The notes: generated by a model not told the origin, from the sequence alone. 64,000 nucleotides of DNA from an uncultured Planctomycetota bacterium (GCA_964385685.1 CAYLQD010000003.1:30361-94360); one strand, 5' to 3'; positions 1 to 64,000 are shown, counted from the stretch's first letter. A program made the numbers and translations.

Positions 1-164
1 GTCGGCGTGGGGTGGGTCTTCGGCAGGCCGGGCTGCGGGAAGCGCTGAGCGGGCGTCCACAGGTCGCCGGGGGCCGGACGCGAACGGCGCCAGCCGACGA
101 ATGCGCCCAAGCCGATGGCGGCGGCGACGAGGATGATGGTCAGAACGACGCGTGTCCTGCTCAA
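1..164 (-). CDS. N-terminal part of a membrane protein, probably the 4Fe-4S-binding membrane subunit of the operon (runs off the window edge)
   Basis: Not in the ORF track. A TTG start overlaps the TGA of the ferredoxin gene (TTGA at 161-164) and reads LSRTRVVLTIILVAAAIGLGAFVGWRR...AQRFPQPGLP, a TM helix followed by an RFPxP motif. The product call rests on operon context. Confidence 0.45.
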   Translation of the reverse strand, partial: MSRTRVVLTIILVAAAIGLGAFVGWRRSRPAPGDLWTPAQRFPQPGLPKTHPTP

Positions 165-754
165 GTGGGCTTGCCCTCGGTTTCGCCGCGTCGGGTCTTG
201 AGCTTCGGCTTCACGTACGGATCGCCGGCGGAAAGCCGGACGAAGGCGTTCGACGGGCAGGCCTCGGCGATCGAGCACTGGCTGCAGTTGCGGCAGCGGT
301 CGTGCCGGACCTGCAGATAGAGCGAGCCGTTGCCCTGCACGCGGCAGCCCTTGGCGCACTTGCCGCACGCGACGCACTTCTCCTCGTCGACGGTGTATTC
401 GTGGAACTGGTCGGCGACGTGCTTCCGCTTGAGCGCGCCGACGGGGCACAGCTCGTTTTCGGCGCCGGGCGTGTGGTCGCCGGGCTTATTGACGAAGTAG
501 CCGAAGCAGGGGAGGCAGTAGCCGCAGATGCTGATGGCGTGGATGCACTTGACGGCGGAGGTTTCGAGCACGCAGTAGTCGGCGCAGTTGCCGCACTGGA
601 TGCACTTGCTCGGGTCGATCTGCCAGACCTTGCCTTCGCGGCTGCCGCGGCCGCCGAGGAAGCCGATGCCGCCGCCGAGCACGACGAGCGCGCCGATCTG
701 GCCGCCGGCCTTGAGCACGTCGCGACGCGTGAGTTCTTTCTTGTCGTCTGCCAT
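161..754 (-). CDS. 4Fe-4S dicluster ferredoxin-like protein with twin-arginine-like N-terminus
   Basis: MADDKKELTRRDVLK plus a hydrophobic stretch; CIQCGNCADYC, CGYCLPC, CVACGKCAKGC and CRNCSQC...CP clusters; GGAG RBS before the ATG at 754. Confidence 0.85.
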   Translation of the reverse strand: MADDKKELTRRDVLKAGGQIGALVVLGGGIGFLGGRGSREGKVWQIDPSKCIQCGNCADYCVLETSAVKCIHAISICGYCLPCFGYFVNKPGDHTPGAENELCPVGALKRKHVADQFHEYTVDEEKCVACGKCAKGCRVQGNGSLYLQVRHDRCRNCSQCSIAEACPSNAFVRLSAGDPYVKPKLKTRRGETEGKPT

Positions 755-779
755 CGGAGGTCCTCGGGGCGAACGGCGA

Positions 780-1016
780 CTACGATTTCGACGAGCACTC
801 GGGCCCACAGCCGGGCGACTCGTATTGGCTCAACTCGCAGTTGCAGCACCGCGAGCACGTGCGGCAGTTGGCGTCGTTGATGCACAGGAGCTTGCCGTCG
901 GCGCCGCGCCGCGCCAGCGCGGCGGCCCCGCCGACGAGCCCGCCGAGCGCCATCCAGCGGAACAGGCCGCGGACGAAACCGCGGCGGTCGGTCCTAGCAT
1001 CGGTCTTCTCGTTCAT
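780..1016 (-). CDS. Small Cys-rich membrane-anchored protein with twin-Arg motif
   Basis: DRRGFVR followed by a hydrophobic helix, then CINDANCRTCSRCCNC; overlaps the upstream stop by 4 bp. Confidence 0.65.
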   Translation of the reverse strand: MNEKTDARTDRRGFVRGLFRWMALGGLVGGAAALARRGADGKLLCINDANCRTCSRCCNCELSQYESPGCGPECSSKS

Positions 1017-2023
1017 CTGTCCGTTCCTTCCTTCTTCACAAAGATGCGCACAGTGTTCGTCGACGGATCGAGCACGAGGACGCGGCCGCGGCCGTCAACG
1101 GCGACGTCGAGCGCCTTGCCCTTGGTGCAGTCGTCGGTCGGGCATCGCAGCGCAAGGAACGATTGCGGCCCGGCCACGACGCTTCGGAGCGTGCCGTCCT
1201 TGGCGAAGACGGTCACGCGCGGCACGCCCTTCTCGGTCGTGACGACGCCGCCGTCGGGCAGGACGGCGAGGTGGACGGGATTGCAGCAGCCCTGGAACCG
1301 GCCGACGTCTCCGCCGGCGGCGCCCCAGTGCCCGAGCGGCTCGCCGTCGAGCGTGTAGCGCTCGACACGAAGGCGGCCTGGGTTTCCAACGCGAAGCATG
1401 CCGTCCGCGCCGACGGCGACGTCGAGGTAGGCGCTGGGCAGGACGAACCCGTCGATATTCCGGTCCGGATCCTTCCGGCCGACCTCGCCGAGCGGCTTGC
1501 CCGCGAGATCGTAGCGGTGCACGACCTTCGCCTGGGCGTCGGCGACAAACACGGCGTCGGGCGTGACGGCGACGGACGTGAAGATCGCGTCTTCGGCGGC
1601 GGCCGGCCAGCGCGCCCGCTCGGCTCCGTCGGCGCCGTAGACGGCGATCCGGTTCGCACTGGCGACGTAGAGCGTGCCGTCGGCCGCGACGGCCAGGCAC
1701 CGCGGCTCGTCGGCCGTCTCGATCGTCGAGCGCGGCGTGCCGTCGGGCTCGAAGATGCGGACCGCGCGGTCGCCCGCGACGTGGACACGGTCGGCGGGCC
1801 CGACGGCGACGGCGCGGGCGTCGCTCAGCCCGGTCGCGATCCCCGCGGTCTCCTCCTCGTAGTGAAACAGCGCGGGATCGATGGGCTTGAGCGCATCCAT
1901 GTCCGAGGTCGGCGGCGTCTCGGGGCCGCGCACATCGAGCGTCAGCGCGACATAGACGCCGACCGCCGCGGCGAGCGCAACGACGATGCCGACGACGACC
2001 GACGCGGGCTTTGAGTTCGCCAC
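1013..2023 (-). CDS. NHL-repeat beta-propeller protein with N-terminal TM anchor
   Basis: GTG at 2023 with AGGAGG RBS; repeats such as AVAVGPADRVHVA, LAVAADGTLYVAS, VAVTPDAVFVAD, FQGCCNPVHLAVLPDGGVVTTEKG. Confidence 0.8.
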   Translation of the reverse strand: MANSKPASVVVGIVVALAAAVGVYVALTLDVRGPETPPTSDMDALKPIDPALFHYEEETAGIATGLSDARAVAVGPADRVHVAGDRAVRIFEPDGTPRSTIETADEPRCLAVAADGTLYVASANRIAVYGADGAERARWPAAAEDAIFTSVAVTPDAVFVADAQAKVVHRYDLAGKPLGEVGRKDPDRNIDGFVLPSAYLDVAVGADGMLRVGNPGRLRVERYTLDGEPLGHWGAAGGDVGRFQGCCNPVHLAVLPDGGVVTTEKGVPRVTVFAKDGTLRSVVAGPQSFLALRCPTDDCTKGKALDVAVDGRGRVLVLDPSTNTVRIFVKKEGTDR

Positions 2024-2025
2024 GG

Positions 2026-3420
2026 CTATTTCCTCCTGACGTCGAGGCAGACCATTCGGTTCATGTCGCGCACGAGCAGACGGCCGGCGGCGATGGCCAT
2101 CGGCGCCCACGACTCCTTGCGCTCGGCCGGGAGCACCTTGGCCTCGGCCAGTTGGCGGTAGCCGGCGGGCGTCGCCTCGGCGAGCCGCAGCACGCCGACG
2201 TCGTCCATCAGGAAGAGCAGGCCGTTTGCGGCGATATAGGAGCCGCGGCCGAACTGCTTCCGCCGCCCGCCCGACCAGAGCCGCCGGCCGGTGAGGTCGA
2301 GGCAGGCGAGCCGGCCCCTGGTGTCGACGCCGTAGAGGTGGCCGCCGGTCAGGACGGGCGTGTGCTGTTCGGCGCCGAACACGTGCTCGGGCAGGTCGAA
2401 GAGCTTCGTGACGGTGACGCGGCCGCCGGCCTCCTCGAACCGGAGCATGCGGCTGCCGCTCCCATAGCCGGCGGTGAGGAAGACGCGTCCGTCGCCGAGG
2501 ACGACGGGCGACGGGATGGTCGCGGGCGACGCCCACCACGTGCCGTCTTCCCAGACGATGCGGCCGTCGGCGGCGTCGACGGCGACGATCCCGCGGCTCG
2601 CGCAGTAGAGGTAGAGCCGGCGGCCGCCGAGATCGAGCGGCATCACGGACGAGTGCGACATCTTCCAGCCGCGGGGGTTTGGCGTCCTCCAGGCGACCTC
2701 GCCCGTCCCGCAGTCGACGGCGATCAGGAGCGCGTCGGGGGCGCCGGCGCCGATGATGGCCCGCCCGCGATCGATCAGCGGGCACTGGCCGGCGTACCAC
2801 GGCGGAACCTCGGCCTTGAACTCGGTGACGAGGTCGAGCCCCCACTTGAGCGCGCCCGTCTTCGCATCGGCGCAGACGACGTGGCAGAGCGGGCCGAAGC
2901 TGACGACCCACTTGTCCGTGGCGGCGGGGACGGTTCGCGACATCCCGTAGTTCCACTTGATGTCGATCGGATAGGAGAGCCGCCAGATTTCGCGGCCGTT
3001 CTCGAGCGAGAGGCAGCGGAGGGCGTCACGCGACGCGGCCTCGTCGTAGTCCATCACGTAGACGCGGCCCGCGAGCACGGCGGCCCCGGCGTAGCCCTCG
3101 CCGAGTTCGACGGACCAGAGCCGCGGCGGGCCGTTCGGCCCCCAGGTGCGGGCGAGCGGGGGCTCGCCGCTGGAGGCGCCGTCAAGCTTGGCGCCGCGGA
3201 ACCGCGGCCACGAGCCGGGCAGATCGGGCGGCGCCACGTCGGAGGTCTCGACGCGGTGTGTTTCTCGGATCGGAAGGCGCGGCGCGGCCAGGCGCCCGGT
3301 CGCCGGCCGAGCCGGCGGCAGGCGCTCGGTGAGCGGGGGATCCTCCGCGCGGAGCCACAGGGCGAGCGACACCACGGAGAACAGCGCGACGAGTGTTGGA
3401 ACGATGCGGTCGACGGTCAT
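2026..3420 (-). CDS. PQQ-binding-like (BamB-type) beta-propeller protein
   Basis: WPRFRGAKLDGAS, LWSVELGEGYAGAAV, CLSLENGREIWR, HSSVM, PSPVV, LVCLD: the Planctomycete PQQ-like repeat pattern. Confidence 0.85.
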   Translation of the reverse strand: MTVDRIVPTLVALFSVVSLALWLRAEDPPLTERLPPARPATGRLAAPRLPIRETHRVETSDVAPPDLPGSWPRFRGAKLDGASSGEPPLARTWGPNGPPRLWSVELGEGYAGAAVLAGRVYVMDYDEAASRDALRCLSLENGREIWRLSYPIDIKWNYGMSRTVPAATDKWVVSFGPLCHVVCADAKTGALKWGLDLVTEFKAEVPPWYAGQCPLIDRGRAIIGAGAPDALLIAVDCGTGEVAWRTPNPRGWKMSHSSVMPLDLGGRRLYLYCASRGIVAVDAADGRIVWEDGTWWASPATIPSPVVLGDGRVFLTAGYGSGSRMLRFEEAGGRVTVTKLFDLPEHVFGAEQHTPVLTGGHLYGVDTRGRLACLDLTGRRLWSGGRRKQFGRGSYIAANGLLFLMDDVGVLRLAEATPAGYRQLAEAKVLPAERKESWAPMAIAAGRLLVRDMNRMVCLDVRRK

Positions 3421-3759
3421 GGGGCGTGTCCTACCCCTCCACTTGGCCGGTCGGGCTATTATATCAGAAGCGCTCGGCGAGAGAGGCGGAAAAGGCCGGG
3501 GCGGCGGGCTCGCCGACAGGCGCGGTGCGCGTTCCGTATCGCTGCGATCGGCCCGAGATTTGTGGATGTTTTTCCTTGAAATGCGTTGGAGCGGCTGTTA
3601 CTTTACGGTCAATCCCGGCCGCCTGAGACTGAGTGGGCGGTCGCCGTGCGTACAGATACGCTGCAAGCGGCAAGGGTCGGTGTCTAGACCGGTGCATCCT
3701 GAGTCCGCCCCGCTACGCCGACGGTCCGCCACGCAGCTTCGGCTCGAGGAGGTGCAGAT

Positions 3760-6657
3760 ATGAGTTTCGCCGATTTCTTCCACACGCAGATTGTCGCCGG
3801 CACCGACGCCCACTGCGAGGCCCTGTTCGAAGAGCTGGAGCCCCGGCTCCTGTTATCGAACTCGTGGCCCATCGAAGTCGTCGACGCGCCGGGCGACGTG
3901 GGTTCGTTCGCATCGCTCGCCGTCGGCGGCAGCACCGGGCCGGACCGGCACATCAGCTACTACGACGAGACCGGCGGCAACCTCAAGTACGCGATGTGGG
4001 ATGCCGGCACGGAGTTGTGGACGACCTCGACGGTCGACAGCGGGGGCAACGTGGGCCAGCACACGTCGATCGCTCTGGACACGTCGTGGAACCCACACAT
4101 CAGCTACTACGACGCGACGAACGGCTCGCTGAAGTACACCCGGTGGGACGACGGCGACGCGCGGTGGGAGGAAGCTGACGGCACCGCGGGTTTTGAGACC
4201 GTTGACAGCAGCATATTCGGCGTCGGTTCGTTCACGTCCCTGGCGCTCGACTCGTCGGGCCAGGCGCGGATCAGCTACTACGACGCGTTCAACGAGCAAC
4301 TCAAGTATGCGGCGTGGGACGCGGGCGGCGGTACGTGGGACATCGAGGTCGTCGAGGATTCGACGGCCGGCGACACATTCCTCGAGTTCAACGACGACCA
4401 GGACCAACTCAGCGGCTACGAAAACCTGACGGGCGTGACGGGCGCCAACTCAGACGGCGGGACGCTCTATGTGAGTCTCATCTATGATGACATCCTCGCC
4501 GAGTGGCGCACTGAAATCTACAAGGATGACATCCGCTCAGATCTGGTTGCCCATACGGACGTGGGGACAAATCCTGGCACGAGGATCATCTTCGAGGACG
4601 GCGGAAGCGGCATCGGAGGTTCTATCGTTTGGGACCAACTCGTGGAGCCGGGCAACCTGGGGCAGGACCTCGACATCCGAATCACCCTGATCGGCACGCC
4701 GGGCGGCCCGTACAACTCGCTGGACCTCGACGCGGCGGGGAAGCCGCAAATTGCCTTCTACGACGCCAACGATGGCGACCTGAAATACGCGAAGTGGACG
4801 CCCGGTGTCGAGTGGACGATCGAGACCGTTGACGACGCCGGCGACGTGGGCCAAAACGTCTCGCTGGCACTCACCAGCGCCGGCAGGCCGCGCATCGCCT
4901 ACTACGACGCCACGAACGGCGATCTGAAGTATGCCGCGTGGGATGGCGGCGCCTGGACGACCGAGACCGTCGACGACACCGGCGACGTGGGCCAGTTCGC
5001 CAGCATCGACCTCGACGCGGCCGACAAGCCGCACATCACGTATCTGGACTACACCAACGGCGACCTGAAGTACGCCGGCTGGACGGCCAGCTGGGCGATC
5101 GAGGTGGTTGATGCCGTCGGCTGGGATTCAACGACCGCTCCGGGCATGGGCCTCAACGCCGGCGTCGCCACGTCGCTCGTGATCGGCGCCAGCGGAAAGG
5201 CGCAGATTGCCTACCACAACTACACGAACACGAACCTCAACTTCACGATGCAGAACTACCGGCCGACGCTCACGAGCATGACCACGCTCGCGGGCGCCGC
5301 CGAGAACGTGCCGTTCACGATCACGTATGCCATGCTCGCCGCCGCCGGCAATGAGGCGGATCCCGAGGGGGCCGCGATCAGTTTCCGGATCGAGTCCGTC
5401 GAGAACGGCACCCTCACCAAGGGCGGGGTGCCCGTGGTGCCGGGCGTCACACTGATCGGCGCGGGCGAAGAACTCGTCTGGACGCCGCCCGCCGACACGA
5501 GCGGCGACGTCACGGCGTTCAAGGTCAAGGCGTGGGACGGCCTTGCCGCATCCGACGACCCCGCGGTGGACGTGGTCGTCAACATCGGAGCGAACGCGCG
5601 GCCGACCCTGACGACGGTCAACACGCTCCACGGAGCGGTCAAGGACACAGCGTTTACGATCAGCTACGCGACGCTTGCCGCAGCGGCCGACGAGGCGGAC
5701 GCCGACGGCGACCCCATCACCTTCATCATCCAGGGCGTCACGAACGGAACGCTGACGAAGGGCGGAGCCCCCGTCGTCCCGGGCACGACGACGCTGGCCG
5801 CGGGCGAGACACTCGTCTGGACGCCGCCCGCCGGGTTCACCGGCGAGACCGAGGCGTTCACCATCATCGTCACCGACGGGGTCCTCATGTCGGAACCCGA
5901 CGTCGCCGTCAACGTAGACGTGTCGTCGGCGCTCGGCCTCGCCCTCGACGAGAGCAAGCTCCCCGCGACCCTCATCCCGGGCAGCAAGAAGAACGGCGTC
6001 ATCAAGAAGGTGATCGCCATCGTCACCAACAACACGGGGGCCTTCTTCACGGGCCCTGTCACGCTGAGATTGTACGTCTCGGCGGACGGCACGCTGAACG
6101 ACGCGACCCTGCTCGACACCGTGTCGAAAACCGTCAAGCTGAAGATCGGCAAAGCAAAGAAGATCACGTTCAAGAAGGTGATCGTTCCCGAGCTGACCCC
6201 CGGCGGATACAAGCTCGTTGTCGACGGCGCTCTCACGAACCCCCTCGCGACGATCCGCACGATCTTCTGGGGAACCGCGACCTTCGACCTGACGGGCATC
6301 ATCAAGAACACCACGTTCACTGTGAACCCGTCATACAAGGAGAACTACAAGGGCACGATCCTGAACCAGGGCAGTTCCGACGTCAGCCAGCGGGTCCGCG
6401 TCGAACTCTACGGCTCCAGCGACCTGGTCCTCGACACGGCTGCGGACACGTTCATGGCCGCGTTCGACGGGGTGCTGACGGTCCGCGCGGGCAAGAAGCG
6501 GGGCGTCAAGCTGAACTTCACGCGGCTCGACTACGGGCTCGGAGACACGTTCACGCTCATCATTCTGGTCGATGCTGATGACGACGTGGCCGAGACGGAC
6601 GAGACGAACAACGAGGCGATGGCGGTCGCGGTTCAGACGACGAAGGACGCCGGCTAG
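3760..6657 (+). CDS. LEPR-XLL-motif surface protein with beta-propeller-like repeats, two cadherin-like repeats and a C-terminal CARDB-like domain
   Basis: GAGGAGG RBS; ELEPRLLLS motif; about six (S/A)YYDxxNGxLKYA repeats; duplicated RPTLT...NGTLTKGG.PVVPG.T...LVWTPPA module; C-terminal D.DD.VAETDETNN. Confidence 0.8.
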   Translation: MSFADFFHTQIVAGTDAHCEALFEELEPRLLLSNSWPIEVVDAPGDVGSFASLAVGGSTGPDRHISYYDETGGNLKYAMWDAGTELWTTSTVDSGGNVGQHTSIALDTSWNPHISYYDATNGSLKYTRWDDGDARWEEADGTAGFETVDSSIFGVGSFTSLALDSSGQARISYYDAFNEQLKYAAWDAGGGTWDIEVVEDSTAGDTFLEFNDDQDQLSGYENLTGVTGANSDGGTLYVSLIYDDILAEWRTEIYKDDIRSDLVAHTDVGTNPGTRIIFEDGGSGIGGSIVWDQLVEPGNLGQDLDIRITLIGTPGGPYNSLDLDAAGKPQIAFYDANDGDLKYAKWTPGVEWTIETVDDAGDVGQNVSLALTSAGRPRIAYYDATNGDLKYAAWDGGAWTTETVDDTGDVGQFASIDLDAADKPHITYLDYTNGDLKYAGWTASWAIEVVDAVGWDSTTAPGMGLNAGVATSLVIGASGKAQIAYHNYTNTNLNFTMQNYRPTLTSMTTLAGAAENVPFTITYAMLAAAGNEADPEGAAISFRIESVENGTLTKGGVPVVPGVTLIGAGEELVWTPPADTSGDVTAFKVKAWDGLAASDDPAVDVVVNIGANARPTLTTVNTLHGAVKDTAFTISYATLAAAADEADADGDPITFIIQGVTNGTLTKGGAPVVPGTTTLAAGETLVWTPPAGFTGETEAFTIIVTDGVLMSEPDVAVNVDVSSALGLALDESKLPATLIPGSKKNGVIKKVIAIVTNNTGAFFTGPVTLRLYVSADGTLNDATLLDTVSKTVKLKIGKAKKITFKKVIVPELTPGGYKLVVDGALTNPLATIRTIFWGTATFDLTGIIKNTTFTVNPSYKENYKGTILNQGSSDVSQRVRVELYGSSDLVLDTAADTFMAAFDGVLTVRAGKKRGVKLNFTRLDYGLGDTFTLIILVDADDDVAETDETNNEAMAVAVQTTKDAG

Positions 6658-6904
6658 AGACGGGACGCAACGGGAATCAGCAGGTAAACCGGGCGCGGGC
6701 GTTGCCCGCGCTCATCCCCTTCGCATCAAGATCAGAGAATCCTTCCGCAGCTTGGGCTGGTCGGGCTCGACGCTCAACGAAATGTACCAGTGCGCGAGCG
6801 CCTTCGACTTCTTGCCCGAGTTCGCGTGCGCGACGCCGATGTTGCGGTTCAGCGCCGCGCGGGTAACATGGGATTCCCTCCTCGAGGACGATGCTGCGGC
6901 GTGG

Positions 6905-7681
6905 TCAGTCTTCCGACGGCTCTTCCGGCTCTTCCGCCTCGCTCAGGGCGTCTTCGGCGACGTCGGCGACGCGGCCCCAGTCGATCTCCCGAAGCGACCG
7001 GCGGAAGTCCTCGTCGGTGAGCGCGCGGACGACGGCATCGGCCCGCTCCGAGTCGAGAAGGCCGGCCAGCTCCTTGTGCTTCAGCACGCGTTGGATGCTC
7101 TTCTCCTCCATCACATCATCCCACTTCGAGGGATGGCGTTTGAGTTCCCACAGGGCGACGAGCGCCCGCTGCATGTCTTCTCGCTGGTCCGGCAGAATCC
7201 AGCGCTCGAACGGATTGTAGAGCTGGACGGTGCGCGCCGACCACGCCTCCTCGACACGGCGGGCCGCGCCGGGGGCCGTGTCGGGAAACGCGGAGAGGAA
7301 GCTCAACACGAGCCAGCACAGGATGCCGGCCTTGACGACGCCGAGCGCCGCTCCCCAATAGCGGTTCCACGGAGCCAGGCCGGGTCCGCCCTCACGCCGG
7401 CCGAACGAGCGGTCGCACATGGCCCCGACCGCCTTGACGACGATATAGATCGCGAGGGCGGCGCCGAGCACGAATCCGATTCGGAGGGCCGTCGCCGTGC
7501 CGGGATCCCAGTCGTTCGCGGCGATCACGGGCAATGCCATCAGCACGCCGAGCGGCGCCGCGAACAGGCCGATGAGAATGAGGGCCGCGAGACTGAACAC
7601 CTGGCGCAGGAAACCGCGCCACGCGCCGAGCAGGGCGAACAGGACAAGCGCGACAAGACAGACGATGTCGACGGCGTTCAA
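6905..7681 (-). CDS. cvpA: CvpA family (colicin V production) membrane protein
   Basis: MNAVDIVCLVALVLFALLGAWRGFLRQVFSLAALI and NRYWGAALGVVKA match the CvpA pattern. Confidence 0.8.
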   Translation of the reverse strand: MNAVDIVCLVALVLFALLGAWRGFLRQVFSLAALILIGLFAAPLGVLMALPVIAANDWDPGTATALRIGFVLGAALAIYIVVKAVGAMCDRSFGRREGGPGLAPWNRYWGAALGVVKAGILCWLVLSFLSAFPDTAPGAARRVEEAWSARTVQLYNPFERWILPDQREDMQRALVALWELKRHPSKWDDVMEEKSIQRVLKHKELAGLLDSERADAVVRALTDEDFRRSLREIDWGRVADVAEDALSEAEEPEEPSED

Positions 7682-7717
7682 AAACCCTCCCTTCCGGCCG
7701 GGCCCGCTGTGGCCCCC

Positions 7718-10700
7718 CTACTCCTTCTTCCGCCTGAGCAAGTTCACCGCCGCCGTCCGCCGGCGGGCCCCCGTCCTCCCCCCGCCGGCACGCTTCAGCA
7801 GCTCGTTGACCGCCTTCTTCGCGACGCTCGCCCGATTGTACTTGCCCGAGTGGACGCACAGCTCCGTGATCGCCTTGGCGCACGTGTAGGCGTCGCCCCA
7901 GGCCTTCGCCCGCGCGAGGGCCTTCTCGTAGTTCGACACGGCCGCGGCGTATTTCTTCGCCCGTTCGCGGACGCGGCCGCGGCCGAGATAGCCGCGCCAC
8001 GCATAGCCCTTGAGTTGGGGCGAGCGCGACGAACACAGCCTGTCGTAGTGCTTGTATGCGTCGGTCAGACTCCCGAGAGCGAGATGCTGGCCGGCCGCGA
8101 TGAGGCAGAACCGCGCCGGATGATCGCCGACCGCTCGGTACTCACGCATGGCTTTCTCGGCCTGGTTGGCGACGAAGAACCGGAGCAGGCGGCTCCGGCC
8201 GGCCGTACGGATGTAGGCGTTCAGGCGGTGTTGGTCCATGTCGGCCCCCGCCGGCGAGCCCGCGTCGCCCCGGTAGCGGAGAAAGTTCTCCGCCATCGCG
8301 ATCAACATGTAATCCCCGGTGTTCTGGAGCCAGGTGCCCTTCTTGTCACGGATGGCCGTCTGCGCGAAATCGCCCGCCGCGTTCGCCTCCGCCTGCGCCA
8401 TCTGATCGCGGGCCTGGGGCCAGTGGCGGAATACGCCGTTGTAGCGAGCGAGGCGCGTGTTGACGTTGCTGACCCACACGTGCGACTTGCGCCTGCGGCT
8501 CCATTCCTCGTATGCATAGCGCAGTTGAGCGGCCGGCGTCTTCTGCCGGCCGACCTTGACCTTGAAGATCGCGGCGTAGCGCTCGGCGCGGCGCGCGATC
8601 AACGGATCTGCGTGCTCCTGCAGCGCCTTGAGCCGGTTGCCCTTCCACGGCCGCACGCTGAAAACCTGGTCGTAGATGGTCGCCTCGGCGAGGTAGAGCC
8701 GGCCGAAACGTCTCAACTCGGCGATCTGCTCGCGCCGGTCGCTCGTTTGGGGCCCGATGGCCGCCGCCTCGTCCTCCGCCTCGGCCAGCCTGGCCAGAAT
8801 GCCAAGCCAGTCGGCCTTCGCGACCATCGGCGCGATCTGGACGATCCGCTGTTCGAGCAGTGCCTCCGCGAGCACCGCCTCGACCTCGCCGACCGAGTCC
8901 GCGTGCTCGACCACGTACCGGGTCGCGCCGTACTCACGCTCAAACGCGTCGTGGGCGGAGAGCGCCTTCTCCAGCACCTTCGGCTTCTCGGCCTGCCGCA
9001 CAATGTCCGCCAGCTGTCGCAGCGCCGAGGCCGCCTCGTCCTCGAGCACGCGATTCAGGAGGGCGTGCGCACGGACCAGCAGCGTCGCCCGCCCCGGTAC
9101 GTCCGAGCCCGGCCGCTCCTCGACCAGTTCAATCGCTCGGTGCGCCAACTCCTTCGCTTGCCCGTGCTTTTCCCCCGCCAGCAACTGCGCCAGATGATAC
9201 TGCCCGCGCGCATCGTCCTTCGCAATGATGGGAAACTTCTCGAACGCAAGAACATAGAAGGCCTGGGCGCCAAGCTCGCCCCACCGGAGGGAGCGCTTCC
9301 CCTCACGCGTCTCAACCCAGAGGCCGTCCGTCGACACGTCGAGGACGTTGCACCGCACCAGGGGCCCGGTACCCTTCACCTTCAGGTAGATCCCGGTCAC
9401 CGGGAGATGGGAGGGCAGGCCCGCGGTGAGACGCTTCACCAGCACGTACTCCGGCCCGAACCGCACCCGCAGCCCCTTCGCTTCGAGCCGCTCGGCCGCG
9501 AGCAGCTCCGGCTTCGCGATCAGCTTGTCGATCGCCGCATCGGCCTCGGCGTACTCCTTCCGGTCGATCAACCCCTGCACGTCCTTGAGCGCCGCCGCGA
9601 CGGGCCCGCGCTCCAGCGCCTTGCGCATCAGGTCATCGTATGGCACGAGCCGCTCGGCGACGTAGGGGTCCTTCGGGAAACGATCACGGATGGCCAGCAC
9701 CGCCTTGCCCACGGCCCAGCGGTCAGCGGAGACCGACGCCTCGAGCTGCTTGACGTCCGCGAACATGCGCAGGAACTCGTCCGCGGCGTCGACGGTCCCG
9801 CCCAGCTCGTCCAGCTTCGGCCTCAGGTGCTCCAGGTCCAGACGGTCGCGATCCGAGGCGAACAGGTCCCGCGCCTGCCCGGCATCGTTCTGGTCGAGCA
9901 GCGCCCAGACCTCATTGCGCAATCGCTCGTAATCGCGATCGGCCGCTTCGTGCACGACGGCGACCTTCTTGTCGATCAACTCCTGGAGCTCCGGCGTCAC
10001 CAGATGAGGGGGGACGCTCGACCGAATGATGGCGGCGGCCGTCTTGAACTGCCTCTTCGCCGTCGCCGACTCGGCCCGCTTCGCGAACGTGGCAAGAATG
10101 TGGTCGCTGTTGTCCCGGAGGATCTTCGCAAGCTCGGGCTCCTTCGCCGCCGCCTCGCCCGCCGTGGCCGTGTCGGGCGCATACGTCTTCAGCGCCTGGA
10201 GCCAGGCCGATGCCTCCGGCACGCGGATCGGCTCCGCGATCGCCAGATGCACCGCCGCGGCCACGTGTTCGCGGGCCCGCGACCGCCAATACGCGCGGAC
10301 CGTCTCGCCGTAGGGCGGGTCCTTCGGTGCCGACTTCGCCAGCTTCTCCAGCGCCTTCGCCTTGAGGATCCATTGCTGCGGGTTCTTCGCGGTGGTCTGA
10401 GTGAGACCGCGAAGCTCCTGCACCGCTTTCTTGAGCGCCTCTGCGTCTCGGGCGCGGGGCCCGTCGGGCGCGAGCGCCAGGCACTTGTTCAAGTTGGACA
10501 GGACCCCGTCGAAATGCTCCTGCGTCGGCTCCGTCCGTGCGAGTTGCGCGGCCCTCGTGTAGAGGATGGCTGCGTCGGCGCCTGCGCCCCCGCCCCCGCC
10601 CTCCTCGCGTCGGAAAAGACCGAGGGCGACGGCGACCACGGCCAACAGGGCGATCGCTCCGGCGACCCCCGCGAGCACGATCATCGGGCGGGACCGCGGC

Positions 10701-11794
10701 GTGCCCGTCGCCCGCGCCGGTCGAGCCGCCGCCGGCTTGGGCAGTGTCGCGGCCGGCTGCTCGCCCCGCGAAACCCGCTCGAGATCCCCCAGCAGCTCCG
10801 TCGGCGTCTGGTAGCGGGCCTCGCGGTCCTTCTCCATCATCCTCTGGATGACGAGCGAGAATCCGGCGGAGACCTCGGGGTTGCGCTCGTCGGGCGGGAC
10901 GAGCTTCTCGGACATGTGCTTGCTCATGATGATCGGCGCCGAGCCGCCCTCGAACGGCAGGTGCCCGGTCGCCGCGCGGTAGAGGGTCGCGCCCAGCGAG
11001 TAGATGTCGCTGCGGACGTCGATCTCCCGCTCGCCGCGCGCCTGCTCGGGGTTGATGTAGTTGGGCGTGCCGATCGCCATGCCGACCTGCGTGACCGACG
11101 TGTCGCCGGCCTCGGTCGACTTCGCCAGCCCGAGGTCCGCCAGCTTCGCGACCCCGGTCCCCTTCTCGATCAGGATGTTGGCCGGCTTCACGTCGCGGTG
11201 GACCATGCCGAACCGGGAGGCGTGCTCGAGCGCCCGAGCCATCTGAATGCCGATGTCGACGCACTCGTCTTCCGGCAGCGCACCCTCGCGCGTGATGACC
11301 TCGCGCAGCGTCTCGCCGTCGACGAACTCGAGCGCGAAATAGTAGTAGCCCTTGTCGTTGCCCGCGTCGATGCCCTGAACGATGTTCGGGTGCCGGAGCC
11401 GGGCCGAGGCCTTGGCCTCGCGGAGGAACCGCTCGAGGTGGCGGGTGTCCTTCGCCAGCTTGGGCCGCATGAGCTTGAGGGCGACGATGCGGTCCATCAG
11501 GATCTGTCGCGCCCGATACACGGCGCCCATGCCGCCCTGGCCGATCTTTTCGAGCAGGTCGAACCCGCCGATGACGACGCGCTCGGAGCCCGAGCGGAGC
11601 GCCGCCGTCTGGGCCAGGTCCCGCAGCTTCACCGTGTCGCCGGCCTTGCGGTCGATCAGCACGTTGAGCAGCGGCTGCGTCTCGCCGGGCCGGTCGGAGG
11701 CCTGCGCACGACGGGCCTCGGCCATCGCCTCCGGCGACACGAGGCCGCGCTCGACGACGAGCTTCTCGAAAAGCTGTTCGGTTTCCGGGTTCAT
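7718..11794 (-). CDS. Large Hanks-type Ser/Thr protein kinase with TM helix and long alpha-helical/TPR-like C-terminal region
   Basis: IGQGGMGAVY, VALKLM, HRDVKPANILI, KLADLGLA, GTPNYINPEQ, DIYSLG motifs; TM IVLAGVAGAIALLAVVAVALG; ~900 aa helical tail. Confidence 0.9.
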   Translation of the reverse strand: MNPETEQLFEKLVVERGLVSPEAMAEARRAQASDRPGETQPLLNVLIDRKAGDTVKLRDLAQTAALRSGSERVVIGGFDLLEKIGQGGMGAVYRARQILMDRIVALKLMRPKLAKDTRHLERFLREAKASARLRHPNIVQGIDAGNDKGYYYFALEFVDGETLREVITREGALPEDECVDIGIQMARALEHASRFGMVHRDVKPANILIEKGTGVAKLADLGLAKSTEAGDTSVTQVGMAIGTPNYINPEQARGEREIDVRSDIYSLGATLYRAATGHLPFEGGSAPIIMSKHMSEKLVPPDERNPEVSAGFSLVIQRMMEKDREARYQTPTELLGDLERVSRGEQPAATLPKPAAARPARATGTPRSRPMIVLAGVAGAIALLAVVAVALGLFRREEGGGGGAGADAAILYTRAAQLARTEPTQEHFDGVLSNLNKCLALAPDGPRARDAEALKKAVQELRGLTQTTAKNPQQWILKAKALEKLAKSAPKDPPYGETVRAYWRSRAREHVAAAVHLAIAEPIRVPEASAWLQALKTYAPDTATAGEAAAKEPELAKILRDNSDHILATFAKRAESATAKRQFKTAAAIIRSSVPPHLVTPELQELIDKKVAVVHEAADRDYERLRNEVWALLDQNDAGQARDLFASDRDRLDLEHLRPKLDELGGTVDAADEFLRMFADVKQLEASVSADRWAVGKAVLAIRDRFPKDPYVAERLVPYDDLMRKALERGPVAAALKDVQGLIDRKEYAEADAAIDKLIAKPELLAAERLEAKGLRVRFGPEYVLVKRLTAGLPSHLPVTGIYLKVKGTGPLVRCNVLDVSTDGLWVETREGKRSLRWGELGAQAFYVLAFEKFPIIAKDDARGQYHLAQLLAGEKHGQAKELAHRAIELVEERPGSDVPGRATLLVRAHALLNRVLEDEAASALRQLADIVRQAEKPKVLEKALSAHDAFEREYGATRYVVEHADSVGEVEAVLAEALLEQRIVQIAPMVAKADWLGILARLAEAEDEAAAIGPQTSDRREQIAELRRFGRLYLAEATIYDQVFSVRPWKGNRLKALQEHADPLIARRAERYAAIFKVKVGRQKTPAAQLRYAYEEWSRRRKSHVWVSNVNTRLARYNGVFRHWPQARDQMAQAEANAAGDFAQTAIRDKKGTWLQNTGDYMLIAMAENFLRYRGDAGSPAGADMDQHRLNAYIRTAGRSRLLRFFVANQAEKAMREYRAVGDHPARFCLIAAGQHLALGSLTDAYKHYDRLCSSRSPQLKGYAWRGYLGRGRVRERAKKYAAAVSNYEKALARAKAWGDAYTCAKAITELCVHSGKYNRASVAKKAVNELLKRAGGGRTGARRRTAAVNLLRRKKE

Positions 11795-11919
11795 CGTTGC
11801 CACCGACGTGAACGCCCCCGGCGCGCACCCCCGCCGGAGGCCGAACTGGCCCACAGTTTATACACGCTAATTATAGCAGTCCTTACGCTCGAGCGGGAAG
11901 TGAGTTGCGGGGTCGTCCC

Positions 11920-12049
11920 GCTTTGTCGAAAACCGAGATCCTTCGCTGACGCTCAGGATGACACGAACACGCGGATCCCGCGATGATTGTCATTCCGAGC
12001 AGAGCGAAGAATCTCTACGCTGTCGCAAGAGCCGGTTTTCAACAGAGCA
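11920..12049. mobile_element. Miniature inverted-repeat element containing a REP-like doublet, flanked by a direct repeat
   Basis: TIRs gctttgtcgaaaacc (11920-11934) and ggttttcaacagagc (12034-12048); inner pair gagatccttcgctgacgctcaggatgaca / tgtcattccgagcagagcgaagaatctc; flanking direct repeat gggtcgtcccg at 11910-11920 and 12050-12060. Confidence 0.75.
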
Positions 12050-12063
12050 GGGTCGTCCCGGAA

Positions 12064-14070
12064 TCAGGCCCGGACGGTCGCTCCGAATTCCGCCTGCATC
12101 GCCCCGGCGACGGCCGCCATCGCCCCGTCGGCCTCCTCGCCCGTCAGCGTGCGGTCGCCGGCCCGGTAGGTGACCGTGAAGGCCAGCGCCTTCTTCCCCC
12201 GCTCGATCTGCTCGCCGCGATACTCGCTCAGGAACGCGACCGACTCGGCCAGTTCCCCGGCGGCCTCGCCGGCGCGGGCGCACACGTCCGCCCACGGCAC
12301 CCCCTCGTCGACCACGACGCACAGGTCGCGCCGAACGGCCGGGAACCTCGGCAGCGGCTGATGCCGCCGGACCGGCTCGGCCAACTCGACGAGAACGTCG
12401 AAGTCCAACTCGGCGACCGCGGGCGTCGTCCTCAGGTCGAAGACGGCCGCCAGATCGCCGGTGATGACGCCCGCGAACCCGAACGGGCGATCGCCGAGCG
12501 TCAGGCGCGCCGACTGCCCCGCCGCAAGGTTCGCGTCGGCGTATTCCGCATAGCTCACCTCGCCGGCCAGGCCGAGCCGCGCGAGCACTTCATCGAGCGC
12601 GCCCCGGACCGACCCGAAGCCGTCGTCGTCGAGAAGGGTGAGACAGGTCCGCTCCGACGGCCCGTCAGACCCGACCTCGTAGACCCGCGAGATCTCGAAG
12701 AGCGCCGAGCCCGACACGCCCTTGTTCAGGTGCGTCCGCTTGGCGGCAAGAAGCTGCGGGATCAAGCTCGTGCGCAGCGCCGGCTCCTCGCGGCTGACCG
12801 GATTGCGGATGAGGTGCACCCCGGGCGACCAGTGCTGGAACCGCTCGGCCACGCCGGCCGCGATGAAGCTCGACGTGCAGGCCTCGTTGTATCCAAGCCC
12901 GACGCAGAGGCCGCGGACGCGGTCCGACACGACGTCGATCTTCTGCCCAGGCACGGCCCGCACGGGCATGTGCGTCTCCTGCGGCACGTTGCTGTACCCG
13001 TGGGCTCGGGCCACCTCGCTGATGACGTCGATCTCGCGCCGCACCTCCTGCCGGAACGACGGCACGCGGACATCGAGCGCGTCCGCCGTCTCCGCGACGA
13101 CCTCGAACCCGAGCGGTTCGAGCAGAGCCGCCTGCTGCTCGGCGGGGATGTCGACGCCGAGGACGGCGCTCGCCCGCGCCGGGCGCAGCGAGATGGTGCG
13201 TTCGGGCTCCGGCCCCCGACCCACGTCGATCATGCCGCGGCAGACGGAGCCGCCGGCGAGTTCGGCGATGAGGGCCGCGGCGCGCTCCGAGCCCCAGTCG
13301 ACGCCACGCGGGTCGATGCTCCTCTCGAACCGGTACGACGAATCGCTCGACAGCCCGAGGGCGGCCGACGTGCGGCGGATGTTGGTCGAGAGGAACGCGG
13401 CGCTCTCGAGCAGCACGTTGGTGGTCGCGTCGCTGATTTCGGTCTCGAGCCCGCCCATCACGCCAGCGACCGCGGTCGGCGCCTCGGCGTCGGCGATGAC
13501 GAGCATCTCGTTCGTCAGTTTGTGGACGGAGCCGTCGATGACGGTCACCGGTTCGCCCGGCTTCGCGCGGCGGACGACGATGCGGCCGCCCCGCAGCCTG
13601 TCGAAGTCGAACGCGTGCAGCGGCTGGCCGCACTCCATCAGGACGAAGTTCGTGATGTCCACGATGTTGTTGACGGGGCGCAGGCCGACGGCCTCGAGCC
13701 GCCGGGCGAGCCACGCGGGGCTCGGGCCGACGGTGATGCCCGTGACGAGCCGCGCGGTGTATCGGGGGCAGAGGTCGGGCGCCGCCAGCTCGACGCTCGT
13801 GAGGACCGCGACGTCGTCGCCCGCGCACTCGAGGGCGACGTCGGGGATGCGGAGCGGGAGGCCCGTCAGGGCGGCGATCTCGCGGGCCACGCCGATCATC
13901 GAGAGCAGGTCGGGCCGGTTGGCCGTGATTTCGAGCTCGAGGGCCGTGTCGGCTCCGACCGACTCGACGCTGTCGACCTCGAGTCCCAGCTCGGGCAGGG
14001 CCGCGGCCAGCTCTTCGGGCGACAGGGCGAAGTCGCAGTATTCGCGGAGCCACTCGCAACTGACGTTCAT
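12064..14070 (-). CDS. pheT: Phenylalanyl-tRNA synthetase beta subunit (short form)
   Basis: MNVSCEWLREY, LEITANRPDLLSMIGVARE, NNIVDITNFVLMECGQPLHAFD, SSYRFER, C-terminal FDX-ACB (RFPAVRRDL, KALAFTVTYR). Confidence 0.95.
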   Translation of the reverse strand: MNVSCEWLREYCDFALSPEELAAALPELGLEVDSVESVGADTALELEITANRPDLLSMIGVAREIAALTGLPLRIPDVALECAGDDVAVLTSVELAAPDLCPRYTARLVTGITVGPSPAWLARRLEAVGLRPVNNIVDITNFVLMECGQPLHAFDFDRLRGGRIVVRRAKPGEPVTVIDGSVHKLTNEMLVIADAEAPTAVAGVMGGLETEISDATTNVLLESAAFLSTNIRRTSAALGLSSDSSYRFERSIDPRGVDWGSERAAALIAELAGGSVCRGMIDVGRGPEPERTISLRPARASAVLGVDIPAEQQAALLEPLGFEVVAETADALDVRVPSFRQEVRREIDVISEVARAHGYSNVPQETHMPVRAVPGQKIDVVSDRVRGLCVGLGYNEACTSSFIAAGVAERFQHWSPGVHLIRNPVSREEPALRTSLIPQLLAAKRTHLNKGVSGSALFEISRVYEVGSDGPSERTCLTLLDDDGFGSVRGALDEVLARLGLAGEVSYAEYADANLAAGQSARLTLGDRPFGFAGVITGDLAAVFDLRTTPAVAELDFDVLVELAEPVRRHQPLPRFPAVRRDLCVVVDEGVPWADVCARAGEAAGELAESVAFLSEYRGEQIERGKKALAFTVTYRAGDRTLTGEEADGAMAAVAGAMQAEFGATVRA

Positions 14071-14107
14071 ATCGGGCCTCGGTGCGGTGAGAAGACCGGT
14101 CCGGGAG

Positions 14108-14135
14108 ATTATAGGCGCGCGGCCGGGAAAGTCAA
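14108..14135 (-). promoter_or_regulatory. Sigma70-type promoter for pheT
   Basis: TTGACT-N16-TATAAT on the minus strand, 38 bp upstream of the ATG. Confidence 0.65.
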
Positions 14136-14199
14136 TCGCGGCGGGCGCCGTAGGCCCCCGGACTGGCCCGAAAAAGGGCCAAAACAGGCCCTTCATGTC

Positions 14200-14228
14200 T
14201 TGCCTTGCGCGCAGCGCTCTGCTATCAT
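14200..14228 (+). promoter_or_regulatory. Sigma70-type promoter for dnaN
   Basis: TTGCCT-N17-TATCAT with an extended -10 TG. Confidence 0.5.
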
Positions 14229-14321
14229 AAGGGCCGTCATCAGAGGCATCTCCACCGACGTTTTTCGGACGAATCATACAGCCCTACATACCCGCAAAAT
14301 GCAGCCCCGGGAGGATTCCGA

Positions 14322-15428
14322 ATGAAGGTTAAGTGCGACGCGAAGATTCTGGCGGACGCCCTCGGTGTGGTCGCATCGGTCGTGCCCGCGCGCAGCCCGA
14401 AGCCAGTGCTGGCGAACGTCAAGCTGGCCGCGACCGACGGCTCGCTCGAGCTGTCGGCGACCGATCTCGAGGTGGGCATCCGCCGGACGATCGGCGACGT
14501 CGAGGTCTCCGAGCCCGGCGAGGTGCTCCTGCCGGCGAACCAGGCGCTCAACATCGTGCGCGAGGCAACCGCGAAGACCATCGAATTGGCGGCCGAGGAG
14601 CGGAAGTGCATCATCTCGTATGAAGGCGCGACCTACGACCTCCCGTGCGACGAGCCGGCCGACTTCCCCGAGATGCCCGGCTTCAACGACAAGAAGGCCG
14701 TGACGATCGGCGCCGCCGACCTGAAGAGCATGATCGAGCGGACGAAGTTCGCCGCGGCGCGCGAGCAGGCCCGATACGCTCTGAACGGCATCCTGTTCGC
14801 CCTGAAGGGCGAGACGCTGAAGCTCGTGGCGACCGACGGCCGCCGGCTGGCGCTCGTCAAGGGCAAGGCGAAGAACAAGGGCGGGGTCGAGGCCGAGCCC
14901 ATCATCCCCACGAAGGCGATGGACCTGCTCGATAGGCTGATGACGAACCCGGAGGAAAAGGTCCAGATCGAGGTGGGCGACAGCCACGTCGTCGCGCAGA
15001 CGGCGGCGGGCACGCTCTACTCGCGCCTCGTCGAGGGGCATTTCCCGAGCTACGACGACGTGATCCCGAAGGACTGCGACAAGACGCTGACGATCGCCGC
15101 TCCGAAGCTTTTGTCGGCCATCCGCCGCGCCGCGCTCATCACGACCGAGGAATCGCGCTCGGTCCGCTTCTCGCTGAAGAAGAACGCTCTGACGCTGAGC
15201 ACACAGACGCTCGAAGGGCGGCGCGCGACCGTGACGGCGGAGGGCGCGTCGTACTCGGCGGAGGCGATGGACATCGCCTTCAACCCCGACTTCTTCACCG
15301 ACATGCTGAAGGTCGTCGGCGGCGATGAGATCAACGTCGAACTCAAGGACAGCACCAGCGCGGCCGTGGCGAAGATCGGCAAAGAGTACGTATATGTCGT
15401 GATGCCCGTGCAGCTTCAAGAGGCGTAG
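14322..15428 (+). CDS. dnaN: DNA polymerase III beta sliding clamp
   Basis: PKPVLANVKL, LSATDLEVGI, ARYALNGILF, LVATDGRRLA, SRLVEGHFPSY, FNPDFF, YVVMPV; GGAGG RBS. Confidence 0.97.
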   Translation: MKVKCDAKILADALGVVASVVPARSPKPVLANVKLAATDGSLELSATDLEVGIRRTIGDVEVSEPGEVLLPANQALNIVREATAKTIELAAEERKCIISYEGATYDLPCDEPADFPEMPGFNDKKAVTIGAADLKSMIERTKFAAAREQARYALNGILFALKGETLKLVATDGRRLALVKGKAKNKGGVEAEPIIPTKAMDLLDRLMTNPEEKVQIEVGDSHVVAQTAAGTLYSRLVEGHFPSYDDVIPKDCDKTLTIAAPKLLSAIRRAALITTEESRSVRFSLKKNALTLSTQTLEGRRATVTAEGASYSAEAMDIAFNPDFFTDMLKVVGGDEINVELKDSTSAAVAKIGKEYVYVVMPVQLQEA

Positions 15429-15824
15429 GGCCCCTGTCCCAGTCGCAACAGGATCGAAGGGGAAACTGCCGTTGTCAGGACCGGAAGCACGGCGTGGCCG
15501 CGGGCCGAAGGCGGTCGGCGAGATTCTCGCCGGCTACATGCGCACGTCCGGCATGAAGGAGAAGCTCCGGTCTCCGGCGGTCTACGACTGCTGGCCCGAG
15601 GTCGCCGGGGCGGAGGCGGCCGAGCACAGCCGCGTGGTCGGGTTCAACAACTGCGTGGTTCACGTTGAGGTCGACTCGGCCCCCTGGCTTCAGATGCTGG
15701 CGACATTCAGGAAGACAGAACTTCTGGGCGCGATGCGGCAGTTGCTGAGCGGCGTTCGCGTGACGGATATCCGGTTCAAGATCGGCGGCGGGCCGTCTGG
15801 CCCCGGCGCCTCGGAAAAGACAAC

Positions 15825-18260
<2,436 letters not shown>

Positions 18261-18398
18261 CACGGCCCCCGCCGGCGGCCGGCTGGCGGGGCTGCCAGAA
18301 TGACAAACTCGTGATACTGCCTTAATGCTACTTTGGTCCTACCCGTGTAGAATCGTGTTGATGGTACGACTCCGGTCCTGGCCGACGGGCGCCGCCGA

Positions 18399-19187
18399 AT
18401 GACAGAATCCTGCAGACTCGCGCCGACGGCCGAACTCGCGCTCCGCCGGGCTCTTGGCGCCGCCCTCTTCTTGTGCGCGCTTGCTCTTGTGTCGATGGCG
18501 TGGATGGACGCGGCCGTCATCGCTCGTCTGGACGCGTCATGTATCGAGGCCTGGCAGTTCCCCGTTGGCCTGATCTCCAATCTCGGGGAGAGGGAGGCGC
18601 TGGCTCTGATCTTCCTGACGCTGCTGGTCTGCTGGGGGTGGAGCCGCCTGGCGGTGACGGCGCTCGGCGCGGCGGCGGCCGCCAGCATCGCGTCGTCGGT
18701 GATCAAGGCGGTCGTGGGGCGCGCTCGCCCCGACGGGGCTAGCAGCTCGCACGCGTTTCCGTCCGGCCATGCGGCGGTCATGTTCGCTGTTGCCTTCGTG
18801 CTGGCGAAGCGGTTCCCGCGGTTCCGGTATGCGTTCTACTGCGGAGCGTTCACGGTCGCCCTCAGCCGGGTTCTCCTTCTCAAGCACTATCCGTCCGACG
18901 TGCTTGCGGGCGCGGCCCTGGGGCTGCTCGTCGCGGCCGGTGTCGTGGCGCTTCTGGCCCACAAGCTTCCGAACCTCGACGCGCTGCGCTGGCCCCGCTA
19001 TCTGGGCGCCGCCCTGCTGATTCCGCTCGCCATCCACATGGCCACACACTCCGGGAAACTCCAGTACGTCTCCTGGATCGTCGTCGGCGTCGCGATACCG
19101 GCCCTCGCGTGGACCTGGCTGGTTTCCCGCCGGACGCGACAGGGCCCGCGACCCGCTGCGGAAGGCGGAGCGGGCGAGGGCGCCTAG
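18399..19187 (+). CDS. PAP2 family phosphatase (membrane)
   Basis: KAVVGRARP, AFPSGH, SRVLLLKHYPSDV motifs. Confidence 0.85.
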   Translation: MTESCRLAPTAELALRRALGAALFLCALALVSMAWMDAAVIARLDASCIEAWQFPVGLISNLGEREALALIFLTLLVCWGWSRLAVTALGAAAAASIASSVIKAVVGRARPDGASSSHAFPSGHAAVMFAVAFVLAKRFPRFRYAFYCGAFTVALSRVLLLKHYPSDVLAGAALGLLVAAGVVALLAHKLPNLDALRWPRYLGAALLIPLAIHMATHSGKLQYVSWIVVGVAIPALAWTWLVSRRTRQGPRPAAEGGAGEGA

Positions 19188-19281
19188 AGGAGCCCGCTCG
19201 GCGGGCCTCGAGGATTGCCATTCGCCTGGCCGCGCGGGTGCCACGCTGATACAATCCGCCCGGCCGCCAGGAGGATCGCGC

Positions 19282-19725
19282 GTGAAACTGCATGAGATCG
19301 AGCCGGTGTTCGAGAAGCTCCCGGCCGTGTGCCGGCGCCGGGTGCTCTACGGCGAGACGGACAAGATGAACTTCGTCTACTACGCCCACTACCTGACGTG
19401 GTTCGAGCACGGCCGCAACGAGTACCTCCGGCTGTGCGGCCTGCCCTACACCGAGGTCGAGGAGCGCGGCTTCTTTCTGCCCGTGGTCGAGAGCCACGTG
19501 TGGTACGACTCCCCGGCTCAGTATGATGATCTGGTTGAGATTCGATGCGCCGTGGTCGAGTGTTCGCGGGCGTCGGCGACGTTTCTGTCCGCCCTCGAGG
19601 TCGACGGCCGACGCGTCGCTGCGGGCTCCACGCGCCACGCATGCGTCGACGCCGGCCACAAGCCGACCCGCTTTCCCGATTGGCTCCGCGAGAAGGTGCT
19701 GGAGCGGTACGACGTCGGCGTCTGA
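19282..19725 (+). CDS. YbgC/FadM-type acyl-CoA thioesterase
   Basis: RVLYGETDKMNFVYYAHYLTWFEHGRNEYLR. Confidence 0.85.
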   Translation: MKLHEIEPVFEKLPAVCRRRVLYGETDKMNFVYYAHYLTWFEHGRNEYLRLCGLPYTEVEERGFFLPVVESHVWYDSPAQYDDLVEIRCAVVECSRASATFLSALEVDGRRVAAGSTRHACVDAGHKPTRFPDWLREKVLERYDVGV

Positions 19726-19754
19726 GCCGTACCGCTCCACATCAGGTCAACTCC

Positions 19755-20492
19755 CTACGACCGCCGCTTCCTGCGAATCCCGAGGAGCGCGGCTGCCAGC
19801 AGCCCGAGGCCCGTGGGCTCGGGGACGACCTCTTCCCCGCCGGGCGTGGGGCGGCCGGGCGGCACGATCCGGCCGTACAGCGTCGAGGTCGTGTCCGTCT
19901 CCTCGAACAGGATGAACTCCTTCTCCAGGGTGATGCCGCCGTCGTTGCTGAAGCCGAGGAGTTCGAGCGTGTATTGCTCCCCGTCGTGCGGGAACGTCGT
20001 CGTCGAGAACACATCGACCGGCGTCAGCTTGTCGGCGCTGGCCACCGGATCGTCGGTGTTGACCGTGAGCAGGAACTCGAAATCGAACGTGAACGTCCGG
20101 TCCACGCCCGCCGGATTCGTGAAGTACACGTCGACGTTGACGGGCACCGACGTGACGCACGTGCCGACGACCGTTCGGCCGTTGTGGTAGAAAAGGTCGG
20201 CCACGGCGAACGGCTTGTTCTCGAGCGCCGAGAAGGCCAGCTCGCCCGTCATGGTGTACTCGTTCTGGCTCCCGCCCTCGGCAACAGCCGGCGCGCCCGA
20301 CAGGAGCGTGCTCGACATGTCCACGGGATAGGAACCGTTGTCCACCGTGTAGACGGGGCTGCCCGAAGGCGTGCCGAACCAGGCAAAGGTGTCGCCGCTG
20401 AAGACCGTGTCGGCACCGGCCTGCCCGACGAGGGCGAGCAAGAGCGTCGCGGCCACGAAGCTTCTCATCATCTTCATTGCCCTAACCTCCAT
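19755..20492 (-). CDS. PEP-CTERM protein (choice-of-anchor K-like domain)
   Basis: Signal peptide; C-terminal VVPEPTGLGLLAAALLGIRRKRRS; core TVNTDDPVASAD...YTLELLGFS...TLYGRI. Confidence 0.8.
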   Translation of the reverse strand: MEVRAMKMMRSFVAATLLLALVGQAGADTVFSGDTFAWFGTPSGSPVYTVDNGSYPVDMSSTLLSGAPAVAEGGSQNEYTMTGELAFSALENKPFAVADLFYHNGRTVVGTCVTSVPVNVDVYFTNPAGVDRTFTFDFEFLLTVNTDDPVASADKLTPVDVFSTTTFPHDGEQYTLELLGFSNDGGITLEKEFILFEETDTTSTLYGRIVPPGRPTPGGEEVVPEPTGLGLLAAALLGIRRKRRS

Positions 20493-20800
20493 GAGTGTTC
20501 TTGCCTCGGGACGACCCGAGGCGGTCCTTTACGTTGTCAGACTCAGTAACCTCCCGGGCGTCTGCCCGAGAAGACACTGTGCCATAAGGCAAATCGCGTG
20601 CCACTCGCGCGCATGTCTTCCCGCAGATCATGGGGGCGACCTGTTAACGCTCAGTTTCGTAAGGGATTATGCGGGCGAAAAAAGACCGGAATCGGCGAAA
20701 CCCGCTTTGTGTAGGTCCTGCTGAGTCGTGCTTAGCGGACTTTGGGGCCGGGCGCGTTGCGTTTCTTCGACTGGTTGCCGGGCGCTCGCGCGCCGCGCGG

Positions 20801-21904
20801 CTATGGGCGCAGCACGTACTCCGCTCCCCCCGACTTCCTGACGATGCACGCCCTGCCGCCGCAGGCGTCGATGGCGGCCGCCGCCTCGGCCTCGCGGCCG
20901 GGCGCGTAGGCGATCATCGTTCCGCCGCCCCCGCTGCCGTTGAGCTTGCCGCCGAGCGCGCCCGCCGCCCTGCAGCCCTCGAGCATGCTCTCGAGCTTCG
21001 GAGTCGAGATGCCTAAGCCGTTGCGGAGTTGCGCGTGATGCTCGTCGAGCATGGCCCCGAAGCGTTCGTGGTCCATCGGGCCGCTCGACAGCATCCGGCG
21101 TGCCTCGCGGCACAGGTCGCGGTTGACGACGTTCGCCCGTAGCTTCGCGGCCATCTCGGCGGGCAGGCCGCTGAGTTCGGCGAGGATTCGGTCCGCCGGC
21201 GTCTCGCGGAGCGAGAAACCCGGGATGCGGCTCGTCAGTTCTTCGATGCCGGCTTCGACCGCCCGCCGCGAGGCGAGCAGCGTGCCCTTCGTGTCCTTGT
21301 TCTCCAGGCTGTCGCCCAGCACAAAGCCGGGCAGGTCGCGGTCGATGGGGGCGACTTCGATCGGATCGACGCAGTCGATGGCGACCAAACCGCCGAGCGA
21401 GGTCGTGTAGTGGTCCATCGTGCCGCCCGGCTCGTTGAACTCGAGCACCTCGGCCCGGTGCGCGATCCGCGCGACCTCGGCGGCATCGGCGGCGGCGGGA
21501 TCGCCCGCGAGCGCGAGCAGCGTCTTCGCCCAGCCGACGCACATCGCCGACGAACTCGACACACCGGCATTCACCGGGATCGCGCTCGTGAAGACGAAGT
21601 CGTAGCCGCGGCCGAACTCGATGCCGCGCCGTTTCAGCACGTTCACGCACGCGGGCAGGTAGTCGCGCTGATGGCGGTACACGAGCGTCTCGGACGGCGC
21701 CAGCTCATCCGTCTCGCCCAGGTCGGGCATGTGGATGATGAACCTGCCGTCGTCTCGCGGCCACGCCCGGATCACGAAATGGAGGTCGATGGCCATCGCG
21801 ATGACGCTCAGGCCGAGGAAGTCCTGGTGCTCGCCGTGCAGGCAGATTCGGCCGGGCACGGAGGTGCGGATGAGTTCGTCCTTGCGGCTCGCCACGCTCT
21901 CCAT
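20801..21904 (-). CDS. GHMP kinase, galactokinase-like
   Basis: PGRICLHGEHQD, IPVNAGVSSSSA, GGTMDHY, GGKLNGSGGGGTMIA. Confidence 0.85.
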   Translation of the reverse strand: MESVASRKDELIRTSVPGRICLHGEHQDFLGLSVIAMAIDLHFVIRAWPRDDGRFIIHMPDLGETDELAPSETLVYRHQRDYLPACVNVLKRRGIEFGRGYDFVFTSAIPVNAGVSSSSAMCVGWAKTLLALAGDPAAADAAEVARIAHRAEVLEFNEPGGTMDHYTTSLGGLVAIDCVDPIEVAPIDRDLPGFVLGDSLENKDTKGTLLASRRAVEAGIEELTSRIPGFSLRETPADRILAELSGLPAEMAAKLRANVVNRDLCREARRMLSSGPMDHERFGAMLDEHHAQLRNGLGISTPKLESMLEGCRAAGALGGKLNGSGGGGTMIAYAPGREAEAAAAIDACGGRACIVRKSGGAEYVLRP

Positions 21905-23076
21905 CAGGATCGTCCGAAATGCGCCTGCACCTCATCGTCCAACTCCGGCACGTCCATCGGCTGGCCGCCGTTGCGGACCGATTCGGTCGCCGCGCAGGCG
22001 GCGGCGACGCTGTACCACGCGGCGACGGGCGACGTCGAGATCGCCCCGCCCTCGCGAACGTAGCGGATGAACTCGGCGACGATCCGAGGGTCCGATCCGC
22101 CGTGGCTCCCCTGCTCGCGCGGCACGAAATACTGCATGTCGCCGTACGGATTGTAGTACTGCTTCCGGTTCCACAGCTTGACGACGCTCTCGCCGGACAG
22201 GTCGCCGCAGTTCTCGATCCGCCCCTCGGTCCCGATGATGGTGTAGTTGCGCCAGGCGTCGGGCGTGTAGTGGCATTGCTGATACGACGCGAACACACCG
22301 TTGTCGAGGTGCATCAGCATCATGTTGATGTCCTCGACGTCGATGATGGGATGGAGCTGCTTCATCGAGAGCGGCGGCCATTCCTCGAGGCCGCAGGTCG
22401 CGTGGCCGTATTCGCCGGAATGGCGGTCGGTGATCTGGTCGTAGAGCGTCAGGCCGCCCATCGCGTTGACGCGGTCGGTGTAGCCGCCGCAGAGCCAGTG
22501 GAGAATGTCGATGTCGTGGACGCCCTTCTGGAGCAGCAGGCCGTTCGACTTCGTGCGGTCGGCGTGCCAGTCCTTGAAGTACGCCCCGCCGCCGTAGCTC
22601 ACGAAGTGCCGGCACCACCCGGCCTTGACCTCGCCGATCGAGCCGGCGTCGATCAGCTCCTTCATCTTCTTCATCACGGCGAAGTGGCGCATGTTGTGGC
22701 CGAGGTACAGCTTGCTCCCCGTCTCGAACGCCGCCCGGAGGATGTGGTCGCACCCGGCGATGGTGATCGCCATCGGCTTCTCGAGGTAGACGGCCTTGCC
22801 GGCGCGGAGCGCGGCGACGGCGTGCTCCTCGTGGCAGAAGTCCGGCGAGGCGACAAAGACGACGTCCACATCCGCGTCGGCGAGGAGGTCGGCGTAGTCG
22901 CTGGTCATGAATACGTCCGGCCCGTAGGCCTCCTTGAACTTGGCGAGCGCCTCGTCGCGCACGTCCGCCCCGGCCACGACCCGCGACCCGTTGTCGGGGT
23001 CGTGCGCGAGCCATGCCAGCCCGCCACGCCCGCCAACGCCGATCACGCCAATTCTCAGTTCGTCGCTGGTGCTCAT
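21904..23076 (-). CDS. Gfo/Idh/MocA family oxidoreductase
   Basis: IGVIGVGGRG, ASPDFCHEEHAVAALRAGKAVYLEKPMA, GHNMR, GLLLQKGVHDID. Confidence 0.9.
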   Translation of the reverse strand: MSTSDELRIGVIGVGGRGGLAWLAHDPDNGSRVVAGADVRDEALAKFKEAYGPDVFMTSDYADLLADADVDVVFVASPDFCHEEHAVAALRAGKAVYLEKPMAITIAGCDHILRAAFETGSKLYLGHNMRHFAVMKKMKELIDAGSIGEVKAGWCRHFVSYGGGAYFKDWHADRTKSNGLLLQKGVHDIDILHWLCGGYTDRVNAMGGLTLYDQITDRHSGEYGHATCGLEEWPPLSMKQLHPIIDVEDINMMLMHLDNGVFASYQQCHYTPDAWRNYTIIGTEGRIENCGDLSGESVVKLWNRKQYYNPYGDMQYFVPREQGSHGGSDPRIVAEFIRYVREGGAISTSPVAAWYSVAAACAATESVRNGGQPMDVPELDDEVQAHFGRS

Positions 23077-23250
23077 CCTGGACAACCCTCACTGTGGCCT
23101 GTCTGTCCCATCATCGTCAATGCAGGCGCCGGCAGCGGAAGCGCGGCGCCCGCCCACAAGGTGCGGCCCTTTATAGCCGCCCCTCCCGCGGATGTCAATC
23201 GCGCGAGCCCTGGGGCCCTGGCGAGTCGATACTCTGAACCCGGGGAATCT

Positions 23251-23388
23251 CCGTCCGGCGCCGGACGGGGACCGGTCAGGGGACATGTACCGGGACCCCC
23301 TTCCGCCTTCGACCGGACGGGGGCCGGACGGGGACATGTACCGGAAGCCCCTTCCGCCTTCGGCGGAAGGGGATCGGTACGTGTCCCC
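23251..23388. repeat. REP-like cluster of ggggacatgtacc direct and inverted repeats
   Basis: ggggacatgtaccgg...ccccttccgccttcg at 23279 and 23330, inverted copy ggtacgtgtcccc at 23376, and small hairpins (ccgtccggcgccggacgg). Confidence 0.6.
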
Positions 23389-23451
23389 ACAGACCGGCAC
23401 TTTGCGCGGCAGATGCGTGGGCAGGTGAGAACGCCGGGCCGCGCGCGGGCC

Positions 23452-23630
23452 AAATGCTCGATGACCAAATCCCAATGACCAACCAAGCCCCAAATCGCAA
23501 TTCCCGAATCACCAGACGCATGCGACTTGAAGCTGTTGGGAGTTGACGTGTTGGAGTGTGGTGCTTGCCCGCCGGAGGCGGGTGAATTCGGGGTTTGGTG
23601 CTTGTGTCTTGGGCATTGACGCGGCCCCGT
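23452..23630. repeat. Low-complexity periodic repeats in inverted arrangement
   Basis: caaatgctcgatgaccaaatcccaatgaccaaccaagccccaaatc on the left and tttggtgcttgtgtcttgggcattg on the right. Confidence 0.45.
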
Positions 23631-23886
23631 CGCATTGCCGTCAGGGCCGTAGTGCCTCGCCGAGCCAATGGCCGGCGGGACGCGCGGTCGCGTCAACTGC
23701 GCCGCTACTTGATGGAGACGACCTCGCAGCTTGTCAGCTCGAAGCGGAACCACGCCATCGGCGAGTTGCTTTTCCCGCCGGCGAGAGGGCCGGTGTAACG
23801 ATCGGAAACGGGAAGACGGGAGAGGGAGATTTCTTCGAGACGACAACTCCCACCCGGGCGCTGTGCTGTCCCCGAATTGGGGACGA

Positions 23887-24747
23887 TCACAAACCTTCTG
23901 TCCAAGTATTGGCCTCGGGCCACGGAGCGAGAACTCCGTCCTGCTGTTGCTCGAGGAGGGTGTTGTCTTGCACGGTGATCTCATCCGTACAACTGACCGA
24001 CCGAGCAACCTTGCCGTCGCGCACGAAGAACAGACGATGGACTCCTCGAACATTTGAACCGGCGACGGGCATCTGAAGTGTGTAGTACACGTAATACACG
24101 TCGTATCTGTTGCCCGCCGAGGAACGCCACCGCCCCGAACACGTCAACTGAGCGGTCATGCGTTTCTTCTTCTCGCTCATCCCTTCCAAGAGCAACCTGT
24201 CCGTGTCGGCCCGCGTCACGCGCCATCCGTAGGGAGGGAGGGCACACAAACGTACCTCGTTGACCAGCAGGGAATCTGATGCGTCCGGCGGGGTGTTGAA
24301 ATGGGGCCTGAACACGGTGACCAGGCCGCCCGCGTCAGAGCGGGGAAGGATGGCCCACAAGTATCCCGGCGAGGAATAGAGAACTCCTCGCTCCGGGTGC
24401 CAAGCGACCGCCAGACTCGTACTGGGGTTTACGTGACACTCAACGACACACCACGCTCCGAGGTCCGGCTCGTTGAACGAAGTTGCCGTGACGGCGTTCG
24501 CGGGAGCGGTCGTGCTGCTCGGGGCCAATACCTCCTCGGAAAGCCGCCCGTTGCGGAAGAGCTGCAGACGCAACGAGCCATCTTTCGACATGCTCGCCCT
24601 GAAGTCTCGTGTCTCTTGCCCCGTGGATCTGGCGCGGCCGCATCCAGCAAGACAAGCTGCGAGCAGCGCGACCGGAATGAGGCACATTCTGAGCGTGGCA
24701 TTGACCCCCGTGGCGCGTGATGTACCGGAGTTCGCGGGCGTGCGCAA
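23887..24747 (-). CDS. Hypothetical lipoprotein
   Basis: Lipobox ALLAACLAGC; AT-richer codon usage; the start may instead be the ATG at 24687. Confidence 0.65.
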   Translation of the reverse strand: MRTPANSGTSRATGVNATLRMCLIPVALLAACLAGCGRARSTGQETRDFRASMSKDGSLRLQLFRNGRLSEEVLAPSSTTAPANAVTATSFNEPDLGAWCVVECHVNPSTSLAVAWHPERGVLYSSPGYLWAILPRSDAGGLVTVFRPHFNTPPDASDSLLVNEVRLCALPPYGWRVTRADTDRLLLEGMSEKKKRMTAQLTCSGRWRSSAGNRYDVYYVYYTLQMPVAGSNVRGVHRLFFVRDGKVARSVSCTDEITVQDNTLLEQQQDGVLAPWPEANTWTEGL

Positions 24748-24864
24748 GGGATCTTGTCCTGAACTGTGGCGAGCTTGATTGTGACTCAGCCACCCATATG
24801 CATTATATCTCTCGCTCCACGATCATTGGGCCTTTAGTCCGAGAACCGCCTAGCCCTTGGGCAT

Positions 24865-24922
24865 AGCCATCTCCCGCTCAGGAGGATTTGCCCAGAAAAA
24901 GTGGGGCGTTGTCTTCCCGCCC
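24865..24922 (-). repeat. Conserved ~58-bp cassette-leader element, copy E (degenerate)
   Basis: + strand agccatctcccgctcaggaggatttgcccagaaaaagtggggcgttgtcttcccgccc aligns with copies A-D. Confidence 0.6.
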
Positions 24923-25034
24923 GCAAGAAAGGGCCAACGGCAGTTCACCACGAAGACACCAAGGCGCGAAGAGAAGCGGAAACGGGAGAACGGGAGAAGG
25001 AGATTCCCGCACGGCACCGCTGCTCCCGCCACTG

Positions 25035-26174
25035 TTACTCATTCTCCCCTGTGGCGTCCTCGGTCGTGACTCCCCGACGCTTCGTCGTCTGGCGTTTCCG
25101 CGTGATCTGCTCGATCATCTTCAGCTCCGCTTCAGCCCTCGTCGTATCTCCGGTTGACAGATAAAGACGAACTAAGTCCGACCGAGCCGCCAGGTTTGTC
25201 GGTCGCAGTTCGATTTCGCGCTTCAGACACAAGGTGGCTCGCCCAGAATCGCCCTTGCGCACGTAGCAGTCCGCCAGGAATTGGTTGGCGGATTCCACGT
25301 CGGGCTTGATAGACAAGGCCTCCTCAAAGGCCTTGATGGCGTTGTCAAGGTCGCTCTGCTCCGTTCCTCGATAAATGCACTTCCACGCCCGGAACTCCAG
25401 TGCGAGCGGCCCGAGGGTCTCCGGTGCGAGCAGTTCATCAGTCTTCAATCGAACTCGCGTATCTGTCTCAAGGCTCCACTTCCTTGTCTCTCCACCGAAG
25501 GAATGCACGAAGGTGCCGCTCATAGCCAGGTGGCAACTCTCAAAGCGTCCCTTCTCCGGACTGAGCGCCGCGGACCCGCTAAGAGCCAAGTCTGCCGACG
25601 TAGGGTCTTCGGAGACCCTCTGCCCGCCTTGGATTGAGAGGATCGCCTGCGTTTCGCCGTCCTGGGACCGAATCTCAGTCAGGGTGGCCGTGGGCGTTTG
25701 GGTTCCTTCAACTCCAGGCGTCATTCTGATACCGAGATCCCACCTATCACCCTCGCCGACGGGGCCCCGTGGGAGAGGAAACAAGGCGACAAACAGGTCT
25801 CTTGTTTGCCATGGCGTGCCCTTGAGCCAGGTACCGTCTTCGGAACCTATGACAGTCACGCCCGCAGCCAAGGGTGGAAAAACCCCGAGCGCGATGGTTT
25901 CGTCCGTGTCCTGCGTCTTGGACTCCGCGAACGTGAACTTGCAGAGCGCCGTGCCGTCTTCGGTGCAAGTGAGCGTGATCAACGAGTCAATCTGGTATTC
26001 CCTTCGCCCATTTTCGTCAACGATGGTGGCCGTTTGATGCACATCGTAGACGAGACGACGCCCTTTATCGAATGACCATCGAAGGGAATGTTTGCTCTTC
26101 CCACACGCAGGGCCGCCGAGGGCTGCCAAGCAAGCCGCGCACCACAGCAGTAGCCAACGATGCAAGCGCGCCAT
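25035..26174 (-). CDS. Hypothetical lipoprotein with C-terminal TPR repeats
   Basis: GGAGG RBS; MARLHRWLLLWCAACLAALGGPAC; beta-rich middle; TPR-like AIKAFEEALSIKPD...LADCYVRKGD...LVRLYLSTGD. Confidence 0.7.
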   Translation of the reverse strand: MARLHRWLLLWCAACLAALGGPACGKSKHSLRWSFDKGRRLVYDVHQTATIVDENGRREYQIDSLITLTCTEDGTALCKFTFAESKTQDTDETIALGVFPPLAAGVTVIGSEDGTWLKGTPWQTRDLFVALFPLPRGPVGEGDRWDLGIRMTPGVEGTQTPTATLTEIRSQDGETQAILSIQGGQRVSEDPTSADLALSGSAALSPEKGRFESCHLAMSGTFVHSFGGETRKWSLETDTRVRLKTDELLAPETLGPLALEFRAWKCIYRGTEQSDLDNAIKAFEEALSIKPDVESANQFLADCYVRKGDSGRATLCLKREIELRPTNLAARSDLVRLYLSTGDTTRAEAELKMIEQITRKRQTTKRRGVTTEDATGENE

Positions 26175-26247
26175 AATCCGGTTCCTCCAAGTGTCTGTCA
26201 CTGAGCAGGCCTTCTCAACAGGCGCCTCGACGACCCCGCCCCTACAT

Positions 26248-26305
26248 AACTATATCCCGCTCGGGGGCATTTGCGTAGGAAAAGTGGGGCGGTGTCTTTC
26301 CCGCC
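26248..26305 (-). repeat. Conserved ~58-bp cassette-leader element, copy D
   Basis: + strand aactatatcccgctcgggggcatttgcgtaggaaaagtggggcggtgtctttcccgcc. Confidence 0.85.
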
Positions 26306-26314
26306 TGCGTAGCC

Positions 26315-27304
26315 CTATTCTTTCGCGCCGTGCTTGCGCAGCATGTCAGCGCACTCCCGTCGCCGCAGTGCCCCGATCGCGATGTTCAATGCTATGATGT
26401 CTGGGTCCTTTTGTGCAACGACCTGATCGACCGTCAGGTTGCCCAACCCTTCTGCTGCACACGTGCGCCGCAGCTCATCTTCGTATCGAGCCACTTCGTG
26501 AAGGGTCACGCCCAGCGGGGTCAACGACAATTGATCGGCGGCGTTGATGTTCGCTCCTTTGGCTAATAGCAGCACCGCCACATCCTCATGCCCTGTGCTT
26601 GCTGCCGCATGTAGCGGAGTCCTTCCCGCTTTGTCAACGGCATTGACTACTGCGCCATTGGACAGAAGCAGTTCTGCAGTATCCTTTTCCCCCTCGCTCG
26701 CCGCCACGTGTAGCGGAGTTCTCCCGACTGCGTCCATGGCATTGATTACTGCGCCGTTGGCCAAGAGCAACGCCACGACACCCTCTTTGGTGGTCCAAGA
26801 GCCCGCTGCCATATGTAGCGGAGCCTTTCCCGCCTTGTCCACAGCATTGACTGCTGCGCCGTTGGTCAAGAGCAATGTAACGATTCTTGTCTCTCGAGCA
26901 TAGTACAGCGGGGTTTCGCCCGCGTCATTCCTGGCATCGACAAGCGCCCCTTTCTCGATGAGGAATTCCGCCACAGCGACGTACCCCCACCGGACTGCGA
27001 TGTGCAAGGGTGTCCAACCATTTTCATTCCTCGCGTTGACGTCGGCTCCCTGCGCCAAAGATTTCTTCGCCCCATCGAGGTCATGCCCATCTACGGACAC
27101 GAGCAGCAGGCGCGAGGCGTTGCTCAGTGGGCGGCGGTGTTCCTGTGGAATCGGTGCGCCCCCCGGGAAGGACGACAAGAGGACGGCGAGCGCCACCAAA
27201 GCACAAGCAACGAGAACACAGAGGCAAACTCTCCTCCTGCGGGAGGTGCGTCCGGGGCTCTGTGGCCCCCCACTCCTTTGTACTTCGTTACCGGCTGGCA
27301 GCAT
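26315..27304 (-). CDS. Ankyrin-repeat protein with N-terminal TM helix
   Basis: Several GxTPLHxAA...LL..GA.VNA.D repeats; TM VCLCVLVACALVALAVLL. Confidence 0.9.
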   Translation of the reverse strand: MLPAGNEVQRSGGPQSPGRTSRRRRVCLCVLVACALVALAVLLSSFPGGAPIPQEHRRPLSNASRLLLVSVDGHDLDGAKKSLAQGADVNARNENGWTPLHIAVRWGYVAVAEFLIEKGALVDARNDAGETPLYYARETRIVTLLLTNGAAVNAVDKAGKAPLHMAAGSWTTKEGVVALLLANGAVINAMDAVGRTPLHVAASEGEKDTAELLLSNGAVVNAVDKAGRTPLHAAASTGHEDVAVLLLAKGANINAADQLSLTPLGVTLHEVARYEDELRRTCAAEGLGNLTVDQVVAQKDPDIIALNIAIGALRRRECADMLRKHGAKE

Positions 27305-27344
27305 GACTTTCCCCCTCTCCGCTTGCCGCCCAACCCGCCCACAC

Positions 27345-27403
27345 AACTATATCCCGCTCGCGGCCATTTGCGTAGAAAAAGCGGGGCGGTGTTTTGCCCG
27401 GCC
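27345..27403 (-). repeat. Conserved ~58-bp cassette-leader element, copy C
   Basis: + strand aactatatcccgctcgcggccatttgcgtagaaaaagcggggcggtgttttgcccggcc. Confidence 0.85.
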
Positions 27404-27474
27404 GCCCTGGCGGCTCATTCCGACTTCGCTGCCGCCTCGCCGCCCGTCCCTGACTTCCCCACTCAACATCGAAC

Positions 27475-28038
27475 TCACGGGTCGATCTTCTTGTCAACAA
27501 CGGCAGCCAACTTCTTGTCAAGAAAGGCCGCGAGCTTGTCTGCCTTCGCGAGGTACGGGATCATCGCCTTAACCTCCTCGCGGTTGAGCGAGACGGCGAA
27601 CTCGCGCCCGGCGACCACGGAGAGCATCTTGTCCTTTATGAGGACCCGGAAGCCGGTCTTTGGGTCGTGTCGGAATATCACGGCCTTCCTCCTCCCAAGG
27701 TCCACGGCCTCCTCGACCCGCTTCGGGCTGTTCTGCATTGCCTTGTGGTGCTTGTCAACGGAGGCCAGAGCCTTCGCAAGCTCTTGCGCCTCTTTGGGCC
27801 GGAAGGATGCAAAAGCGACGGAATCGGAAACGGAATCGGGAGTTGGACTGAGTCCGATTCTCGTGCTACGGTTGGATGACTTGTTGACAGCGAGCGTGAC
27901 CGTGCCGTGCGTGACCACCACCCATCTGAACATGTAGTGCTCGATGGCGAACTCCTTGCCGTTCTCCGCAGCCGCGGCAGCGGTGGCAGCCGAAAGAACC
28001 GCCGCACACACAAACGCTCTTGCCGCCTTGTTCATCAT
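27475..28038 (-). CDS. Hypothetical secreted protein
   Basis: GGAGGG RBS; signal peptide MMNKAARAFVCAAVLSAATAAAAA; no family recognised. Confidence 0.65.
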   Translation of the reverse strand: MMNKAARAFVCAAVLSAATAAAAAENGKEFAIEHYMFRWVVVTHGTVTLAVNKSSNRSTRIGLSPTPDSVSDSVAFASFRPKEAQELAKALASVDKHHKAMQNSPKRVEEAVDLGRRKAVIFRHDPKTGFRVLIKDKMLSVVAGREFAVSLNREEVKAMIPYLAKADKLAAFLDKKLAAVVDKKIDP

Positions 28039-28131
28039 GAGTCTTCCCTCCTGTGTTCGCGGCCCCCGTCGCCCAAGTCTCCTCGGTGCCCCGGCCCGCG
28101 CCTGTTTCTCCCGTGCGACTATCGCCCACCT

Positions 28132-28190
28132 AACTATAACCCGCTCCCGGCCATTTGCGTAGGAAAAGTGGGGCGGCGGTTTCTCCGGCC
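28132..28190 (-). repeat. Conserved ~58-bp cassette-leader element, copy B
   Basis: + strand aactataacccgctcccggccatttgcgtaggaaaagtggggcggcggtttctccggcc; first 45 bp identical to copy A. Confidence 0.85.
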
Positions 28191-28196
28191 CGCGTC

Positions 28197-28376
28197 CTAC
28201 CGCCACGGGATGAGTGTGTCAGGCAGCGCCTTCTGAAGGTCGGCAACGCCCTCGTCCGTAATCTGCTCACAGCGCCAGAGCCCGAGCGTCCGCAGCCCTG
28301 TCAAGCCCTTCAGGTGCGCCAGACCGGCGTCGGTAATCCGTGTGCCGGTAAGCTCCAGCGTGCGGAGACGGGGCAG
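28197..28376 (-). pseudogene. C-terminal fragment of a leucine-rich-repeat protein
   Basis: Not in the ORF track. Reads LPRLRTLELTGTRITDAGLAHLKGLTGLRTLGLWRCEQITDEGVADLQKALPDTLIPWR*; no start codon of its own. Confidence 0.7.
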
Positions 28377-28940
28377 TCAGTTCAGCCTCGCCGACCTCGC
28401 AATGCTTAGGAATTCTCGGCCGAGCGCCTCCAGGTCGGGAGCAGACTCCAAGCCAAGCACTTCCCAGTATATGTTGAATGCCTTTTCTTCATCGCACAGC
28501 ACGCGTGAAAACACGACCCGGCCTGCACTCGGGTGCGTAGCGATGTAGCCTGCTACAACCAAATTCCCTTCCACGCATAACGGCAGGGAGGTCACCTTGG
28601 CCTCACCCTTGGTGATCTCTTCCTGCGTCTTGACCTGAGCCGCGAGAATCGTGGCCACGGCCTCCTTGCGTTCTTCAAGGGAACATTCCTTCTTCAGAAG
28701 AAAACCAGAAACTATTATCTGCCGGTCCTTTGTTTGTGTCATGCCGCAATAGACAGTGTTCTTTGCTGGGAGTTCCTGTGGGACCCAATGTCCCGGCACT
28801 GTCAACTCAAACTGGCCGGTGTTGATTCGCAATGCTTGTTTCGTGTGCACAAACGGAGAAGTGGAATCGTCTGCACCGCAGCCGCCCGCGACAAGGGCGA
28901 GCAGCACGACCGCCACGACGATAGTCTTGGACGTCTTCAC
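28377..28940 (-). CDS. Hypothetical lipoprotein
   Basis: MKTSKTIVVAVVLLALVAGGC lipobox; GTG start with GGGAG RBS. Confidence 0.7.
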   Translation of the reverse strand: MKTSKTIVVAVVLLALVAGGCGADDSTSPFVHTKQALRINTGQFELTVPGHWVPQELPAKNTVYCGMTQTKDRQIIVSGFLLKKECSLEERKEAVATILAAQVKTQEEITKGEAKVTSLPLCVEGNLVVAGYIATHPSAGRVVFSRVLCDEEKAFNIYWEVLGLESAPDLEALGREFLSIARSARLN

Positions 28941-28979
28941 CGGTTCACTCCCGCGACGGTCCCGCAGGCAGCACCTTGC

Positions 28980-29579
28980 TCAGTATATGAGGAGCTTGCC
29001 AGCATGTTCATCCTCGCCCAGGTCAACGGGTATGTATCCTTGAAGTCCCACCTGTGTCGCTCTCTCCAGCAAAGGGTATTCCGCCAGCTTCCCGTAGAGC
29101 AGGAGCCACGCCGTTGAGACGAACACATCCGGGAGCAACTCGTACACACCCAGTGCCTTCTGATAGCGGGCGGGCCAGGCCTTCTTCTTCTCCGCGACGA
29201 AATCCCAGATCAGGTCCCACAGTGCCCAGAGCAACCGCATTTGCTCGTTATATTCCCGATGGTCCCAAAACAGCTTGCGTAGAAGGCCGACGTCCTTCAT
29301 GGCCAGCTCCTGGCATGCACCAAGGGCCTTGTGAATCCTCTTGTCGAGCGCCAGGCCCGGGGTGCTGTCAATCTGATATGCGACAAGCCGGTCCTCGGCA
29401 TCTTGCCAAGTGATCGGCAGGAGATCAGGATCGTCTGGATAAGGTCCGCCGCATTTGTCGAGAAGGGGCGCCTCCTCCAGTTCGTGCCACGCCACCGTCA
29501 CCTCGCGGCACCTTTCTTCACCAAAGACAGCACATGCTCGGTGAAGCCAGTCAGACAAGTCCACCGCAGGATTCCCCAA
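28980..29579 (-). CDS. Hypothetical (probably cytoplasmic) protein
   Basis: Open frame with protein-like composition (…LWALWDLIWDFVAE…GYIPVDLGED…); start uncertain (TTG 29579 or the next in-frame GTG). Confidence 0.55.
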   Translation of the reverse strand: MGNPAVDLSDWLHRACAVFGEERCREVTVAWHELEEAPLLDKCGGPYPDDPDLLPITWQDAEDRLVAYQIDSTPGLALDKRIHKALGACQELAMKDVGLLRKLFWDHREYNEQMRLLWALWDLIWDFVAEKKKAWPARYQKALGVYELLPDVFVSTAWLLLYGKLAEYPLLERATQVGLQGYIPVDLGEDEHAGKLLIY

Positions 29580-29646
29580 TTCGCCAAGGGTTTCCGAGGG
29601 CTCCAGGGACCCAGTACTTAACTCCGGACAACCGCCCCACCCACCC

Positions 29647-29704
29647 AACTATAACCCGCTCCCGGCCATTTGCGTAGGAAAAGTGGGGCGGTGTTTTTCC
29701 CGCC
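29647..29704 (-). repeat. Conserved ~58-bp cassette-leader element, copy A
   Basis: + strand aactataacccgctcccggccatttgcgtaggaaaagtggggcggtgtttttcccgcc, 80 bp downstream of the tRNA-Lys 3' end. Confidence 0.85.
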
Positions 29705-29783
29705 GGGAGCATGGCATGAACGCAACGGCACGCGGCGGGCTGACGGCTCCATGAACGGCTTGGCTTGCCCGCCGGGGGTTCGA

Positions 29784-29859
29784 TGGTGAGGGCAGAAGGA
29801 CTCGAACCTTCGACCTACGGCTTAAAAGGCCGTTGCTCTGCCAACTGAGCTATGCCCCC
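29784..29859 (-). tRNA. tRNA-Lys (UUU)
   Basis: GGGGGCATAGCTCAGTTGGCAGAGCAACGGCCTTTTAAGCCGTAGGTCGAAGGTTCGAGTCCTTCTGCCCTCACCA: 76 nt, anticodon TTT, encoded CCA. Confidence 0.97.
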
Positions 29860-29867
29860 GAACGAGT

Positions 29868-30043
29868 GAGTTCCGAGTTCCGAGTTCCGGGTTCCGAGTT
29901 CAGGGTTCCGGGTTCCGAGTTCAGGGTTCCGGGTTCCCGGTTCCGAGTTCAGGGTTCTGTGTTCCGCGTTGGGCAACCTGGGCGGGTTCCGGATGCGGGC
30001 CGCGTTGTTGACCCGGAACTCGCAACTCGGAACCCGGAACCCG
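29868..30043. repeat. Heptamer-period tandem repeats with an inverted block
   Basis: About 14 units of gagttcc/gggttcc/gagttca (29868 to about 29965) facing ggaactcgcaactcggaacccggaacccg (30015-30043). Confidence 0.85.
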
Positions 30044-30045
30044 TT

Positions 30046-30606
30046 TCACACCTGCATCAGTTCGTCGGACTTGGCTTCGTGAAGCTCGTCCACCTTCTTA
30101 GTATACTCGTCGGTGAGTTCCTGTGCATCCTTTTTGAAGCGCTCGAGGTCGTCTTCGGTCATCTCGCCGCTCTTCTTCTCGGCCTCGGCGGCCCGGATCG
30201 CGTCGCGCCGCTCGTTGCGGATGGCGATCTTCGCCTCCTCCGACATCTGCTTCGTCTGCCCGACGATCTGCCTGCGCCGCTCTTCGCTCAGCGGCGGCAC
30301 GGCCAGCCGGACGAGCTTGCCGTCGCTCGAGGGCGTGATGCCGATGTCGGACTTCAGGATCGCCTTCTCGATCTCCTGGACCGACGCGGGGTCGAACGGG
30401 CGGATGACGAGCAGCCGCGCCTCCGGCGCGCCGATCGCCGCGATCTGCTTGAGCGGCGTCTCCGTGCCGTAGTAGTCGACTTTGATGTTCTCGACGAGCC
30501 CGGGCGTCGCCCGCCCGCTGCGCACCTTCGTGTACTCGTCGTGCAGGAAGTGGAGCGACTTCTCCATCCGCTCCTCGGTTTCGAGCAAAATGTCGTCGTA
30601 TGGCAT
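30046..30606 (-). CDS. frr: Ribosome recycling factor
   Basis: VRSGRATPGLVENIKVDYYG, PPLSEERR, IAIRNERRDA. Confidence 0.97.
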   Translation of the reverse strand: MPYDDILLETEERMEKSLHFLHDEYTKVRSGRATPGLVENIKVDYYGTETPLKQIAAIGAPEARLLVIRPFDPASVQEIEKAILKSDIGITPSSDGKLVRLAVPPLSEERRRQIVGQTKQMSEEAKIAIRNERRDAIRAAEAEKKSGEMTEDDLERFKKDAQELTDEYTKKVDELHEAKSDELMQV

Positions 30607-30624
30607 TGTGTCCTCCCGGCAAAA

Positions 30625-31350
30625 CTAGCTGACGCGAGTGCCGACCTTGACGCCCAGGACGGCCTTCCGGATGTTACCACGTTTGCGCAGGTTGAAAACC
30701 AGAATGGGCAGCTCGCCCTCGATCGCCATGGTCAGCGCCGTCATGTCCATCACGCGCAGGTTGCGGTCCAGCGCCTCGCGGGCCTTGAGCGTCTTGAAGA
30801 GCTTGGCCTTCGGGTGCGTCATCGGGTCGGCGTCGTAGACGCCGTCGACCTTCGTCGCCTTGAGGAGCGCGCAGGCTTTGATCTCGCGCGCCCGCAGGAC
30901 GGCGGCGGTATCGGTCGAGAAGAACGGGTTGCCGGTTCCCGCGGCGAGGATGCAGACCTTCTTGTGCTCGAGGTGTGCGATGCAGCGGCGGCGGATATAG
31001 GGCTCGGCGACGTCGGCCATTCTGATCGCCGTCTGCACGCGGACCTCGAGCCCGAGCCGCTCGAGCGCGTCCTGGAGCGCGAGCGCGTTGATGACCGTGG
31101 CCAGCATGCCCATGTGGTCGCAGACGGCCCGCTGCAGCCCGGTCGCCGCGAGTTCGTGCCCGCGGCAGATGTTGCCGCCGCCGATGACGACGGCCAGCTC
31201 GACGCCCGTCTCGGCCGCGAGCTTGATCTCACTCGCGATCGACTTGACGGCGTCGGGCTCGATCCCCTGCCCGCCGTCGGCACAGAGGCTCTCGCCGCTG
31301 AGCTTCAGGACGACGCGCTTGAACGCGGGCTTGGGCCGCCGCTTGGCCAC
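30625..31350 (-). CDS. pyrH: UMP kinase
   Basis: RVVLKLSGESL, VIGGGNI, DHMGMLATVINAL, AGTGNPFFSTDTAA, KATKVDGVY. Confidence 0.97.
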   Translation of the reverse strand: MAKRRPKPAFKRVVLKLSGESLCADGGQGIEPDAVKSIASEIKLAAETGVELAVVIGGGNICRGHELAATGLQRAVCDHMGMLATVINALALQDALERLGLEVRVQTAIRMADVAEPYIRRRCIAHLEHKKVCILAAGTGNPFFSTDTAAVLRAREIKACALLKATKVDGVYDADPMTHPKAKLFKTLKAREALDRNLRVMDMTALTMAIEGELPILVFNLRKRGNIRKAVLGVKVGTRVS

Positions 31351-31351
31351 G

Positions 31352-31945
31352 CTACTCGCCCCCGACTGCGAACCGGGCAAACCGCTTGATGCTGATGTTC
31401 TCGCCCATCTTGTGGCGCAACTCATCGATCAGGCCGCCGATCGTCTGCTTCTCGTCCTTGACGAACGGCTGGTCGACGAGGCACACGCGCTTGAAGAAGT
31501 CCTTCAGCTTGCCCTCGAGAATCTTCTCGACGATGTTCTCGGGCTTGCCCTCGACCTGCTCGGCGTAGATGGCCTTCTCCTTGTCGATCATCTCCTGCGG
31601 CAGGGAGTCGCGGTCGAGCGCGAGGGGGTCGGCCCACGCGATGTGCATGCAGATCTCGCGCGCGACCCGCTGGAAGTCCTCGTTCTTCGCGACGAAGTCG
31701 GTCTCGGCCCGCATCTCGATCATCACGCCGACCTTGCCGTTGTTGTGGATGTAACACTGGATGCAGCCCTCGGCCGCCTCGCGGTCCGCGCGCTTCGCGG
31801 CCTTGATCGCGCCCTTCTTGCGGAGGACCTCGACGGCCTTGTCGACGTCGCCGCCCGCCTCGACCAGCGCCGACTTGCACTCCATCATTCCGATGTTCGT
31901 CATCTCTCTGAGCTGCTTCACCAGTGCCGCGGTGATCTCTGCCAT
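31352..31945 (-). CDS. tsf: Elongation factor Ts (short form)
   Basis: ITAALVKQLREMTNIGMMECKSAL, ETDFVAKN, ISIKRFARFAVG. Confidence 0.97.
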   Translation of the reverse strand: MAEITAALVKQLREMTNIGMMECKSALVEAGGDVDKAVEVLRKKGAIKAAKRADREAAEGCIQCYIHNNGKVGVMIEMRAETDFVAKNEDFQRVAREICMHIAWADPLALDRDSLPQEMIDKEKAIYAEQVEGKPENIVEKILEGKLKDFFKRVCLVDQPFVKDEKQTIGGLIDELRHKMGENISIKRFARFAVGGE

Positions 31946-31970
31946 GGTCCGTCTCCGTTGGGTCGTGTTA

Positions 31971-32217
31971 GACTATTGAGTTCCATGTTGATAATGGACA
32001 TGGCCAACGCGTTCCGGAGATTCTTCGCTGACGCTCAGAATGACATGTCTTGGACATGTCGCGCAGTTGCGGAGCAACTGCAAGCAACTGCCGCAACCGC
32101 TTCGCGGTTGCTTGCAGTTGCCGTCATCCTGAGCAAAGCGAAGCTTGCCCGCTGTCGAGGCGGGGACCTCTGTTGTTCCTCGGTTTTGTTCCATTCTCAA
32201 CATGAGCTTCAATGGTC
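31971..32217. mobile_element. MITE family A copy 1 (TIRs plus inner REP-like doublet)
   Basis: TIRs gactattgagttccatgttgataatgga and tccattctcaacatgagcttcaatggtc; inner gagattcttcgctgacgctcagaatgaca ... gtcatcctgagcaaagcgaag; lies between rpsB and tsf. Confidence 0.75.
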
Positions 32218-32249
32218 GCTTATCACAGGGGCTCCGCCGGGCGTTCGGC

Positions 32250-33170
32250 CTATGCGCCGGCCGGCTCGGCGGGGCCTTCTGTCTTGGGCTCAGGGTCAGG
32301 TTCGGGCGCGGGCGCGGCCGGTTCGGCGGCCGGTTGGGCGGCCGGTTCGGCGGCCGGCGCATCAGCCGGCGGCGGCTCGGCCGGCGGCTCCGGCTTCGCC
32401 TCGGGCGCGGGCTCCGCCACGGCCACGGCCTCCGGTGCAGCGGCAACCGGCTCCGGGGCGGCCTCCGCCTCCTCCGGCGTCACGGGCCGCTTCGCCTGCC
32501 CTTGCAGCACCGCGTCCACCAATGTGGAGCAGACGAGCTGGATGGACCGCATCGCGTCGTCGTTCCCCGGGATGACGATGTCGATGCCATCGGGATCCGA
32601 ATCGGTGTCCTGAAAGCAGATGGTCGGAATGTTGAGGCAGCGGGCCTCGCAGAGCGCGTTCTTCTCGCGCCGCGGATCAATGATGATCATCGCATCCGGA
32701 ACCCGCTTCATCTCGCGGATGCCCTGGAGGTTCTTCGTCAGCTTCGCGGTCTCGCGCCGCAGGACCGATGCGTACTTCTTGCCGCGAGCCTCGATCTCGC
32801 CCGTCTCGGCCATCTCTTCGAGTTCGATGAGCCGCTTGACCCGGCTCATCACGACGTTGAAGTTCGTGAGCGTGCCGCCGAGCCAGCGCTCGCAGACATA
32901 ATGCACCCCGCCACGTATCGCCTGCTCCGCAACGGCCGTCCGCGCCTGCTTCTTCGTGCCGACCAGGATGACCTGGCCGCCCTGCTCGCCGACACTCGAC
33001 AGGAACCGGGCCGCGCGGACCAGCCCGCGGACCGTCTCGCGCAGATCGACCACGTGGATCGAGTGGCGCTTCTTGTAGATGTACCGCTCCATCTTCGGGT
33101 TCCACCGGCTCGTATGGTGGCCGTAGTGGACACCCGCCTCCAGCAACTCGCGCATTGTTGCGACTGGCAA
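32250..33170 (-). CDS. rpsB: 30S ribosomal protein S2 with Ala/Pro/Glu-rich tail
   Basis: TTG start with GGAGG RBS; MRELLEAGVHYGH, RWNPKM, ILVGTKKQA, RWLGGTLTN, IPGNDDAMRSI. Confidence 0.97.
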   Translation of the reverse strand: MPVATMRELLEAGVHYGHHTSRWNPKMERYIYKKRHSIHVVDLRETVRGLVRAARFLSSVGEQGGQVILVGTKKQARTAVAEQAIRGGVHYVCERWLGGTLTNFNVVMSRVKRLIELEEMAETGEIEARGKKYASVLRRETAKLTKNLQGIREMKRVPDAMIIIDPRREKNALCEARCLNIPTICFQDTDSDPDGIDIVIPGNDDAMRSIQLVCSTLVDAVLQGQAKRPVTPEEAEAAPEPVAAAPEAVAVAEPAPEAKPEPPAEPPPADAPAAEPAAQPAAEPAAPAPEPDPEPKTEGPAEPAGA

Positions 33171-33306
33171 GAACACCTCCTCGTCGCCGTCGGCTCGCGC
33201 CCGTTCGGCATCTTTCAGGCAAGACGCCGCGCGTGCCCGGCGCAAAAACAGGACCCGTCGGCCGCGCGCCGCGCACCGCGGCGCACAGACGGCCATTGAA
33301 TCGGAG

Positions 33307-33334
33307 ATTATAGGCACTGTGGGCGATTTGTCAA
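33307..33334 (-). promoter_or_regulatory. Sigma70 promoter of rpsB-tsf-pyrH-frr
   Basis: TTGACA-N16-TATAAT on the minus strand. Confidence 0.75.
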
Positions 33335-33616
33335 GTTTTGCGCTTCCTCGCCGGTATTCTGAGTGCGGGGCGGCCCCGAGGCGAGGGACGCCGGGGCCCG
33401 CTAGTGTTCGCCCTGGTTGCCGGGGGTTTCGAGGACGGGACCGTAGGGCGCCCCTATTGACGGGCCGCGACAAAACCGGTCTGCCAGTCCCTGGCGTGAC
33501 TGGGGTGAAGCGTTGTCATGCCGGGTCATTTGCTTTGCGCAGGGTGTTCGCCTGCACGTGCAGGCGAACACCCTGCGCAAGAGAACTCGACCGCCAAAGG
33601 CCCCGGCCGCTCGCCC

Positions 33617-33940
33617 CTATCGGCGTTCGAGCTTGGCGAGATCACGACGGACCTGTTCGAGGTCCTCGAGCAGCGGGATAATGCGTTTCGTCAGTTCCCG
33701 CTGGAGTCGGTGCTCGGAGGAGCGCAGCGCGTAGTAGGTCTCACCTCCGTCTCGGCGGGTTGTGACGAGCCACGACTTGTGCAGGTAGCGCAGGTGCCTC
33801 GCGATCCGGCCCCGCGGCGCGCGGATGATGTCGGCCAGCTCCGTCCCCGTCATCTCCCGGTGGCGGAGCAGGGTGACGATGCGCAGGCGAGTCCGATCCG
33901 CCAGGGCCTTGAACAGTTGCGCGGCTGTGATCAGCTTCAC
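33617..33940 (-). CDS. ArsR/SmtB family transcriptional regulator
   Basis: FKALADRTRLRIVTLL...ARHLRYLHKSWLVTTRRDG..TYYAL. Confidence 0.85.
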   Translation of the reverse strand: MKLITAAQLFKALADRTRLRIVTLLRHREMTGTELADIIRAPRGRIARHLRYLHKSWLVTTRRDGGETYYALRSSEHRLQRELTKRIIPLLEDLEQVRRDLAKLERR

Positions 33941-34425
33941 CGCGCCCCCTGCGTTGGGCCACGGCCTGGGTCTCCGCCCCCACTGGCGGCCCAACACCCT
34001 ACCCCCGTCATCTTACGCTTCACGGTGGGCGGGCGCAAGAGGCTGCAACTGAGGATAGCCCCTTTTCACTCAAAAACCCAGAGGGTAGTGCGGTAATCAC
34101 CCGAGTTTAGAATATCAACTCCCACTGAGGGAGTGAATACCCCGAACACGCGGAATGTCGGCGCCGACGACTGATACGGCCCCGGAAACCCTCCCCGTCG
34201 TTGTCCGGTCTTCGCCCGAGGCCCGCCTCGGCGGACAAATTCCAGCGGGCGGGCCTCGTCCTCGAACCAACCCGCGACGAGGGCGAGAACGAGGGAGACG
34301 CGGGCATTCCCTGCTATTCGACTACCCCCTGATTTGAGTATCTACTCCCTTGCACCTCATCGGCGGTTGAGCGCCGGGCACGCGGCCGGTAAAATGGGCG
34401 GTTCCTTTCGCACGCGAGGCGACCG

Positions 34426-36618
34426 ATGCCGGGCACGCTCGACAACCTGACCGACAGCCAGCGGGAGGCGGTCGCCCATGGCGAGGGGCCGCTGCTCGTC
34501 GTCGCCGGCGCCGGCAGCGGGAAGACGCGCGTCATCACGCGGCGAGTCGCCCACCTCGCGGCCAATGGCGTGCCGCCCTATCGCATCCTCGCCATCACCT
34601 TCACGAACAAGGCGGCCGACGAGATGAAGCGCCGTGTCGAGCAACTGACCGGCGCCCACGGCCGGTGGATCTCGACGTTCCACTCGATGTGCGCCCGCAT
34701 GCTGCGCCAGTTCAACGACCTGCTCGGCTTCGACCACCCGTTCACCATCTACGACCGCAAGGACACGATCGCGTGCATCAAGTCCGCTCTCGTCGAGCTG
34801 GGCCTGACGGGCGCGGGCGTCACGCCCACGACGTTCGTCTCCACCATCAGCCGCGCGAAGAACGACATGCTCACACCCGAAGCGTTCGCCGAACAAGCGA
34901 GGCGCCCGCGCGACCGCCAGGCCGCACACGTCTACCGCGTCTACGAACGGCTCTGCCGGCAGAACAACGCCCTCGATTTCGACGACCTCCTCCTCCGGAC
35001 GGCGCAGTTGCTCGAGACCGACGAGGGGTTTCGCCGCACCTGGCAGACCCGGTTCGACCACGTGCTCATCGACGAGTTTCAGGACACGAACCGCCCGCAG
35101 TACGTGATCGCGAGCCAACTGGCCGCCGGACACCGCAACATCTGCGCGACCGGCGACCCCGACCAGTCGATCTACGCCTGGCGGGGCGCCGACATCCGCA
35201 ACATCCTCGACTTCGGCAAGGACTATCCCGACGCGCGGACCGTCAAGCTCGAAGAGAACTTCCGCTCGACGAAAATGATCCTCCGCGCGGCCGCCGGCGT
35301 GATCGAGCGCAACACCGCCCGCATCGCGCGCGGCCTGTGGACGCAGAACGCCGAGGGCCCGCCCGTCCGCGTCGTCGGCTCGACCACCGACATCGACGAG
35401 GCCGACGCGATCGTCGACGGCATCCGCGCGAGCGCCGACGAGGGGTTCGGCCACGGCGACATGGCCGTCTTCTACCGCACGCACGCGCAGTCGCGGACGA
35501 TCGAGGAGTCGCTCCGCGACGCCGGCGTGCCCTACGCGATCCTCGACGCCGTCGAGTTTTACAACCGCAAGGAGATCAAGGACGTCGTCGCGTACCTGAA
35601 GCTGATCATCAATCCGTCCGACGGCGTGAGCTTGCTGCGGGTCATCAACGAGCCGCGGCGCGGGATCGGCACGCGCACGGTCGGCCGGCTGGGGGCGTGG
35701 GCGGCGGAGCGCGGGGTCGGCGTGGCCGATGCGATTGCGTCGGCGGGCGACGTGCCGGACCTGTCGCCCCGGGCGGCCGCGAAGGTCGAGGCGTTCGGGG
35801 CGGTGATCGCGCGGCTGCGCGAGCTGCCGCGGTCGCCCGTCGCGGACCTTGTCCGCTCCGTCTTGGCGGAGACCGAATACCTGGCGCGGCTCAAGAAATC
35901 GGAGTCGGACGAGGACGCCGCCCGCGCGGAGAACGTGGAGGAGCTGGTCAACGCCGCGGCCGAGTTCGACCTCGACTATCCCGGCGCGGGGCTCGAGATC
36001 TTCCTCGAACGGGTGACCCTCGTCGCCGACAGCGATGCGATGACGGATGAGGGCGGCCGCGTGCTGCTGATGACGCTCCACTCGGCGAAGGGGCTCGAGT
36101 TCCCCGTCGTCTTCATCGCCGGCGTGCAGGAGGGCCTGCTGCCGCACATCAACTCGCTCGGCTCGAAGCCGCGGGTCGAGGAGGAGCGACGCCTCTGCTA
36201 CGTCGGGATAACGCGGGCCAAGCAGAAGCTGCTGCTCCACTGGGCGGCCGAACGGTTCACGTACGGCCAGCTCGGGCACGCGAGCCCCTCGCGGTTCATC
36301 CGCGAGATTCCCGCCGACGCCGTCGAGCGCGTCGGGGGCGGGATCGGCCTCTTTGCCGGGATCGAGACCGCACGGCGGGCCCCGAGGCAGAAGCCGGCCG
36401 CGCCGAAGGGCGAACGCGTCATCGAGTACGACGAAGACGTCGTGGACTACGACGAATCTGGGCTGAGCCCGGGCGACCGCGTCAGACACGAGACGTTCGG
36501 GACCGGGCAAGTCGTGTCGCTCTCGGGCACGGGCGACCGCGCGACCGTCATCGTCGACTTCCGGGGCAAGCGCCGCCACCTGGTTCTCGGGTTCGCCAAG
36601 CTCACCAAGGTCGGCTAG
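34426..36618 (+). CDS. pcrA: UvrD/PcrA ATP-dependent DNA helicase
   Basis: AGAGSGKT, TFTNKAADEM, IDEFQDTN, GDPDQSIYAWRGA, LEENFRST, MTLHSAKGLEF, EERRLCYVGITRA, C-terminal Tudor-like domain. Confidence 0.95.
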   Translation: MPGTLDNLTDSQREAVAHGEGPLLVVAGAGSGKTRVITRRVAHLAANGVPPYRILAITFTNKAADEMKRRVEQLTGAHGRWISTFHSMCARMLRQFNDLLGFDHPFTIYDRKDTIACIKSALVELGLTGAGVTPTTFVSTISRAKNDMLTPEAFAEQARRPRDRQAAHVYRVYERLCRQNNALDFDDLLLRTAQLLETDEGFRRTWQTRFDHVLIDEFQDTNRPQYVIASQLAAGHRNICATGDPDQSIYAWRGADIRNILDFGKDYPDARTVKLEENFRSTKMILRAAAGVIERNTARIARGLWTQNAEGPPVRVVGSTTDIDEADAIVDGIRASADEGFGHGDMAVFYRTHAQSRTIEESLRDAGVPYAILDAVEFYNRKEIKDVVAYLKLIINPSDGVSLLRVINEPRRGIGTRTVGRLGAWAAERGVGVADAIASAGDVPDLSPRAAAKVEAFGAVIARLRELPRSPVADLVRSVLAETEYLARLKKSESDEDAARAENVEELVNAAAEFDLDYPGAGLEIFLERVTLVADSDAMTDEGGRVLLMTLHSAKGLEFPVVFIAGVQEGLLPHINSLGSKPRVEEERRLCYVGITRAKQKLLLHWAAERFTYGQLGHASPSRFIREIPADAVERVGGGIGLFAGIETARRAPRQKPAAPKGERVIEYDEDVVDYDESGLSPGDRVRHETFGTGQVVSLSGTGDRATVIVDFRGKRRHLVLGFAKLTKVG

Positions 36619-36687
36619 CCGGTCGTCTTGCGTCGCCGGCGACTGGGGCATATGATCAGATTGGGACTGCTCAAGAAGTGGCTTCTC

Positions 36688-36765
36688 GAGCCTGAAAGGC
36701 TCAGATTCACCAGCCCAGGGCGAAGCCCTGGGAGAGTGCGGGTGAGACAGGAAAGCGCTGAAAGG
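36688..36765. repeat. REP-like palindromes of the cctgaaagg / agcccagggcgaagccctggg type
   Basis: gagcctgaaaggctc hairpin, cccagggcgaagccctggg hairpin, gcgctgaaagg. Confidence 0.55.
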
Positions 36766-36962
36766 ACGTCGGCTTCTTCGCGACGATGAGCGCTCTGGGC
36801 GGCGGCCGGGCGATGCCGCGGCTGGCCGACGCGTGCGGCAAGGAACCGGTCGCCACGGTCGCCCTGCAGGCCTCGCAGGTCACGCGCGGCGCCCACGCCA
36901 AGCACATCGCCGCGTTCGCCCGGGAGCTGCGGGGGCCGCGGGAGCAGTCAGACGCCGAGTGA
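36762..36962 (+). pseudogene. Probable C-terminal half of a flavodoxin-like protein
   Basis: Frame reads KDVGFFATMSALGGGRAMPRLADACGKEPVATVALQASQVTRGAHAKHIAAFARELRG...*, starting right after a TGA inside the REP element. Resemblance judged by eye only. Confidence 0.4.
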
Positions 36963-37037
36963 TTCCGCCCGTTCGATTTGCACCGCCGCCCTCTTCGCGC
37001 CTAGAATTAGGTGGGTGAGGGCCCGTCGGAGGGGATC

Positions 37038-38021
37038 ATGTCCGCCAAGGCTGCGAAGTGGATTGTGCTCGGCCTCGCCGTCGGCCTGATAGCGGCCGCG
37101 CTCGCGTGGATCGCGCCGCTCATGGCGCCGATCAAGCAGGGTTCCGCGGCCGAGTTCTGGAAGTCCGCGGCCGGCATTGACCTTGATCCCCAATTCTCTG
37201 ACAGACACGGGGCCGTGTATCCACCCCGAGACGACCGGCATGTATACTGGTCCTATCGTTGGGGCACCTTTGCCATCCATGGTGACGACTATCGGCAGGT
37301 GACCGATGCTGATGTCGAGGCGGCTTTGCCCGAGGTGATCCGACGCCTCGAGGCGGCCAGAGAGGACGAGTTGCGCCCCTCCGTGCTCGCCGGATATCAG
37401 GCGTGGGCCGCCTCCCCAGACAAAGGGCAAACGGGAACAGCAGGCCTCCTCGCGCAGATTCGGCTTGCGGAGTTGGCCGAACGCTTGGAAGAAGACAACG
37501 ATCGTTACATGTACAAGCTGGTCGATGAGGCGTGTGTTGCAGAGGTACAACAGCGCGCGAGCCGATACCATGTCAACATCATCTTCGAGTTCTGCCACCT
37601 GAGCGTGGTGGTCTTCTTCGCCGCCTGGCCCTGGCTGTGGAAAAAGGGACGTTGGGCTTGGACAATCCATGCCGCTCTGGCGCCGCCCCTCTTCCACCTT
37701 CCCTACTTCCTGGGGTATTGCCCGCTGGCAATGACCTCGGCGGGGCCGGTCGGCGGGGCGCTGTATCCGCTCCTTCTTGTGATGTCGAGCGGCCGAGGGG
37801 GCGGCATGGGCTTCGACGCCCTCGTCTATGAGCATCTACCCTATCTCCTGGAACCGATCTCACAGACGCCCGGCCCCATGATCGCCATCACCGGCGGGGC
37901 GGTCAGCCCGACCGCGAGCCTGGGTTCCGGCCTCGCGCTCGGAATCGTCACGTTCGCGGCTTGCACGGCGCTGTCATGCTGGCGGAGGAGAAAGGCGCTC
38001 CGGTCGAAGGCGACCCGTTAG
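37038..38021 (+). CDS. Hypothetical integral membrane protein
   Basis: GGAGGG RBS, N-terminal TM, soluble domain, several C-terminal TMs; preceded by a TTGCAC-N18-TAGAAT-like promoter. Confidence 0.65.
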   Translation: MSAKAAKWIVLGLAVGLIAAALAWIAPLMAPIKQGSAAEFWKSAAGIDLDPQFSDRHGAVYPPRDDRHVYWSYRWGTFAIHGDDYRQVTDADVEAALPEVIRRLEAAREDELRPSVLAGYQAWAASPDKGQTGTAGLLAQIRLAELAERLEEDNDRYMYKLVDEACVAEVQQRASRYHVNIIFEFCHLSVVVFFAAWPWLWKKGRWAWTIHAALAPPLFHLPYFLGYCPLAMTSAGPVGGALYPLLLVMSSGRGGGMGFDALVYEHLPYLLEPISQTPGPMIAITGGAVSPTASLGSGLALGIVTFAACTALSCWRRRKALRSKATR

Positions 38022-38027
38022 GCAACG

Positions 38028-38711
38028 CTACGACTTGTCGTGCGTGACGCGGCCGTCGCCGGTGATGTCGATCCTCGGGCCGAGATACTTCGGCTGCGGG
38101 CGCGTGACGTTGACCTGGACCCACGCGAGGGTGCGGGCGAGAAACTCGCGGCAATCGTTGTAGACCCGGCCGCGATAGACGCGCGCGTCCGACGCGAGCC
38201 CGACGACGTCGAGCCCGAGCCGCCGGCCGGTGTAGATCGCGCGGGGCAGGTGAAACTCGTTGGTGACGAGGACCGCGGCCCGCACGCCGAACACGTCGCG
38301 GGCGCGGTAGAGGGTCGCATAGGTCCGAAAGCCGGCGTGATCGAGGAAGAGGTCCTCAGGCCGGACGCCCCGTCGCTCGGCGTACTCCCGCATGGCGTTC
38401 ACTTCGTCGTACGCTTTGCGGCCGTGGTCGCCGGACAGGATCAGCTTGCCGACCTTGCCGGACCGGTAGAGTTCGATGCCCGCGTCGAGCCGGTCTTCGA
38501 GAATGTGCGACGGCCGGCTCCCCCAGACCCTGGCGCCGAAGACAATGGCCACCGGCTTCCGGGGCACGGGCTCGGCGGTGCGGAAGATCGAGTCGCTCGC
38601 GCTCCGGCGGATGGCGACATTGGCGAGGATGCCGACGCCGGCCGCGCCGACGAGGCACACGAGAGCAGACACGGCGGATGCGAGGACGATGCGTTTGACG
38701 CGACGGGGCAT
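38028..38711 (-). CDS. SanA/YdcF (DUF218) family protein
   Basis: AIVFGARV, LEDRL, LILSGD..YDEVNAM, DHAGFRTY, VTNEFHLPRA, REFLAR. Confidence 0.9.
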   Translation of the reverse strand: MPRRVKRIVLASAVSALVCLVGAAGVGILANVAIRRSASDSIFRTAEPVPRKPVAIVFGARVWGSRPSHILEDRLDAGIELYRSGKVGKLILSGDHGRKAYDEVNAMREYAERRGVRPEDLFLDHAGFRTYATLYRARDVFGVRAAVLVTNEFHLPRAIYTGRRLGLDVVGLASDARVYRGRVYNDCREFLARTLAWVQVNVTRPQPKYLGPRIDITGDGRVTHDKS

Positions 38712-38788
38712 GGCGGTCTCCCGAGCGAGGCCGGGACTCCCGCCGCAAAGGGTGGTGGGTGGTTCCGTGTTATGCCGCAGCTACGGGC

Positions 38789-40069
38789 TCAGCGGTCGAG
38801 GAACCTGTTGAGTTCGCCTTCGGGAATCTCGACGACCTTGAGTTCCCGAGCCCGCTTGACGAAGTTCCCCTCTTGCGCGCCGACGATCAGATAGTCGGTG
38901 CGCACCGTCACTTCATCCTCGAGGACGCTGCCGTGCTCGGCCAGCGCTTCGCGGAATGCCTGCTTCTTGGCGTCGTCGAACACGTCGTCGGCGACGAACA
39001 CCTTGGCCCGGCCGGGGTCGAACGCGACATTGGTGATGATGTCGTTCACATAGACCACTTCGGTCGGGTCGCCGCCGCCGACCAGAATGCCCCGGCTGAT
39101 GTCGTCGCGGACGGTCTTGATCTCGATCTCGCCGCGCTTCAGGCGGGTGCCATCGCCCTTCGGGAGGTACACGTCGAACCGCAGGCCCCGGCGCACGCCC
39201 TCCTTCGTGCCGATATTGATCATGATGCCGGAATCTCGGGTGACCAGGATGACCTTGCCGTCCGCCGGCTCGTTGGCCGGATCGAAAGTCTCCCGCGCCG
39301 CCGCGGTGCCGCCACGCTCTTGCTGGTACCTGGCGAGCCGCGCGCGCAAGTCGGCCACCTCGGCCTCGAGGATCCGGATGCGCTCGAGCCGAACGGCTTC
39401 GTTGTCCTCCGCCGTCTTCTGCTGCTCGGCGATCGTCCTCTTGAACGCGGCGACCTCCTGCCGGTGGAGCGCGCGATCTTCCGCCAGGGTGTCGTTGAGC
39501 TTCGTGATCTCCCCGGCGCGGTCCTTGACGATCTCTTCCTGCTGAGCGAGGTCCTTCTCGAGACCGTCGACTCGCATCTGGAGCTCGGTCTCACGTTTCT
39601 CACGCTCGGCGACGGCGTCGCGGACCTTGTCCTCGAGGCTCAACTTCTCCTTCTCGACGAGGGCCAGCAGATCGACGAGGGTCGCGGACGCGACGGTCAC
39701 CTCGCCCTTGCCGTCGAGGGTCTCTTTGACCCGCGTGCGCAGCGCGGCCATTGTGTCGTCGAGCTTGGATGCGGGAATGTCGGACGTGTGGCTGACCCCG
39801 GTGCGATCCACGAATGCCAGGAGGAGGTCCTCCTTCTCACGAACCCGCTGCTTCTCGTCCTGGAGCGCCCGCATCAAGCCCTTGCCGTTCACGCCGTCGA
39901 TCTCCTTGACGACCGATGCGTCGCGCCCGGTCGGGAGGAAGCCCGCGTTGATCTGTCGCCGAGCCTCGGTCAGTTCGATCGCGACAAGCACGAACCCGAC
40001 GGCCGCGAATACAAAGAGAACGACGAAGATGATCAAGGGGACAGGATTGCTGCGTCCTTGGGGAGCCAT
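38789..40069 (-). CDS. Membrane-anchored coiled-coil protein with beta-barrel and C-terminal BRCT-like domain
   Basis: N-terminal TM, long heptad region, INIGTKEGVRRGLRFDVY, and EVTVRTDYLIVG...KRARELKVVEIPEGEL (BRCT-like). Confidence 0.6.
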   Translation of the reverse strand: MAPQGRSNPVPLIIFVVLFVFAAVGFVLVAIELTEARRQINAGFLPTGRDASVVKEIDGVNGKGLMRALQDEKQRVREKEDLLLAFVDRTGVSHTSDIPASKLDDTMAALRTRVKETLDGKGEVTVASATLVDLLALVEKEKLSLEDKVRDAVAEREKRETELQMRVDGLEKDLAQQEEIVKDRAGEITKLNDTLAEDRALHRQEVAAFKRTIAEQQKTAEDNEAVRLERIRILEAEVADLRARLARYQQERGGTAAARETFDPANEPADGKVILVTRDSGIMINIGTKEGVRRGLRFDVYLPKGDGTRLKRGEIEIKTVRDDISRGILVGGGDPTEVVYVNDIITNVAFDPGRAKVFVADDVFDDAKKQAFREALAEHGSVLEDEVTVRTDYLIVGAQEGNFVKRARELKVVEIPEGELNRFLDR

Positions 40070-40250
40070 GCTTTGCCTCCAGTCGCTTGAGAGTACCCCT
40101 TAATAATAGCTCAAGCGGCTGCAAAGTCAACGACGGAATCGCGCGATTTGTCGGGGCGTTCGTCGGGGCCGTGCCGGGGCCCGTTTGGCCCCGTCGAGCC
40201 AAATGCGCATTGACCGGGCGGCGCCCGCCCCCGTATACTGTCTGCCCCGA

Positions 40251-41045
40251 ATGGTCAGGAAACGTACCCAAGAAACGAGACCGGCGAACGACCGAGCGAC
40301 GTGGCTGTCGTGGCTTCTCGGCCCGACCGACAGCTTCCAGGGCTACTGGGCCCAGTCCCGGAGCCTGGCCCTGAGCTTCGTCCTCATCGCCCCCCTCCTG
40401 CTCGCCTACGAGATCGCCCTGCTCTTCTATCCGCCGGCGAAGCCGACCGGCGCCGGGCGGTTCATGAAGCAGGTCTTCGTCGCCGTCTTCCACTCAGACG
40501 CCGGCCTCGCGCTCAACGTCGTCATTCTGTTGCTCCTGCTGTTCGCCGTCTTCCTGCTGGCGCGCCGCGGCCGCCTGCGGCTGGGCCTCATCGTCCCGAT
40601 GGTGCTCGAGAGCGCCGGCTGGGCTGCCGTGCTCGTGGGAATGGCCATCGTCATCTGCTATCGGCTGCCGAACGTCCAACTCGCCGCCGGCGCCGCCCCG
40701 ACGGTCTTCTCCGATGTCGTCGGCTCGATCGGCGCCGGCGTCTACGAGGAGATCCTATTCCGCCTCTTGTTGACGACGGCCCTGTTCGGGGTCGGGCTGA
40801 AGCTCTTCAAGCAGCGTACGGGCTATGCGGCGGCTTTCGCGGCTATCCTCAGCGCCGCGGCCTTCGCGCTCTGCCACATCTGGGCCTGGACCGATCCGTT
40901 CCAGGACCCGAAGATCTGGGTCTATCTCCTCTTCTACTTCTCGAGCGGCGTGTTCTTCTCGCTGCTCTACACCTACCGCGGGCTCGGCGTCGCCGTCTAC
41001 ACCCACGTTCTCTACGATATCGTTGTGTTGATGGCCAGCCGCTGA
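40251..41045 (+). CDS. CPBP (Abi/CAAX) family intramembrane metalloprotease
   Basis: AGVYEEILFR, FALCH, VYTHVLYD motifs; TTGACC-N18-TATACT promoter at 40210-40239. Confidence 0.8.
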   Translation: MVRKRTQETRPANDRATWLSWLLGPTDSFQGYWAQSRSLALSFVLIAPLLLAYEIALLFYPPAKPTGAGRFMKQVFVAVFHSDAGLALNVVILLLLLFAVFLLARRGRLRLGLIVPMVLESAGWAAVLVGMAIVICYRLPNVQLAAGAAPTVFSDVVGSIGAGVYEEILFRLLLTTALFGVGLKLFKQRTGYAAAFAAILSAAAFALCHIWAWTDPFQDPKIWVYLLFYFSSGVFFSLLYTYRGLGVAVYTHVLYDIVVLMASR

Positions 41046-41056
41046 CAGGCAGGAGA

Positions 41057-41725
41057 TCAGTCGGGCGGTGGGTCCGTCTTCTCCTCGGTCATGTCGGCCG
41101 GATGGCCCGGCAGCGAGAACTGCACCCACGCGCCGAGGCAGCCGAGCGTCGCCCAGCCGCAGACGAGGATGTACTTGTGGAGTGCGTCGGGCGTGAGGGC
41201 GTCGCCCGCGGCGTAGAGCGCGCCCGCCTCCGCCGGGCTCATCCCGGCGTAGAGCAACCACAGCCCGCCGATGACGAGTGCCGCCCCGTTCAGCGCCGTC
41301 GCGACCACAAGCAGGAACCGCCGGGCGAACAGCGCGACGAGCCCGCCGCCCGCCCCCGCGAGCGAAACGGCCAGCGCCCGCGTGCCCGGGCCCGAGCCCA
41401 GCGTGAAGACGGCCGCAAGCACGCCGCCGAGCGTCGCGCCCGCGACGAACACCCCGAGCAAATAGACGGCGACCATCAGCACCCCGCCGAGCACGCCGCC
41501 CGCGAGCCCGCAGGCCGCCGACACGGCGACGTTGCCGGTGGACAACCGGTGCCCGATCACCGCCGCGACGTATCCGCCGGCGAGCGCGCCGAACAGGCCG
41601 AGCGACAGCCGGAACACGCGGCGCCCGAAGAAGCACATCACGCCGCCCGCCAGCACGCAGGCCGTGAGATAGGCCATCTGGACGACGGGGCCCCGGAGGA
41701 GCGCCTCGGTGTCAGGTTCCAACAT
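41057..41725 (-). CDS. DUF4203/TMEM198-like membrane protein
   Basis: CFFGRRVFR, Gly-rich TMs, ATALNGAALVIGG, LGAWVQF. Confidence 0.7.
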   Translation of the reverse strand: MLEPDTEALLRGPVVQMAYLTACVLAGGVMCFFGRRVFRLSLGLFGALAGGYVAAVIGHRLSTGNVAVSAACGLAGGVLGGVLMVAVYLLGVFVAGATLGGVLAAVFTLGSGPGTRALAVSLAGAGGGLVALFARRFLLVVATALNGAALVIGGLWLLYAGMSPAEAGALYAAGDALTPDALHKYILVCGWATLGCLGAWVQFSLPGHPADMTEEKTDPPPD

Positions 41726-43502
41726 ACGCGTACCGCACGATGAAGAGGATCGAGAAGAGGTAGACGAGCCAGTGGACCTCGCGGCCCCGGCCCGTGACGA
41801 GCTTGAGGAAGCTGTAGCTGATGAATCCGAACGCGATCCCCTCGGTGATGCTGAACGTCAGCGGCATCACCATGATGGCGAGGAACGCGGGCAGCGCCTC
41901 GGTCGGGTCGGTCCACGTGATGTGGACGACGTTCCGCAGCATGATGCTGCCGATGATGATGAGCACGGGCGCGACGGCGGGGTGGAGGTGCTGGTAGTCG
42001 CCGCCGACCATCTTGACGACCGGGGCGAAGAAGAGCGCCGCGATGAAGAGCAGAGCGGTCACCACGTTCGCCAGGCCGGTCCGGGCGCCGTCGGCGACGC
42101 CGGCCGAACTCTCGACGTAGCTCGTGACCGTCGACGTGCCGAGCCCGGCGCCGACGACGGTCGCGACGGCATCGGCCAGGAGCGCGCCCCGTGCGCGCGG
42201 CAGCTTGCCGTCCTTGAGGAAGCCCGCCTGCTGCGAGACGCCGATGAGCGTGCCGATCGTGTCGAACAGGTCGAGGAAGAAAAAGATGAAGATGACGTGG
42301 AGCACGCCGAGCTTGATCGCCCCGAGGATGTCGAGCCGGAGCAGCCCCGTGTGCCCCGGCAGGCCGAGGACGATGTCCTTGGCGTAGCTGCTCATCACGT
42401 CGCTTTCGGCGGCAAGCGAGATGGTGCCGTAGTCGCGCCAGACCTTGCCCCTGTCGACATCATACGCGACCACCCGCAGCACCGGGCGGCCAGCCGCCTG
42501 CTCCACCTTCGGGAAGACAAGAAGCTGCCGGGGTCTGTCTGCCGGGGCCGGCCCGAGGTATTTCCGCGCCAGGTCGCAAATCCGCCCTGGGCTCGCGTCG
42601 GGAGGAATCGTGGCCTTCGCCACGGCCAGAACCTCCCGCGTGTACCGGCTGCCCGCGAAACGGAACCTGCAAATAATCATCCCTCGGCTGGCTGGGGGAT
42701 CGTCACGGTCGTAGTATCGGATCGCGGCTCTTTCGAGGGTCTCCTCGGCGGCGGACACGTCGGCCTCGATGCCCTCGGGGACGTGCGCAGGAAGAATGAC
42801 AAGCCAGGGCATCGGCTGGGACTCGGGGACGGCGACGACGCCCTTCTCCTCGATGTCGTCGGTCGACGTGATGCCGAGCGGGATGCCGACGAGGGCCGTC
42901 ACGAGGATGCCGATGAGGATGGCGCCGCGGAGCTTGAGCGCGATGAGGGCGGCCGTGAGCAGCAGGCCGCCGAGGGCGAGCAGCACGGGCGTCATATGGA
43001 TGTCGCCCATCTGGACCAGCGTGAACGGGGAGTCGACCGCCAGCCCCGCCCACTGGAACCCGAGGAAGGCGATGAGGATGCCGATCCCGACGGCGATGGC
43101 GTGCTTGAGCGACGGCGGGATCGCATTGACGATCTTTTCGCGGAACCCGAAGAGCGAGAGCGCGATGAAGAGCGTCCCCGAGATGCAGACCGCGCCGAGC
43201 CCCGTCCGCCAGTTGATCGTGCCGTCGCGGCAGAGCTTGACGAACAGCACGTTGTGGCCCATCGCGGCGGCGAGGGCGATGGGGTAGTTGGCGAAGAAGG
43301 CCATCAGGAGCGTGCCGACGGCCGCCGAGATGCACGTCGCCATGAAGACCGTGTGCCAGCTCAGGCCCGTGCCGGCCAGGATGATGGGCTGCACGAAGAT
43401 GATGTACGACATGGTGAGGAACGTCACGACGCCCGCGCGGACCTCCGTCCCGGCCGTCGTGCCGTTCTCGCTGAGCTTGAAGAGCCGGTCCAGTCGTGAC
43501 AT
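41712..43502 (-). CDS. NCS2 family (AzgA/PbuG-type) purine permease with a large loop insertion
   Basis: LFKLSENGTTAGTEVRAGVVTFLTMSYIIFVQP, DLFDTIGTL, TSYVESSAGVADGARTGL, MPLTFSITEGIAFG. Confidence 0.9.
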   Translation of the reverse strand: MSRLDRLFKLSENGTTAGTEVRAGVVTFLTMSYIIFVQPIILAGTGLSWHTVFMATCISAAVGTLLMAFFANYPIALAAAMGHNVLFVKLCRDGTINWRTGLGAVCISGTLFIALSLFGFREKIVNAIPPSLKHAIAVGIGILIAFLGFQWAGLAVDSPFTLVQMGDIHMTPVLLALGGLLLTAALIALKLRGAILIGILVTALVGIPLGITSTDDIEEKGVVAVPESQPMPWLVILPAHVPEGIEADVSAAEETLERAAIRYYDRDDPPASRGMIICRFRFAGSRYTREVLAVAKATIPPDASPGRICDLARKYLGPAPADRPRQLLVFPKVEQAAGRPVLRVVAYDVDRGKVWRDYGTISLAAESDVMSSYAKDIVLGLPGHTGLLRLDILGAIKLGVLHVIFIFFFLDLFDTIGTLIGVSQQAGFLKDGKLPRARGALLADAVATVVGAGLGTSTVTSYVESSAGVADGARTGLANVVTALLFIAALFFAPVVKMVGGDYQHLHPAVAPVLIIIGSIMLRNVVHITWTDPTEALPAFLAIMVMPLTFSITEGIAFGFISYSFLKLVTGRGREVHWLVYLFSILFIVRYAYVGT

Positions 43503-43631
43503 GTGTGGGGTCCTGCCGAGCGCGCGCCCGTTCCGTCGAAGCATGGTAGCCCGCCCGCGCGGGCGATTCAAGAGCGCGTTAGGGGGCAGGCGGCGTGATC
43601 CTGGGCACGGTGGGGAACCGCTTCGCCGGTC

Positions 43632-45611
43632 TCAGGGCGAGGATCGCTTGATGCGTCTGATGGCTTGGTCTGCGGCGTCGTGACCGGCGTCGACGCTGTC
43701 CGTCTGGAGCTTCTCCAAGGCAGGGACCGCCTCCCTGGCGGCCGGGCCGATCCGGCCGAGCGCCCGGGCCGCCGTCACCCGCACACCCAGGGCCTCGTCC
43801 GCCAGGGCCGCAACAAGGGCCGGGACCACCTCGTCGGTCGTCGCGCCGATCCGCCCGAGCGCCCGGGCCGCGGCCACTCGGACGCCCGTGGTCGTGTCCT
43901 TCAGAGCCGCGATCAGGCCGGGGACAACACCATCGGTCACCGCGCCAACAGCGCCGAGCGCCTCGACGGCGGTCCGACGGATTGCCTCGTCGTCGTTCTT
44001 CAGGGCGGCGACAAGCGCCGGGACGGCTGCGGCCGACTTCCGAGCAATCTTGCTCAGAGCCAGCGCGGTCAACTCCCGGACCCTCGGATCCTCATCGTTC
44101 AGTGCCTCCGCGAGCGCCGGAATGGCGGGCTCCGCGGCCGCGCCGATCCTGCCCAAGGCCGCGGCGGCGGCGCGCTGGATGTCGGGATCGTCGTTCTTGA
44201 GCGCCTTAGCCAGGATGGGAACGCCTTCGGGCCGGGCTCGCCCGAGTTCCCAGGCCACGAAGCGCCTGCCCCTCGGCGTTCCTTCCACGAGCGCCTGGGT
44301 CAGGGCGGGCACGGCCTCCTTCGGCGGCGGGCCCAAGTCGGCAAGTACCTCGCCCGCAAGGCGCTGGACGGCCGAATCGCTGTCCGTCAACATCTCGGCC
44401 AAGGCGACAACGCCGTCGGGCTGTATTCGTCCGAGCGCACGGGCGGCGCCTCTTCGGAGCGACAGATCGTGCCCTTTGACGGCGTCCCTGAGCAGGCTCA
44501 AGATCGCGGGAGCATCCTGCGAGCCACGGGCGAGTCCCGCGAGGGCGCCGACCGCGGCCACACGGACGCCCCGGTCCGTGTCCTTCATCGCGTCCATCAG
44601 GGGACCGAGAGCCGTCCTCGCATGCGGGCCAATCATGCCGAGCCCGGCAGCGGCGTGCTTCCGCACAAGCGGCTCCTCGGCCCCGAGCTTCGCCAGCAGC
44701 ACGGGGACGGCGTCCGGCAAGGGCGGGCCGACTTGGCCGAGGGCCTGGTCGGCGCCCATTCGCACGTTCTCGTCCTCGTCCGTCAAGGCCTCGAGCAGTA
44801 GCGGAAAAGCGGCCGGCACGTCCGCGGGCAAGTATCCGAGTTGGACCGCGGCGTTTGCGCGGAGCCCAGGGTCGTTGGCGCCAAGCACCACGATGTGCCT
44901 CGCGGCCGCGGCCTCCGGGCTCGGGCCCGGCCGCGAGAGCGCCCACCCGGCGGCGCCTCGAATCCGCTCGCCACCATTCTCGTAGGCCCAAATCAGCGCG
45001 CGAACGGCCTCCTTCGAGGTCGGGGTGATGTCGCTGAGCGCGCTGACCGCGGAATGCCGCACCTGCACGTTATCATGCCGGAGCAACTCGACGAGCCCCG
45101 GAACGGCTCGCGCGTCGGCCGGGCCAATCTTCTCGAGGGCCCGACGAGCGTCCCATTTCAACCCCGGCTCCGCGTGATTGTCTGAGGCGGGGATGAGCGC
45201 GGGGATGGCGATGTTCGCACGCGGACCCAATCTGCCAAGCGCTTCCACAGCCAGCTTCTGAGACCAGAAGGGCCCCTCACGCAGGGCCTCCACGAGCGGC
45301 GGGACGGCTGCTTCACCCATCGCCACGAGGTCGCGCATGGCATCCCTCTCCTCGCGGGGTCGCTCGGTGAAGCCGAGCCCCGCGGCCGTCCCGTCCACGG
45401 CGAATGCGATCGCCTCGAACGGATCGTCCAATGCTGACGGCGGCCTGCTGCCCCGATGAAGTTCATGAAGGAACGCCCGCACCTTGAGGCGCGCCGGAGA
45501 TATATTCAGGAGCGCGAAGACGAGGAGCCCCATGATTGTGGCGGCGGAAACATACGCAATCACGCGCACTCTCGCCAACGGCGGTGTCCGCACAGTTCTC
45601 ACTCCCAACAC
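43632..45611 (-). CDS. HEAT/PBS-lyase repeat protein with N-terminal TM
   Basis: Many A.PAL..AL.D.D..VR..AA.ALG.IG repeats. Confidence 0.9.
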   Translation of the reverse strand: MLGVRTVRTPPLARVRVIAYVSAATIMGLLVFALLNISPARLKVRAFLHELHRGSRPPSALDDPFEAIAFAVDGTAAGLGFTERPREERDAMRDLVAMGEAAVPPLVEALREGPFWSQKLAVEALGRLGPRANIAIPALIPASDNHAEPGLKWDARRALEKIGPADARAVPGLVELLRHDNVQVRHSAVSALSDITPTSKEAVRALIWAYENGGERIRGAAGWALSRPGPSPEAAAARHIVVLGANDPGLRANAAVQLGYLPADVPAAFPLLLEALTDEDENVRMGADQALGQVGPPLPDAVPVLLAKLGAEEPLVRKHAAAGLGMIGPHARTALGPLMDAMKDTDRGVRVAAVGALAGLARGSQDAPAILSLLRDAVKGHDLSLRRGAARALGRIQPDGVVALAEMLTDSDSAVQRLAGEVLADLGPPPKEAVPALTQALVEGTPRGRRFVAWELGRARPEGVPILAKALKNDDPDIQRAAAAALGRIGAAAEPAIPALAEALNDEDPRVRELTALALSKIARKSAAAVPALVAALKNDDEAIRRTAVEALGAVGAVTDGVVPGLIAALKDTTTGVRVAAARALGRIGATTDEVVPALVAALADEALGVRVTAARALGRIGPAAREAVPALEKLQTDSVDAGHDAADQAIRRIKRSSP

Positions 45612-45769
45612 ATCCCGCTCGATGATTCTACCACGCCCGTCCCCCCGCGTCCACTGGCGGTGACCGTGGGAGCCGGCTCGAATCTTTTCCCTTGCCGTCC
45701 CGTCGGTTCTGCGCTATCGTGTCGGCCACCGGCGGTGGGAGTGGCTTCGATTCTCTCGGGAGTCCTGGA

Positions 45770-46237
45770 ATGCAGTACGAGTGCGAGAAGTGCGGAGAGG
45801 TGCACACGTTCACCGGCCGGCCGGAAGGCGAGGATCGCGCCTGCTCGAAGTGCGGTGGGACGCTGCGCCTCAAGCCGGCCCCCGCGAGCCGATCCGGAAG
45901 CGGGTCTCTCGGCCGTGGGCGTCGGCGACACGCCGCGCGGGGACTCGTCGGCGGAGGCCGTTTCGAAGTACTTCGATTCGTTGGTTATGCCTATCTGGTC
46001 GCGGCATTGGTCATGGCCGTCCTCGCGATTATCGGAGTGATCGACCTGTCGACCAAGGGCAAGATCACGGGGGCCATCGTGGTGCTCGTCGTTGGGATTC
46101 TCACGGCCATCACCTATGTCGGCGCCGCCGAGGTGATCCGGCTATTCATAACCGTTGAAGACAGTTCACAGCGCAGTGCGAACGCTCTCGAGAGGATCGA
46201 ACACCAGCTCGCCTCCCGTAACGAAACAGACGATTAA
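45770..46237 (+). CDS. Zinc-ribbon protein with two C-terminal TM helices
   Basis: MQYECEKCG...CSKCG followed by hydrophobic helices and a ...IEDS..RSA..L tail. Confidence 0.7.
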   Translation: MQYECEKCGEVHTFTGRPEGEDRACSKCGGTLRLKPAPASRSGSGSLGRGRRRHAARGLVGGGRFEVLRFVGYAYLVAALVMAVLAIIGVIDLSTKGKITGAIVVLVVGILTAITYVGAAEVIRLFITVEDSSQRSANALERIEHQLASRNETDD

Positions 46238-46382
46238 GACGCTCCAAGCGGCTTCCGACTCAACGCGCACGTGGCCGCCCTCGCTCCCGCTTTACTTCAA
46301 TCCGCCCGGCTGCTATAGTCGATTAGTGGCCCCTTTCCTGATGTGTGAGCAAACTTTTTGGCGGGGCGCCCGTTAGGTAGTA

Positions 46383-46976
46383 GTGGTCGACCGCGATATG
46401 GCCAAGACCGATGCCGAGCTGATGCTGGAGTTTCAGCGGGGGCGCGAGCAGGCGTTCGCGGAATTGGTGACCCGGTTCCGGGGCCCCCTGCTGAACTACT
46501 TCTATAAGCTCTTGTGGGACCGGCAGTTATCGGAAGACTGCTGTCAGGAGGTGTTCTGCCGGATCTTCCGGCACCGCGATCAATACGTCCCGGCCGCCAG
46601 CTTCGCGACGTATCTGTACCGGATCGGCCGGAACCTGTGGATCGACCGGTATCGGGCGCGGCGGAACCGCCCGGCGTCGGCGTCGCTCGACGCCGCGGTC
46701 GACGAGGACGGGCACACGATGGGCGGGCTGATGCCCGCGGACGTGGAGGACCCGTCGTCGCGGGCCGAGCTGGCCGATGAGTTCGGAAAGGTGCGGCAGG
46801 CGCTCGACTGCCTGTCGCCGGACCTGAAGGAAACGCTGATCCTGGTGAAGTACCAGGGCTTGAAATACGCGGAGGCGGCGGAGGCGCTCGGCGTGCCGAT
46901 CGGCACGGTCCGGTCGCGCATCCACGCGGCCATCGAGCAGGTCCGCCAACTGCTCCGCGTCGAGGCGGACGTCTGA
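46383..46976 (+). CDS. ECF RNA polymerase sigma factor
   Basis: DAELM..FQRGREQAFAELV, EDCCQEVF, FATYLYRIGRNLWID, LKYAEAAEALGVPIGTVRSRIH. Confidence 0.92.
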   Translation: MVDRDMAKTDAELMLEFQRGREQAFAELVTRFRGPLLNYFYKLLWDRQLSEDCCQEVFCRIFRHRDQYVPAASFATYLYRIGRNLWIDRYRARRNRPASASLDAAVDEDGHTMGGLMPADVEDPSSRAELADEFGKVRQALDCLSPDLKETLILVKYQGLKYAEAAEALGVPIGTVRSRIHAAIEQVRQLLRVEADV

Positions 46977-46991
46977 GGCAGGGATGCACCA

Positions 46992-48725
46992 ATGAGCCAG
47001 AACGAGCAACAGTGTGAGGAGATTCGGCGGCTGCTGGCCGACCGCGTCGCGGGCCAGCTCGACGAGCCGGCCGTGGCGAAGGTCGAAGGGCACGTTGCGG
47101 CGTGCGCCGCCTGCCGGAGCTATGCCGAGGAACTGGCGGCGACCGACGTTCTGCTGGCGTCGGCCCCGTCGCTCGAGCCGTCGGCCGAGTTCGACGCCCG
47201 GCTCGCCGAGCAGCTTCGGAGCGAGCGGGACCGCGAGCGCGCCGAGCGGGTGACGGTGTTGGCCACGCTGGCGGCAGGGCTGCGGCGGCTGAGGCAGTTC
47301 GAACTCGGTGTGGCCGTGTATCCGCTCGTGCTGCTCTGCGTCGTGTATGTGATGTGGGCGATCGGCACGCGCCGGGACGACGTCCGGATCGTAGATGGCG
47401 ACGACGGCGGGGGCGGCGTGCTCATCATCTATCCCGGCCGCGACGACACGCCGGAGCCGGCGAGCAGGGCCCTGGCCAGGGTCGAGGCGGACGCCGTGGC
47501 GGAAGAGCGGACGATTGCGCCCATCCGAAGCGATCCGTATGTGCCGATGCTGCCGGACCCGGAGTTCGACAGGAACCTGATCGGTGTCCGTGTTGTCTAT
47601 GTGCCGCAGCCGGCGCAGGCAGAGCCGAAGACGGTGGCGGAGTTCGAGCAGCTTCCCGAGCCGGATGTCGAAGAGGTCAAGCTGCCGCTCCCGACGGGCG
47701 CCCCCGGCGGCTCGCGGCTCGCGCGGGCCCGGTTCCTTCGCATCAAGCACTCACGAATGCGTAGCGCGCGGCGCGCGATCTCGAAGGGCGTGGTGTGGCT
47801 CATCAAGCATCAGGACAAGACGGGCTATTGGGCCTCGGCGAGCGCGGAATACAGCCGCCAGGAAGTCACGGCGGCCGCGACGCTCGCCCTGATGGAGTCG
47901 GGCTTCGCCCCGAGCGGCCGGAGCACGCCGTCGCGGCACCTGCGGGCCGGCCTGACGTGGCTTCTGGAGCAAAAGCAGACGGACGGGATGCTGGCCCCGG
48001 CGGGCGCGCGTCAGTGGCAGGGGCACACGATGGCCTGTGTGGCCCTGAGCGAGGCGCTCCGCCTGACGGACGACGAGCGGGTCCGGATGCGGTTCCGGGA
48101 GGACGTGCAGGCGGCGGTCGGGAAGCTGGCCGCGGCGCAGCCGGAGTCGGGCGCGTGGGGCAACGACGACCCCGAGTTGACGGCGATGGTCGTGATGGCC
48201 GCGGGCGCGGCCCGCGCGGCCGGCCTGGCCGTCGACGCGGCCACGCACCGGACGCGGCTCGCATGGCTCGAGTCGGAGGCCGGCAGGCGTCTCTCCACAG
48301 CTTATGCCTCGGAAGGCGACGACCACAAGGCCGGCCCGAACCGGTCTTACTACGCCATCGGCGTGATTCTCGGCTCGCCGGACGACCCGTCGGGCACCGA
48401 CGACCACGCGCGGCGGATGGCTCGGTCGCTGGCCGAGGCGCCGGTCGTTTGGGGCGCCGGCGACTTTTTCCGGTGGTACGCGGGCACGCTGGCCGCGTAC
48501 CAGTTCAACGGCGGGCTCTGGCGACGGTGGCGCGGCCGGATGCTCGAGGAGCTTCTGCGGCACCAGGAGGGAACGCCTCCGTCGAAGGCGGGCGACGATC
48601 CACGCGGAAGCTGGGCTCCGCACGCCGTGACAAAGGCGGGCGGGCCGGCTTATTCGACGGCGCTCGCGGTCCTGAGTCTGACCGCATCCTATGGTCATTC
48701 GCCGCTTTACGGCGGCTCCCGATAA
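46992..48725 (+). CDS. Zinc-finger (ZAS) anti-sigma factor fused to a prenyltransferase/squalene-oxidase-like repeat domain
   Basis: HVAACAAC (HxxxCxxC), a TM helix, then KGVVWLIKHQDKTGYW, AGLTWLLEQKQTDG, AQPESGAWG, ALAVLSL. Confidence 0.75.
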   Translation: MSQNEQQCEEIRRLLADRVAGQLDEPAVAKVEGHVAACAACRSYAEELAATDVLLASAPSLEPSAEFDARLAEQLRSERDRERAERVTVLATLAAGLRRLRQFELGVAVYPLVLLCVVYVMWAIGTRRDDVRIVDGDDGGGGVLIIYPGRDDTPEPASRALARVEADAVAEERTIAPIRSDPYVPMLPDPEFDRNLIGVRVVYVPQPAQAEPKTVAEFEQLPEPDVEEVKLPLPTGAPGGSRLARARFLRIKHSRMRSARRAISKGVVWLIKHQDKTGYWASASAEYSRQEVTAAATLALMESGFAPSGRSTPSRHLRAGLTWLLEQKQTDGMLAPAGARQWQGHTMACVALSEALRLTDDERVRMRFREDVQAAVGKLAAAQPESGAWGNDDPELTAMVVMAAGAARAAGLAVDAATHRTRLAWLESEAGRRLSTAYASEGDDHKAGPNRSYYAIGVILGSPDDPSGTDDHARRMARSLAEAPVVWGAGDFFRWYAGTLAAYQFNGGLWRRWRGRMLEELLRHQEGTPPSKAGDDPRGSWAPHAVTKAGGPAYSTALAVLSLTASYGHSPLYGGSR

Positions 48726-48853
48726 CCGTCGCCGCCCGGCGCCTCGATCTCCCAAGCCACCCTTTTTCCATCCCGTCACAACGTTTGACATTCCCCGGCT
48801 CATGTGCTTTACTTACCGTAGGGAGTGGCTATTCGGAGGGGACAACAGCCGCT

Positions 48854-49402
48854 GTGAAGAGAAAGAGTTGGATACCGCCTTCGGCCGCTGCCGAGTACTT
48901 CAGCGTCAGCAGGTCGACTGTCCAGGCGTGGATCTCGAGCGGCAAGCTTCGGGCGGCGAAGCTGCCCACCGGGCATTTCCGCATTCTCAGCCGGGACGTG
49001 ATCAAGTGCCTGCTCGAGTTGGGAAGGAACATTCCACGAGAGCTTGGCGACCTCTCGAACAAGCGCGTGCTCATCGTCGACCCCGACCGCGCCGCGGCCG
49101 CCGCGATGGCCGGCATGCTCCATAAGGCCAGCGGCTGCAAGGTGTCCGTCGCGGAGACCGCGCCCGACGCGCGGGGCCTGCTCAACGCGGTGCAGCCGGA
49201 CCTCATTGTGCTCGGCATCCGGCACGTCGGGCCGCTCGGCGACAACGGCGACTCGCCCGACATGCTGATCCTGGCCCGCGGCTCCGATCAGCCCGCCGAG
49301 GCGACCGACGACGAGATCTCGTTCAGCGTCAGCGAAATCCTCCCCGTCCCCGTCAACGATCGCACGCTCGCCTGCCGTGTCGCCAACGTCCTTCTGGGCT
49401 AG
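48854..49402 (+). CDS. Excisionase-type HTH DNA-binding protein fused to a degenerate receiver domain
   Basis: PSAAAEYFSVSRSTVQAWISSGKLRAAKLPTGHFRI, then RVLIVDPD...QPDLIVLGI (no phospho-acceptor Asp). Confidence 0.75.
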   Translation: MKRKSWIPPSAAAEYFSVSRSTVQAWISSGKLRAAKLPTGHFRILSRDVIKCLLELGRNIPRELGDLSNKRVLIVDPDRAAAAAMAGMLHKASGCKVSVAETAPDARGLLNAVQPDLIVLGIRHVGPLGDNGDSPDMLILARGSDQPAEATDDEISFSVSEILPVPVNDRTLACRVANVLLG

Positions 49403-49449
49403 CCAGCCGTCCCCGTGGCCTTCCGCTGAATCCGGTCGCCCGTTTCGGC

Positions 49450-49479
49450 TTGACCGCGATGGGTTGGGTCGCCTACAAT
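49450..49479 (+). promoter_or_regulatory. Putative sigma70 promoter of the prepilin-type gene
   Basis: TTGACC-N18-TACAAT immediately before MITE copy 2. Confidence 0.5.
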
Positions 49480-49481
49480 TA

Positions 49482-49654
49482 GACTATTGAGGTCCATGTT
49501 GGTAATGGAATCGCGGCAGCTTATCAAGAGATTCTTCGCTGACGCTCAGAATGACAGAACTATAGGTCACACAATGAGACATGTCATCCTGAGCGAAGCG
49601 AAGGACCTCTGTTGTTCCTCGTTGATGTTCCATTATCAGCATGGAGTTCAATAG
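49482..49654. mobile_element. MITE family A copy 2
   Basis: gactattgaggtccatgttggtaatggaa ... ttccattatcagcatggagttcaatag, with the inner REP-like doublet. Confidence 0.75.
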
Positions 49655-49678
49655 AAGGCCCCTATCGGAGGTTGCACC

Positions 49679-50668
49679 ATGTCCACCGCCCGGCGGCGCG
49701 GCTTCACGCTCATCGAGTTGTTGATGGTCGTCGTTGTCATCGCGATCCTCGTCGCGGTCGCGCTTCCCGTGCTCTTCAAGATTCTGAGCGACGCCGAGAT
49801 CGTCCAATGCCAGGGCCGCCTGAAGAACGTCGGCACGTGGTTCATCGCGGAGGCGGTCGTGCCCAGGAACCGGGCGTACCCCGCAGGGCACCCGACGCAG
49901 CGCACGTCGCCCGGCCGCTGGCCCACCATACACTCGGAACTGATATCCTCGCTGAAGACCGAGGAGATCACGCGGTGTCCGTCGGTCAAGCCCGAGTCCC
50001 CGCTCAGCTCGGACGTCTGGTCCACATGCTCCTACGCCTACGTCGGCAACATGAACCTGATGTACTCGTGCACGTGCAGTGAGTGCGGCAGCGATGGGAA
50101 GGACGTCTGGCGGCTGTACTGGTCGGGCGTGGACTACACCGGGGACCACGGGGACGCCGATGCCGGCGGCAATCTCAACAAGCTGAAAGGGCTCCCGCTG
50201 GCCGACAACCTCGTCTTCCTGCGGGGCAGCGTCGACGGAGACGAGCCGACCAGCCCGACCATCCCCGACCATCAGGACACGGCCGTGTTCACGAGCGACG
50301 ACCGCCCGGTGAAGTTCCGCGACCAGCGCGCCCTCCGCGCCATTCCCATGACGCCAGCCGACCACAACCGCAGCGTGCCCCTCGTCCTCGACATTCTCGT
50401 CTATCGAACGACGGGCACGACGGGTTTCCCGACCTCGAGCGCCACGAGCTGGAAGGCGAGCGACCTGGACATCACCGAGACCAACAAGTATGACGTGCTC
50501 TATGCCAACCACTGCAACACGTCCGCCACGAACAAGAGGGACTGGGGAATCAACATCTTCTACTCGAACGGACAGGTGAAGTGGAAGGGGTGGGACGACC
50601 TGCGATTCCAGGTGACGGTGAAGAAGGTCGTCGAGGACGCCAACAAGTACCACTCGTATTTCTATTGA
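49679..50668 (+). CDS. Prepilin-type N-terminal cleavage/methylation domain protein
   Basis: RRRG|FTLIELLMVVVVIAILVAVALP class III signal; C-terminal GINIFYSNGQV resembles the Planctomycete H-X9-DG motif region. Confidence 0.85.
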   Translation: MSTARRRGFTLIELLMVVVVIAILVAVALPVLFKILSDAEIVQCQGRLKNVGTWFIAEAVVPRNRAYPAGHPTQRTSPGRWPTIHSELISSLKTEEITRCPSVKPESPLSSDVWSTCSYAYVGNMNLMYSCTCSECGSDGKDVWRLYWSGVDYTGDHGDADAGGNLNKLKGLPLADNLVFLRGSVDGDEPTSPTIPDHQDTAVFTSDDRPVKFRDQRALRAIPMTPADHNRSVPLVLDILVYRTTGTTGFPTSSATSWKASDLDITETNKYDVLYANHCNTSATNKRDWGINIFYSNGQVKWKGWDDLRFQVTVKKVVEDANKYHSYFY

Positions 50669-50686
50669 GCCGGCGCGGCGGGGATA

Positions 50687-52810
50687 TCACGGCGGCGGGG
50701 GCCCGCTCTTCTTCCTCAACGCGTCTATCTCGGCCTCAAGTTCGCCGATGTGGCGCGTCGCGTCGGCGTGCAGGTCGCCCCCCTCTTCGACGTAGAGCTG
50801 GACCTTCCTGAACAGCGCGATCGCCTGCTCCTTGAGCTTGATGTCGTCACCGCTCGCGTAGCGGAGGTCCCGCGCCCTGTTGTAGAACACCTTGGCCTGG
50901 TGACGCATGTCGGCGAGCCGCGTCTTGCCGACCGTGGCGATCGGATCCCAGCTCATCGCTCTCAGGTACAGCCGGCGCGCCTCCTTCGGGTCGTTGTCCT
51001 TCCGGAGGGCGGCGTCGCCCATGTCGCGGTACTCGAGTGCGATCTCCTTGCGCCGCTCCTTGTTGGCCAACCCGTTCAGCTTGTCGAGCGCGCGCTTGTG
51101 GTAGGCGTTCTTTGTGCTGGTCTCCTCGCGCACGGCGTCGTTCCAGAGGAACCTCGCCCGGTCGTAGTCCTTGGCGTCGTGGGCCTTCTGCGCCTCGTCG
51201 AGCATGTGCATGATGCGCTCGATCTTCGATGCCAGCGGGTCCAGCTCGGTCAGTCGGTGGTCGGCGATGAGCTTGATGGCCTCGGTCCCGCGGCCGGCCT
51301 CGTAGAGGGCCTTGGCGTTGCGGTGCCATCGCTCGCGCTCGAGTTCGCGCAGGCGGGCCGTGATGCGCTGCTGGAGCGCGGCCTTTCGCGGGCTCAGCGG
51401 CCCGCCGTCGGCGATCCCGTCGAGAATCTTCCGCGCGGCCATCAGCGAGGGGATCGTGTCTTCGCGGTATCGCGCGTGCGCCGCCCTGAGCTGCGCCTCT
51501 TCGCTCATCCGCTTGCGGGCCGAGCGGATGCCCCGCTCGATGCGCGGCTTGTGCGCGTCCGACGCAAACTTCCTCGCCGCGGTGTATTGCGTGATCGCCT
51601 CCTGCCATTTCCCCCCGTCGAGGGCCGCCTTCGCCAGCCGGAGCCGCCGTTCGCAGGCCGCGGCGACCGTGTCGGCGATCCGGACCTCGTACTTCGGGTA
51701 GATCGGGCTCGTCTTCGGGAGCTTCTGGAACTCGGCCAGCGCCTCCTCCGGCTTGTCCTCGCCGAGGAGCTTCAAGGCCCCCGCGACCACCGCCTCGTGG
51801 TGCTGCACGTCGTAGATCCAGTCGATGCGGTCCTCCGCGAACTGCTTCACCCGGCTCGTCACCCAGTTGCTTTCTCGCAGATCGCGCAGCGCCGACTCGA
51901 CCGAGAGCCAGTTGAACTCGTCGAACGACTTGCCCGACTTCTCCCATTCTCGGGCGATATCTCGAAGGATGCCGGCCACGGCGTAGGTCGGCCGGCCTTT
52001 GTGGGCCTCGGTCAGTTTCCCGATCGCCGCCTTGAACTCGCCCTTCTTCATGTCTTCGATGGCGGTGTCGGTCAGGTCGTTGTATCGCTGCCTCGGGAAC
52101 ATCGGACGCTGATTGTCGTCATCGTCGTCGCGCGGTTTCGAGGACGTCATCGCAAGTGCGATGATCAGCAGGAGCGCGACGGCGATGGCGCCGATGACGA
52201 GATAACGGTTTCGCTTCCGCTCCGAGTCGGCCTGGTCGGCGTAGTAGCCGGAGAGGTCGGTGGCCGGCGCGGCGCCGCGCGGCACGATCTCGACCTCGCG
52301 GCTCGTCCGCGGGTCCCGCAGATACATCCGCCCCTCCCGGGCGACGACCTGCGGCTGCAACGCCTCCGAGTCGTAGGCCTGGGGCACGAACGTGCCGTCG
52401 ACGGGGGTGTCGTCGGCGCCGGGCTCGTCGGCGAACCGCGGCGCGCCCCCGGGCGTCTCGAGCGGCGCGGTCGGCGGGGGCTCGGGCGCCGGCTGCTGCG
52501 GCGCCGCGGCCGCGGCGCCCGCCGCTGCGGGCGCGTCCAGCACGAGTTGGAACCCGCCCAGGAGCACCTTGTCGCCGTCCTTCAACACGCACGACGTCAC
52601 CTGGTTGCCGTTGACGAACGTGCCGTTGGAGCTGCCCAGGTCGCGGATCGTCAAGGCGCCGCCGTCGACGAAGCACTCGATGTGCTGCTTCGACACGTTG
52701 GAGCCCGCGACGACGATGTCGCAGGACGGATGCCGGCCGATGATGGTGCTGCCCTCGCGGAGGGGATAGGCCCGCTGCGCCCCGTCCTCTTCTTCTGCCC
52801 AAAACTGCAT
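50687..52810 (-). CDS. FHA-domain membrane protein with TPR-like C-terminal region
   Basis: IIGRHPSCDI...VSKQH...IRDLGSSNGTFVNG; TM; long helical repeats. Confidence 0.85.
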   Translation of the reverse strand: MQFWAEEEDGAQRAYPLREGSTIIGRHPSCDIVVAGSNVSKQHIECFVDGGALTIRDLGSSNGTFVNGNQVTSCVLKDGDKVLLGGFQLVLDAPAAAGAAAAAPQQPAPEPPPTAPLETPGGAPRFADEPGADDTPVDGTFVPQAYDSEALQPQVVAREGRMYLRDPRTSREVEIVPRGAAPATDLSGYYADQADSERKRNRYLVIGAIAVALLLIIALAMTSSKPRDDDDDNQRPMFPRQRYNDLTDTAIEDMKKGEFKAAIGKLTEAHKGRPTYAVAGILRDIAREWEKSGKSFDEFNWLSVESALRDLRESNWVTSRVKQFAEDRIDWIYDVQHHEAVVAGALKLLGEDKPEEALAEFQKLPKTSPIYPKYEVRIADTVAAACERRLRLAKAALDGGKWQEAITQYTAARKFASDAHKPRIERGIRSARKRMSEEAQLRAAHARYREDTIPSLMAARKILDGIADGGPLSPRKAALQQRITARLRELERERWHRNAKALYEAGRGTEAIKLIADHRLTELDPLASKIERIMHMLDEAQKAHDAKDYDRARFLWNDAVREETSTKNAYHKRALDKLNGLANKERRKEIALEYRDMGDAALRKDNDPKEARRLYLRAMSWDPIATVGKTRLADMRHQAKVFYNRARDLRYASGDDIKLKEQAIALFRKVQLYVEEGGDLHADATRHIGELEAEIDALRKKSGPPPP

Positions 52811-52815
52811 CGAGT

Positions 52816-54105
52816 TCACCCTCGTCTCTGCCGCAAGTACCGGTCGATCGCCCGGTCGTAGATGATCCGGAGCTTCTTGTGCCGGAGGTCGTTCTCGTCG
52901 GGGATCAGGACCTTCAGGTCGTTGATGGCCCGCACGACGCCCGGCGTGTCCGCGTCACGGAGCATCAAGAGCGCCCGGAACTTGATCTTGTCGAACTCCT
53001 CGTCGATTTCCTTCTCCGCGGCTCGCTCGCCGACGTCGGCCTCTTTGAAGAGAGCGGTCCCCGCCGGAGTCCGGACCGGCTCGATCATCTCGGCCGCCCT
53101 GGCGTACTGCTGCATGGCCAGATAAGTGTGCCCGCGCTGTCCGGCGGATTCTGCGCCCGCGAGCAGGTTCCGCGTGAGCTGCAGCCGCTCCGCGTTGCTC
53201 AGGCGCTCGGGCCCGCTGGCCCTGGGGACCTGGCCGCGAACGAGGATCCGCACGATACACCGCCGCCCCCCGGGGCCCCGCAGCCTGACGTCCGTCTGCC
53301 GGCCGACGTCGATGCCCCGGACGACCGCCATGAACCCGGAGTTCCGCTCCGCCGACGTCACCTCGATCGCGAGGGAGGCAACGTCGTTCTCAACGTGCTG
53401 TTCGTAGTATCGATCGCGCGGGTCGTAGTACGTCACCAGCCGCCCGCCCTCCATCCGCGTGTTCAGCCCGAGGTCGACGACCTTCTCCTCGTTGGCCTTG
53501 ACCATCACCGACTTGACGTTCTGCTCGACCGCTTGCCCGCCGGCCAGGTTCCACGCGATCGCGCCGACGACGATGATGGCGGCGAGCACGCCCAGATAGA
53601 TGAGCGCGCTGCGCGCCCCGCCGACCGCCGCCGCCTCCTCGACGCCGGTCTGCGCATCGGCCATCCCGCCCGGGCCGAACAGGTCGTCGACGAACACAGG
53701 CCGCTCGGCCAGGGCGCCCGCGGGTTGCGCCGGGGCCACCGCCTGGGACGCCGGGGGCGCCGGCGCCGCCGCCGCGGTCGGAGCCGGCTCGACCATCACC
53801 GCCTCCACGATCTGCTCCGAGCGGAACTCGATCGCCACGTCGCCCAGCTCGAACCGGTCGCCGGTCCCCACCGTCAACTCGCGGAGCGTCGCGCCTTCGA
53901 ACACGATCCCGTTGTGGCTGCCGAGGTCGGTCAGGACACACCGATCGCCGTCGAGCCGCACCCGCACGTGCTGGCGCGAGACCGACTGGTCGGGAACGAC
54001 GAAATCGTTCTGCGAACTCCGGCCGATCGTCGCGGCCCGGTCGGTCAGGACGAACTCCTTGCCGCTCAGCCGCGAGTTGATGATTCGGAGCTTCGCTCTT
54101 ATCAT
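52816..54105 (-). CDS. FHA-domain membrane protein
   Basis: TIGRSSQND...VSRQH...LTDLGSHNGI; Pro/Ala linker; TM; extracytoplasmic domain. Confidence 0.85.
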   Translation of the reverse strand: MIRAKLRIINSRLSGKEFVLTDRAATIGRSSQNDFVVPDQSVSRQHVRVRLDGDRCVLTDLGSHNGIVFEGATLRELTVGTGDRFELGDVAIEFRSEQIVEAVMVEPAPTAAAAPAPPASQAVAPAQPAGALAERPVFVDDLFGPGGMADAQTGVEEAAAVGGARSALIYLGVLAAIIVVGAIAWNLAGGQAVEQNVKSVMVKANEEKVVDLGLNTRMEGGRLVTYYDPRDRYYEQHVENDVASLAIEVTSAERNSGFMAVVRGIDVGRQTDVRLRGPGGRRCIVRILVRGQVPRASGPERLSNAERLQLTRNLLAGAESAGQRGHTYLAMQQYARAAEMIEPVRTPAGTALFKEADVGERAAEKEIDEEFDKIKFRALLMLRDADTPGVVRAINDLKVLIPDENDLRHKKLRIIYDRAIDRYLRQRRG

Positions 54106-54146
54106 TCGTGGGCAAATCCGCGCGACCGGACGACCGCGCCGGCGGC

Positions 54147-54494
54147 CTACTCGATGATCTCGAGCCGCACGCCGCGACGCAAACCCCGCCTCAGAGCCGT
54201 CCCAGAACTCAATTCTAGCACGCTCTCCGCAGACAGACAAGCCGATACCCGCCCGGGCCGCAGCCCCTCGACGACCTTGCACACCTCGAGCTGCTCGTCA
54301 AGGTACACCACGTCGATCGGGAACCTCATGCGGAACGTGTGGATCAGGCGGCAGGCCGGGAGCCACATGCCCTCGTCCTCGGGCAGCGCGTCGCGGCCCA
54401 GCAGGCCCCGCATCCGGTCGCGGGCCTTCCGCGCCACGTGCAGCCGCTCGACGACCGTCGTTCCGTCCTCTGCGAGGACCGCTCGGGCGCTCAT
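54147..54494 (-). CDS. DUF192 family protein
   Basis: ARDRMRGLLGR...EGMWL..C..IHTFRMRFPIDVVYLD...VLELSSG. Confidence 0.88.
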   Translation of the reverse strand: MSARAVLAEDGTTVVERLHVARKARDRMRGLLGRDALPEDEGMWLPACRLIHTFRMRFPIDVVYLDEQLEVCKVVEGLRPGRVSACLSAESVLELSSGTALRRGLRRGVRLEIIE

Positions 54495-55438
54495 GACAGC
54501 AGTTTGTAGTCCAGGAGCAGTTTCAGGGCGACGGGCCCCAGGATGATGAGAAAGACGGTCGGGAAAATGAAGAGAATCAGGGGCAGGAGAATCTTGACGG
54601 GTGCCTCCATCGCCTTCTTCTCCGCCATCTGCTCGCGGCGGACGCGCATCTGTTCGGCCTGGATCCGCAGGACCGGGCCGATGCTCGCGCCCAGCTCGTC
54701 CGCCTGGATGAGCGAGCCGGTCACGTTCGTCATCGCCTCCAGGTCGACGCGGTGGGCGAGCTGCCGGAGCGCCTCGGACCGCGCCTGCCCCATCTGGATC
54801 TGGCGGAGCAGCTCGCCGAACTCGTCCCCGAGGGGCGAGTCGGGAATCTTCTTCAGGATGCGGCCCAGCGCCGACGTGAAGTCCAATCCCGCCTCAACGG
54901 AAAGTGTCAGCAGGTCGAGGGCGAACGGGAGCGCGCGGAAGATGGCCGTCTTGCGCCGCTGGGTCTGCGCCTGCAGCCAGGCGAGCGGCCACAGCGAACC
55001 GCAGATGAAGCCGGCGGCCAGCATGAGCGTCCAGCCGGTCGAGGCGGTGCCCAGCGCGCCGACGGCCAAGCCGATCAGCGAGCAGAGAAACACGAGCCCG
55101 AAATACTCGTCGCCCACCAGTCCGTGCGGCGAGCCCGCCGCGATCAGGTTGCGTTCCGCGCGGTCGCGCAGCGACAGCCACGGCCCCTTCCGGCCCGTCT
55201 GCACGAACCGCTGCTCGGCGCGCAGCGTGAAGTAGCGCAGAAAGAGCCCGAACGGCCGGGAGAACGTGACGAGCAGACGGAAGGCGGGCGAGGCGATTCG
55301 CCCCCGCCGCTCCTCGTCGATGCGCGTCGCCTCGACGATCTCCGCCCGCATGCGCGCGATCGCCAGGACGAGCAGGAAGGCGCACCCCGCCCCCGACACG
55401 AGAATCACGGTCACCATCAGCGTTTCAGAAGCCTGCAT
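54491..55438 (-). CDS. tadC: Tad inner-membrane platform protein TadC (T2SS F family)
   Basis: LPFALDLLTLSVEAGLDF, QADELGASIGPVLRIQAEQMR.RREQMAEKKAMEAPVKILLPLILFIFP. Confidence 0.9.
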   Translation of the reverse strand: MQASETLMVTVILVSGAGCAFLLVLAIARMRAEIVEATRIDEERRGRIASPAFRLLVTFSRPFGLFLRYFTLRAEQRFVQTGRKGPWLSLRDRAERNLIAAGSPHGLVGDEYFGLVFLCSLIGLAVGALGTASTGWTLMLAAGFICGSLWPLAWLQAQTQRRKTAIFRALPFALDLLTLSVEAGLDFTSALGRILKKIPDSPLGDEFGELLRQIQMGQARSEALRQLAHRVDLEAMTNVTGSLIQADELGASIGPVLRIQAEQMRVRREQMAEKKAMEAPVKILLPLILFIFPTVFLIILGPVALKLLLDYKLLS

Positions 55439-55444
55439 AGCGCC

Positions 55445-56290
55445 TCACACATCGATGTTGACGATCTTCAGGATGGTCGCGATGCCGAGAATCTGGAGCG
55501 CGACAATGAGGGCGATCAGGCCCCAGCCGTAGATCGTGCTGTAAACGGGCTCCATCAGTTTCGGGTTGATCGCGTTGATGGCGATCCCCAGCAGGGGCGG
55601 CAGCGAGCAGATCAGGGCCGCCTGCCATTTGCCCTGCGCCGTCAGAGCCCTGATCTTGCCGTAGAGCCGGTGGCGCGAGCGGATCGTGTCGGCGATGTTG
55701 TCGAACACCTCGGTCAGGTTGCCGCCGACGTCGCGCGAGATCGTGATCGCCGTGACGACGAGGTCGAGATCCTCGCTCGGCATCCGGCCGAGCAGGTTCC
55801 CGAGCGCCTCCTCCATGCTCAGGCCGAACCGAAGCTGCTGGTTCACGAGCCGGAACTCCTGGCTGATGGGGTTGGGCATCTCGCGCTGAACCATGTCGAA
55901 CGCCTGGTGCAGGCTGAACCCCGCGCGGAGCGAGTTGCTGATGTTCATGAGCGCGTCGACGAGCTGTTCGCGGAACTTCACATCGCGGCGCTTCTTCAGC
56001 CACCGTATGGCGAGCGACGGGAGCGCGAACCCGACGAGTCCGAGGATGACGCCCCACGCGATGCTGCCGAAGACGAGGCCCGACATCACTCCGATGAGGA
56101 CGCTCGACGCGAACGAGACGTAGATCAGGTGCTGCATCGGGATGGTGAGGTACATCGAGTCGAGCGTGCGGCTCGCGCCCTCGACATACCGCTCTTCGTA
56201 GCTCTGCCAGCCGCTGCTGAAGAGCTGGAATCCGACGAGGACGAAGAGCGCGACGGCTCCCCCGCCCGAGAGCAGGATGGCGACGCTCAT
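55445..56290 (-). CDS. tadB: Tad inner-membrane platform protein TadB
   Basis: FREQLVDALMNISNSLRAGFSL, ISRDVGGNLTEV, IRALTAQGK, ILKIVNIDV. Confidence 0.9.
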   Translation of the reverse strand: MSVAILLSGGGAVALFVLVGFQLFSSGWQSYEERYVEGASRTLDSMYLTIPMQHLIYVSFASSVLIGVMSGLVFGSIAWGVILGLVGFALPSLAIRWLKKRRDVKFREQLVDALMNISNSLRAGFSLHQAFDMVQREMPNPISQEFRLVNQQLRFGLSMEEALGNLLGRMPSEDLDLVVTAITISRDVGGNLTEVFDNIADTIRSRHRLYGKIRALTAQGKWQAALICSLPPLLGIAINAINPKLMEPVYSTIYGWGLIALIVALQILGIATILKIVNIDV

Positions 56291-56373
56291 CACGGTGCCG
56301 CCGAAGTCGAATCCCACGCGTTTCTCCAGGTCACGACCCGAATCCCAATCGCGATCAGCCGCGGCGATTGGGG

Positions 56374-56586
56374 CTATTGCGGCACGCACTGATAATGGAC
56401 GCCGCGCTCTTGCGCCAGAGATTCTTCGCTAGCGCTCAGAATGACAGCCATTGCTCCGCAACTGCTCTCATAACTCGGTCCTGTCTTGCTGAGCCCTTCG
56501 CTTCGTTCAGGATGACACAACTGCAGCCCCTTGGGTTGAATATGTCATCCTGAGCGTTAGCGAAGGATCTCGCTTTTCAACAAAGC
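56374..56586. mobile_element. Composite/degenerate REP-bearing miniature element
   Basis: Left end ctattgcggcacgcactgataatgga resembles the family A TIR; three REP-like half-sites; right end ttttcaacaaagc resembles the TIR of the 11920-12049 element. Confidence 0.55.
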
Positions 56587-56592
56587 AAATCG

Positions 56593-56807
56593 GTAACACT
56601 TCAGCCCAGTGAAGGGCACGAAGTGCGGAAAACGGGACAGCCAGCGGGTGGCAGTCCCTGTTTTCCGCCTGCGTGTCTCGGCAGCGCTGCGGGCGAAAAA
56701 CGGCGACTGGCACCAGCGAAGCGAGTGAAACGAGCGAAGACGTGCCCGCTCCGAAGGTGCGCGTCACCGCTTTTCGCCCTCGCTACCCCACTTGGCTGAA
56801 GTGTTAC
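56593..56807. mobile_element. 215-bp MITE with perfect 14-bp TIRs and an 8-bp target-site duplication
   Basis: gtaacacttcagcc (56593-56606) and ggctgaagtgttac (56794-56807); flanking direct repeat gcaaatcg at 56585-56592 and 56808-56815. Confidence 0.85.
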
Positions 56808-56820
56808 GCAAATCGCAATC

Positions 56821-57014
56821 CTATTGAAGTTCATGTTGGTAATGGAACAGAGCCGAGAAACAGCAGAGGTCCCCGCCTCGATGGCGGGCAAGCTTCGCTT
56901 CGCTCAGGATGACACAACTAGAGCCCCTTGCACGGAGCATGTCATTCTGAGCGTCAGCGAAGAATCTCCGGAACGCATTGGTCGTTTCCATTGTCAACAT
57001 GCGACTCAATAATC
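56821..57014. mobile_element. MITE family A copy 3 (opposite orientation to copies 1 and 2)
   Basis: ctattgaagttcatgttggtaatggaa ... ttccattgtcaacatgcgactcaataatc; internal blocks nearly identical to copy 1. Confidence 0.75.
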
Positions 57015-57017
57015 GGC

Positions 57018-58670
57018 TTACCGCCCGCTCGGCGAAGCGAAGATGCTCATGTCCACCTCGTGGCCGCGCCGGCGCAGCTCGTGGAAGAACTCGGGCACCG
57101 TGCCCGTCGGCTCATGCGTCCCGAGCACCTCGCCGTTCGGGCCCAGGCCCGTCTGCTCGAACCGGAACACCTCCTGAAGCGTGATGATGTCCTGCTCCAT
57201 CCCGGTGATCTCGGTCACGGAGATGACGCGGCGCTTGCCGTCGCTCTGCCGGGCGATCTGAATGACCATGTCCATCGCCGACGCGACCTGGTCGCGGATC
57301 GCGCGCGTCGGCAGTTCCATCCCGGCCATGAGGACGAGGGTCTCGAGCCGGGAGAGGCAATCGCGAGGCGAGTTCGCGTGGATGGTCGTCAGCGAGCCGT
57401 CGTGCCCCGTGTTCATCGCCTGGAGCATGTCGAGCGCCTCGGGGCCGCGGACCTCGCCGACGATGATGCGGTCGGGCCGCATCCGCAGGCTGTTCATAAC
57501 GAGCTGCCGGATGGGGATCGCGCCCTTGTTCTCGATGTTCGGCGGCTTCGATTCGAGCCGCACGACGTGCTCCTGCGAGAGCTTCAGCTCGGCCGCGTCT
57601 TCGATCGTGACGATCCGTTCGTCGGCGGGGACGAACATCGAGAGCACGTTCAGGAGCGTCGTCTTGCCCGAGCCCGTGCCGCCCGAGATGATGATGTTGC
57701 GGCGGTGCTCGACGCACAGCCGGCAATACGCGGCCACGCCCGCCGGGAGCGTGCCGAACCCGATCAGGTCGTCGATCGTGAACGGCTCGGTCGCGAACTT
57801 TCGGATCGTGAGCGTCGGCCCGGTCAGCGAGAGCGGAGCGATGATGGCGTTGACGCGCGAGCCGTCGGCCAGCCGCGCATCGACCATCGGGCTGACCTCG
57901 TCGATCCGCCGGCCGATGGGGGCGAGGATCCGGCGGATCACCTCGACCACCTGCCGGTCGTCGGTGAACCGCTTGTCGGTCAGTTCGAGCTTGCCGCTCT
58001 TCTCGACGTAGATGTTGCTCCAGCCGTTGACCATGATCTCGTCGATCTCGTCATCGGCGAGCAGGTCTTCGATGGGCCCGAGCCCGAGCGCCTCGTCGGC
58101 GATCTCCTTGATGAGGTCGCGGTTCGACAGCCAGACGGGCACCTCGTCGGACAGGCGGTTGATGATGGTTTCGATGACCTTCTCGGTGCGGCTGCGGACC
58201 TCGTCGGGCGGGACGGTGCTGAGGTCGACGTGCCGCAGGTCGAGGTCCTGGATGAGCTTGTCGTGGATCTTGCGCTTCAGCTCGGGCGGGGTGTAGCGGC
58301 GGTCGGCCGCGGCCGGGTCCGCGGCCTTCGGCATCGCCATGGTCTTCGGCGCGGGGCCGATGGTCGCCGGCCCGGCCGCGCCGGTGCGGAACACGATGGT
58401 GAAATCGCCGAGCTGGATGATGGCGCCGTCGGGGAGCGGGACCTTGCCCTGGATCAGCTCGCCGTTGACGTAGGTGCCGTTGCGGCTCCTGAGATCGCGG
58501 ACGACGTGGCCGCCGTCGGCCGCGGCCAGCTCGCAGTGCTCGCGCGAGATGTTGACGCGGTCGAGCACGAGGTCGCAGGTGTCCTTCTTGCCGATGACGA
58601 AGCGGGGCCCGGCGATCTCGACGCGCCGCCGGCTGCCGTCCTTGCGGTCGGTCACGAGCAGATGGGCCAC
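57018..58670 (-). CDS. cpaF: CpaF/TadA pilus ATPase with N-terminal FHA domain
   Basis: FVIGKKDTCDLVL...ISREH...VRDLRSRNGTYVNG (FHA); GLGPIEDLL.D..IDEIMVNG, ISGGTGSGKTT, IEDAAEL, MRPDRIIVGEVRG, AMNTGHDGSLTTIHAN. Confidence 0.93.
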   Translation of the reverse strand: MAHLLVTDRKDGSRRRVEIAGPRFVIGKKDTCDLVLDRVNISREHCELAAADGGHVVRDLRSRNGTYVNGELIQGKVPLPDGAIIQLGDFTIVFRTGAAGPATIGPAPKTMAMPKAADPAAADRRYTPPELKRKIHDKLIQDLDLRHVDLSTVPPDEVRSRTEKVIETIINRLSDEVPVWLSNRDLIKEIADEALGLGPIEDLLADDEIDEIMVNGWSNIYVEKSGKLELTDKRFTDDRQVVEVIRRILAPIGRRIDEVSPMVDARLADGSRVNAIIAPLSLTGPTLTIRKFATEPFTIDDLIGFGTLPAGVAAYCRLCVEHRRNIIISGGTGSGKTTLLNVLSMFVPADERIVTIEDAAELKLSQEHVVRLESKPPNIENKGAIPIRQLVMNSLRMRPDRIIVGEVRGPEALDMLQAMNTGHDGSLTTIHANSPRDCLSRLETLVLMAGMELPTRAIRDQVASAMDMVIQIARQSDGKRRVISVTEITGMEQDIITLQEVFRFEQTGLGPNGEVLGTHEPTGTVPEFFHELRRRGHEVDMSIFASPSGR

Positions 58671-58674
58671 GGGC

Positions 58675-59496
58675 TTATCTCCCGCCGCCGCCGGGCCTCG
58701 AGGGCGAAGCCGGGGGGGGCTTCTCGACGGCCGCCTTGCGGATGAGGGTGTCGAGGTTGTCGAGCGTGATCTTGTCGATCTTGCTGGGGTCCCGGCCGGT
58801 CGCGTCGGCGGGCCCGCGGATCACGAGGTGGAGCTTGCCCTGGTCGGCGAGGAACGCGAGCAGGTTCGCCTGCAGCGGCTGCACGCGGAGCGTCACGGTC
58901 GAGTAGGTCGCGTAGTCGCGCCGCTGCCGCGCCGACCGGAAGCTGCCCGGCACCGAGCGCGAGTGGAGATCGGTCGCGACGACCCGCATCCCCGTCAGGA
59001 CCGTCTGCGTGACGGGCTCGATGGGCGCGTTCGGGTCGCGGCGGACGCGGAGGGTGACGAGCACGTCGACGATTGTCCCGGGCAGGAGCCGGCCCGCGCA
59101 GCCGGTGACCTTGTCGACCGGGATGGTGATCTGGCGGTAGCCGGCGGGTGTCCTGGCCGCGGGATCGGCCGCCTCCTCGCCCTCCTCGAAATGGATCCAG
59201 GTGAGGACCGTCCCGGCTCTGACCTGCCTCTGGATGGTCCTGCCGACGACGTTGGTCAACTCGCGCGCCAGAATCACGCGGCCGTCCCGAATCATGTTCT
59301 GGTCCGCATCGTCCTCGCCCAGCATGTCGTTCCGGATCACCTCGCCCGCCTTGATGTCTCGGCCGGCCACGAGCACCTTGACCGTCTTCTTCGAGCCCTG
59401 GGCCTTCTGCTCTATCTGCACGATGTGGGCCCGCAGGCCGAGGGCGGCGATGAAGCCGAGCACGATGGCGACCACGAGGGCGACTTTCGATTTCAC
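58675..59496 (-). CDS. cpaB: Flp pilus assembly protein CpaB/RcpC
   Basis: VLVAGRDIKAGEVI (SAF), ITIPVDKVTGCAGRLLPGTIVDVL, TVTLRV, LHLVIR. Confidence 0.88.
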   Translation of the reverse strand: MKSKVALVVAIVLGFIAALGLRAHIVQIEQKAQGSKKTVKVLVAGRDIKAGEVIRNDMLGEDDADQNMIRDGRVILARELTNVVGRTIQRQVRAGTVLTWIHFEEGEEAADPAARTPAGYRQITIPVDKVTGCAGRLLPGTIVDVLVTLRVRRDPNAPIEPVTQTVLTGMRVVATDLHSRSVPGSFRSARQRRDYATYSTVTLRVQPLQANLLAFLADQGKLHLVIRGPADATGRDPSKIDKITLDNLDTLIRKAAVEKPPPASPSRPGGGGR

Positions 59497-59537
59497 GGTG
59501 ATGCCTCCGAACTGGAAGGGACGGGCCGAAGCGGCGG

Positions 59538-60365
59538 CTAGAGGGCTGTGCCCTCGGGCAGCCAGGGCCGCTCCGCCCAAAACACCACGACTACTATCTT
59601 ACCGGTTTTGGGCTCCTGGTCAACCGCGACCAGACACTGCTCGCGCCCGCGCGAAAACGACAACAGCGCGTGGCCCGCGAAGTTCTCGGTCAGCGTCGCG
59701 CTCGATTCGGCGCGCTCGCGCCATCGGTGCTCGGCCATGCCGCTGCGGATGTCCTCGACGAGCCCGCTGGGCCGGCCCCATGCGTCGTAGAACGCGAGCA
59801 CCGAGTCGACCCCGCCGAGGTTTTCGATGCAGAGCACGCGCGTCGCGCGCGGCGGCTTCGGCACGCCGGGCGGCTCGCGGCCCGGCGCCTCGCCGCCCGC
59901 GCCCGCCGACCCCTCGGCCAACGGCATCGAGCCGACGAAATACTGCGACCCGCCCGACTCCGGCGTGTCGAACGCGACGACGCCGACAACGGCCCCGTCC
60001 TTCGTGCCATACGAGAGGACCGAGCAGCCCGAGCCGACGGACGAGAGCATCGGCATCTCCGACCGGCCGGCCGTGTCGGCCGCGCCGCGGCCGCGGTACT
60101 CGCGGATGACGTCCTCCGCCGGCAGGCGGGACCGATACTGTGCGAACCGCGCCTCGCTGCCGTTGAGCACGACGGGATACGAGCGAACGAACGTCGACCC
60201 GCGGACGGGCTCGAGCAGCGGATCGCCGGACCCGACGTGGTAGGCGTCGCGGCGGCCGCGGTCGATGAGCGCCCGGCCCTGGACCACGGCGACGGCGACG
60301 ATGGCCGCGGTCAGGAGCGCCATCAGGCCGACGCGCCGAAGCGTCCCGGGTTGGATGCGTCTCAT
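59538..60365 (-). CDS. Hypothetical membrane-anchored protein of the Tad locus
   Basis: GGAAGGAG RBS; N-terminal TM; no family recognised; embedded in the operon. Confidence 0.65.
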   Translation of the reverse strand: MRRIQPGTLRRVGLMALLTAAIVAVAVVQGRALIDRGRRDAYHVGSGDPLLEPVRGSTFVRSYPVVLNGSEARFAQYRSRLPAEDVIREYRGRGAADTAGRSEMPMLSSVGSGCSVLSYGTKDGAVVGVVAFDTPESGGSQYFVGSMPLAEGSAGAGGEAPGREPPGVPKPPRATRVLCIENLGGVDSVLAFYDAWGRPSGLVEDIRSGMAEHRWRERAESSATLTENFAGHALLSFSRGREQCLVAVDQEPKTGKIVVVVFWAERPWLPEGTAL

Positions 60366-60382
60366 GAGCCGACTCCTTCCGA

Positions 60383-61519
60383 TCAGTTCGGTTCCCAGAA
60401 TTGCTCGTCGCCGCCGAAGTTGGGGTAGTGCGGCAGCTCGCCCGAGCTGCGCATCTGCGTGTGCCCCGTCAGGGTGTCGATCTGGTGGCTGTCTCCGCCG
60501 GCCGGGTTCGTCACCTCGCGCCGCTTCGTGTCGCGGACCATCGACTGGAACTGCGTATTCAGCTCGACCTCGTCGAGCGCCCACTCCTCGATGTCGATGT
60601 AGTCGGGATGGTAGAGGTGCGTCATCTCGACGCGGTGGCGCTCGATCCAGTCCTGAAGCTCCTCGGTCGTGAGTTCCGGGATGTGATCGTCGAGCAGCCT
60701 GTGTGCCTGGACGTATTGCCCGTCGGCCGAGAGGCCCCGGCTGCTCCGCGTGGTGACGACAAACTGGATCTCGTCACCGACAAGCTTGTACTGCCCGGTC
60801 GCGACGGTCGAGTAGATGATCTCGCTCATGTCCTCGAACATCTCGCGGACCTCGCCGGGCTCGGGCACGTCGGCCGGACTGGCGGCGGACTCGGTCAGCG
60901 CGAGGTCGCCGTCGGTGTCGGCGTAGAATTGCTCGGTCACGGTGCCGCGGGCGGGCCCCGCCTCGCTCTGGTCGCCGGAGGCGTCCATGGCGTACTCGCC
61001 GCCGAAGTGCATGCGTTCCTTGTGGAGCGAGAGCCATCCGAGGTACATCATCGCGAAGATGATGAGCAGCAGCACGGGGAGCAGGATGACGAGTTCGACG
61101 GCGGCGCTGCCGCGGCGGCGGGCAGCGCGAGGTGACCGGCCGCGTTGGCGGGCAAGAATGCCCGCCCCACTGAACGGAACACGTCTTGGTCTGATGACAA
61201 GCCCCTTCCCCGGGGCCCCGACTGTGTCGGGGTCGCCGAAGGCGACAGGAGGCGGGTCAGGGGGCTTCTTGCGGCCTGCGGCGGGCTCGGCCCTCTCATG
61301 GGGGCCGAGCCCGTTGGCGTTTGCTTTCCGCAAACGCTCACGTCTCGCGGAGCATCTAGCTCTGCGAGACGCGGCCGCCCGGACGGAGTCCGGGCCACCC
61401 AACGATGAATCCCCGATGCGAGGGTGTCCGACGGAGCAAACACTGCTCGGGTGGGACCGACATTCCTGTCCGCCAGGAACAGCAGGCCGCCGACCGGTTT
61501 CACATCCTGTTACGCGCAT
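60383..61519 (-). CDS. TadE-like minor pilin (5' region contains an inverted REP-like pair; true start uncertain)
   Basis: RRRG|SAAVELVILLPVLLLIIFAMMYLG; the only in-frame start with an RBS (GAGGAG) is the ATG at 61519. Confidence 0.7.
   Translation of the reverse strand: MRVTGCETGRRPAVPGGQECRSHPSSVCSVGHPRIGDSSLGGPDSVRAAASRRARCSARRERLRKANANGLGPHERAEPAAGRKKPPDPPPVAFGDPDTVGAPGKGLVIRPRRVPFSGAGILARQRGRSPRAARRRGSAAVELVILLPVLLLIIFAMMYLGWLSLHKERMHFGGEYAMDASGDQSEAGPARGTVTEQFYADTDGDLALTESAASPADVPEPGEVREMFEDMSEIIYSTVATGQYKLVGDEIQFVVTTRSSRGLSADGQYVQAHRLLDDHIPELTTEELQDWIERHRVEMTHLYHPDYIDIEEWALDEVELNTQFQSMVRDTKRREVTNPAGGDSHQIDTLTGHTQMRSSGELPHYPNFGGDEQFWEPN
61147..61474. repeat. Inverted REP-like pair (REPIN-like) inside the TadE ORF
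   Basis: ggcgggcaagaatgcccgccccac (61147-61170) and gtgggaccgacattcctgtccgcc (61451-61474) are near reverse complements; internal hairpins. Confidence 0.55.
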
Positions 61520-61531
61520 CGGTCACGCTCC

Positions 61532-63790
61532 TCAGTGGTCGATGGCCTCGGGCAGGTCTTCGGACGTGTGGTCGAAGGCGTCGCCCTGGCGGTTTCGCAT
61601 GTCGCGGAACTTCGCGGCGACGTCGTCGCGTATGCGGCGGTGCTGGCTGTACTCATCCGGCGGGTCGGGGTCGTGCCAGGTCGCGCCGCCGCGGGTGTGC
61701 CCGAGCCAGGTGTACTGGCCGCCGGCGAGGCCGCGCCACATGAAGTTCGTCCCGGTGTCGGGCGGGACGATGTCGATGTGCTCGCCCTTGATCGCCTCGC
61801 GCGTCGACACGAGCACGGCCGTCCACACGGGCTCGTAGAGGTTCTGGTAGCTCCGCTCGACCCACACGTCCATCTCGTCGGTCGTCTCGAACGTCGTGCG
61901 CCACTCGGGCGAGCCGCCGCCGCTGTTGTCGAGGAAGGCGCAGCGCGCGCTCGCGACGGCGAAATAGCCCCACGACGGGTTCTCGAAGATGCGGATGCCG
62001 CGGTCGCCACGTTCGAGCATCGCGTTGTCTTTGTCGCGCCACACGGCGACGTTGATGCCGAACTTGAGGAAGTCGTCCGTCAGCCGCATCGGGCGCGGGA
62101 CCGCGTTCAGGTTGATGGTCACGTATTTCTTGTTGTCGCGGCCGAACATGTCGCTCGCGATCTTCCGCACGAACTCGTTGCCGTCGGCGTCGGTGTAGTT
62201 CGTCACGGCCGGGTCCCACGACTCGCGCGTCTGGTGGTAGGCGTCGTTCGAGACGAGGTTGCCGGTGACGGGGTTGTACCACTGCATCCACGCGGGCTGC
62301 GAGCCGCCCTGCCCGACAGGATCGTTGTCGTAGACGGCGTGGTGGGCGAGCCGCTGGATGCTGTCGGGGAAGAGATACGACGCGTTCGACACGTATTCGT
62401 AGATCCAGAAGTTGTCGTCGCGGTAGGGCCACTGGAGGCGGTGGCGGGTGCCGCGTTCGCTCAGGACGCGCCACCGGCCGTCGGCGTCGGCGGTCGTGAG
62501 GCCGTTGATCTCCAGGTGCGGCTGGGCGCCCATGTCGTCGATGACGAACGTCGCCGGGCCGACGCGCGCCATGATCCGCACGCTGTCGCGCCGGAGCTGA
62601 ATGCCCGTGTTCCCGATTGTCACGCGGTCGGGAATGTGATACGTCATCGAGCCGATATGGATCGTGTTGGGCAGGTCGAGGGTCGCGTTGCCCGGCAGGG
62701 CGATGGAGTTTGACTGCTGAACCGGGATCGTCTTGCCACCGACGGTGATCTCCTCGCGGAACCCGGGCACGGGCACCCATTCGGACCCGTCCCACGTCTC
62801 GAGGTGGCCGTCGGGCCCGCGTCGCACGCCGACCGACGCGCCCGGCGGGGTGACGGTGATCATGAAGCCACCGTCGCGGTACGGTTTGTACTGGACATCG
62901 ACGTCGTCGGAGACCGCGTGGATGGCCCAGCCGATCCCCTGGAGATACTGCGCGTTGACGTGGACCTCATCGGTCCCCGTCACGTGCGCGATGACGTGCG
63001 TGTCGGAGGGCCGCTCGATCTCGAGCGTGTTGTTGCCCGAGGTCAGGATGTAGTGGTTTGGGCCGAGCCGCTGCACTTCGATCTGGGCGCCGTCGCTGCT
63101 CGTGATGATCCAGTGGTAGTCGCCGACGCGGCGGATCTCGATCATGTAGCCGGTGTTCGACGTGATCTGCCAGCCGTTGTTCGGGTCGATCTGGTCGATG
63201 TCGAGCCGCAGGTATCCGTCGAGGTGCGGCTGGAACGTGAAGTCGGGGAAGAGGGCTAGCGCCTCGATGCCCTTGTCGGATCCGCCGACGTTGTGCATTG
63301 CGTTCATGACGGCCGTCCGGCGGATCTCGCGCTTGACGAGCTTGTCGCCGCTGAGGGCGATGGCCCGCTCCATCCGGCCGATGATGCCGAGCCACGTCCG
63401 CGAACGCGGGACCCACTCCTCGGCCTCCTGCATCGCGCGGTTGTAGCGGCCGACGGGATCGGGCACGCCGACGACTTCATCGGACGGATACGGCGGGCCC
63501 GTCTCCTTCATCTCGGCGAGCGTGCCGAACACCGTCACGTTCGTCGCGTAGCGGATCATGTTGTAGTAGATGTAGGCCATCCCGTCGTTGAGGAAGGCGA
63601 CGGTCGAGACGAGGTTGGCCTCGGCGAGCGCGCCGCTCCGGGCTGCGGCATCGGCCGCGTTCTGGACCTCGATCCGGTGCGACACGACCTGCCCGACGTT
63701 GAAGATCATCGCGGTGAACGTGACGAGGATGAAGAGCGAGATCGCGCCGAACACCATCGTCTGGCCGTTCGTGTCGCGGAGGAGTCTCAT
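61532..63790 (-). CDS. TadG-like pilus protein (752 aa) with a large beta-rich insertion
   Basis: DTNG|QTMVFGAISLFILV...IEVQNAADAAARSGA; closing VNVAVW...FAVASAR...WTAVLV; central Gly/Thr/Ile-rich beta segment. Confidence 0.8.
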   Translation of the reverse strand: MRLLRDTNGQTMVFGAISLFILVTFTAMIFNVGQVVSHRIEVQNAADAAARSGALAEANLVSTVAFLNDGMAYIYYNMIRYATNVTVFGTLAEMKETGPPYPSDEVVGVPDPVGRYNRAMQEAEEWVPRSRTWLGIIGRMERAIALSGDKLVKREIRRTAVMNAMHNVGGSDKGIEALALFPDFTFQPHLDGYLRLDIDQIDPNNGWQITSNTGYMIEIRRVGDYHWIITSSDGAQIEVQRLGPNHYILTSGNNTLEIERPSDTHVIAHVTGTDEVHVNAQYLQGIGWAIHAVSDDVDVQYKPYRDGGFMITVTPPGASVGVRRGPDGHLETWDGSEWVPVPGFREEITVGGKTIPVQQSNSIALPGNATLDLPNTIHIGSMTYHIPDRVTIGNTGIQLRRDSVRIMARVGPATFVIDDMGAQPHLEINGLTTADADGRWRVLSERGTRHRLQWPYRDDNFWIYEYVSNASYLFPDSIQRLAHHAVYDNDPVGQGGSQPAWMQWYNPVTGNLVSNDAYHQTRESWDPAVTNYTDADGNEFVRKIASDMFGRDNKKYVTINLNAVPRPMRLTDDFLKFGINVAVWRDKDNAMLERGDRGIRIFENPSWGYFAVASARCAFLDNSGGGSPEWRTTFETTDEMDVWVERSYQNLYEPVWTAVLVSTREAIKGEHIDIVPPDTGTNFMWRGLAGGQYTWLGHTRGGATWHDPDPPDEYSQHRRIRDDVAAKFRDMRNRQGDAFDHTSEDLPEAIDH

Positions 63791-63806
63791 CGCATTGCCC
63801 TCGCTC

Positions 63807-64000
63807 TCACAGGTCCGGGATGACCGGGTGCCCGTCGACGCCCCGCATCTCTTCGTCCCACGGCACGGGCCGCGTGTAGGTGCTGCGCAGGATGATGTGC
63901 GGCGCGCCCGCGAATGTCTCGAACAGGCCCTCGGGTATGTGGTCCGGATCGTGCGGCTCCGATATCGGCGTGAAGAGCATGTTGACCACCGGCACGACCA
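63807..64000 (-). CDS. C-terminal part of an upstream Tad-locus gene (probably TadE-like)
   Basis: Open frame from the window edge to a TGA 16 bp before the TadG start; ...PVVNMLF...ILRSTYTRPVPW. Confidence 0.45.
   Translation of the reverse strand, partial: VVPVVNMLFTPISEPHDPDHIPEGLFETFAGAPHIILRSTYTRPVPWDEEMRGVDGHPVIPDL

Follow-up and report, generated by a model that had tools for sequence, protein, structure and literature searches.

Co-oriented arrays of gene units joined by a ~75-bp promoter-like element in uncultured Planctomycetota

Phage morons are autonomous promoter-gene-terminator units inserted between phage genes, and their cargo is often made up of envelope or lipoprotein genes; we know of no single conserved flanking element shared by them, nor of moron arrays outside a prophage. 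The genes headed by the 'upstream homology box' of Borrelia belong to related gene families and are borne by the cp32 prophage plasmids, each replicon having a single such locus. The Xer-dependent dif modules (pdif) of Acinetobacter plasmids comprise genes set between short conserved sites, which are imperfect palindromes of 28 bp and alternate in orientation; the modules are moved by a host-encoded recombinase, which is why an integrase is not found nearby. MITEs are marked by terminal inverted repeats and by target duplications, and their copies are scattered over the genome in either orientation. Promoters are seldom present in integron cassettes, clusters of which may lack an integrase in their vicinity, and insertion into secondary sites has precedents (PMC4889954). 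Recombination in and around the Borrelia box is reported in the titles of Marconi et al. 1996 and Sung et al. 2000, as cited in PMC10016077.

The DNA analyzed (the window) is a stretch of 64,000 nucleotides from an uncultured Planctomycetota bacterium. It hosts, beside a tRNA-Lys gene, an island of low GC content (0.60 vs. 0.68 in the flanks) in which an element of ~75 bp is repeated in a single orientation, in four tight copies and a degenerate one. From the tRNA onward, the region includes:

29784..29859, minus strand: tRNA-Lys(UUU) (ARAGORN; Rfam, 75.9 bits), upstream border of the island
29633..29707, minus strand: element copy A, full (model R1, 83.4 bits, E = 1e-24), heading the array 77 nt downstream of tRNA-Lys
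28980..29501, minus strand: cargo gene G0, 173 aa, no signal peptide, no family, start codon uncertain
28377..28940, minus strand: cargo gene G1, 187-aa lipoprotein (lipobox LVAGGC), in the same unit as G0, the element being absent between the two
28198..28376, minus strand: C-terminal remnant of a leucine-rich-repeat (LRR) gene (from translation), in frame and abutting the G1 stop codon
28119..28192, minus strand: element copy D, full (R1, 80.1 bits), abutting the stop codon of the LRR remnant, upstream of G2
27475..28038, minus strand: cargo gene G2, 187-aa secreted protein, a unit common to arrays L012 (76% aa) and L024 (79% aa)
27330..27406, minus strand: element copy C, full (R1, 86.4 bits), between G2 and the ankyrin gene
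26315..27304, minus strand: cargo gene G3, 329-aa membrane-anchored ankyrin-repeat protein (Pfam Ank_2, 7e-53)
26234..26309, minus strand: element copy B, full (R1, 78.7 bits), in the gap between the ankyrin and lipoprotein-TPR genes
25035..26174, minus strand: cargo gene G4, 379-aa lipoprotein with C-terminal TPR repeats (Pfam TPR_19, 1.8e-12)
24977..25005, minus strand: 29-nt 3'UTR motif (family D11, alignment A1), 90% identical to 23803-23831, found past the G4 and G5 stops
24862..24925, minus strand: element copy E, full-length, degenerate (R1, 37.7 bits, E = 2e-10), with CTACGC changed to CTGGGC and TATAGT to GATGGC
23887..24687, minus strand: cargo gene G5, 266-aa lipoprotein, closing the array
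23760..23782, minus strand: copy F, left-part fragment (GC-dyad/A-tract, CGGCGGGAAAAGCAACTCGCC; alignment A1), past the last gene

The five direct copies described in an earlier sequence-only reading, with spacings of 1383, 1097, 787 and 1515 bp, were all recovered by repeat finding (family D1; 24853-24922, 26236-26305, 27333-27402, 28120-28189 and 29635-29704); copy F, reduced to the left fragment, is a sixth one. Four copies are 77-86% identical to the reference copy, and the degenerate 24865 copy, mutated in the -10 and CTACGC blocks, is 71% identical. The sequence model scored the four at E = 1e-23 to 1e-25 and the degenerate copy at 2e-10, with no further match in the 64-kb window. Core motifs of the element number four in the window, a count attained by 0 of 100 shuffles (chance expectation, 0.1-0.3), and no such motif lies outside the island. 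Other details of that reading hold as well: the copies at 29647 and 28132 have 45 identical bp in common, the former has its 10-bp outer inverted repeat at the coordinates given, and the copies are all intergenic, upstream of minus-strand genes for lipoproteins, an ankyrin protein, a lipoprotein with TPR repeats and a secreted protein.

Cargo proteins show no kinship to one another, but 12 of the 15 intact ones have a lipobox, a signal peptide or TM segments. The first unit of the window array holds two genes plus the truncated LRR gene, a remnant which is evidence of rearrangement within a unit. The tRNA-Lys(UUU) gene does adjoin the array (29784-29859, minus strand), and the frr-tRNA-Lys pair is kept in relatives; the tRNA was the only match of an Rfam scan of 22000-31000. 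The notion of a general tRNA hotspot did not survive, as a tRNA lies beside one only of the three arrays seen whole. Nor does the island border carry a repeat of the 3' end of the tRNA: the longest match to the tRNA region in 20000-29750 is a 13-mer outside the tRNA. A tRNA-targeted genomic island or integrative element was thus discarded, the tRNA 3' repeat being missing, as is an integrase among the called genes, and two other arrays having no tRNA.

Arrays of the same element were found at four further loci (L012, L014, L024 and L015), and hence reside at five or more loci in a small clade of uncultured Planctomycetota. All 20 copies, in the window and in the other arrays, are co-oriented with the genes and lie inside arrays. 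Two cargo genes occur in three arrays each, with different neighbours each time. Segment 6091-7138 of L012, carrying a DUF4190-like unit, matches 6854-7869 of L014 at 83%, and the window G2 gene plus copy C match 5447-6175 of L012 at 85%, and in either case the neighbours to the left and right are unrelated; the G2 unit is found in a third context in L024, the DUF4190-like unit in L015. Homology of the exchanged units breaks at the element, at apparent breakpoints which fall in different places within it and do not coincide with GCGG. Exchange is documented by two shared units at five loci, and gene content and order between copies vary among related arrays, as expected of the exchangeable gene units that had been proposed. 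The array was identical in all population samples and no variants of it were seen there, so that ongoing exchange is without evidence. In the sole related MAG with all contigs scanned, exact matches to the element are confined to one array; this differs from the pattern of a motif dispersed singly before many genes.

Half-copies are found at four array ends, a right-only one starting from position 52 of the element (L14_0), and left-only ones reaching positions 54/55 (L14_4, L12_5) or ~50 (L024); all break within positions 50-55, the GCGG stretch. Left and right parts of adjacent copies diverge to different extents. L14_1 and L14_2 are identical at 54 of 54 left positions and differ at 8 of 27 right ones, L12_2 and L12_3 differ at 1 of 50 and 10 of 27, respectively. 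Left parts are homogenised within arrays, which points to recombination among copies. The arrays have a GC content of 0.60, and the GC3 of cargo genes is 0.65-0.77 (0.84 in one gene) vs. 0.82-0.93 in the host; tetranucleotide correlations are 0.88-0.93 between arrays vs. 0.76-0.81 to their own flanks in two of them. The similar composition of cargo across arrays points to a common pool.

Along the direction of transcription, the element is made up by a GC-rich dyad with an A-tract, a T-run plus CTACGCAAAT, a 6-nt variable spacer, GAGCGGGWTATAGT, and the leader TKRTGGGCGG. The dyad/A-tract is poorly conserved and dispensable, the leader loosely conserved, whereas the T-run+CTACGCAAAT and GAGCGGGWTATAGT blocks are nearly invariant at fixed spacing (identities of 0.96 and 0.97, vs. 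0.79 in the spacer and 0.55-0.58 in the flanks). In a diverged lineage, the cargo of which is 42% identical, the corresponding blocks TTTTCTACGCAAA and GGATACTGT are kept at identical spacing, and the hairpin is absent. TATAGT, invariant in 11 full copies and replaced by TACTGT in the variant, conforms to the -10 hexamer TAnnnT and precedes the start codon by 34-147 nt in all cargo genes, most of which have a good SD. The GAGCGGGWTATAGT block spans -20 to -7, as an extended -10 (TAnnGT), and T-run+CTACGCAAAT about -41 to -27 (CTACGCAAAT itself -36 to -27), the place of a -35 or activator site. Each copy is most likely a promoter, and from this geometry we infer that it would drive transcription of the following gene. 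No hexamer close to TTGACA was found; at 17-nt spacing the sequence is TACGCA, with 3 of 6 matches, and for this reason a sigma-70 consensus scan calls no copy. The host clearly uses a canonical TTGACA-17-TATAAA elsewhere (window positions about 23177-23205). Given the poor -35 hexamer, transcription from the element probably needs a dedicated activator or an alternative sigma factor. Left-only terminal copies retain the supposed -35 block despite having no downstream gene, a fact which a pure promoter role fails to explain.

The element had also been read as a terminator plus promoter, headed by a GC-rich hairpin. The promoter role of the right half fits the geometry, but the terminator half is weak. 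A terminator scan makes no call on the element, the candidate stem is made of 3-5 pairs around loops of 8-12 nt and shows no covariation, and in the L015/L024 variant its 3' arm is replaced by 29 unrelated nt; an intrinsic terminator was rejected on these grounds. RNA and ssDNA folds of seven copies, on both strands, gave z-scores of -1.5 to +2.4, no copy beating shuffles; the consensus fold (alifold) has 3 pairs (-1.8 kcal/mol) and no compensatory changes, and dyads in the element are not more numerous than in shuffles. A conserved hairpin, missing as it is from the diverged variant, is therefore contradicted. The analogy to attC falls with it, since there is no stable or conserved hairpin, GTTRRRY is found in 5 of 13 copies, and half-copies break at positions 50-55, 9-14 nt upstream of GTT rather than at GTT. 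Neither were inverted arms of Xer/dif type seen, dyads with arms of 6 nt or more being absent from core positions 28-66. A MITE was discarded because the outer inverted repeat is found in some copies only, and all 20 copies lie in arrays, co-oriented with the genes.

The arrays resemble integrons in layout, but have no hairpin site or nearby integrase. As in integrons and CALINs, arrays are co-oriented, genes are small and mostly orphan, a conserved repeat lies between them, cargo composition is unlike that of the host, units are exchanged between arrays, a nearby integrase may be absent, and hybrid or partial sites occur at array borders. Unlike theirs, the repeat has no imperfect palindrome, R''/R' boxes or conserved fold; it functionally lies 5' of the gene, attC being a 3' recombination hairpin; each unit has a promoter-like signal, whereas integrons rely on a single Pc promoter; the junction falls elsewhere than at G|TT, and no IntI was seen. 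Recombinases, Phage_integrase included, are missing among the 41 called genes of the window, where the lack of an integrase had been noted, and among the called genes of L012 (17 kb) and L014 (12.8 kb); a complete integron, with intI adjacent to the array and with attI and Pc, was rejected accordingly. An integron-like system is thus supported as to cassette behaviour, but not as to an attC-type hairpin, a GTT site, generality of the tRNA association or a nearby integrase. Single genes with their own expression signals and envelope or lipoprotein cargo recall phage morons, and one homologue of the G2 family opens a prophage at tRNA-Gly, where it adjoins xis/int; yet no phage genes were found in or beside the arrays, and scans of viral contigs were negative. 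The Borrelia box likewise heads varied surface-lipoprotein genes with a common conserved upstream sequence, but those genes are related and not in tandem, while the cargo here is unrelated and arrayed. Modules between short conserved sites, with no integrase nearby, recall pdif, but the core of the element lacks dyad symmetry and copies are all direct repeats. Intergenic repeats and MITEs which carry promoters, such as the Correia elements of Neisseria, similarly provide neighbours with promoter-like signals; they differ in that the copies described here are confined to arrays, always co-oriented with genes.

We lean towards the view that the ~75-bp element is the junction of self-contained single-gene expression units, and that each cassette would carry its own promoter within this junction. 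Arrays would be assembled and reshuffled by recombination at the element. The 75-bp repeats would either undergo homologous exchange of RecA type, with gene conversion, or be cut in the GCGG core, between the two blocks, by a recombinase whose gene lies elsewhere. That the element is a site-specific recombination site, functionally analogous to attC, at which a recombinase from elsewhere in the genome would cross strands over within GCGG (positions 52-55), is a tentative alternative. Circular [gene + element] cassettes would enter resident copies or secondary sites, leaving half-sites at array ends, and the promoter-like blocks would be recombinase-binding arms, or have a double role. The four independent array-end junctions lie within about 5 nt of each other, a clustering which random truncation of a 75-nt element would rarely give; left and right parts of adjacent copies have separate histories, units are swapped between arrays, the 7-nt direct repeat GCCGTTC flanks the L014 array on both sides, and integrons offer precedents for clusters without a nearby integrase and for secondary-site integration (PMC4889954). 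Set against this are the lack of a recombinase among called genes of the 64-kb window, 17 kb of L012 and 12.8 kb of L014, of the dyad symmetry normal for tyrosine-recombinase core sites, of a conserved single-strand fold and of array variants in population samples, and the homology boundaries of the two shared units, which fall off GCGG.

It is improbable that the element is a regulon promoter/operator only, kept by selection ahead of co-regulated envelope genes and unconnected with gene movement, the arrays having formed by ordinary tandem duplication followed by divergence. The two blocks kept at fixed spacing even in the diverged lineage, the constant placement relative to start codons and the coherent cargo (12 of 15 intact proteins with lipobox, signal peptide or TM segments) would all fit, but duplication and divergence fail to explain arrays of mutually unrelated proteins. 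Moreover, non-functional positions are conserved too (spacer about 0.8, flanks 0.55-0.58), one unit has different neighbours in three arrays, half-copies mark array ends, composition is foreign to the host, and copies are confined to arrays. Non-autonomous transposon-like units, set head to tail, with GGWTATAGTT... as left end and ...CTACGCAAATGGCCCCGAGCG as right end, the full element being a right-end/left-end junction, are very unlikely. Arrays beginning right-only and finishing left-only at the same boundary, a possible 7-nt target duplication around the L014 array and subterminal inverted segments (GTGGGCGG / CCGCCCCAC) in several copies are in their favour; yet a transposase is absent, the inverted segments are not conserved (copy D and L14_1 miss them), the window and L012 arrays begin with full copies, genes move without their left parts (13 of 50 positions differ between L12_4 and L14_3), and no solitary units were seen. 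We give hardly any credit to a true CALIN with divergent attC sites: co-oriented, small, mostly orphan genes of atypical composition with a conserved repeat between, and GTTRRRY-like heptamers in some copies, are outweighed by the absence of an imperfect palindrome, of R''/R' pairing and of intI, by fold z-scores of -1.5 to +2.4 with only 3 conserved pairs and no covariation, by GTTRRRY in 5 of 13 copies with junctions 9-14 nt upstream of GTT, and by units bearing their own promoter-like signal, promoters being rare in integron cassettes (PMC4889954).

If a dedicated activator or sigma factor acts on the junction element, the cargo would form one regulon of envelope proteins. Rather doubtful, but of wider import, is that the arrays represent a gene-capture system not described before, in which a trans-acting recombinase would insert single-gene cassettes with their own promoters into a non-palindromic site of ~75 bp, and excise them from it, with crossover in the GCGG core between the two conserved blocks. 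Such a system would recruit envelope-protein genes into chromosomal arrays from a pool common to different species, and integron-like logic would have evolved independently of IntI/attC.

The cargo genes downstream of tRNA-Lys in the window, all on the minus strand, are interspersed with a promoter-like element of about 75 bp; a cargo gene and its copy of the element make up a unit.

Array of the window, in order of transcription
29784-29859: tRNA-Lys(UUU)
29635-29704: element copy A
G0, minus strand: cytoplasmic-looking protein, without family
G1, minus strand: lipoprotein
28198-28376, minus strand: LRR remnant, 59 codons from the C-terminal end of a leucine-rich-repeat gene, in frame right after the G1 stop
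28120-28189: element copy D
G2, minus strand: secreted protein
27333-27402: element copy C
G3, minus strand: membrane-anchored ankyrin protein
26236-26305: element copy B
G4, minus strand: lipoprotein with TPR repeats
24853-24922: element copy E
G5, minus strand: lipoprotein
23760-23782: fragment F, a short left-end piece of the element (CGGCGGGAAAAGCAACTCGCC), after the last gene

The five direct copies (~70-80 bp) were recovered by repeat finding in the window, with spacings of 1383, 1097, 787 and 1515 bp, as described in the sequence-only reading; the 45 bp identical between two copies and the 10-bp outer inverted repeat of copy A noted there are also correct. The repeat is real. Its core strings CATTTGCGTAG and AACTATAWCCCGCTC occur four times each, vs. 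0.3 and 0.1 times expected by chance, and are missing from the rest of the 64 kb. R1, a sequence-only model of the element built on seven copies, assigns 79-86 bits to the four good window copies and 38 bits (E = 2e-10) to copy E (24862-24925 in this search), which is degenerate precisely within the conserved blocks; no match beyond these five was found in the whole window. The element is confined to arrays and co-oriented with their genes. An Rfam scan of the 22-31 kb interval (E <= 1) detected the tRNA only and no match to the element. Exact and relaxed core patterns gave 0 matches in viral_contigs, and 0 in metagenome_contigs, a collection evidently devoid of the JGI sample holding the twin contig of the window; these negative results therefore carry little weight. 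A full-text literature search for the motif returned unrelated primers only.

The island has a lower GC content than its flanks (0.60 vs. 0.68), GC3 being 0.65-0.77 in island genes vs. about 0.9 in host genes, and is flanked by housekeeping genes (pheT, dnaN, gyrB, uvrD, rpsB-tsf-pyrH-frr). The LRR remnant is a rearrangement scar located within a cassette, not at the element. No recombinase or transposase was found among the 41 genes called in the window, and no repeat of the tRNA 3' end (att site) at the far island border. Relatives at 73-77% identity keep the order rpsB-tsf-pyrH-frr-tRNA-Lys, carry different genes after the tRNA in each case, and lack the element; they are too distant for an empty site to be visible through Frr homologues. 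Every contig that encodes an identical Frr, G2 or G3 is at least 99.96% identical to the window, and none shows an array variant. The array being identical in every population sample, exchange is not demonstrably ongoing.

Other repeats reside nearby. Between frr and tRNA-Lys, 14.4 tandem copies of the 7-mer GTTCCGG and an inverted partner 40 nt off (29870-29970 and 30011-30043) take up the gap and could fold into a long hairpin; since the gap measures 186 nt in the window vs. 7-47 nt in relatives, the repeat is a lineage-specific insertion. A 51-bp tandem repeat (23261-23377, 2.3 copies, 85% matches) lies between the island end and the promoter of a GFO/IDH/MocA oxidoreductase gene. A perfect 46-bp palindrome (33535-33580, 23-nt arms, no spacer) separates rpsB from an ArsR-type regulator gene, and may serve as operator or bidirectional terminator.

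A scan of one genome per GTDB species detected a single additional locus, L001, in an uncultured Planctomycetales MAG. Its contig was taken in full (L014), and further loci were reached through cargo homologues.

Related loci, with elements in array order
L014, 12.8 kb, with a selenium-utilisation operon on one side and pho genes on the other: first a right-half-only copy, then three full ones, and last a left-half-only copy
L012, 32-kb contig from the JGI sample that also holds the twin contig of the window, the array being flanked by a flavodoxin-like gene and 6PGD: first a diverged full copy, then four good full ones, and last a left-half-only copy
L024, from another sample: full copy, G2-like gene, left-only copy of variant type
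L015-L018, from a more distant lineage: a homologue (42% identical) of one cargo gene, with the variant element on either side

All four L015-L018 contigs break at the downstream element copy; assemblies tend to break at repeats. The window aside, no tRNA is found at the arrays seen whole, and the tRNA hotspot proposed from the window does not extend to them; no recombinase gene is found at any array seen whole. A retron-type reverse transcriptase is encoded 1.1 kb upstream of the L012 array (L012 1890-2789; PADLOC RT_XIII, 1e-79; NCBIfam retron St85 family, 5e-60, below cutoff), its GC3 (0.81) being below that of its host; it looks like a retron-type defence enzyme with no obvious link to the array. 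The L012 flanks agree with the genome of the window in GC, GC3 and tetranucleotide signature, which is consistent with both arrays residing in one genome, and no proof of it; relatives score almost as high in tetranucleotide signature. Just beyond the L014 array end, an ankyrin-repeat gene 45% identical to G3 (L014 9076-10149, minus strand) runs opposite to the array and has no element.

The 15 intact cargo proteins of the three long arrays include two homologous pairs only, G2/L12_c (76% amino acid identity) and L12_d/L14_c (81%), the prefixes L12 and L14 denoting genes or copies of L012 and L014. At the DNA level, G2 plus copy C match L012 5447-6175 (85%), and L012 6091-7138 matches L014 6854-7869 (83%); in both cases the neighbours of the matched unit are unrelated genes. 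When L024 and L015 are included, the G2 unit and the DUF4190-like unit each occur in three contexts. Depending on the array, G2 is preceded by the LRR remnant, L12_b or another gene, and followed by an ankyrin gene, the DUF4190-like gene or DNA outside the array. Upstream of the DUF4190-like gene lies either the homologue of G2, or a DUF1559-like gene, or a long stretch of non-coding sequence. Fine alignment places the limits of homology of the shared units in or beside the element, with no one fixed point: the G2 match extends from ~35 nt before the ATG to ~15 nt beyond the TATAGTT of the downstream copy, and the DUF4190 match begins at the T-run of the upstream copy and ends ~10 codons before the stop. 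The element marks the boundaries of unit exchange between at least five loci. In one sample, the sequence upstream of the DUF4190-like gene is wholly different (L018 1-300 vs. L015 430-740), the breakpoint being the ribosome-binding site; the difference is due to a structural variant, or else to a chimera at low coverage.

The two sides of the element, separated at consensus positions ~50-55, differ in history. Copies of one array resemble each other more in their left parts than cognate units do. L14_1 and L14_2 share all 54 of 54 left-part positions and differ at 8 of 27 in the right part; L12_2 and L12_3 differ at 1 of 50 and 10 of 27 positions, respectively. The likeness within arrays indicates either gene conversion or repeated exchange between copies. 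Half-copies break in the same stretch: relative to the consensus, the right-only copy at the L014 array start begins to match at position 52, the left-only copies that close the L014 and L012 arrays match through 54/55, and the L024 left-only copy loses likeness to its own variant type at ~50. Four independent array borders thus fall within ~5 nt, around G52-C53-G54-G55, exactly between the two most conserved blocks. The L014 array has the heptamer GCCGTTC at its two outer borders (4829-4835 and 8766-8772); this repeat may be a target-site duplication, or a chance occurrence (post-hoc chance estimate 1-2%).

Seven copies, folded both as RNA in the coding direction and as single-stranded DNA of the opposite strand, are not more stable than dinucleotide shuffles (z -1.5 to +2.4). 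The consensus structure of 15 left parts (-1.8 kcal/mol) contains three G-C pairs, which are invariant, and compensatory changes are absent. Dyad symmetry of the consensus is not above that of its shuffles, and none is found in the conserved core, which led to rejection of a dif-like structure. GTTRRRY is found in 5 of 13 copies; this count, shuffle-level folding and the lack of compensatory change led to rejection of an attC-like structure. No copy was called in a terminator scan, and in a diverged variant 29 unrelated nucleotides take the place of the 3' arm of the GC dyad; on these results, again with the lack of compensatory change, a terminator-like structure was rejected. Both the attC analogy and the terminator half of the sequence-only reading are left without support.

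Identity to the consensus, calculated over 11 full copies, is 0.88 in the GC dyad and A-tract, 0.96 in the T-run+CTACGCAAAT, 0.79 in the 6-nt spacer, 0.97 in GAGCGGGWTATAGT, 0.77 in the leader after GAGCGGGWTATAGT, and 0.55-0.58 in the flanks; the element is conserved in two blocks. If TATAGT is set at -12 to -7, the first block spans about -41 to -27. TATAGT precedes every cargo start codon by 34-147 nt, the SD being usually clear, and in L015, of a diverged lineage, TTTTCTACGCAAA and GGATACTGT alone are left, with spacing unchanged. Taken together, the fixed distance between two blocks, the TAnnGT hexamer and the unchanging position ahead of genes make up a promoter signature, and the element would function as a promoter. 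Its -35 hexamer is poor (TACGCA), while the host elsewhere uses canonical TTGACA-17-TATAAA, and CTACGCAAAT is therefore likely recognized by a dedicated activator or an alternative sigma factor. An ECF sigma factor and a zf-HC2 anti-sigma factor are encoded 17 kb from the island (46383-48722), the former being, by proximity only, a candidate regulator of the array; past the pair lies a pilus cluster of Tad/type II secretion-like type (50690-63790), in which three proteins have FHA domains. A 29-nt motif (90% identity) recurs in the 3'UTRs of the unrelated G4 and G5 genes (24977-25005 and 23803-23831), and GGAATGAGCC is found upstream of three element copies, which belong to three arrays; in some units, the conserved left part may thus reach further.

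Twelve of the 15 intact cargo proteins carry a lipobox, a signal peptide or TM segments. Pfam, NCBIfam and PADLOC assign no family to most cargo, and PADLOC and NCBIfam none to any cargo tested. The G2 family is rare (71 representative clusters among 1.8 billion); one distant member sits on an uninformative 518-bp contig. In a Pirellulales MAG, a 40%-identical G2 homologue is the first gene of a prophage (L026 9892-12036), in the order tRNA-Gly, G2 homologue, excisionase (xis), tyrosine integrase (int), and the element is absent. This position suggests that small secreted G2-like proteins also travel as phage morons. A GC content of 0.60 is common to all arrays, as is the tetranucleotide signature (r = 0.88-0.93 between arrays); correlation of the window and L012 arrays with their own flanks is much lower (0.76-0.81).

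We infer that the arrays were built by recombination at the element. Exchange by homologous recombination would fit the homogenised left parts and the scattered unit breakpoints, as well as the failure to find a recombinase or dyad symmetry. Coincidence of four half-site junctions, the different histories of left and right parts, and the possible 7-nt flanking repeat argue for exchange by site-specific recombination. That the arrays represent an independent gene-capture system with its own enzyme we hold to be rather unlikely.

Integrons, whose defining features are a hairpin site and a dedicated integrase, are, to our knowledge, the only well-understood bacterial system stockpiling single-gene cassettes in arrays. 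Chromosomal integron arrays and CALIN elements (PMC4889954) are the closest in architecture, sharing exchangeable one-gene units, one conserved repeat between them, foreign composition and orphan cargo, but the junction described here is promoter-like, does not fold, and has no adjoining recombinase. As every defining feature of attC sites and integrons that could be tested fails, the arrays are not members of the integron/CALIN family. They also recall phage morons and the upstream-homology-box genes of Borrelia (titles cited in PMC10016077), neither of which is known to form arrays in which one junction element links unrelated genes.

If a specific enzyme mobilises the units, gene capture would have been invented independently, and captured genes would arrive expression-ready and possibly co-regulated. 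If homologous recombination alone is at work, the shared 75-bp promoter would be a portable stretch of homology shuffling surface-protein genes among loci and species. The conserved motif and the working sequence model can now be used to find further arrays. Under either mechanism, the arrays point to an envelope-protein repertoire that is variable in the poorly studied Planctomycetota.

Follow-up and report, generated by a model that had tools for sequence, protein, structure and literature searches.

At one end of the analysed DNA lies what is probably a Tad (type IVc) pilus system of the FHA-CpaF lineage, encoded in a single operon of which the distal two-thirds are covered, and a component-by-component orthologue of the Myxococcus Kil system (cluster II plus KilF). 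Its gene content, orthology, domain layout and conservation across PVC bacteria were established in the present analysis, and the operon is a new, unsplit member of the Kil/FHA-Tad lineage that has no secretin in cis and is probably gated by phosphothreonine. Since this planctomycete operon matches Kil, the machine type extends beyond the known predatory groups.

Gene content and conservation of the operon

All positions refer to the window, i.e. the whole 64-kb stretch of DNA that was analysed (Table 1). Every element of the FHA-decorated Tad locus named by the initial annotation was recovered with Pfam, invariably on the minus strand: the CpaF/TadA-type ATPase, the TadB and TadC pair (adjacent T2SSF proteins), CpaB/RcpC and the TadE/TadF/TadG pseudopilins were all present. 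The attribution of the DNA to a probable planctomycete was likewise upheld, the closest named homologues and genome loci all being metagenome-assembled genomes (MAGs) of Planctomycetota.

Table 1. Coordinates and main features of the FHA-Tad operon
Feature	Coordinates	Strand	Family match or remark
Operon	50687-64000	-	TadE (partial), TadG, TadF-like, unknown bitopic protein, CpaB, FHA-CpaF, TadB, TadC, DUF192, two FHA-TM proteins
TadE, C-terminal 63 codons (KilM-type)	63807..64000	-	truncated by window end
TadG-like large minor pilin (KilN-type N-terminus)	61532..63790	-	Pfam PF13400, Tad/TadG N-terminal motif
TadF-like minor pilin (KilL-type N-terminus)	60383..61519	-	Pfam TadE motif, residues 137-167
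Unknown protein of ~275 aa, N-terminal hydrophobic anchor	59538..60365 (ORF 59538-60584)	-	orthologue kept by close relatives
CpaB / KilB	58675..59496 (ORF 58675-59580)	-	Pfam RcpC + SAF
FHA-CpaF (class III Tad ATPase; KilF-type)	57018..58670	-	Pfam FHA 2e-18 + T2SSE 1.3e-61
Spacer, dispersed palindromic repeats (REP/MITE-like)	56390..57017		628 bp, inserted between cpaF and tadB
TadB / KilG-type platform protein	55445..56290 (ORF open to 56389)	-	Pfam T2SSF
TadC / KilH-type platform protein	54491..55438	-	Pfam T2SSF
DUF192 protein, between TadC and F1	54147..54494	-	Pfam PF02643, E 4e-19
F1: FHA, disordered linker, TM helix, Ig-like beta-sandwich, TPR-like helical domain	52816..54105	-	Pfam FHA 7.6e-15
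F2: FHA, disordered linker, TM, ~480-aa periplasmic helical region	50687..52819	-	Pfam FHA E 1.9e-19

The TadE stub (63807-63998) was 68% identical to residues 126-188, the C-terminus, of TadE from the related locus L001, and the operon therefore continues past the window end. Profile comparisons with hhalign paired the minor pilins with those of Kil: TadE with the KilM family (99.3%), TadG with the KilN family (97.8%, limited to 84 N-terminal columns, the C-terminal domain being non-homologous) and the TadF-like protein with the KilL family (95.7%, 50 N-terminal columns). For the variable, prey-directed C-terminal 'Tip' domains of Kil, no hhalign match was obtained here, and just the N-terminal pilin segments were aligned (50-84 columns). 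The start of the TadF-like gene is uncertain, as the TadG stop and the pilin motif are separated by roughly 400 nt that are unique and rich in hairpins, and start-codon analysis found no canonical start (ATG, GTG or TTG) nearby. Concerning the protein encoded just before CpaB, orthologues were found at the same position in four relatives (L001, L004, L008 and L009); neither Pfam nor NCBIfam assigned it to a family, and no match with MXAN_4653, 4654, 4656 or 4657 was obtained with hhalign.

CpaB scored 138.8 bits against NCBIfam TIGR03177 (cut-off 71) and displayed 28% identity with KilB over 232 aa. The layout of FHA-CpaF, with the FHA domain at residues 25-88, a low-complexity segment from about 95 to 130 and the T2SSE domain from 195 to 480, fits class III; its nearest solved structure in the PDB was Caulobacter CpaF (E 3e-120), and it was 59% identical to KilF of M. 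xanthus (360 trimmed columns). TadB, for which the Met at 56290 is the likely start, was 40.8% identical to KilG (277 aa, 222 bits), and TadC was 44% identical to KilH of M. xanthus AM003 over 238 aa.

The two FHA-TM proteins, referred to here as F1 (ORF 52816-54282, with a true start probably at 54105 according to alignment to relatives) and F2, were compared with Myxococcota families after removal of their FHA domains. F1 matched the MXAN_4649 family (hhalign 98.7%, E 3e-15, 376 columns) and F2 the MXAN_4648 family (99.9%, E 1.7e-36, 465 columns); these matches were reciprocal, and the cross pairs reached 95% and 38%. As judged from these profiles, F1 is an orthologue of the MXAN_4649 family and F2 of the MXAN_4648 family. 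AF2 models of F1 had a pLDDT of 81 at full length and of 92 for the periplasmic part, the latter consisting of nine strands and then five helices. Foldseek matches of the full model were to FHA alone, and the periplasmic part had no PDB match at E <= 1e-3. The C-terminal domain of F2 had 88 matches among 1.84e9 representative proteins, all with an identical layout. A T3SS ring protein of the SctD/PrgH/YscD type was considered for F1 and rejected: F1 has no alpha-beta-beta-alpha-beta ring-building domains, and its match to Pfam PF16697 is confined to the FHA domain.

TadC shares the motif LDLLTLSVEAGLDFT, and when 185,579 species genomes were scanned for a TadC motif, at least 566 relatives were obtained. 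PVC MAGs and Myxococcota, M. xanthus AM003 among them, made up the best 80, and those of the 80 loci with enough downstream sequence had the order TadB-TadC-(DUF192)-FHA(-FHA) in all but a few PVC variants. The full operon, as seen in relatives with 59-77% CpaF identity, reads Flp-A24-TadE-TadG-x-x-CpaB-FHA-CpaF-TadB-TadC-DUF192-FHA-FHA, and the same operon was found in many MAGs of Planctomycetota, Brocadiia and Lentisphaerales. The PVC carriers were diverse, with GC contents from 49% to 70%, and all of them were uncultured MAGs.

Proposed mechanism and biological output

In the proposed mechanism, an A24 peptidase would cleave the Flp prepilin, both genes being expected just past position 64000 by synteny, and a CpaF hexamer would polymerise Flp on the inner-membrane platform made of TadB and TadC. 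The TadE, TadG and TadF-like minor pilins would prime the fibre and make its tip, CpaB would be the periplasmic part, and the pilus would reach the surface via an outer-membrane channel encoded elsewhere. The bitopic F1 and F2 would surround or dock on the platform as a scaffold, while the FHA domains of F1, F2 and CpaF would read phosphothreonine marks set by a Hanks-type kinase, with the result that the pilus would be assembled on signal only.

Such phosphothreonine gating, already put forward in the initial annotation, is plausible, since both FHA-TM partners retain the canonical FHA residues Arg, Ser, His and Asn (GR, SxxH and NG in F2) and a Hanks kinase gene lies directly downstream of the FHA pair, on the same strand, in four PVC relatives (L015, L018, L055 and L084). 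Two observations count against the preferred reading. In the window, no kinase or phosphatase adjoins the operon, and a 1379-aa Hanks kinase is located 40 kb from it. The FHA domain fused to CpaF has, in every one of 113 planctomycete homologues, Gly-Lys where Gly-Arg is canonical, which places a Lys at the phosphate-binding Arg position.

Regulated adhesion or cell-contact sensing is taken as the default output of the machine, and killing as a possible one. Chances appear even that the locus encodes a Tad pilus of the ordinary kind, serving adhesion or biofilm formation, with FHA domains as a lineage-wide regulatory add-on and the Kil function as a myxobacterial specialisation of an older machine. 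FHA-CpaF proteins form an established class whose members come mainly from non-predatory betaproteobacteria (PMC12019362), and one is present in Moraxella bovis; the operon is widespread among PVC MAGs of very different GC content. Phylogeny is compatible with this view. In bootstrapped NJ trees of core proteins, built from the supermatrix rows of Seef et al. and PVC sequences, the PVC, Kil and beta/gamma sequences formed one clade in 98-100% of bootstraps, within which PVC and all Kil sequences were joined in 59% (TadB+TadC) or 30% (three proteins) of them, the interior of the clade being without resolution, which also counts against the Kil-orthologous reading; the CpaF phylogeny, initially suggested as a check, did not group the locus with Kil specifically. 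An ordinary adhesion pilus fits less well with two other observations: such Tad loci usually have a secretin and TadZ in cis, and the F1/F2 pair has so far been found with Kil-type systems and in PVC bacteria only, the inspected Moraxella and Burkholderia loci having none.

A functional analogue of Kil, i.e. a pilus assembled at cell contacts and acting in contact-dependent killing or predation by uncultured planctomycetes, is an unlikely reading of the locus. All comparable components of Kil cluster II do have orthologues here, including the two FHA-TM proteins that are missing from ordinary Tad loci, and TadZ is lacking as in Kil. Additionally, RHS toxin genes adjoin a related Tad locus with FHA-CpaF on a plasmid of Moraxella, and a planctomycete with phagocytosis-like predation is on record (reference cited in PMC12428579). 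However, the 'Tip' domains, which have been linked to prey recognition and killing and are restricted to myxobacteria (Herrou et al. 2025, PMC12075869), are not conserved here; no toxin, T3SS* or lytic gene adjoined the operon, whether in the window or in relatives, and nothing resembling a secretin, KilC included, occurred near PVC operons. Equally doubtful is the broader proposal that uncultured Planctomycetota and Lentisphaerota carry the ancestral, unsplit Kil machine and use it, like Myxococcus, for contact-dependent antagonism. If true, it would imply that members of the PVC superphylum live, unnoticed so far, as predators or cell killers, and the signature of contact-triggered Tad machines would be the pair of FHA-TM proteins instead of the fusion of FHA to the ATPase.

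Missing components and intergenic repeats

Secretin, Flp and A24 peptidase had been described as missing from the window, in agreement with our Pfam scans, which covered about 30 additional genes, and with tblastn searches using two secretins and one TadZ. The Burkholderia and Moraxella secretins had no tblastn match in the window or in 84 loci, and no TadZ was found by these searches in the 64 kb window, nor was it matched in related loci. The suggestion that the missing parts may lie beyond 64000 fits the gene order of relatives for Flp and the A24 peptidase, which are encoded directly upstream of TadE in six of them (L001, L002, L009, L011, L015 and L026), and not for the secretin, which in relatives was absent within about 10 kb on either side and, among some 20 PVC loci, was found in cis in none. 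With no such gene close by in relatives, the secretin does not simply lie past 64000, and a surface pilus therefore requires an unseen outer-membrane component, a point against the preferred reading; the secretin may be encoded elsewhere in the genome.

The lack of a secretin in cis from all these PVC loci would be accounted for if the machine were a short periplasmic pseudopilus (T2SS-like or 'endopilus') and not a surface fibre, and a T2SS-like delivery role has been discussed for the Kil pilus by Herrou et al. (PMC12075869). This is nevertheless improbable, because Flp, the peptidase and the TadE/F/G tip pilins form a complete series, in which TadG, with 750 aa, is typical of exposed tips. 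Moreover, secretins can be encoded elsewhere: in M. xanthus, KilC belongs to a different cluster than KilG and KilH (Seef et al. 2021, PMC8460266, supplementary table 1).

The spacer between cpaF and tadB, 25 bp long in relative L001, is here filled with a repeat motif that occurred 6 times in the window (0.04 expected), copies being also present elsewhere in the window. Both this 628-bp insertion and the approximately 400 extra nt before the TadF-like gene are points against the preferred reading of a Kil-orthologous Tad operon. They would suit a decaying operon copy in which repeat insertions uncoupled or disabled parts, and the TadF-like gene has no nearby ATG, GTG or TTG, but decay is very improbable, as 11 of 11 reading frames are intact, with lengths as in relatives and GC3 values of 0.82-0.93, and REP elements between genes are common in working operons.

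Comparison with known systems

Among other envelope machines with FHA-dependent gating, an N-terminal cytoplasmic FHA or FHA-like domain on a bitopic or peripheral trans-envelope component is also a feature of T6SS Fha1/TagH (with PpkA-PppA) and of T3SS SctD/YscD/PrgH. Matches to Pfam PF16697, NCBIfam TagH and NCBIfam SctD were sub-threshold and covered the FHA domain only, and the periplasmic part of F1 (Ig-like sandwich and TPR-like bundle) differs from SctD, with no sequence relation beyond FHA.

Canonical Tad/Cpa systems (Caulobacter CpaA-F, Aggregatibacter Tad and the Burkholderia plasmid locus L006) have the same core of Flp, A24, CpaB, CpaF, TadB, TadC and TadE/F/G. Unlike the planctomycete operon, they are free of FHA domains and include genes for the secretin CpaC/RcpA and for TadZ/CpaE in cis, and their core proteins were the farthest of the comparison set (30-32% identity for trimmed TadB+TadC, 48% for CpaF).

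Class III CpaF proteins consist of an N-terminal FHA domain, a disordered linker and the CpaF core, and are mostly betaproteobacterial (Yen et al. 2025, PMC12019362). The FHA domain on the ATPase corresponds to this class and is not specific to Kil, and the plasmid locus of Moraxella bovis (NZ_CP087831) has an FHA-CpaF without FHA-TM partners. Core proteins of class III loci (this plasmid and the Achromobacter xylosoxidans CpaF; PMC12019362) fell into the same strongly supported clade as those of the planctomycete operon. In the Moraxella FHA-CpaF, homology extends across the fusion (44% identity for residues 26-546, FHA included), and the Gly-Lys variant is present; a DUF192 gene directly follows TadC, at a position identical to that in PVC relatives, and TadZ is lacking, as here. 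The Moraxella locus differs by a secretin between CpaB and CpaF and by the TadE and RHS toxin genes that follow.

The likeness to Kil pointed out in the initial annotation proved to be true homology, since TadB, TadC and CpaB match KilG, KilH and KilB, the FHA-TM partners match outside their FHA domains, and the gene order is collinear with M. xanthus kil cluster II, in agreement with supplementary table 1 of Seef et al. (PMC8460266). In Myxococcus, Kil kills prey on contact, is recruited to prey contacts and cooperates with a needle-less T3SS; besides cluster II, it includes the cluster I accessories KilD, a cytoplasmic FHA-TPR protein, and MXAN_3104, together with KilC, a short secretin devoid of N0. 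An FHA-fused ATPase is common to this operon and to Kil (cluster II MXAN_4648-4661 plus KilF; PMC8460266, PMC12075869), and in both the TadE/TadG/TadF-type minor pilins lie upstream and the MXAN_4649 and MXAN_4648 types follow TadC/KilH, in the same order; both are also devoid of TadZ (for Kil, see the discussion of Seef et al., PMC8460266). They differ in that the planctomycete genes are united in one operon, where the ATPase gene stands between those for CpaB and TadB, that DUF192, absent from Myxococcota cluster II loci, follows TadC, that no KilC-type secretin is nearby, and that homology is lacking for the C-terminal (Tip) domains of the minor pilins and for the protein encoded ahead of CpaB. 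The two also differ in host: the present operon belongs to a PVC bacterium, and Kil was described as confined to Myxococcales, Bradymonadales and Bdellovibrionales. In terms of identity, KilG+KilH of M. xanthus were closest to the PVC sequences, trimmed TadB+TadC of M. xanthus showing 45-51% identity with PVC bacteria versus 42% with Bdellovibrio and 39-42% with Bradymonadales.

Gene content of the operon in the window and in relatives

The minus strand from position 50687 to the end of the window carries eleven tightly packed genes, identified by Pfam, with third-position GC being used to pick out true reading frames at a window GC content of about 67% (see table). The gene list of the initial annotation proved accurate in content and position. 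NCBIfam has no specific family for the two FHA-TM proteins F1 and F2 or for the unknown proteins. The remainder of the window consists of housekeeping genes (pheT, dnaN, gyrB, rpsB, tsf, frr and uvrD), and the grouping of the first three indicates that the window probably lies near the chromosomal replication origin.

Features of the window and of related loci (window positions unless a locus is named; operon genes from promoter-proximal to distal)
Feature	Position	Strand	Length	Remark
TadE, C-terminal stub	63807-63998	minus		68% identity to TadE of a relative
TadG-like protein		minus	752 aa	Pfam
TadF-like protein		minus		Pfam; TadE-type pilin motif
No-family protein		minus	~275 aa
CpaB		minus		Pfam
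FHA-CpaF fusion		minus	550 aa	Pfam
TadB		minus		Pfam
TadC		minus		Pfam
DUF192		minus		Pfam
F1		minus	about 429 aa	Pfam; N-terminal FHA
F2		minus	710 aa	Pfam; N-terminal FHA
TadG to TadF-like spacer	61100-61531
Palindromic repeat copies	11941, 32023, 49534, 56424, 56544, 56941 (and 31974-32213, 49484-49604)
ECF/anti-sigma/337-aa group	46377-48725, 49655-50668
Hanks-type Ser/Thr kinase	7718-11857	minus	1379 aa	Long C-terminal extension
pheT, dnaN, gyrB	12064-18260
Low-GC region	23100-30000
TPR protein	25035-26201
Ankyrin-repeat protein	26315-27346
tRNA-Lys	29784-29859	minus
Hanks kinase, PVC locus L015	14994-15779	operon strand		After second FHA-TM gene
Hanks kinase, PVC locus L055	9900-10685	operon strand		After second FHA-TM gene
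Hanks kinase, PVC locus L018	15171-15911	operon strand		After second FHA-TM gene
Hanks kinase, PVC locus L084	11917-12738	operon strand		After second FHA-TM gene
RHS toxin genes and lytic transglycosylase, L087	11875-16425, 19251-20465			Moraxella bovis plasmid NZ_CP087831

No secretin, Flp pilin, prepilin peptidase or TadZ was found in the window, and the first three had initially been suspected beyond position 64000. FHA-CpaF homologues number in the thousands; nearly all of the top 120 are fused to FHA, and the named ones among them are labelled Planctomycetota (taxon names are those of the record titles). On contigs whose FHA-CpaF homologues are 77%, 61% and 59% identical, the entire operon was visible in the order one or two small Flp, A24 peptidase, TadE, TadG, two unknowns, CpaB, FHA-CpaF, TadB, TadC, (DUF192), FHA protein, FHA protein, with neither secretin nor TadZ within about 10 kb on either side. 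This layout partly explains the genes missing from the window: Flp and peptidase are expected just past 64000, as had been supposed, and the secretin is not. Its apparent lack in cis raises the puzzle of how a fibre passes through the planctomycete outer membrane.

Mapping of all loci by tblastn gave the layout Flp-A24-TadE-TadG-...-CpaB-FHA-CpaF-TadB-TadC-DUF192-FHA-FHA in the PVC superphylum and TadE-...-CpaB-TadB-TadC-FHA-FHA in Myxococcota. The FHA-TM pair after TadC was missing in some PVC variants (L026, L019 and L020) and the operon of another (L004) was split after CpaF, so the accessory module is not universal in the clade.

Spacers and neighbouring sequence

A family of palindromic repeats (core GTCATYCTGAGCGNNNGCGAAG) was present in six copies in the window, against 0.04 expected, and was intergenic every time. 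Three copies fill the cpaF-tadB spacer, which has 76-nt units and flanking sequence in common with the tsf-rpsB spacer; the family looks like a dispersed, REP/MITE-like one. A second odd spacer, about 400 nt of unique, hairpin-rich sequence, separates the TadG stop from the TadF-like pilin motif, the distance being about 10 nt in relatives. The only canonical start of the TadF-like gene, an ATG at 61519, would add a 125-aa Arg/Pro-rich leader, and an ATT near 61150 would yield one of normal length. A promoter and terminator scan of both spacers gave nothing above background.

Beside the operon lie genes for an ECF sigma factor, for a zf-HC2 anti-sigma protein of 582 aa and for a protein of 337 aa that carries a prepilin N-methylation motif, an arrangement kept in two relatives (L001 and L002). 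In kil cluster II, the edge gene MXAN_4661 likewise bears a putative zinc-finger annotation. Further away, a region with a GC content of about 0.60, as against about 0.67 elsewhere, encodes an ankyrin-repeat protein and a TPR protein, abuts tRNA-Lys and may be an integrated island. An rRNA operon in this low-GC stretch (23-30 kb) was discarded, Rfam giving tRNA-Lys only.

FHA proteins and candidate kinases

An AlphaFold2 model of F1, built on a shallow alignment of 14 homologues, comprised an FHA domain (1-98), a disordered linker (101-154), a TM helix (155-188) and a periplasmic part that combines a sandwich of nine strands (196-292) with a TPR-like domain of five helices (304-428). A separate model of the periplasmic part reached a pLDDT of 92 and a pTM of 0.82 and had no significant PDB match, so the 'PrgH/YscD-like' label of the family reflects the FHA domain only; a PrgH/YscD-like ring was ruled out by this model. 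The periplasmic domain of F2 had just 88 matches among 1.84 billion representative proteins, all of 600-730 aa and of the same layout, and to judge from its sequence is different from generic TPR.

The canonical Gly-Arg, Ser-x-x-His and Asn-Gly residues are kept in the FHA domains of both F1 and F2. The CpaF-fused FHA carries an invariant Gly-Lys (113/113), a variant also present in Moraxella FHA-CpaF. Phosphothreonine gating via the three FHA domains can reasonably be proposed by analogy with Fha1/PpkA of the T6SS, an analogy also used by Seef et al. (PMC8460266). A Hanks kinase gene directly follows F2 on the same strand in four PVC loci, and a kinase lies upstream of CpaB in a Kofleriaceae locus (L070). 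The kinase nearest to the operon within the window, the 1379-aa protein, lies 40 kb away and is a possible writer for these FHA readers.

Relationship with Kil and other Tad systems

The FHA domain on the ATPase is not specific to Kil: FHA-CpaF had already been defined as 'class III', mostly betaproteobacterial (Yen et al., PMC12019362), and it is present in a Tad locus on a Moraxella bovis plasmid. This locus encodes CpaB, secretin, a 576-aa FHA-CpaF (44% identical to that of the window across the fusion), TadB, TadC and DUF192, then TadE and RHS toxin genes, and lacks FHA-TM partners and TadZ. A canonical Burkholderia plasmid Tad locus has secretin and TadZ and no FHA. When FHA-CpaF was searched against 72,556 plasmids by tblastn, none of the hits extended over the FHA part; this was a sensitivity artefact, since the Moraxella plasmid ATPase carries FHA. 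On L087, the FHA-CpaF/DUF192 operon is directly followed by two genes for RHS repeat toxins and one for a lytic transglycosylase, which hints that the FHA-CpaF Tad lineage is possibly tied to antagonism outside predators too.

Trees of the core proteins were computed by NJ from trimmed alignments, with bipartition bootstraps, after adding PVC sequences to published supermatrix rows for CpaF, KilH and KilG. PVC, Kil (Myxococcus, Bradymonadales, Bdellovibrionota) and a beta/gamma group formed a clade with 98-100% bootstrap, leaving out Caulobacter-type, Desulfovibrio-type and Burkholderia-plasmid Tads. Within it, PVC grouped with all Kil in 59% (TadB+TadC) or 30% (three proteins) of bootstraps, and the window CpaF was 59.2% identical to KilF and 59.8% to Burkholderia gladioli CpaF. 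The ATPase phylogeny proposed in the initial annotation was uninformative inside the large clade and neither confirmed nor refuted the likeness to Kil. It is the F1/F2 pair that discriminates, not the ATPase.

In M. xanthus, kil cluster II contains MXAN_4648 (FHA + TPR), MXAN_4649 (FHA), KilH, KilG, KilB, unknowns and pilins, while the FHA-fused KilF sits in cluster I (Seef et al., PMC8460266). A scan of 185,579 genomes (one per species) for a 15-residue motif common to the window TadC and myxobacterial KilH (LDLLTLSVEAGLDFT) yielded at least 566 relatives, the best 80 being Planctomycetota, Candidatus Brocadiia and Lentisphaerales MAGs and Myxococcota, including M. xanthus AM003, Corallococcus, Archangium and Pyxidicoccus. 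The AM003 locus is collinear with the window operon but has extra genes among the pilins and lacks CpaF and DUF192, both present in the window. Its KilG matched TadB (40.8% over 277 aa, 222 bits), its KilH TadC (44% over 238 aa, 192 bits) and its KilB CpaB (28% over 232 aa, 71 bits). Locus L005, a frameshifted nanopore contig, served for rough comparison only. Minor pilins paired (TadE with KilM, TadG with KilN, TadF-like with KilL) through N-terminal pilin segments only, in agreement with Herrou et al. (PMC12075869), according to whom Tip domains cannot be recognised beyond myxobacteria. The ~275-aa protein had no orthologue among MXAN_4653, 4654, 4656 and 4657.

The comparison of the FHA-TM accessory proteins was the decisive one. 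After removal of FHA domains, alignments of the families, drawn from 16 loci of PVC and 29 of myxobacteria, were compared using hhalign, whose E-values are pairwise and without database correction: F2 matched the MXAN_4648 family (99.9% probability, E 1.7e-36, 465 columns) and F1 the MXAN_4649 family (98.7%, E 3e-15, 376 columns), cross-pairs being much lower (95% and 38%). Together with the KilG, KilH and KilB matches, this turns the likeness to Kil first noticed in the window into real homology. The reading that fits best is a regulated Tad pilus from the FHA-CpaF lineage, truly homologous to the Kil machine and carried by a PVC bacterium. No toxins, T3SS genes or conserved Tip domains were found near the operon; as for killing, the sequence speaks neither for nor against it, and the carriers are all uncultured.

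A literature search found no paper describing an FHA-CpaF or Kil-like system in Planctomycetes. Kil-like systems had been reported as restricted to Myxococcales, Bradymonadales and Bdellovibrionales (Seef et al., PMC8460266), and this restriction to three predatory 'deltaproteobacterial' orders had been used as an argument that the machine is specific to predation. That many PVC genomes encode the same set of parts implies either a looser link between machine and predation than proposed or more suspected contact-killers. The compact PVC operon could be used for studying how the MXAN_4648 and MXAN_4649 orthologues act on the Tad platform. The markers are separable: the FHA-ATPase fusion and DUF192 are widespread, Moraxella included, and the narrower marker is the FHA-TM pair, observed to date with Kil-type systems and in PVC.
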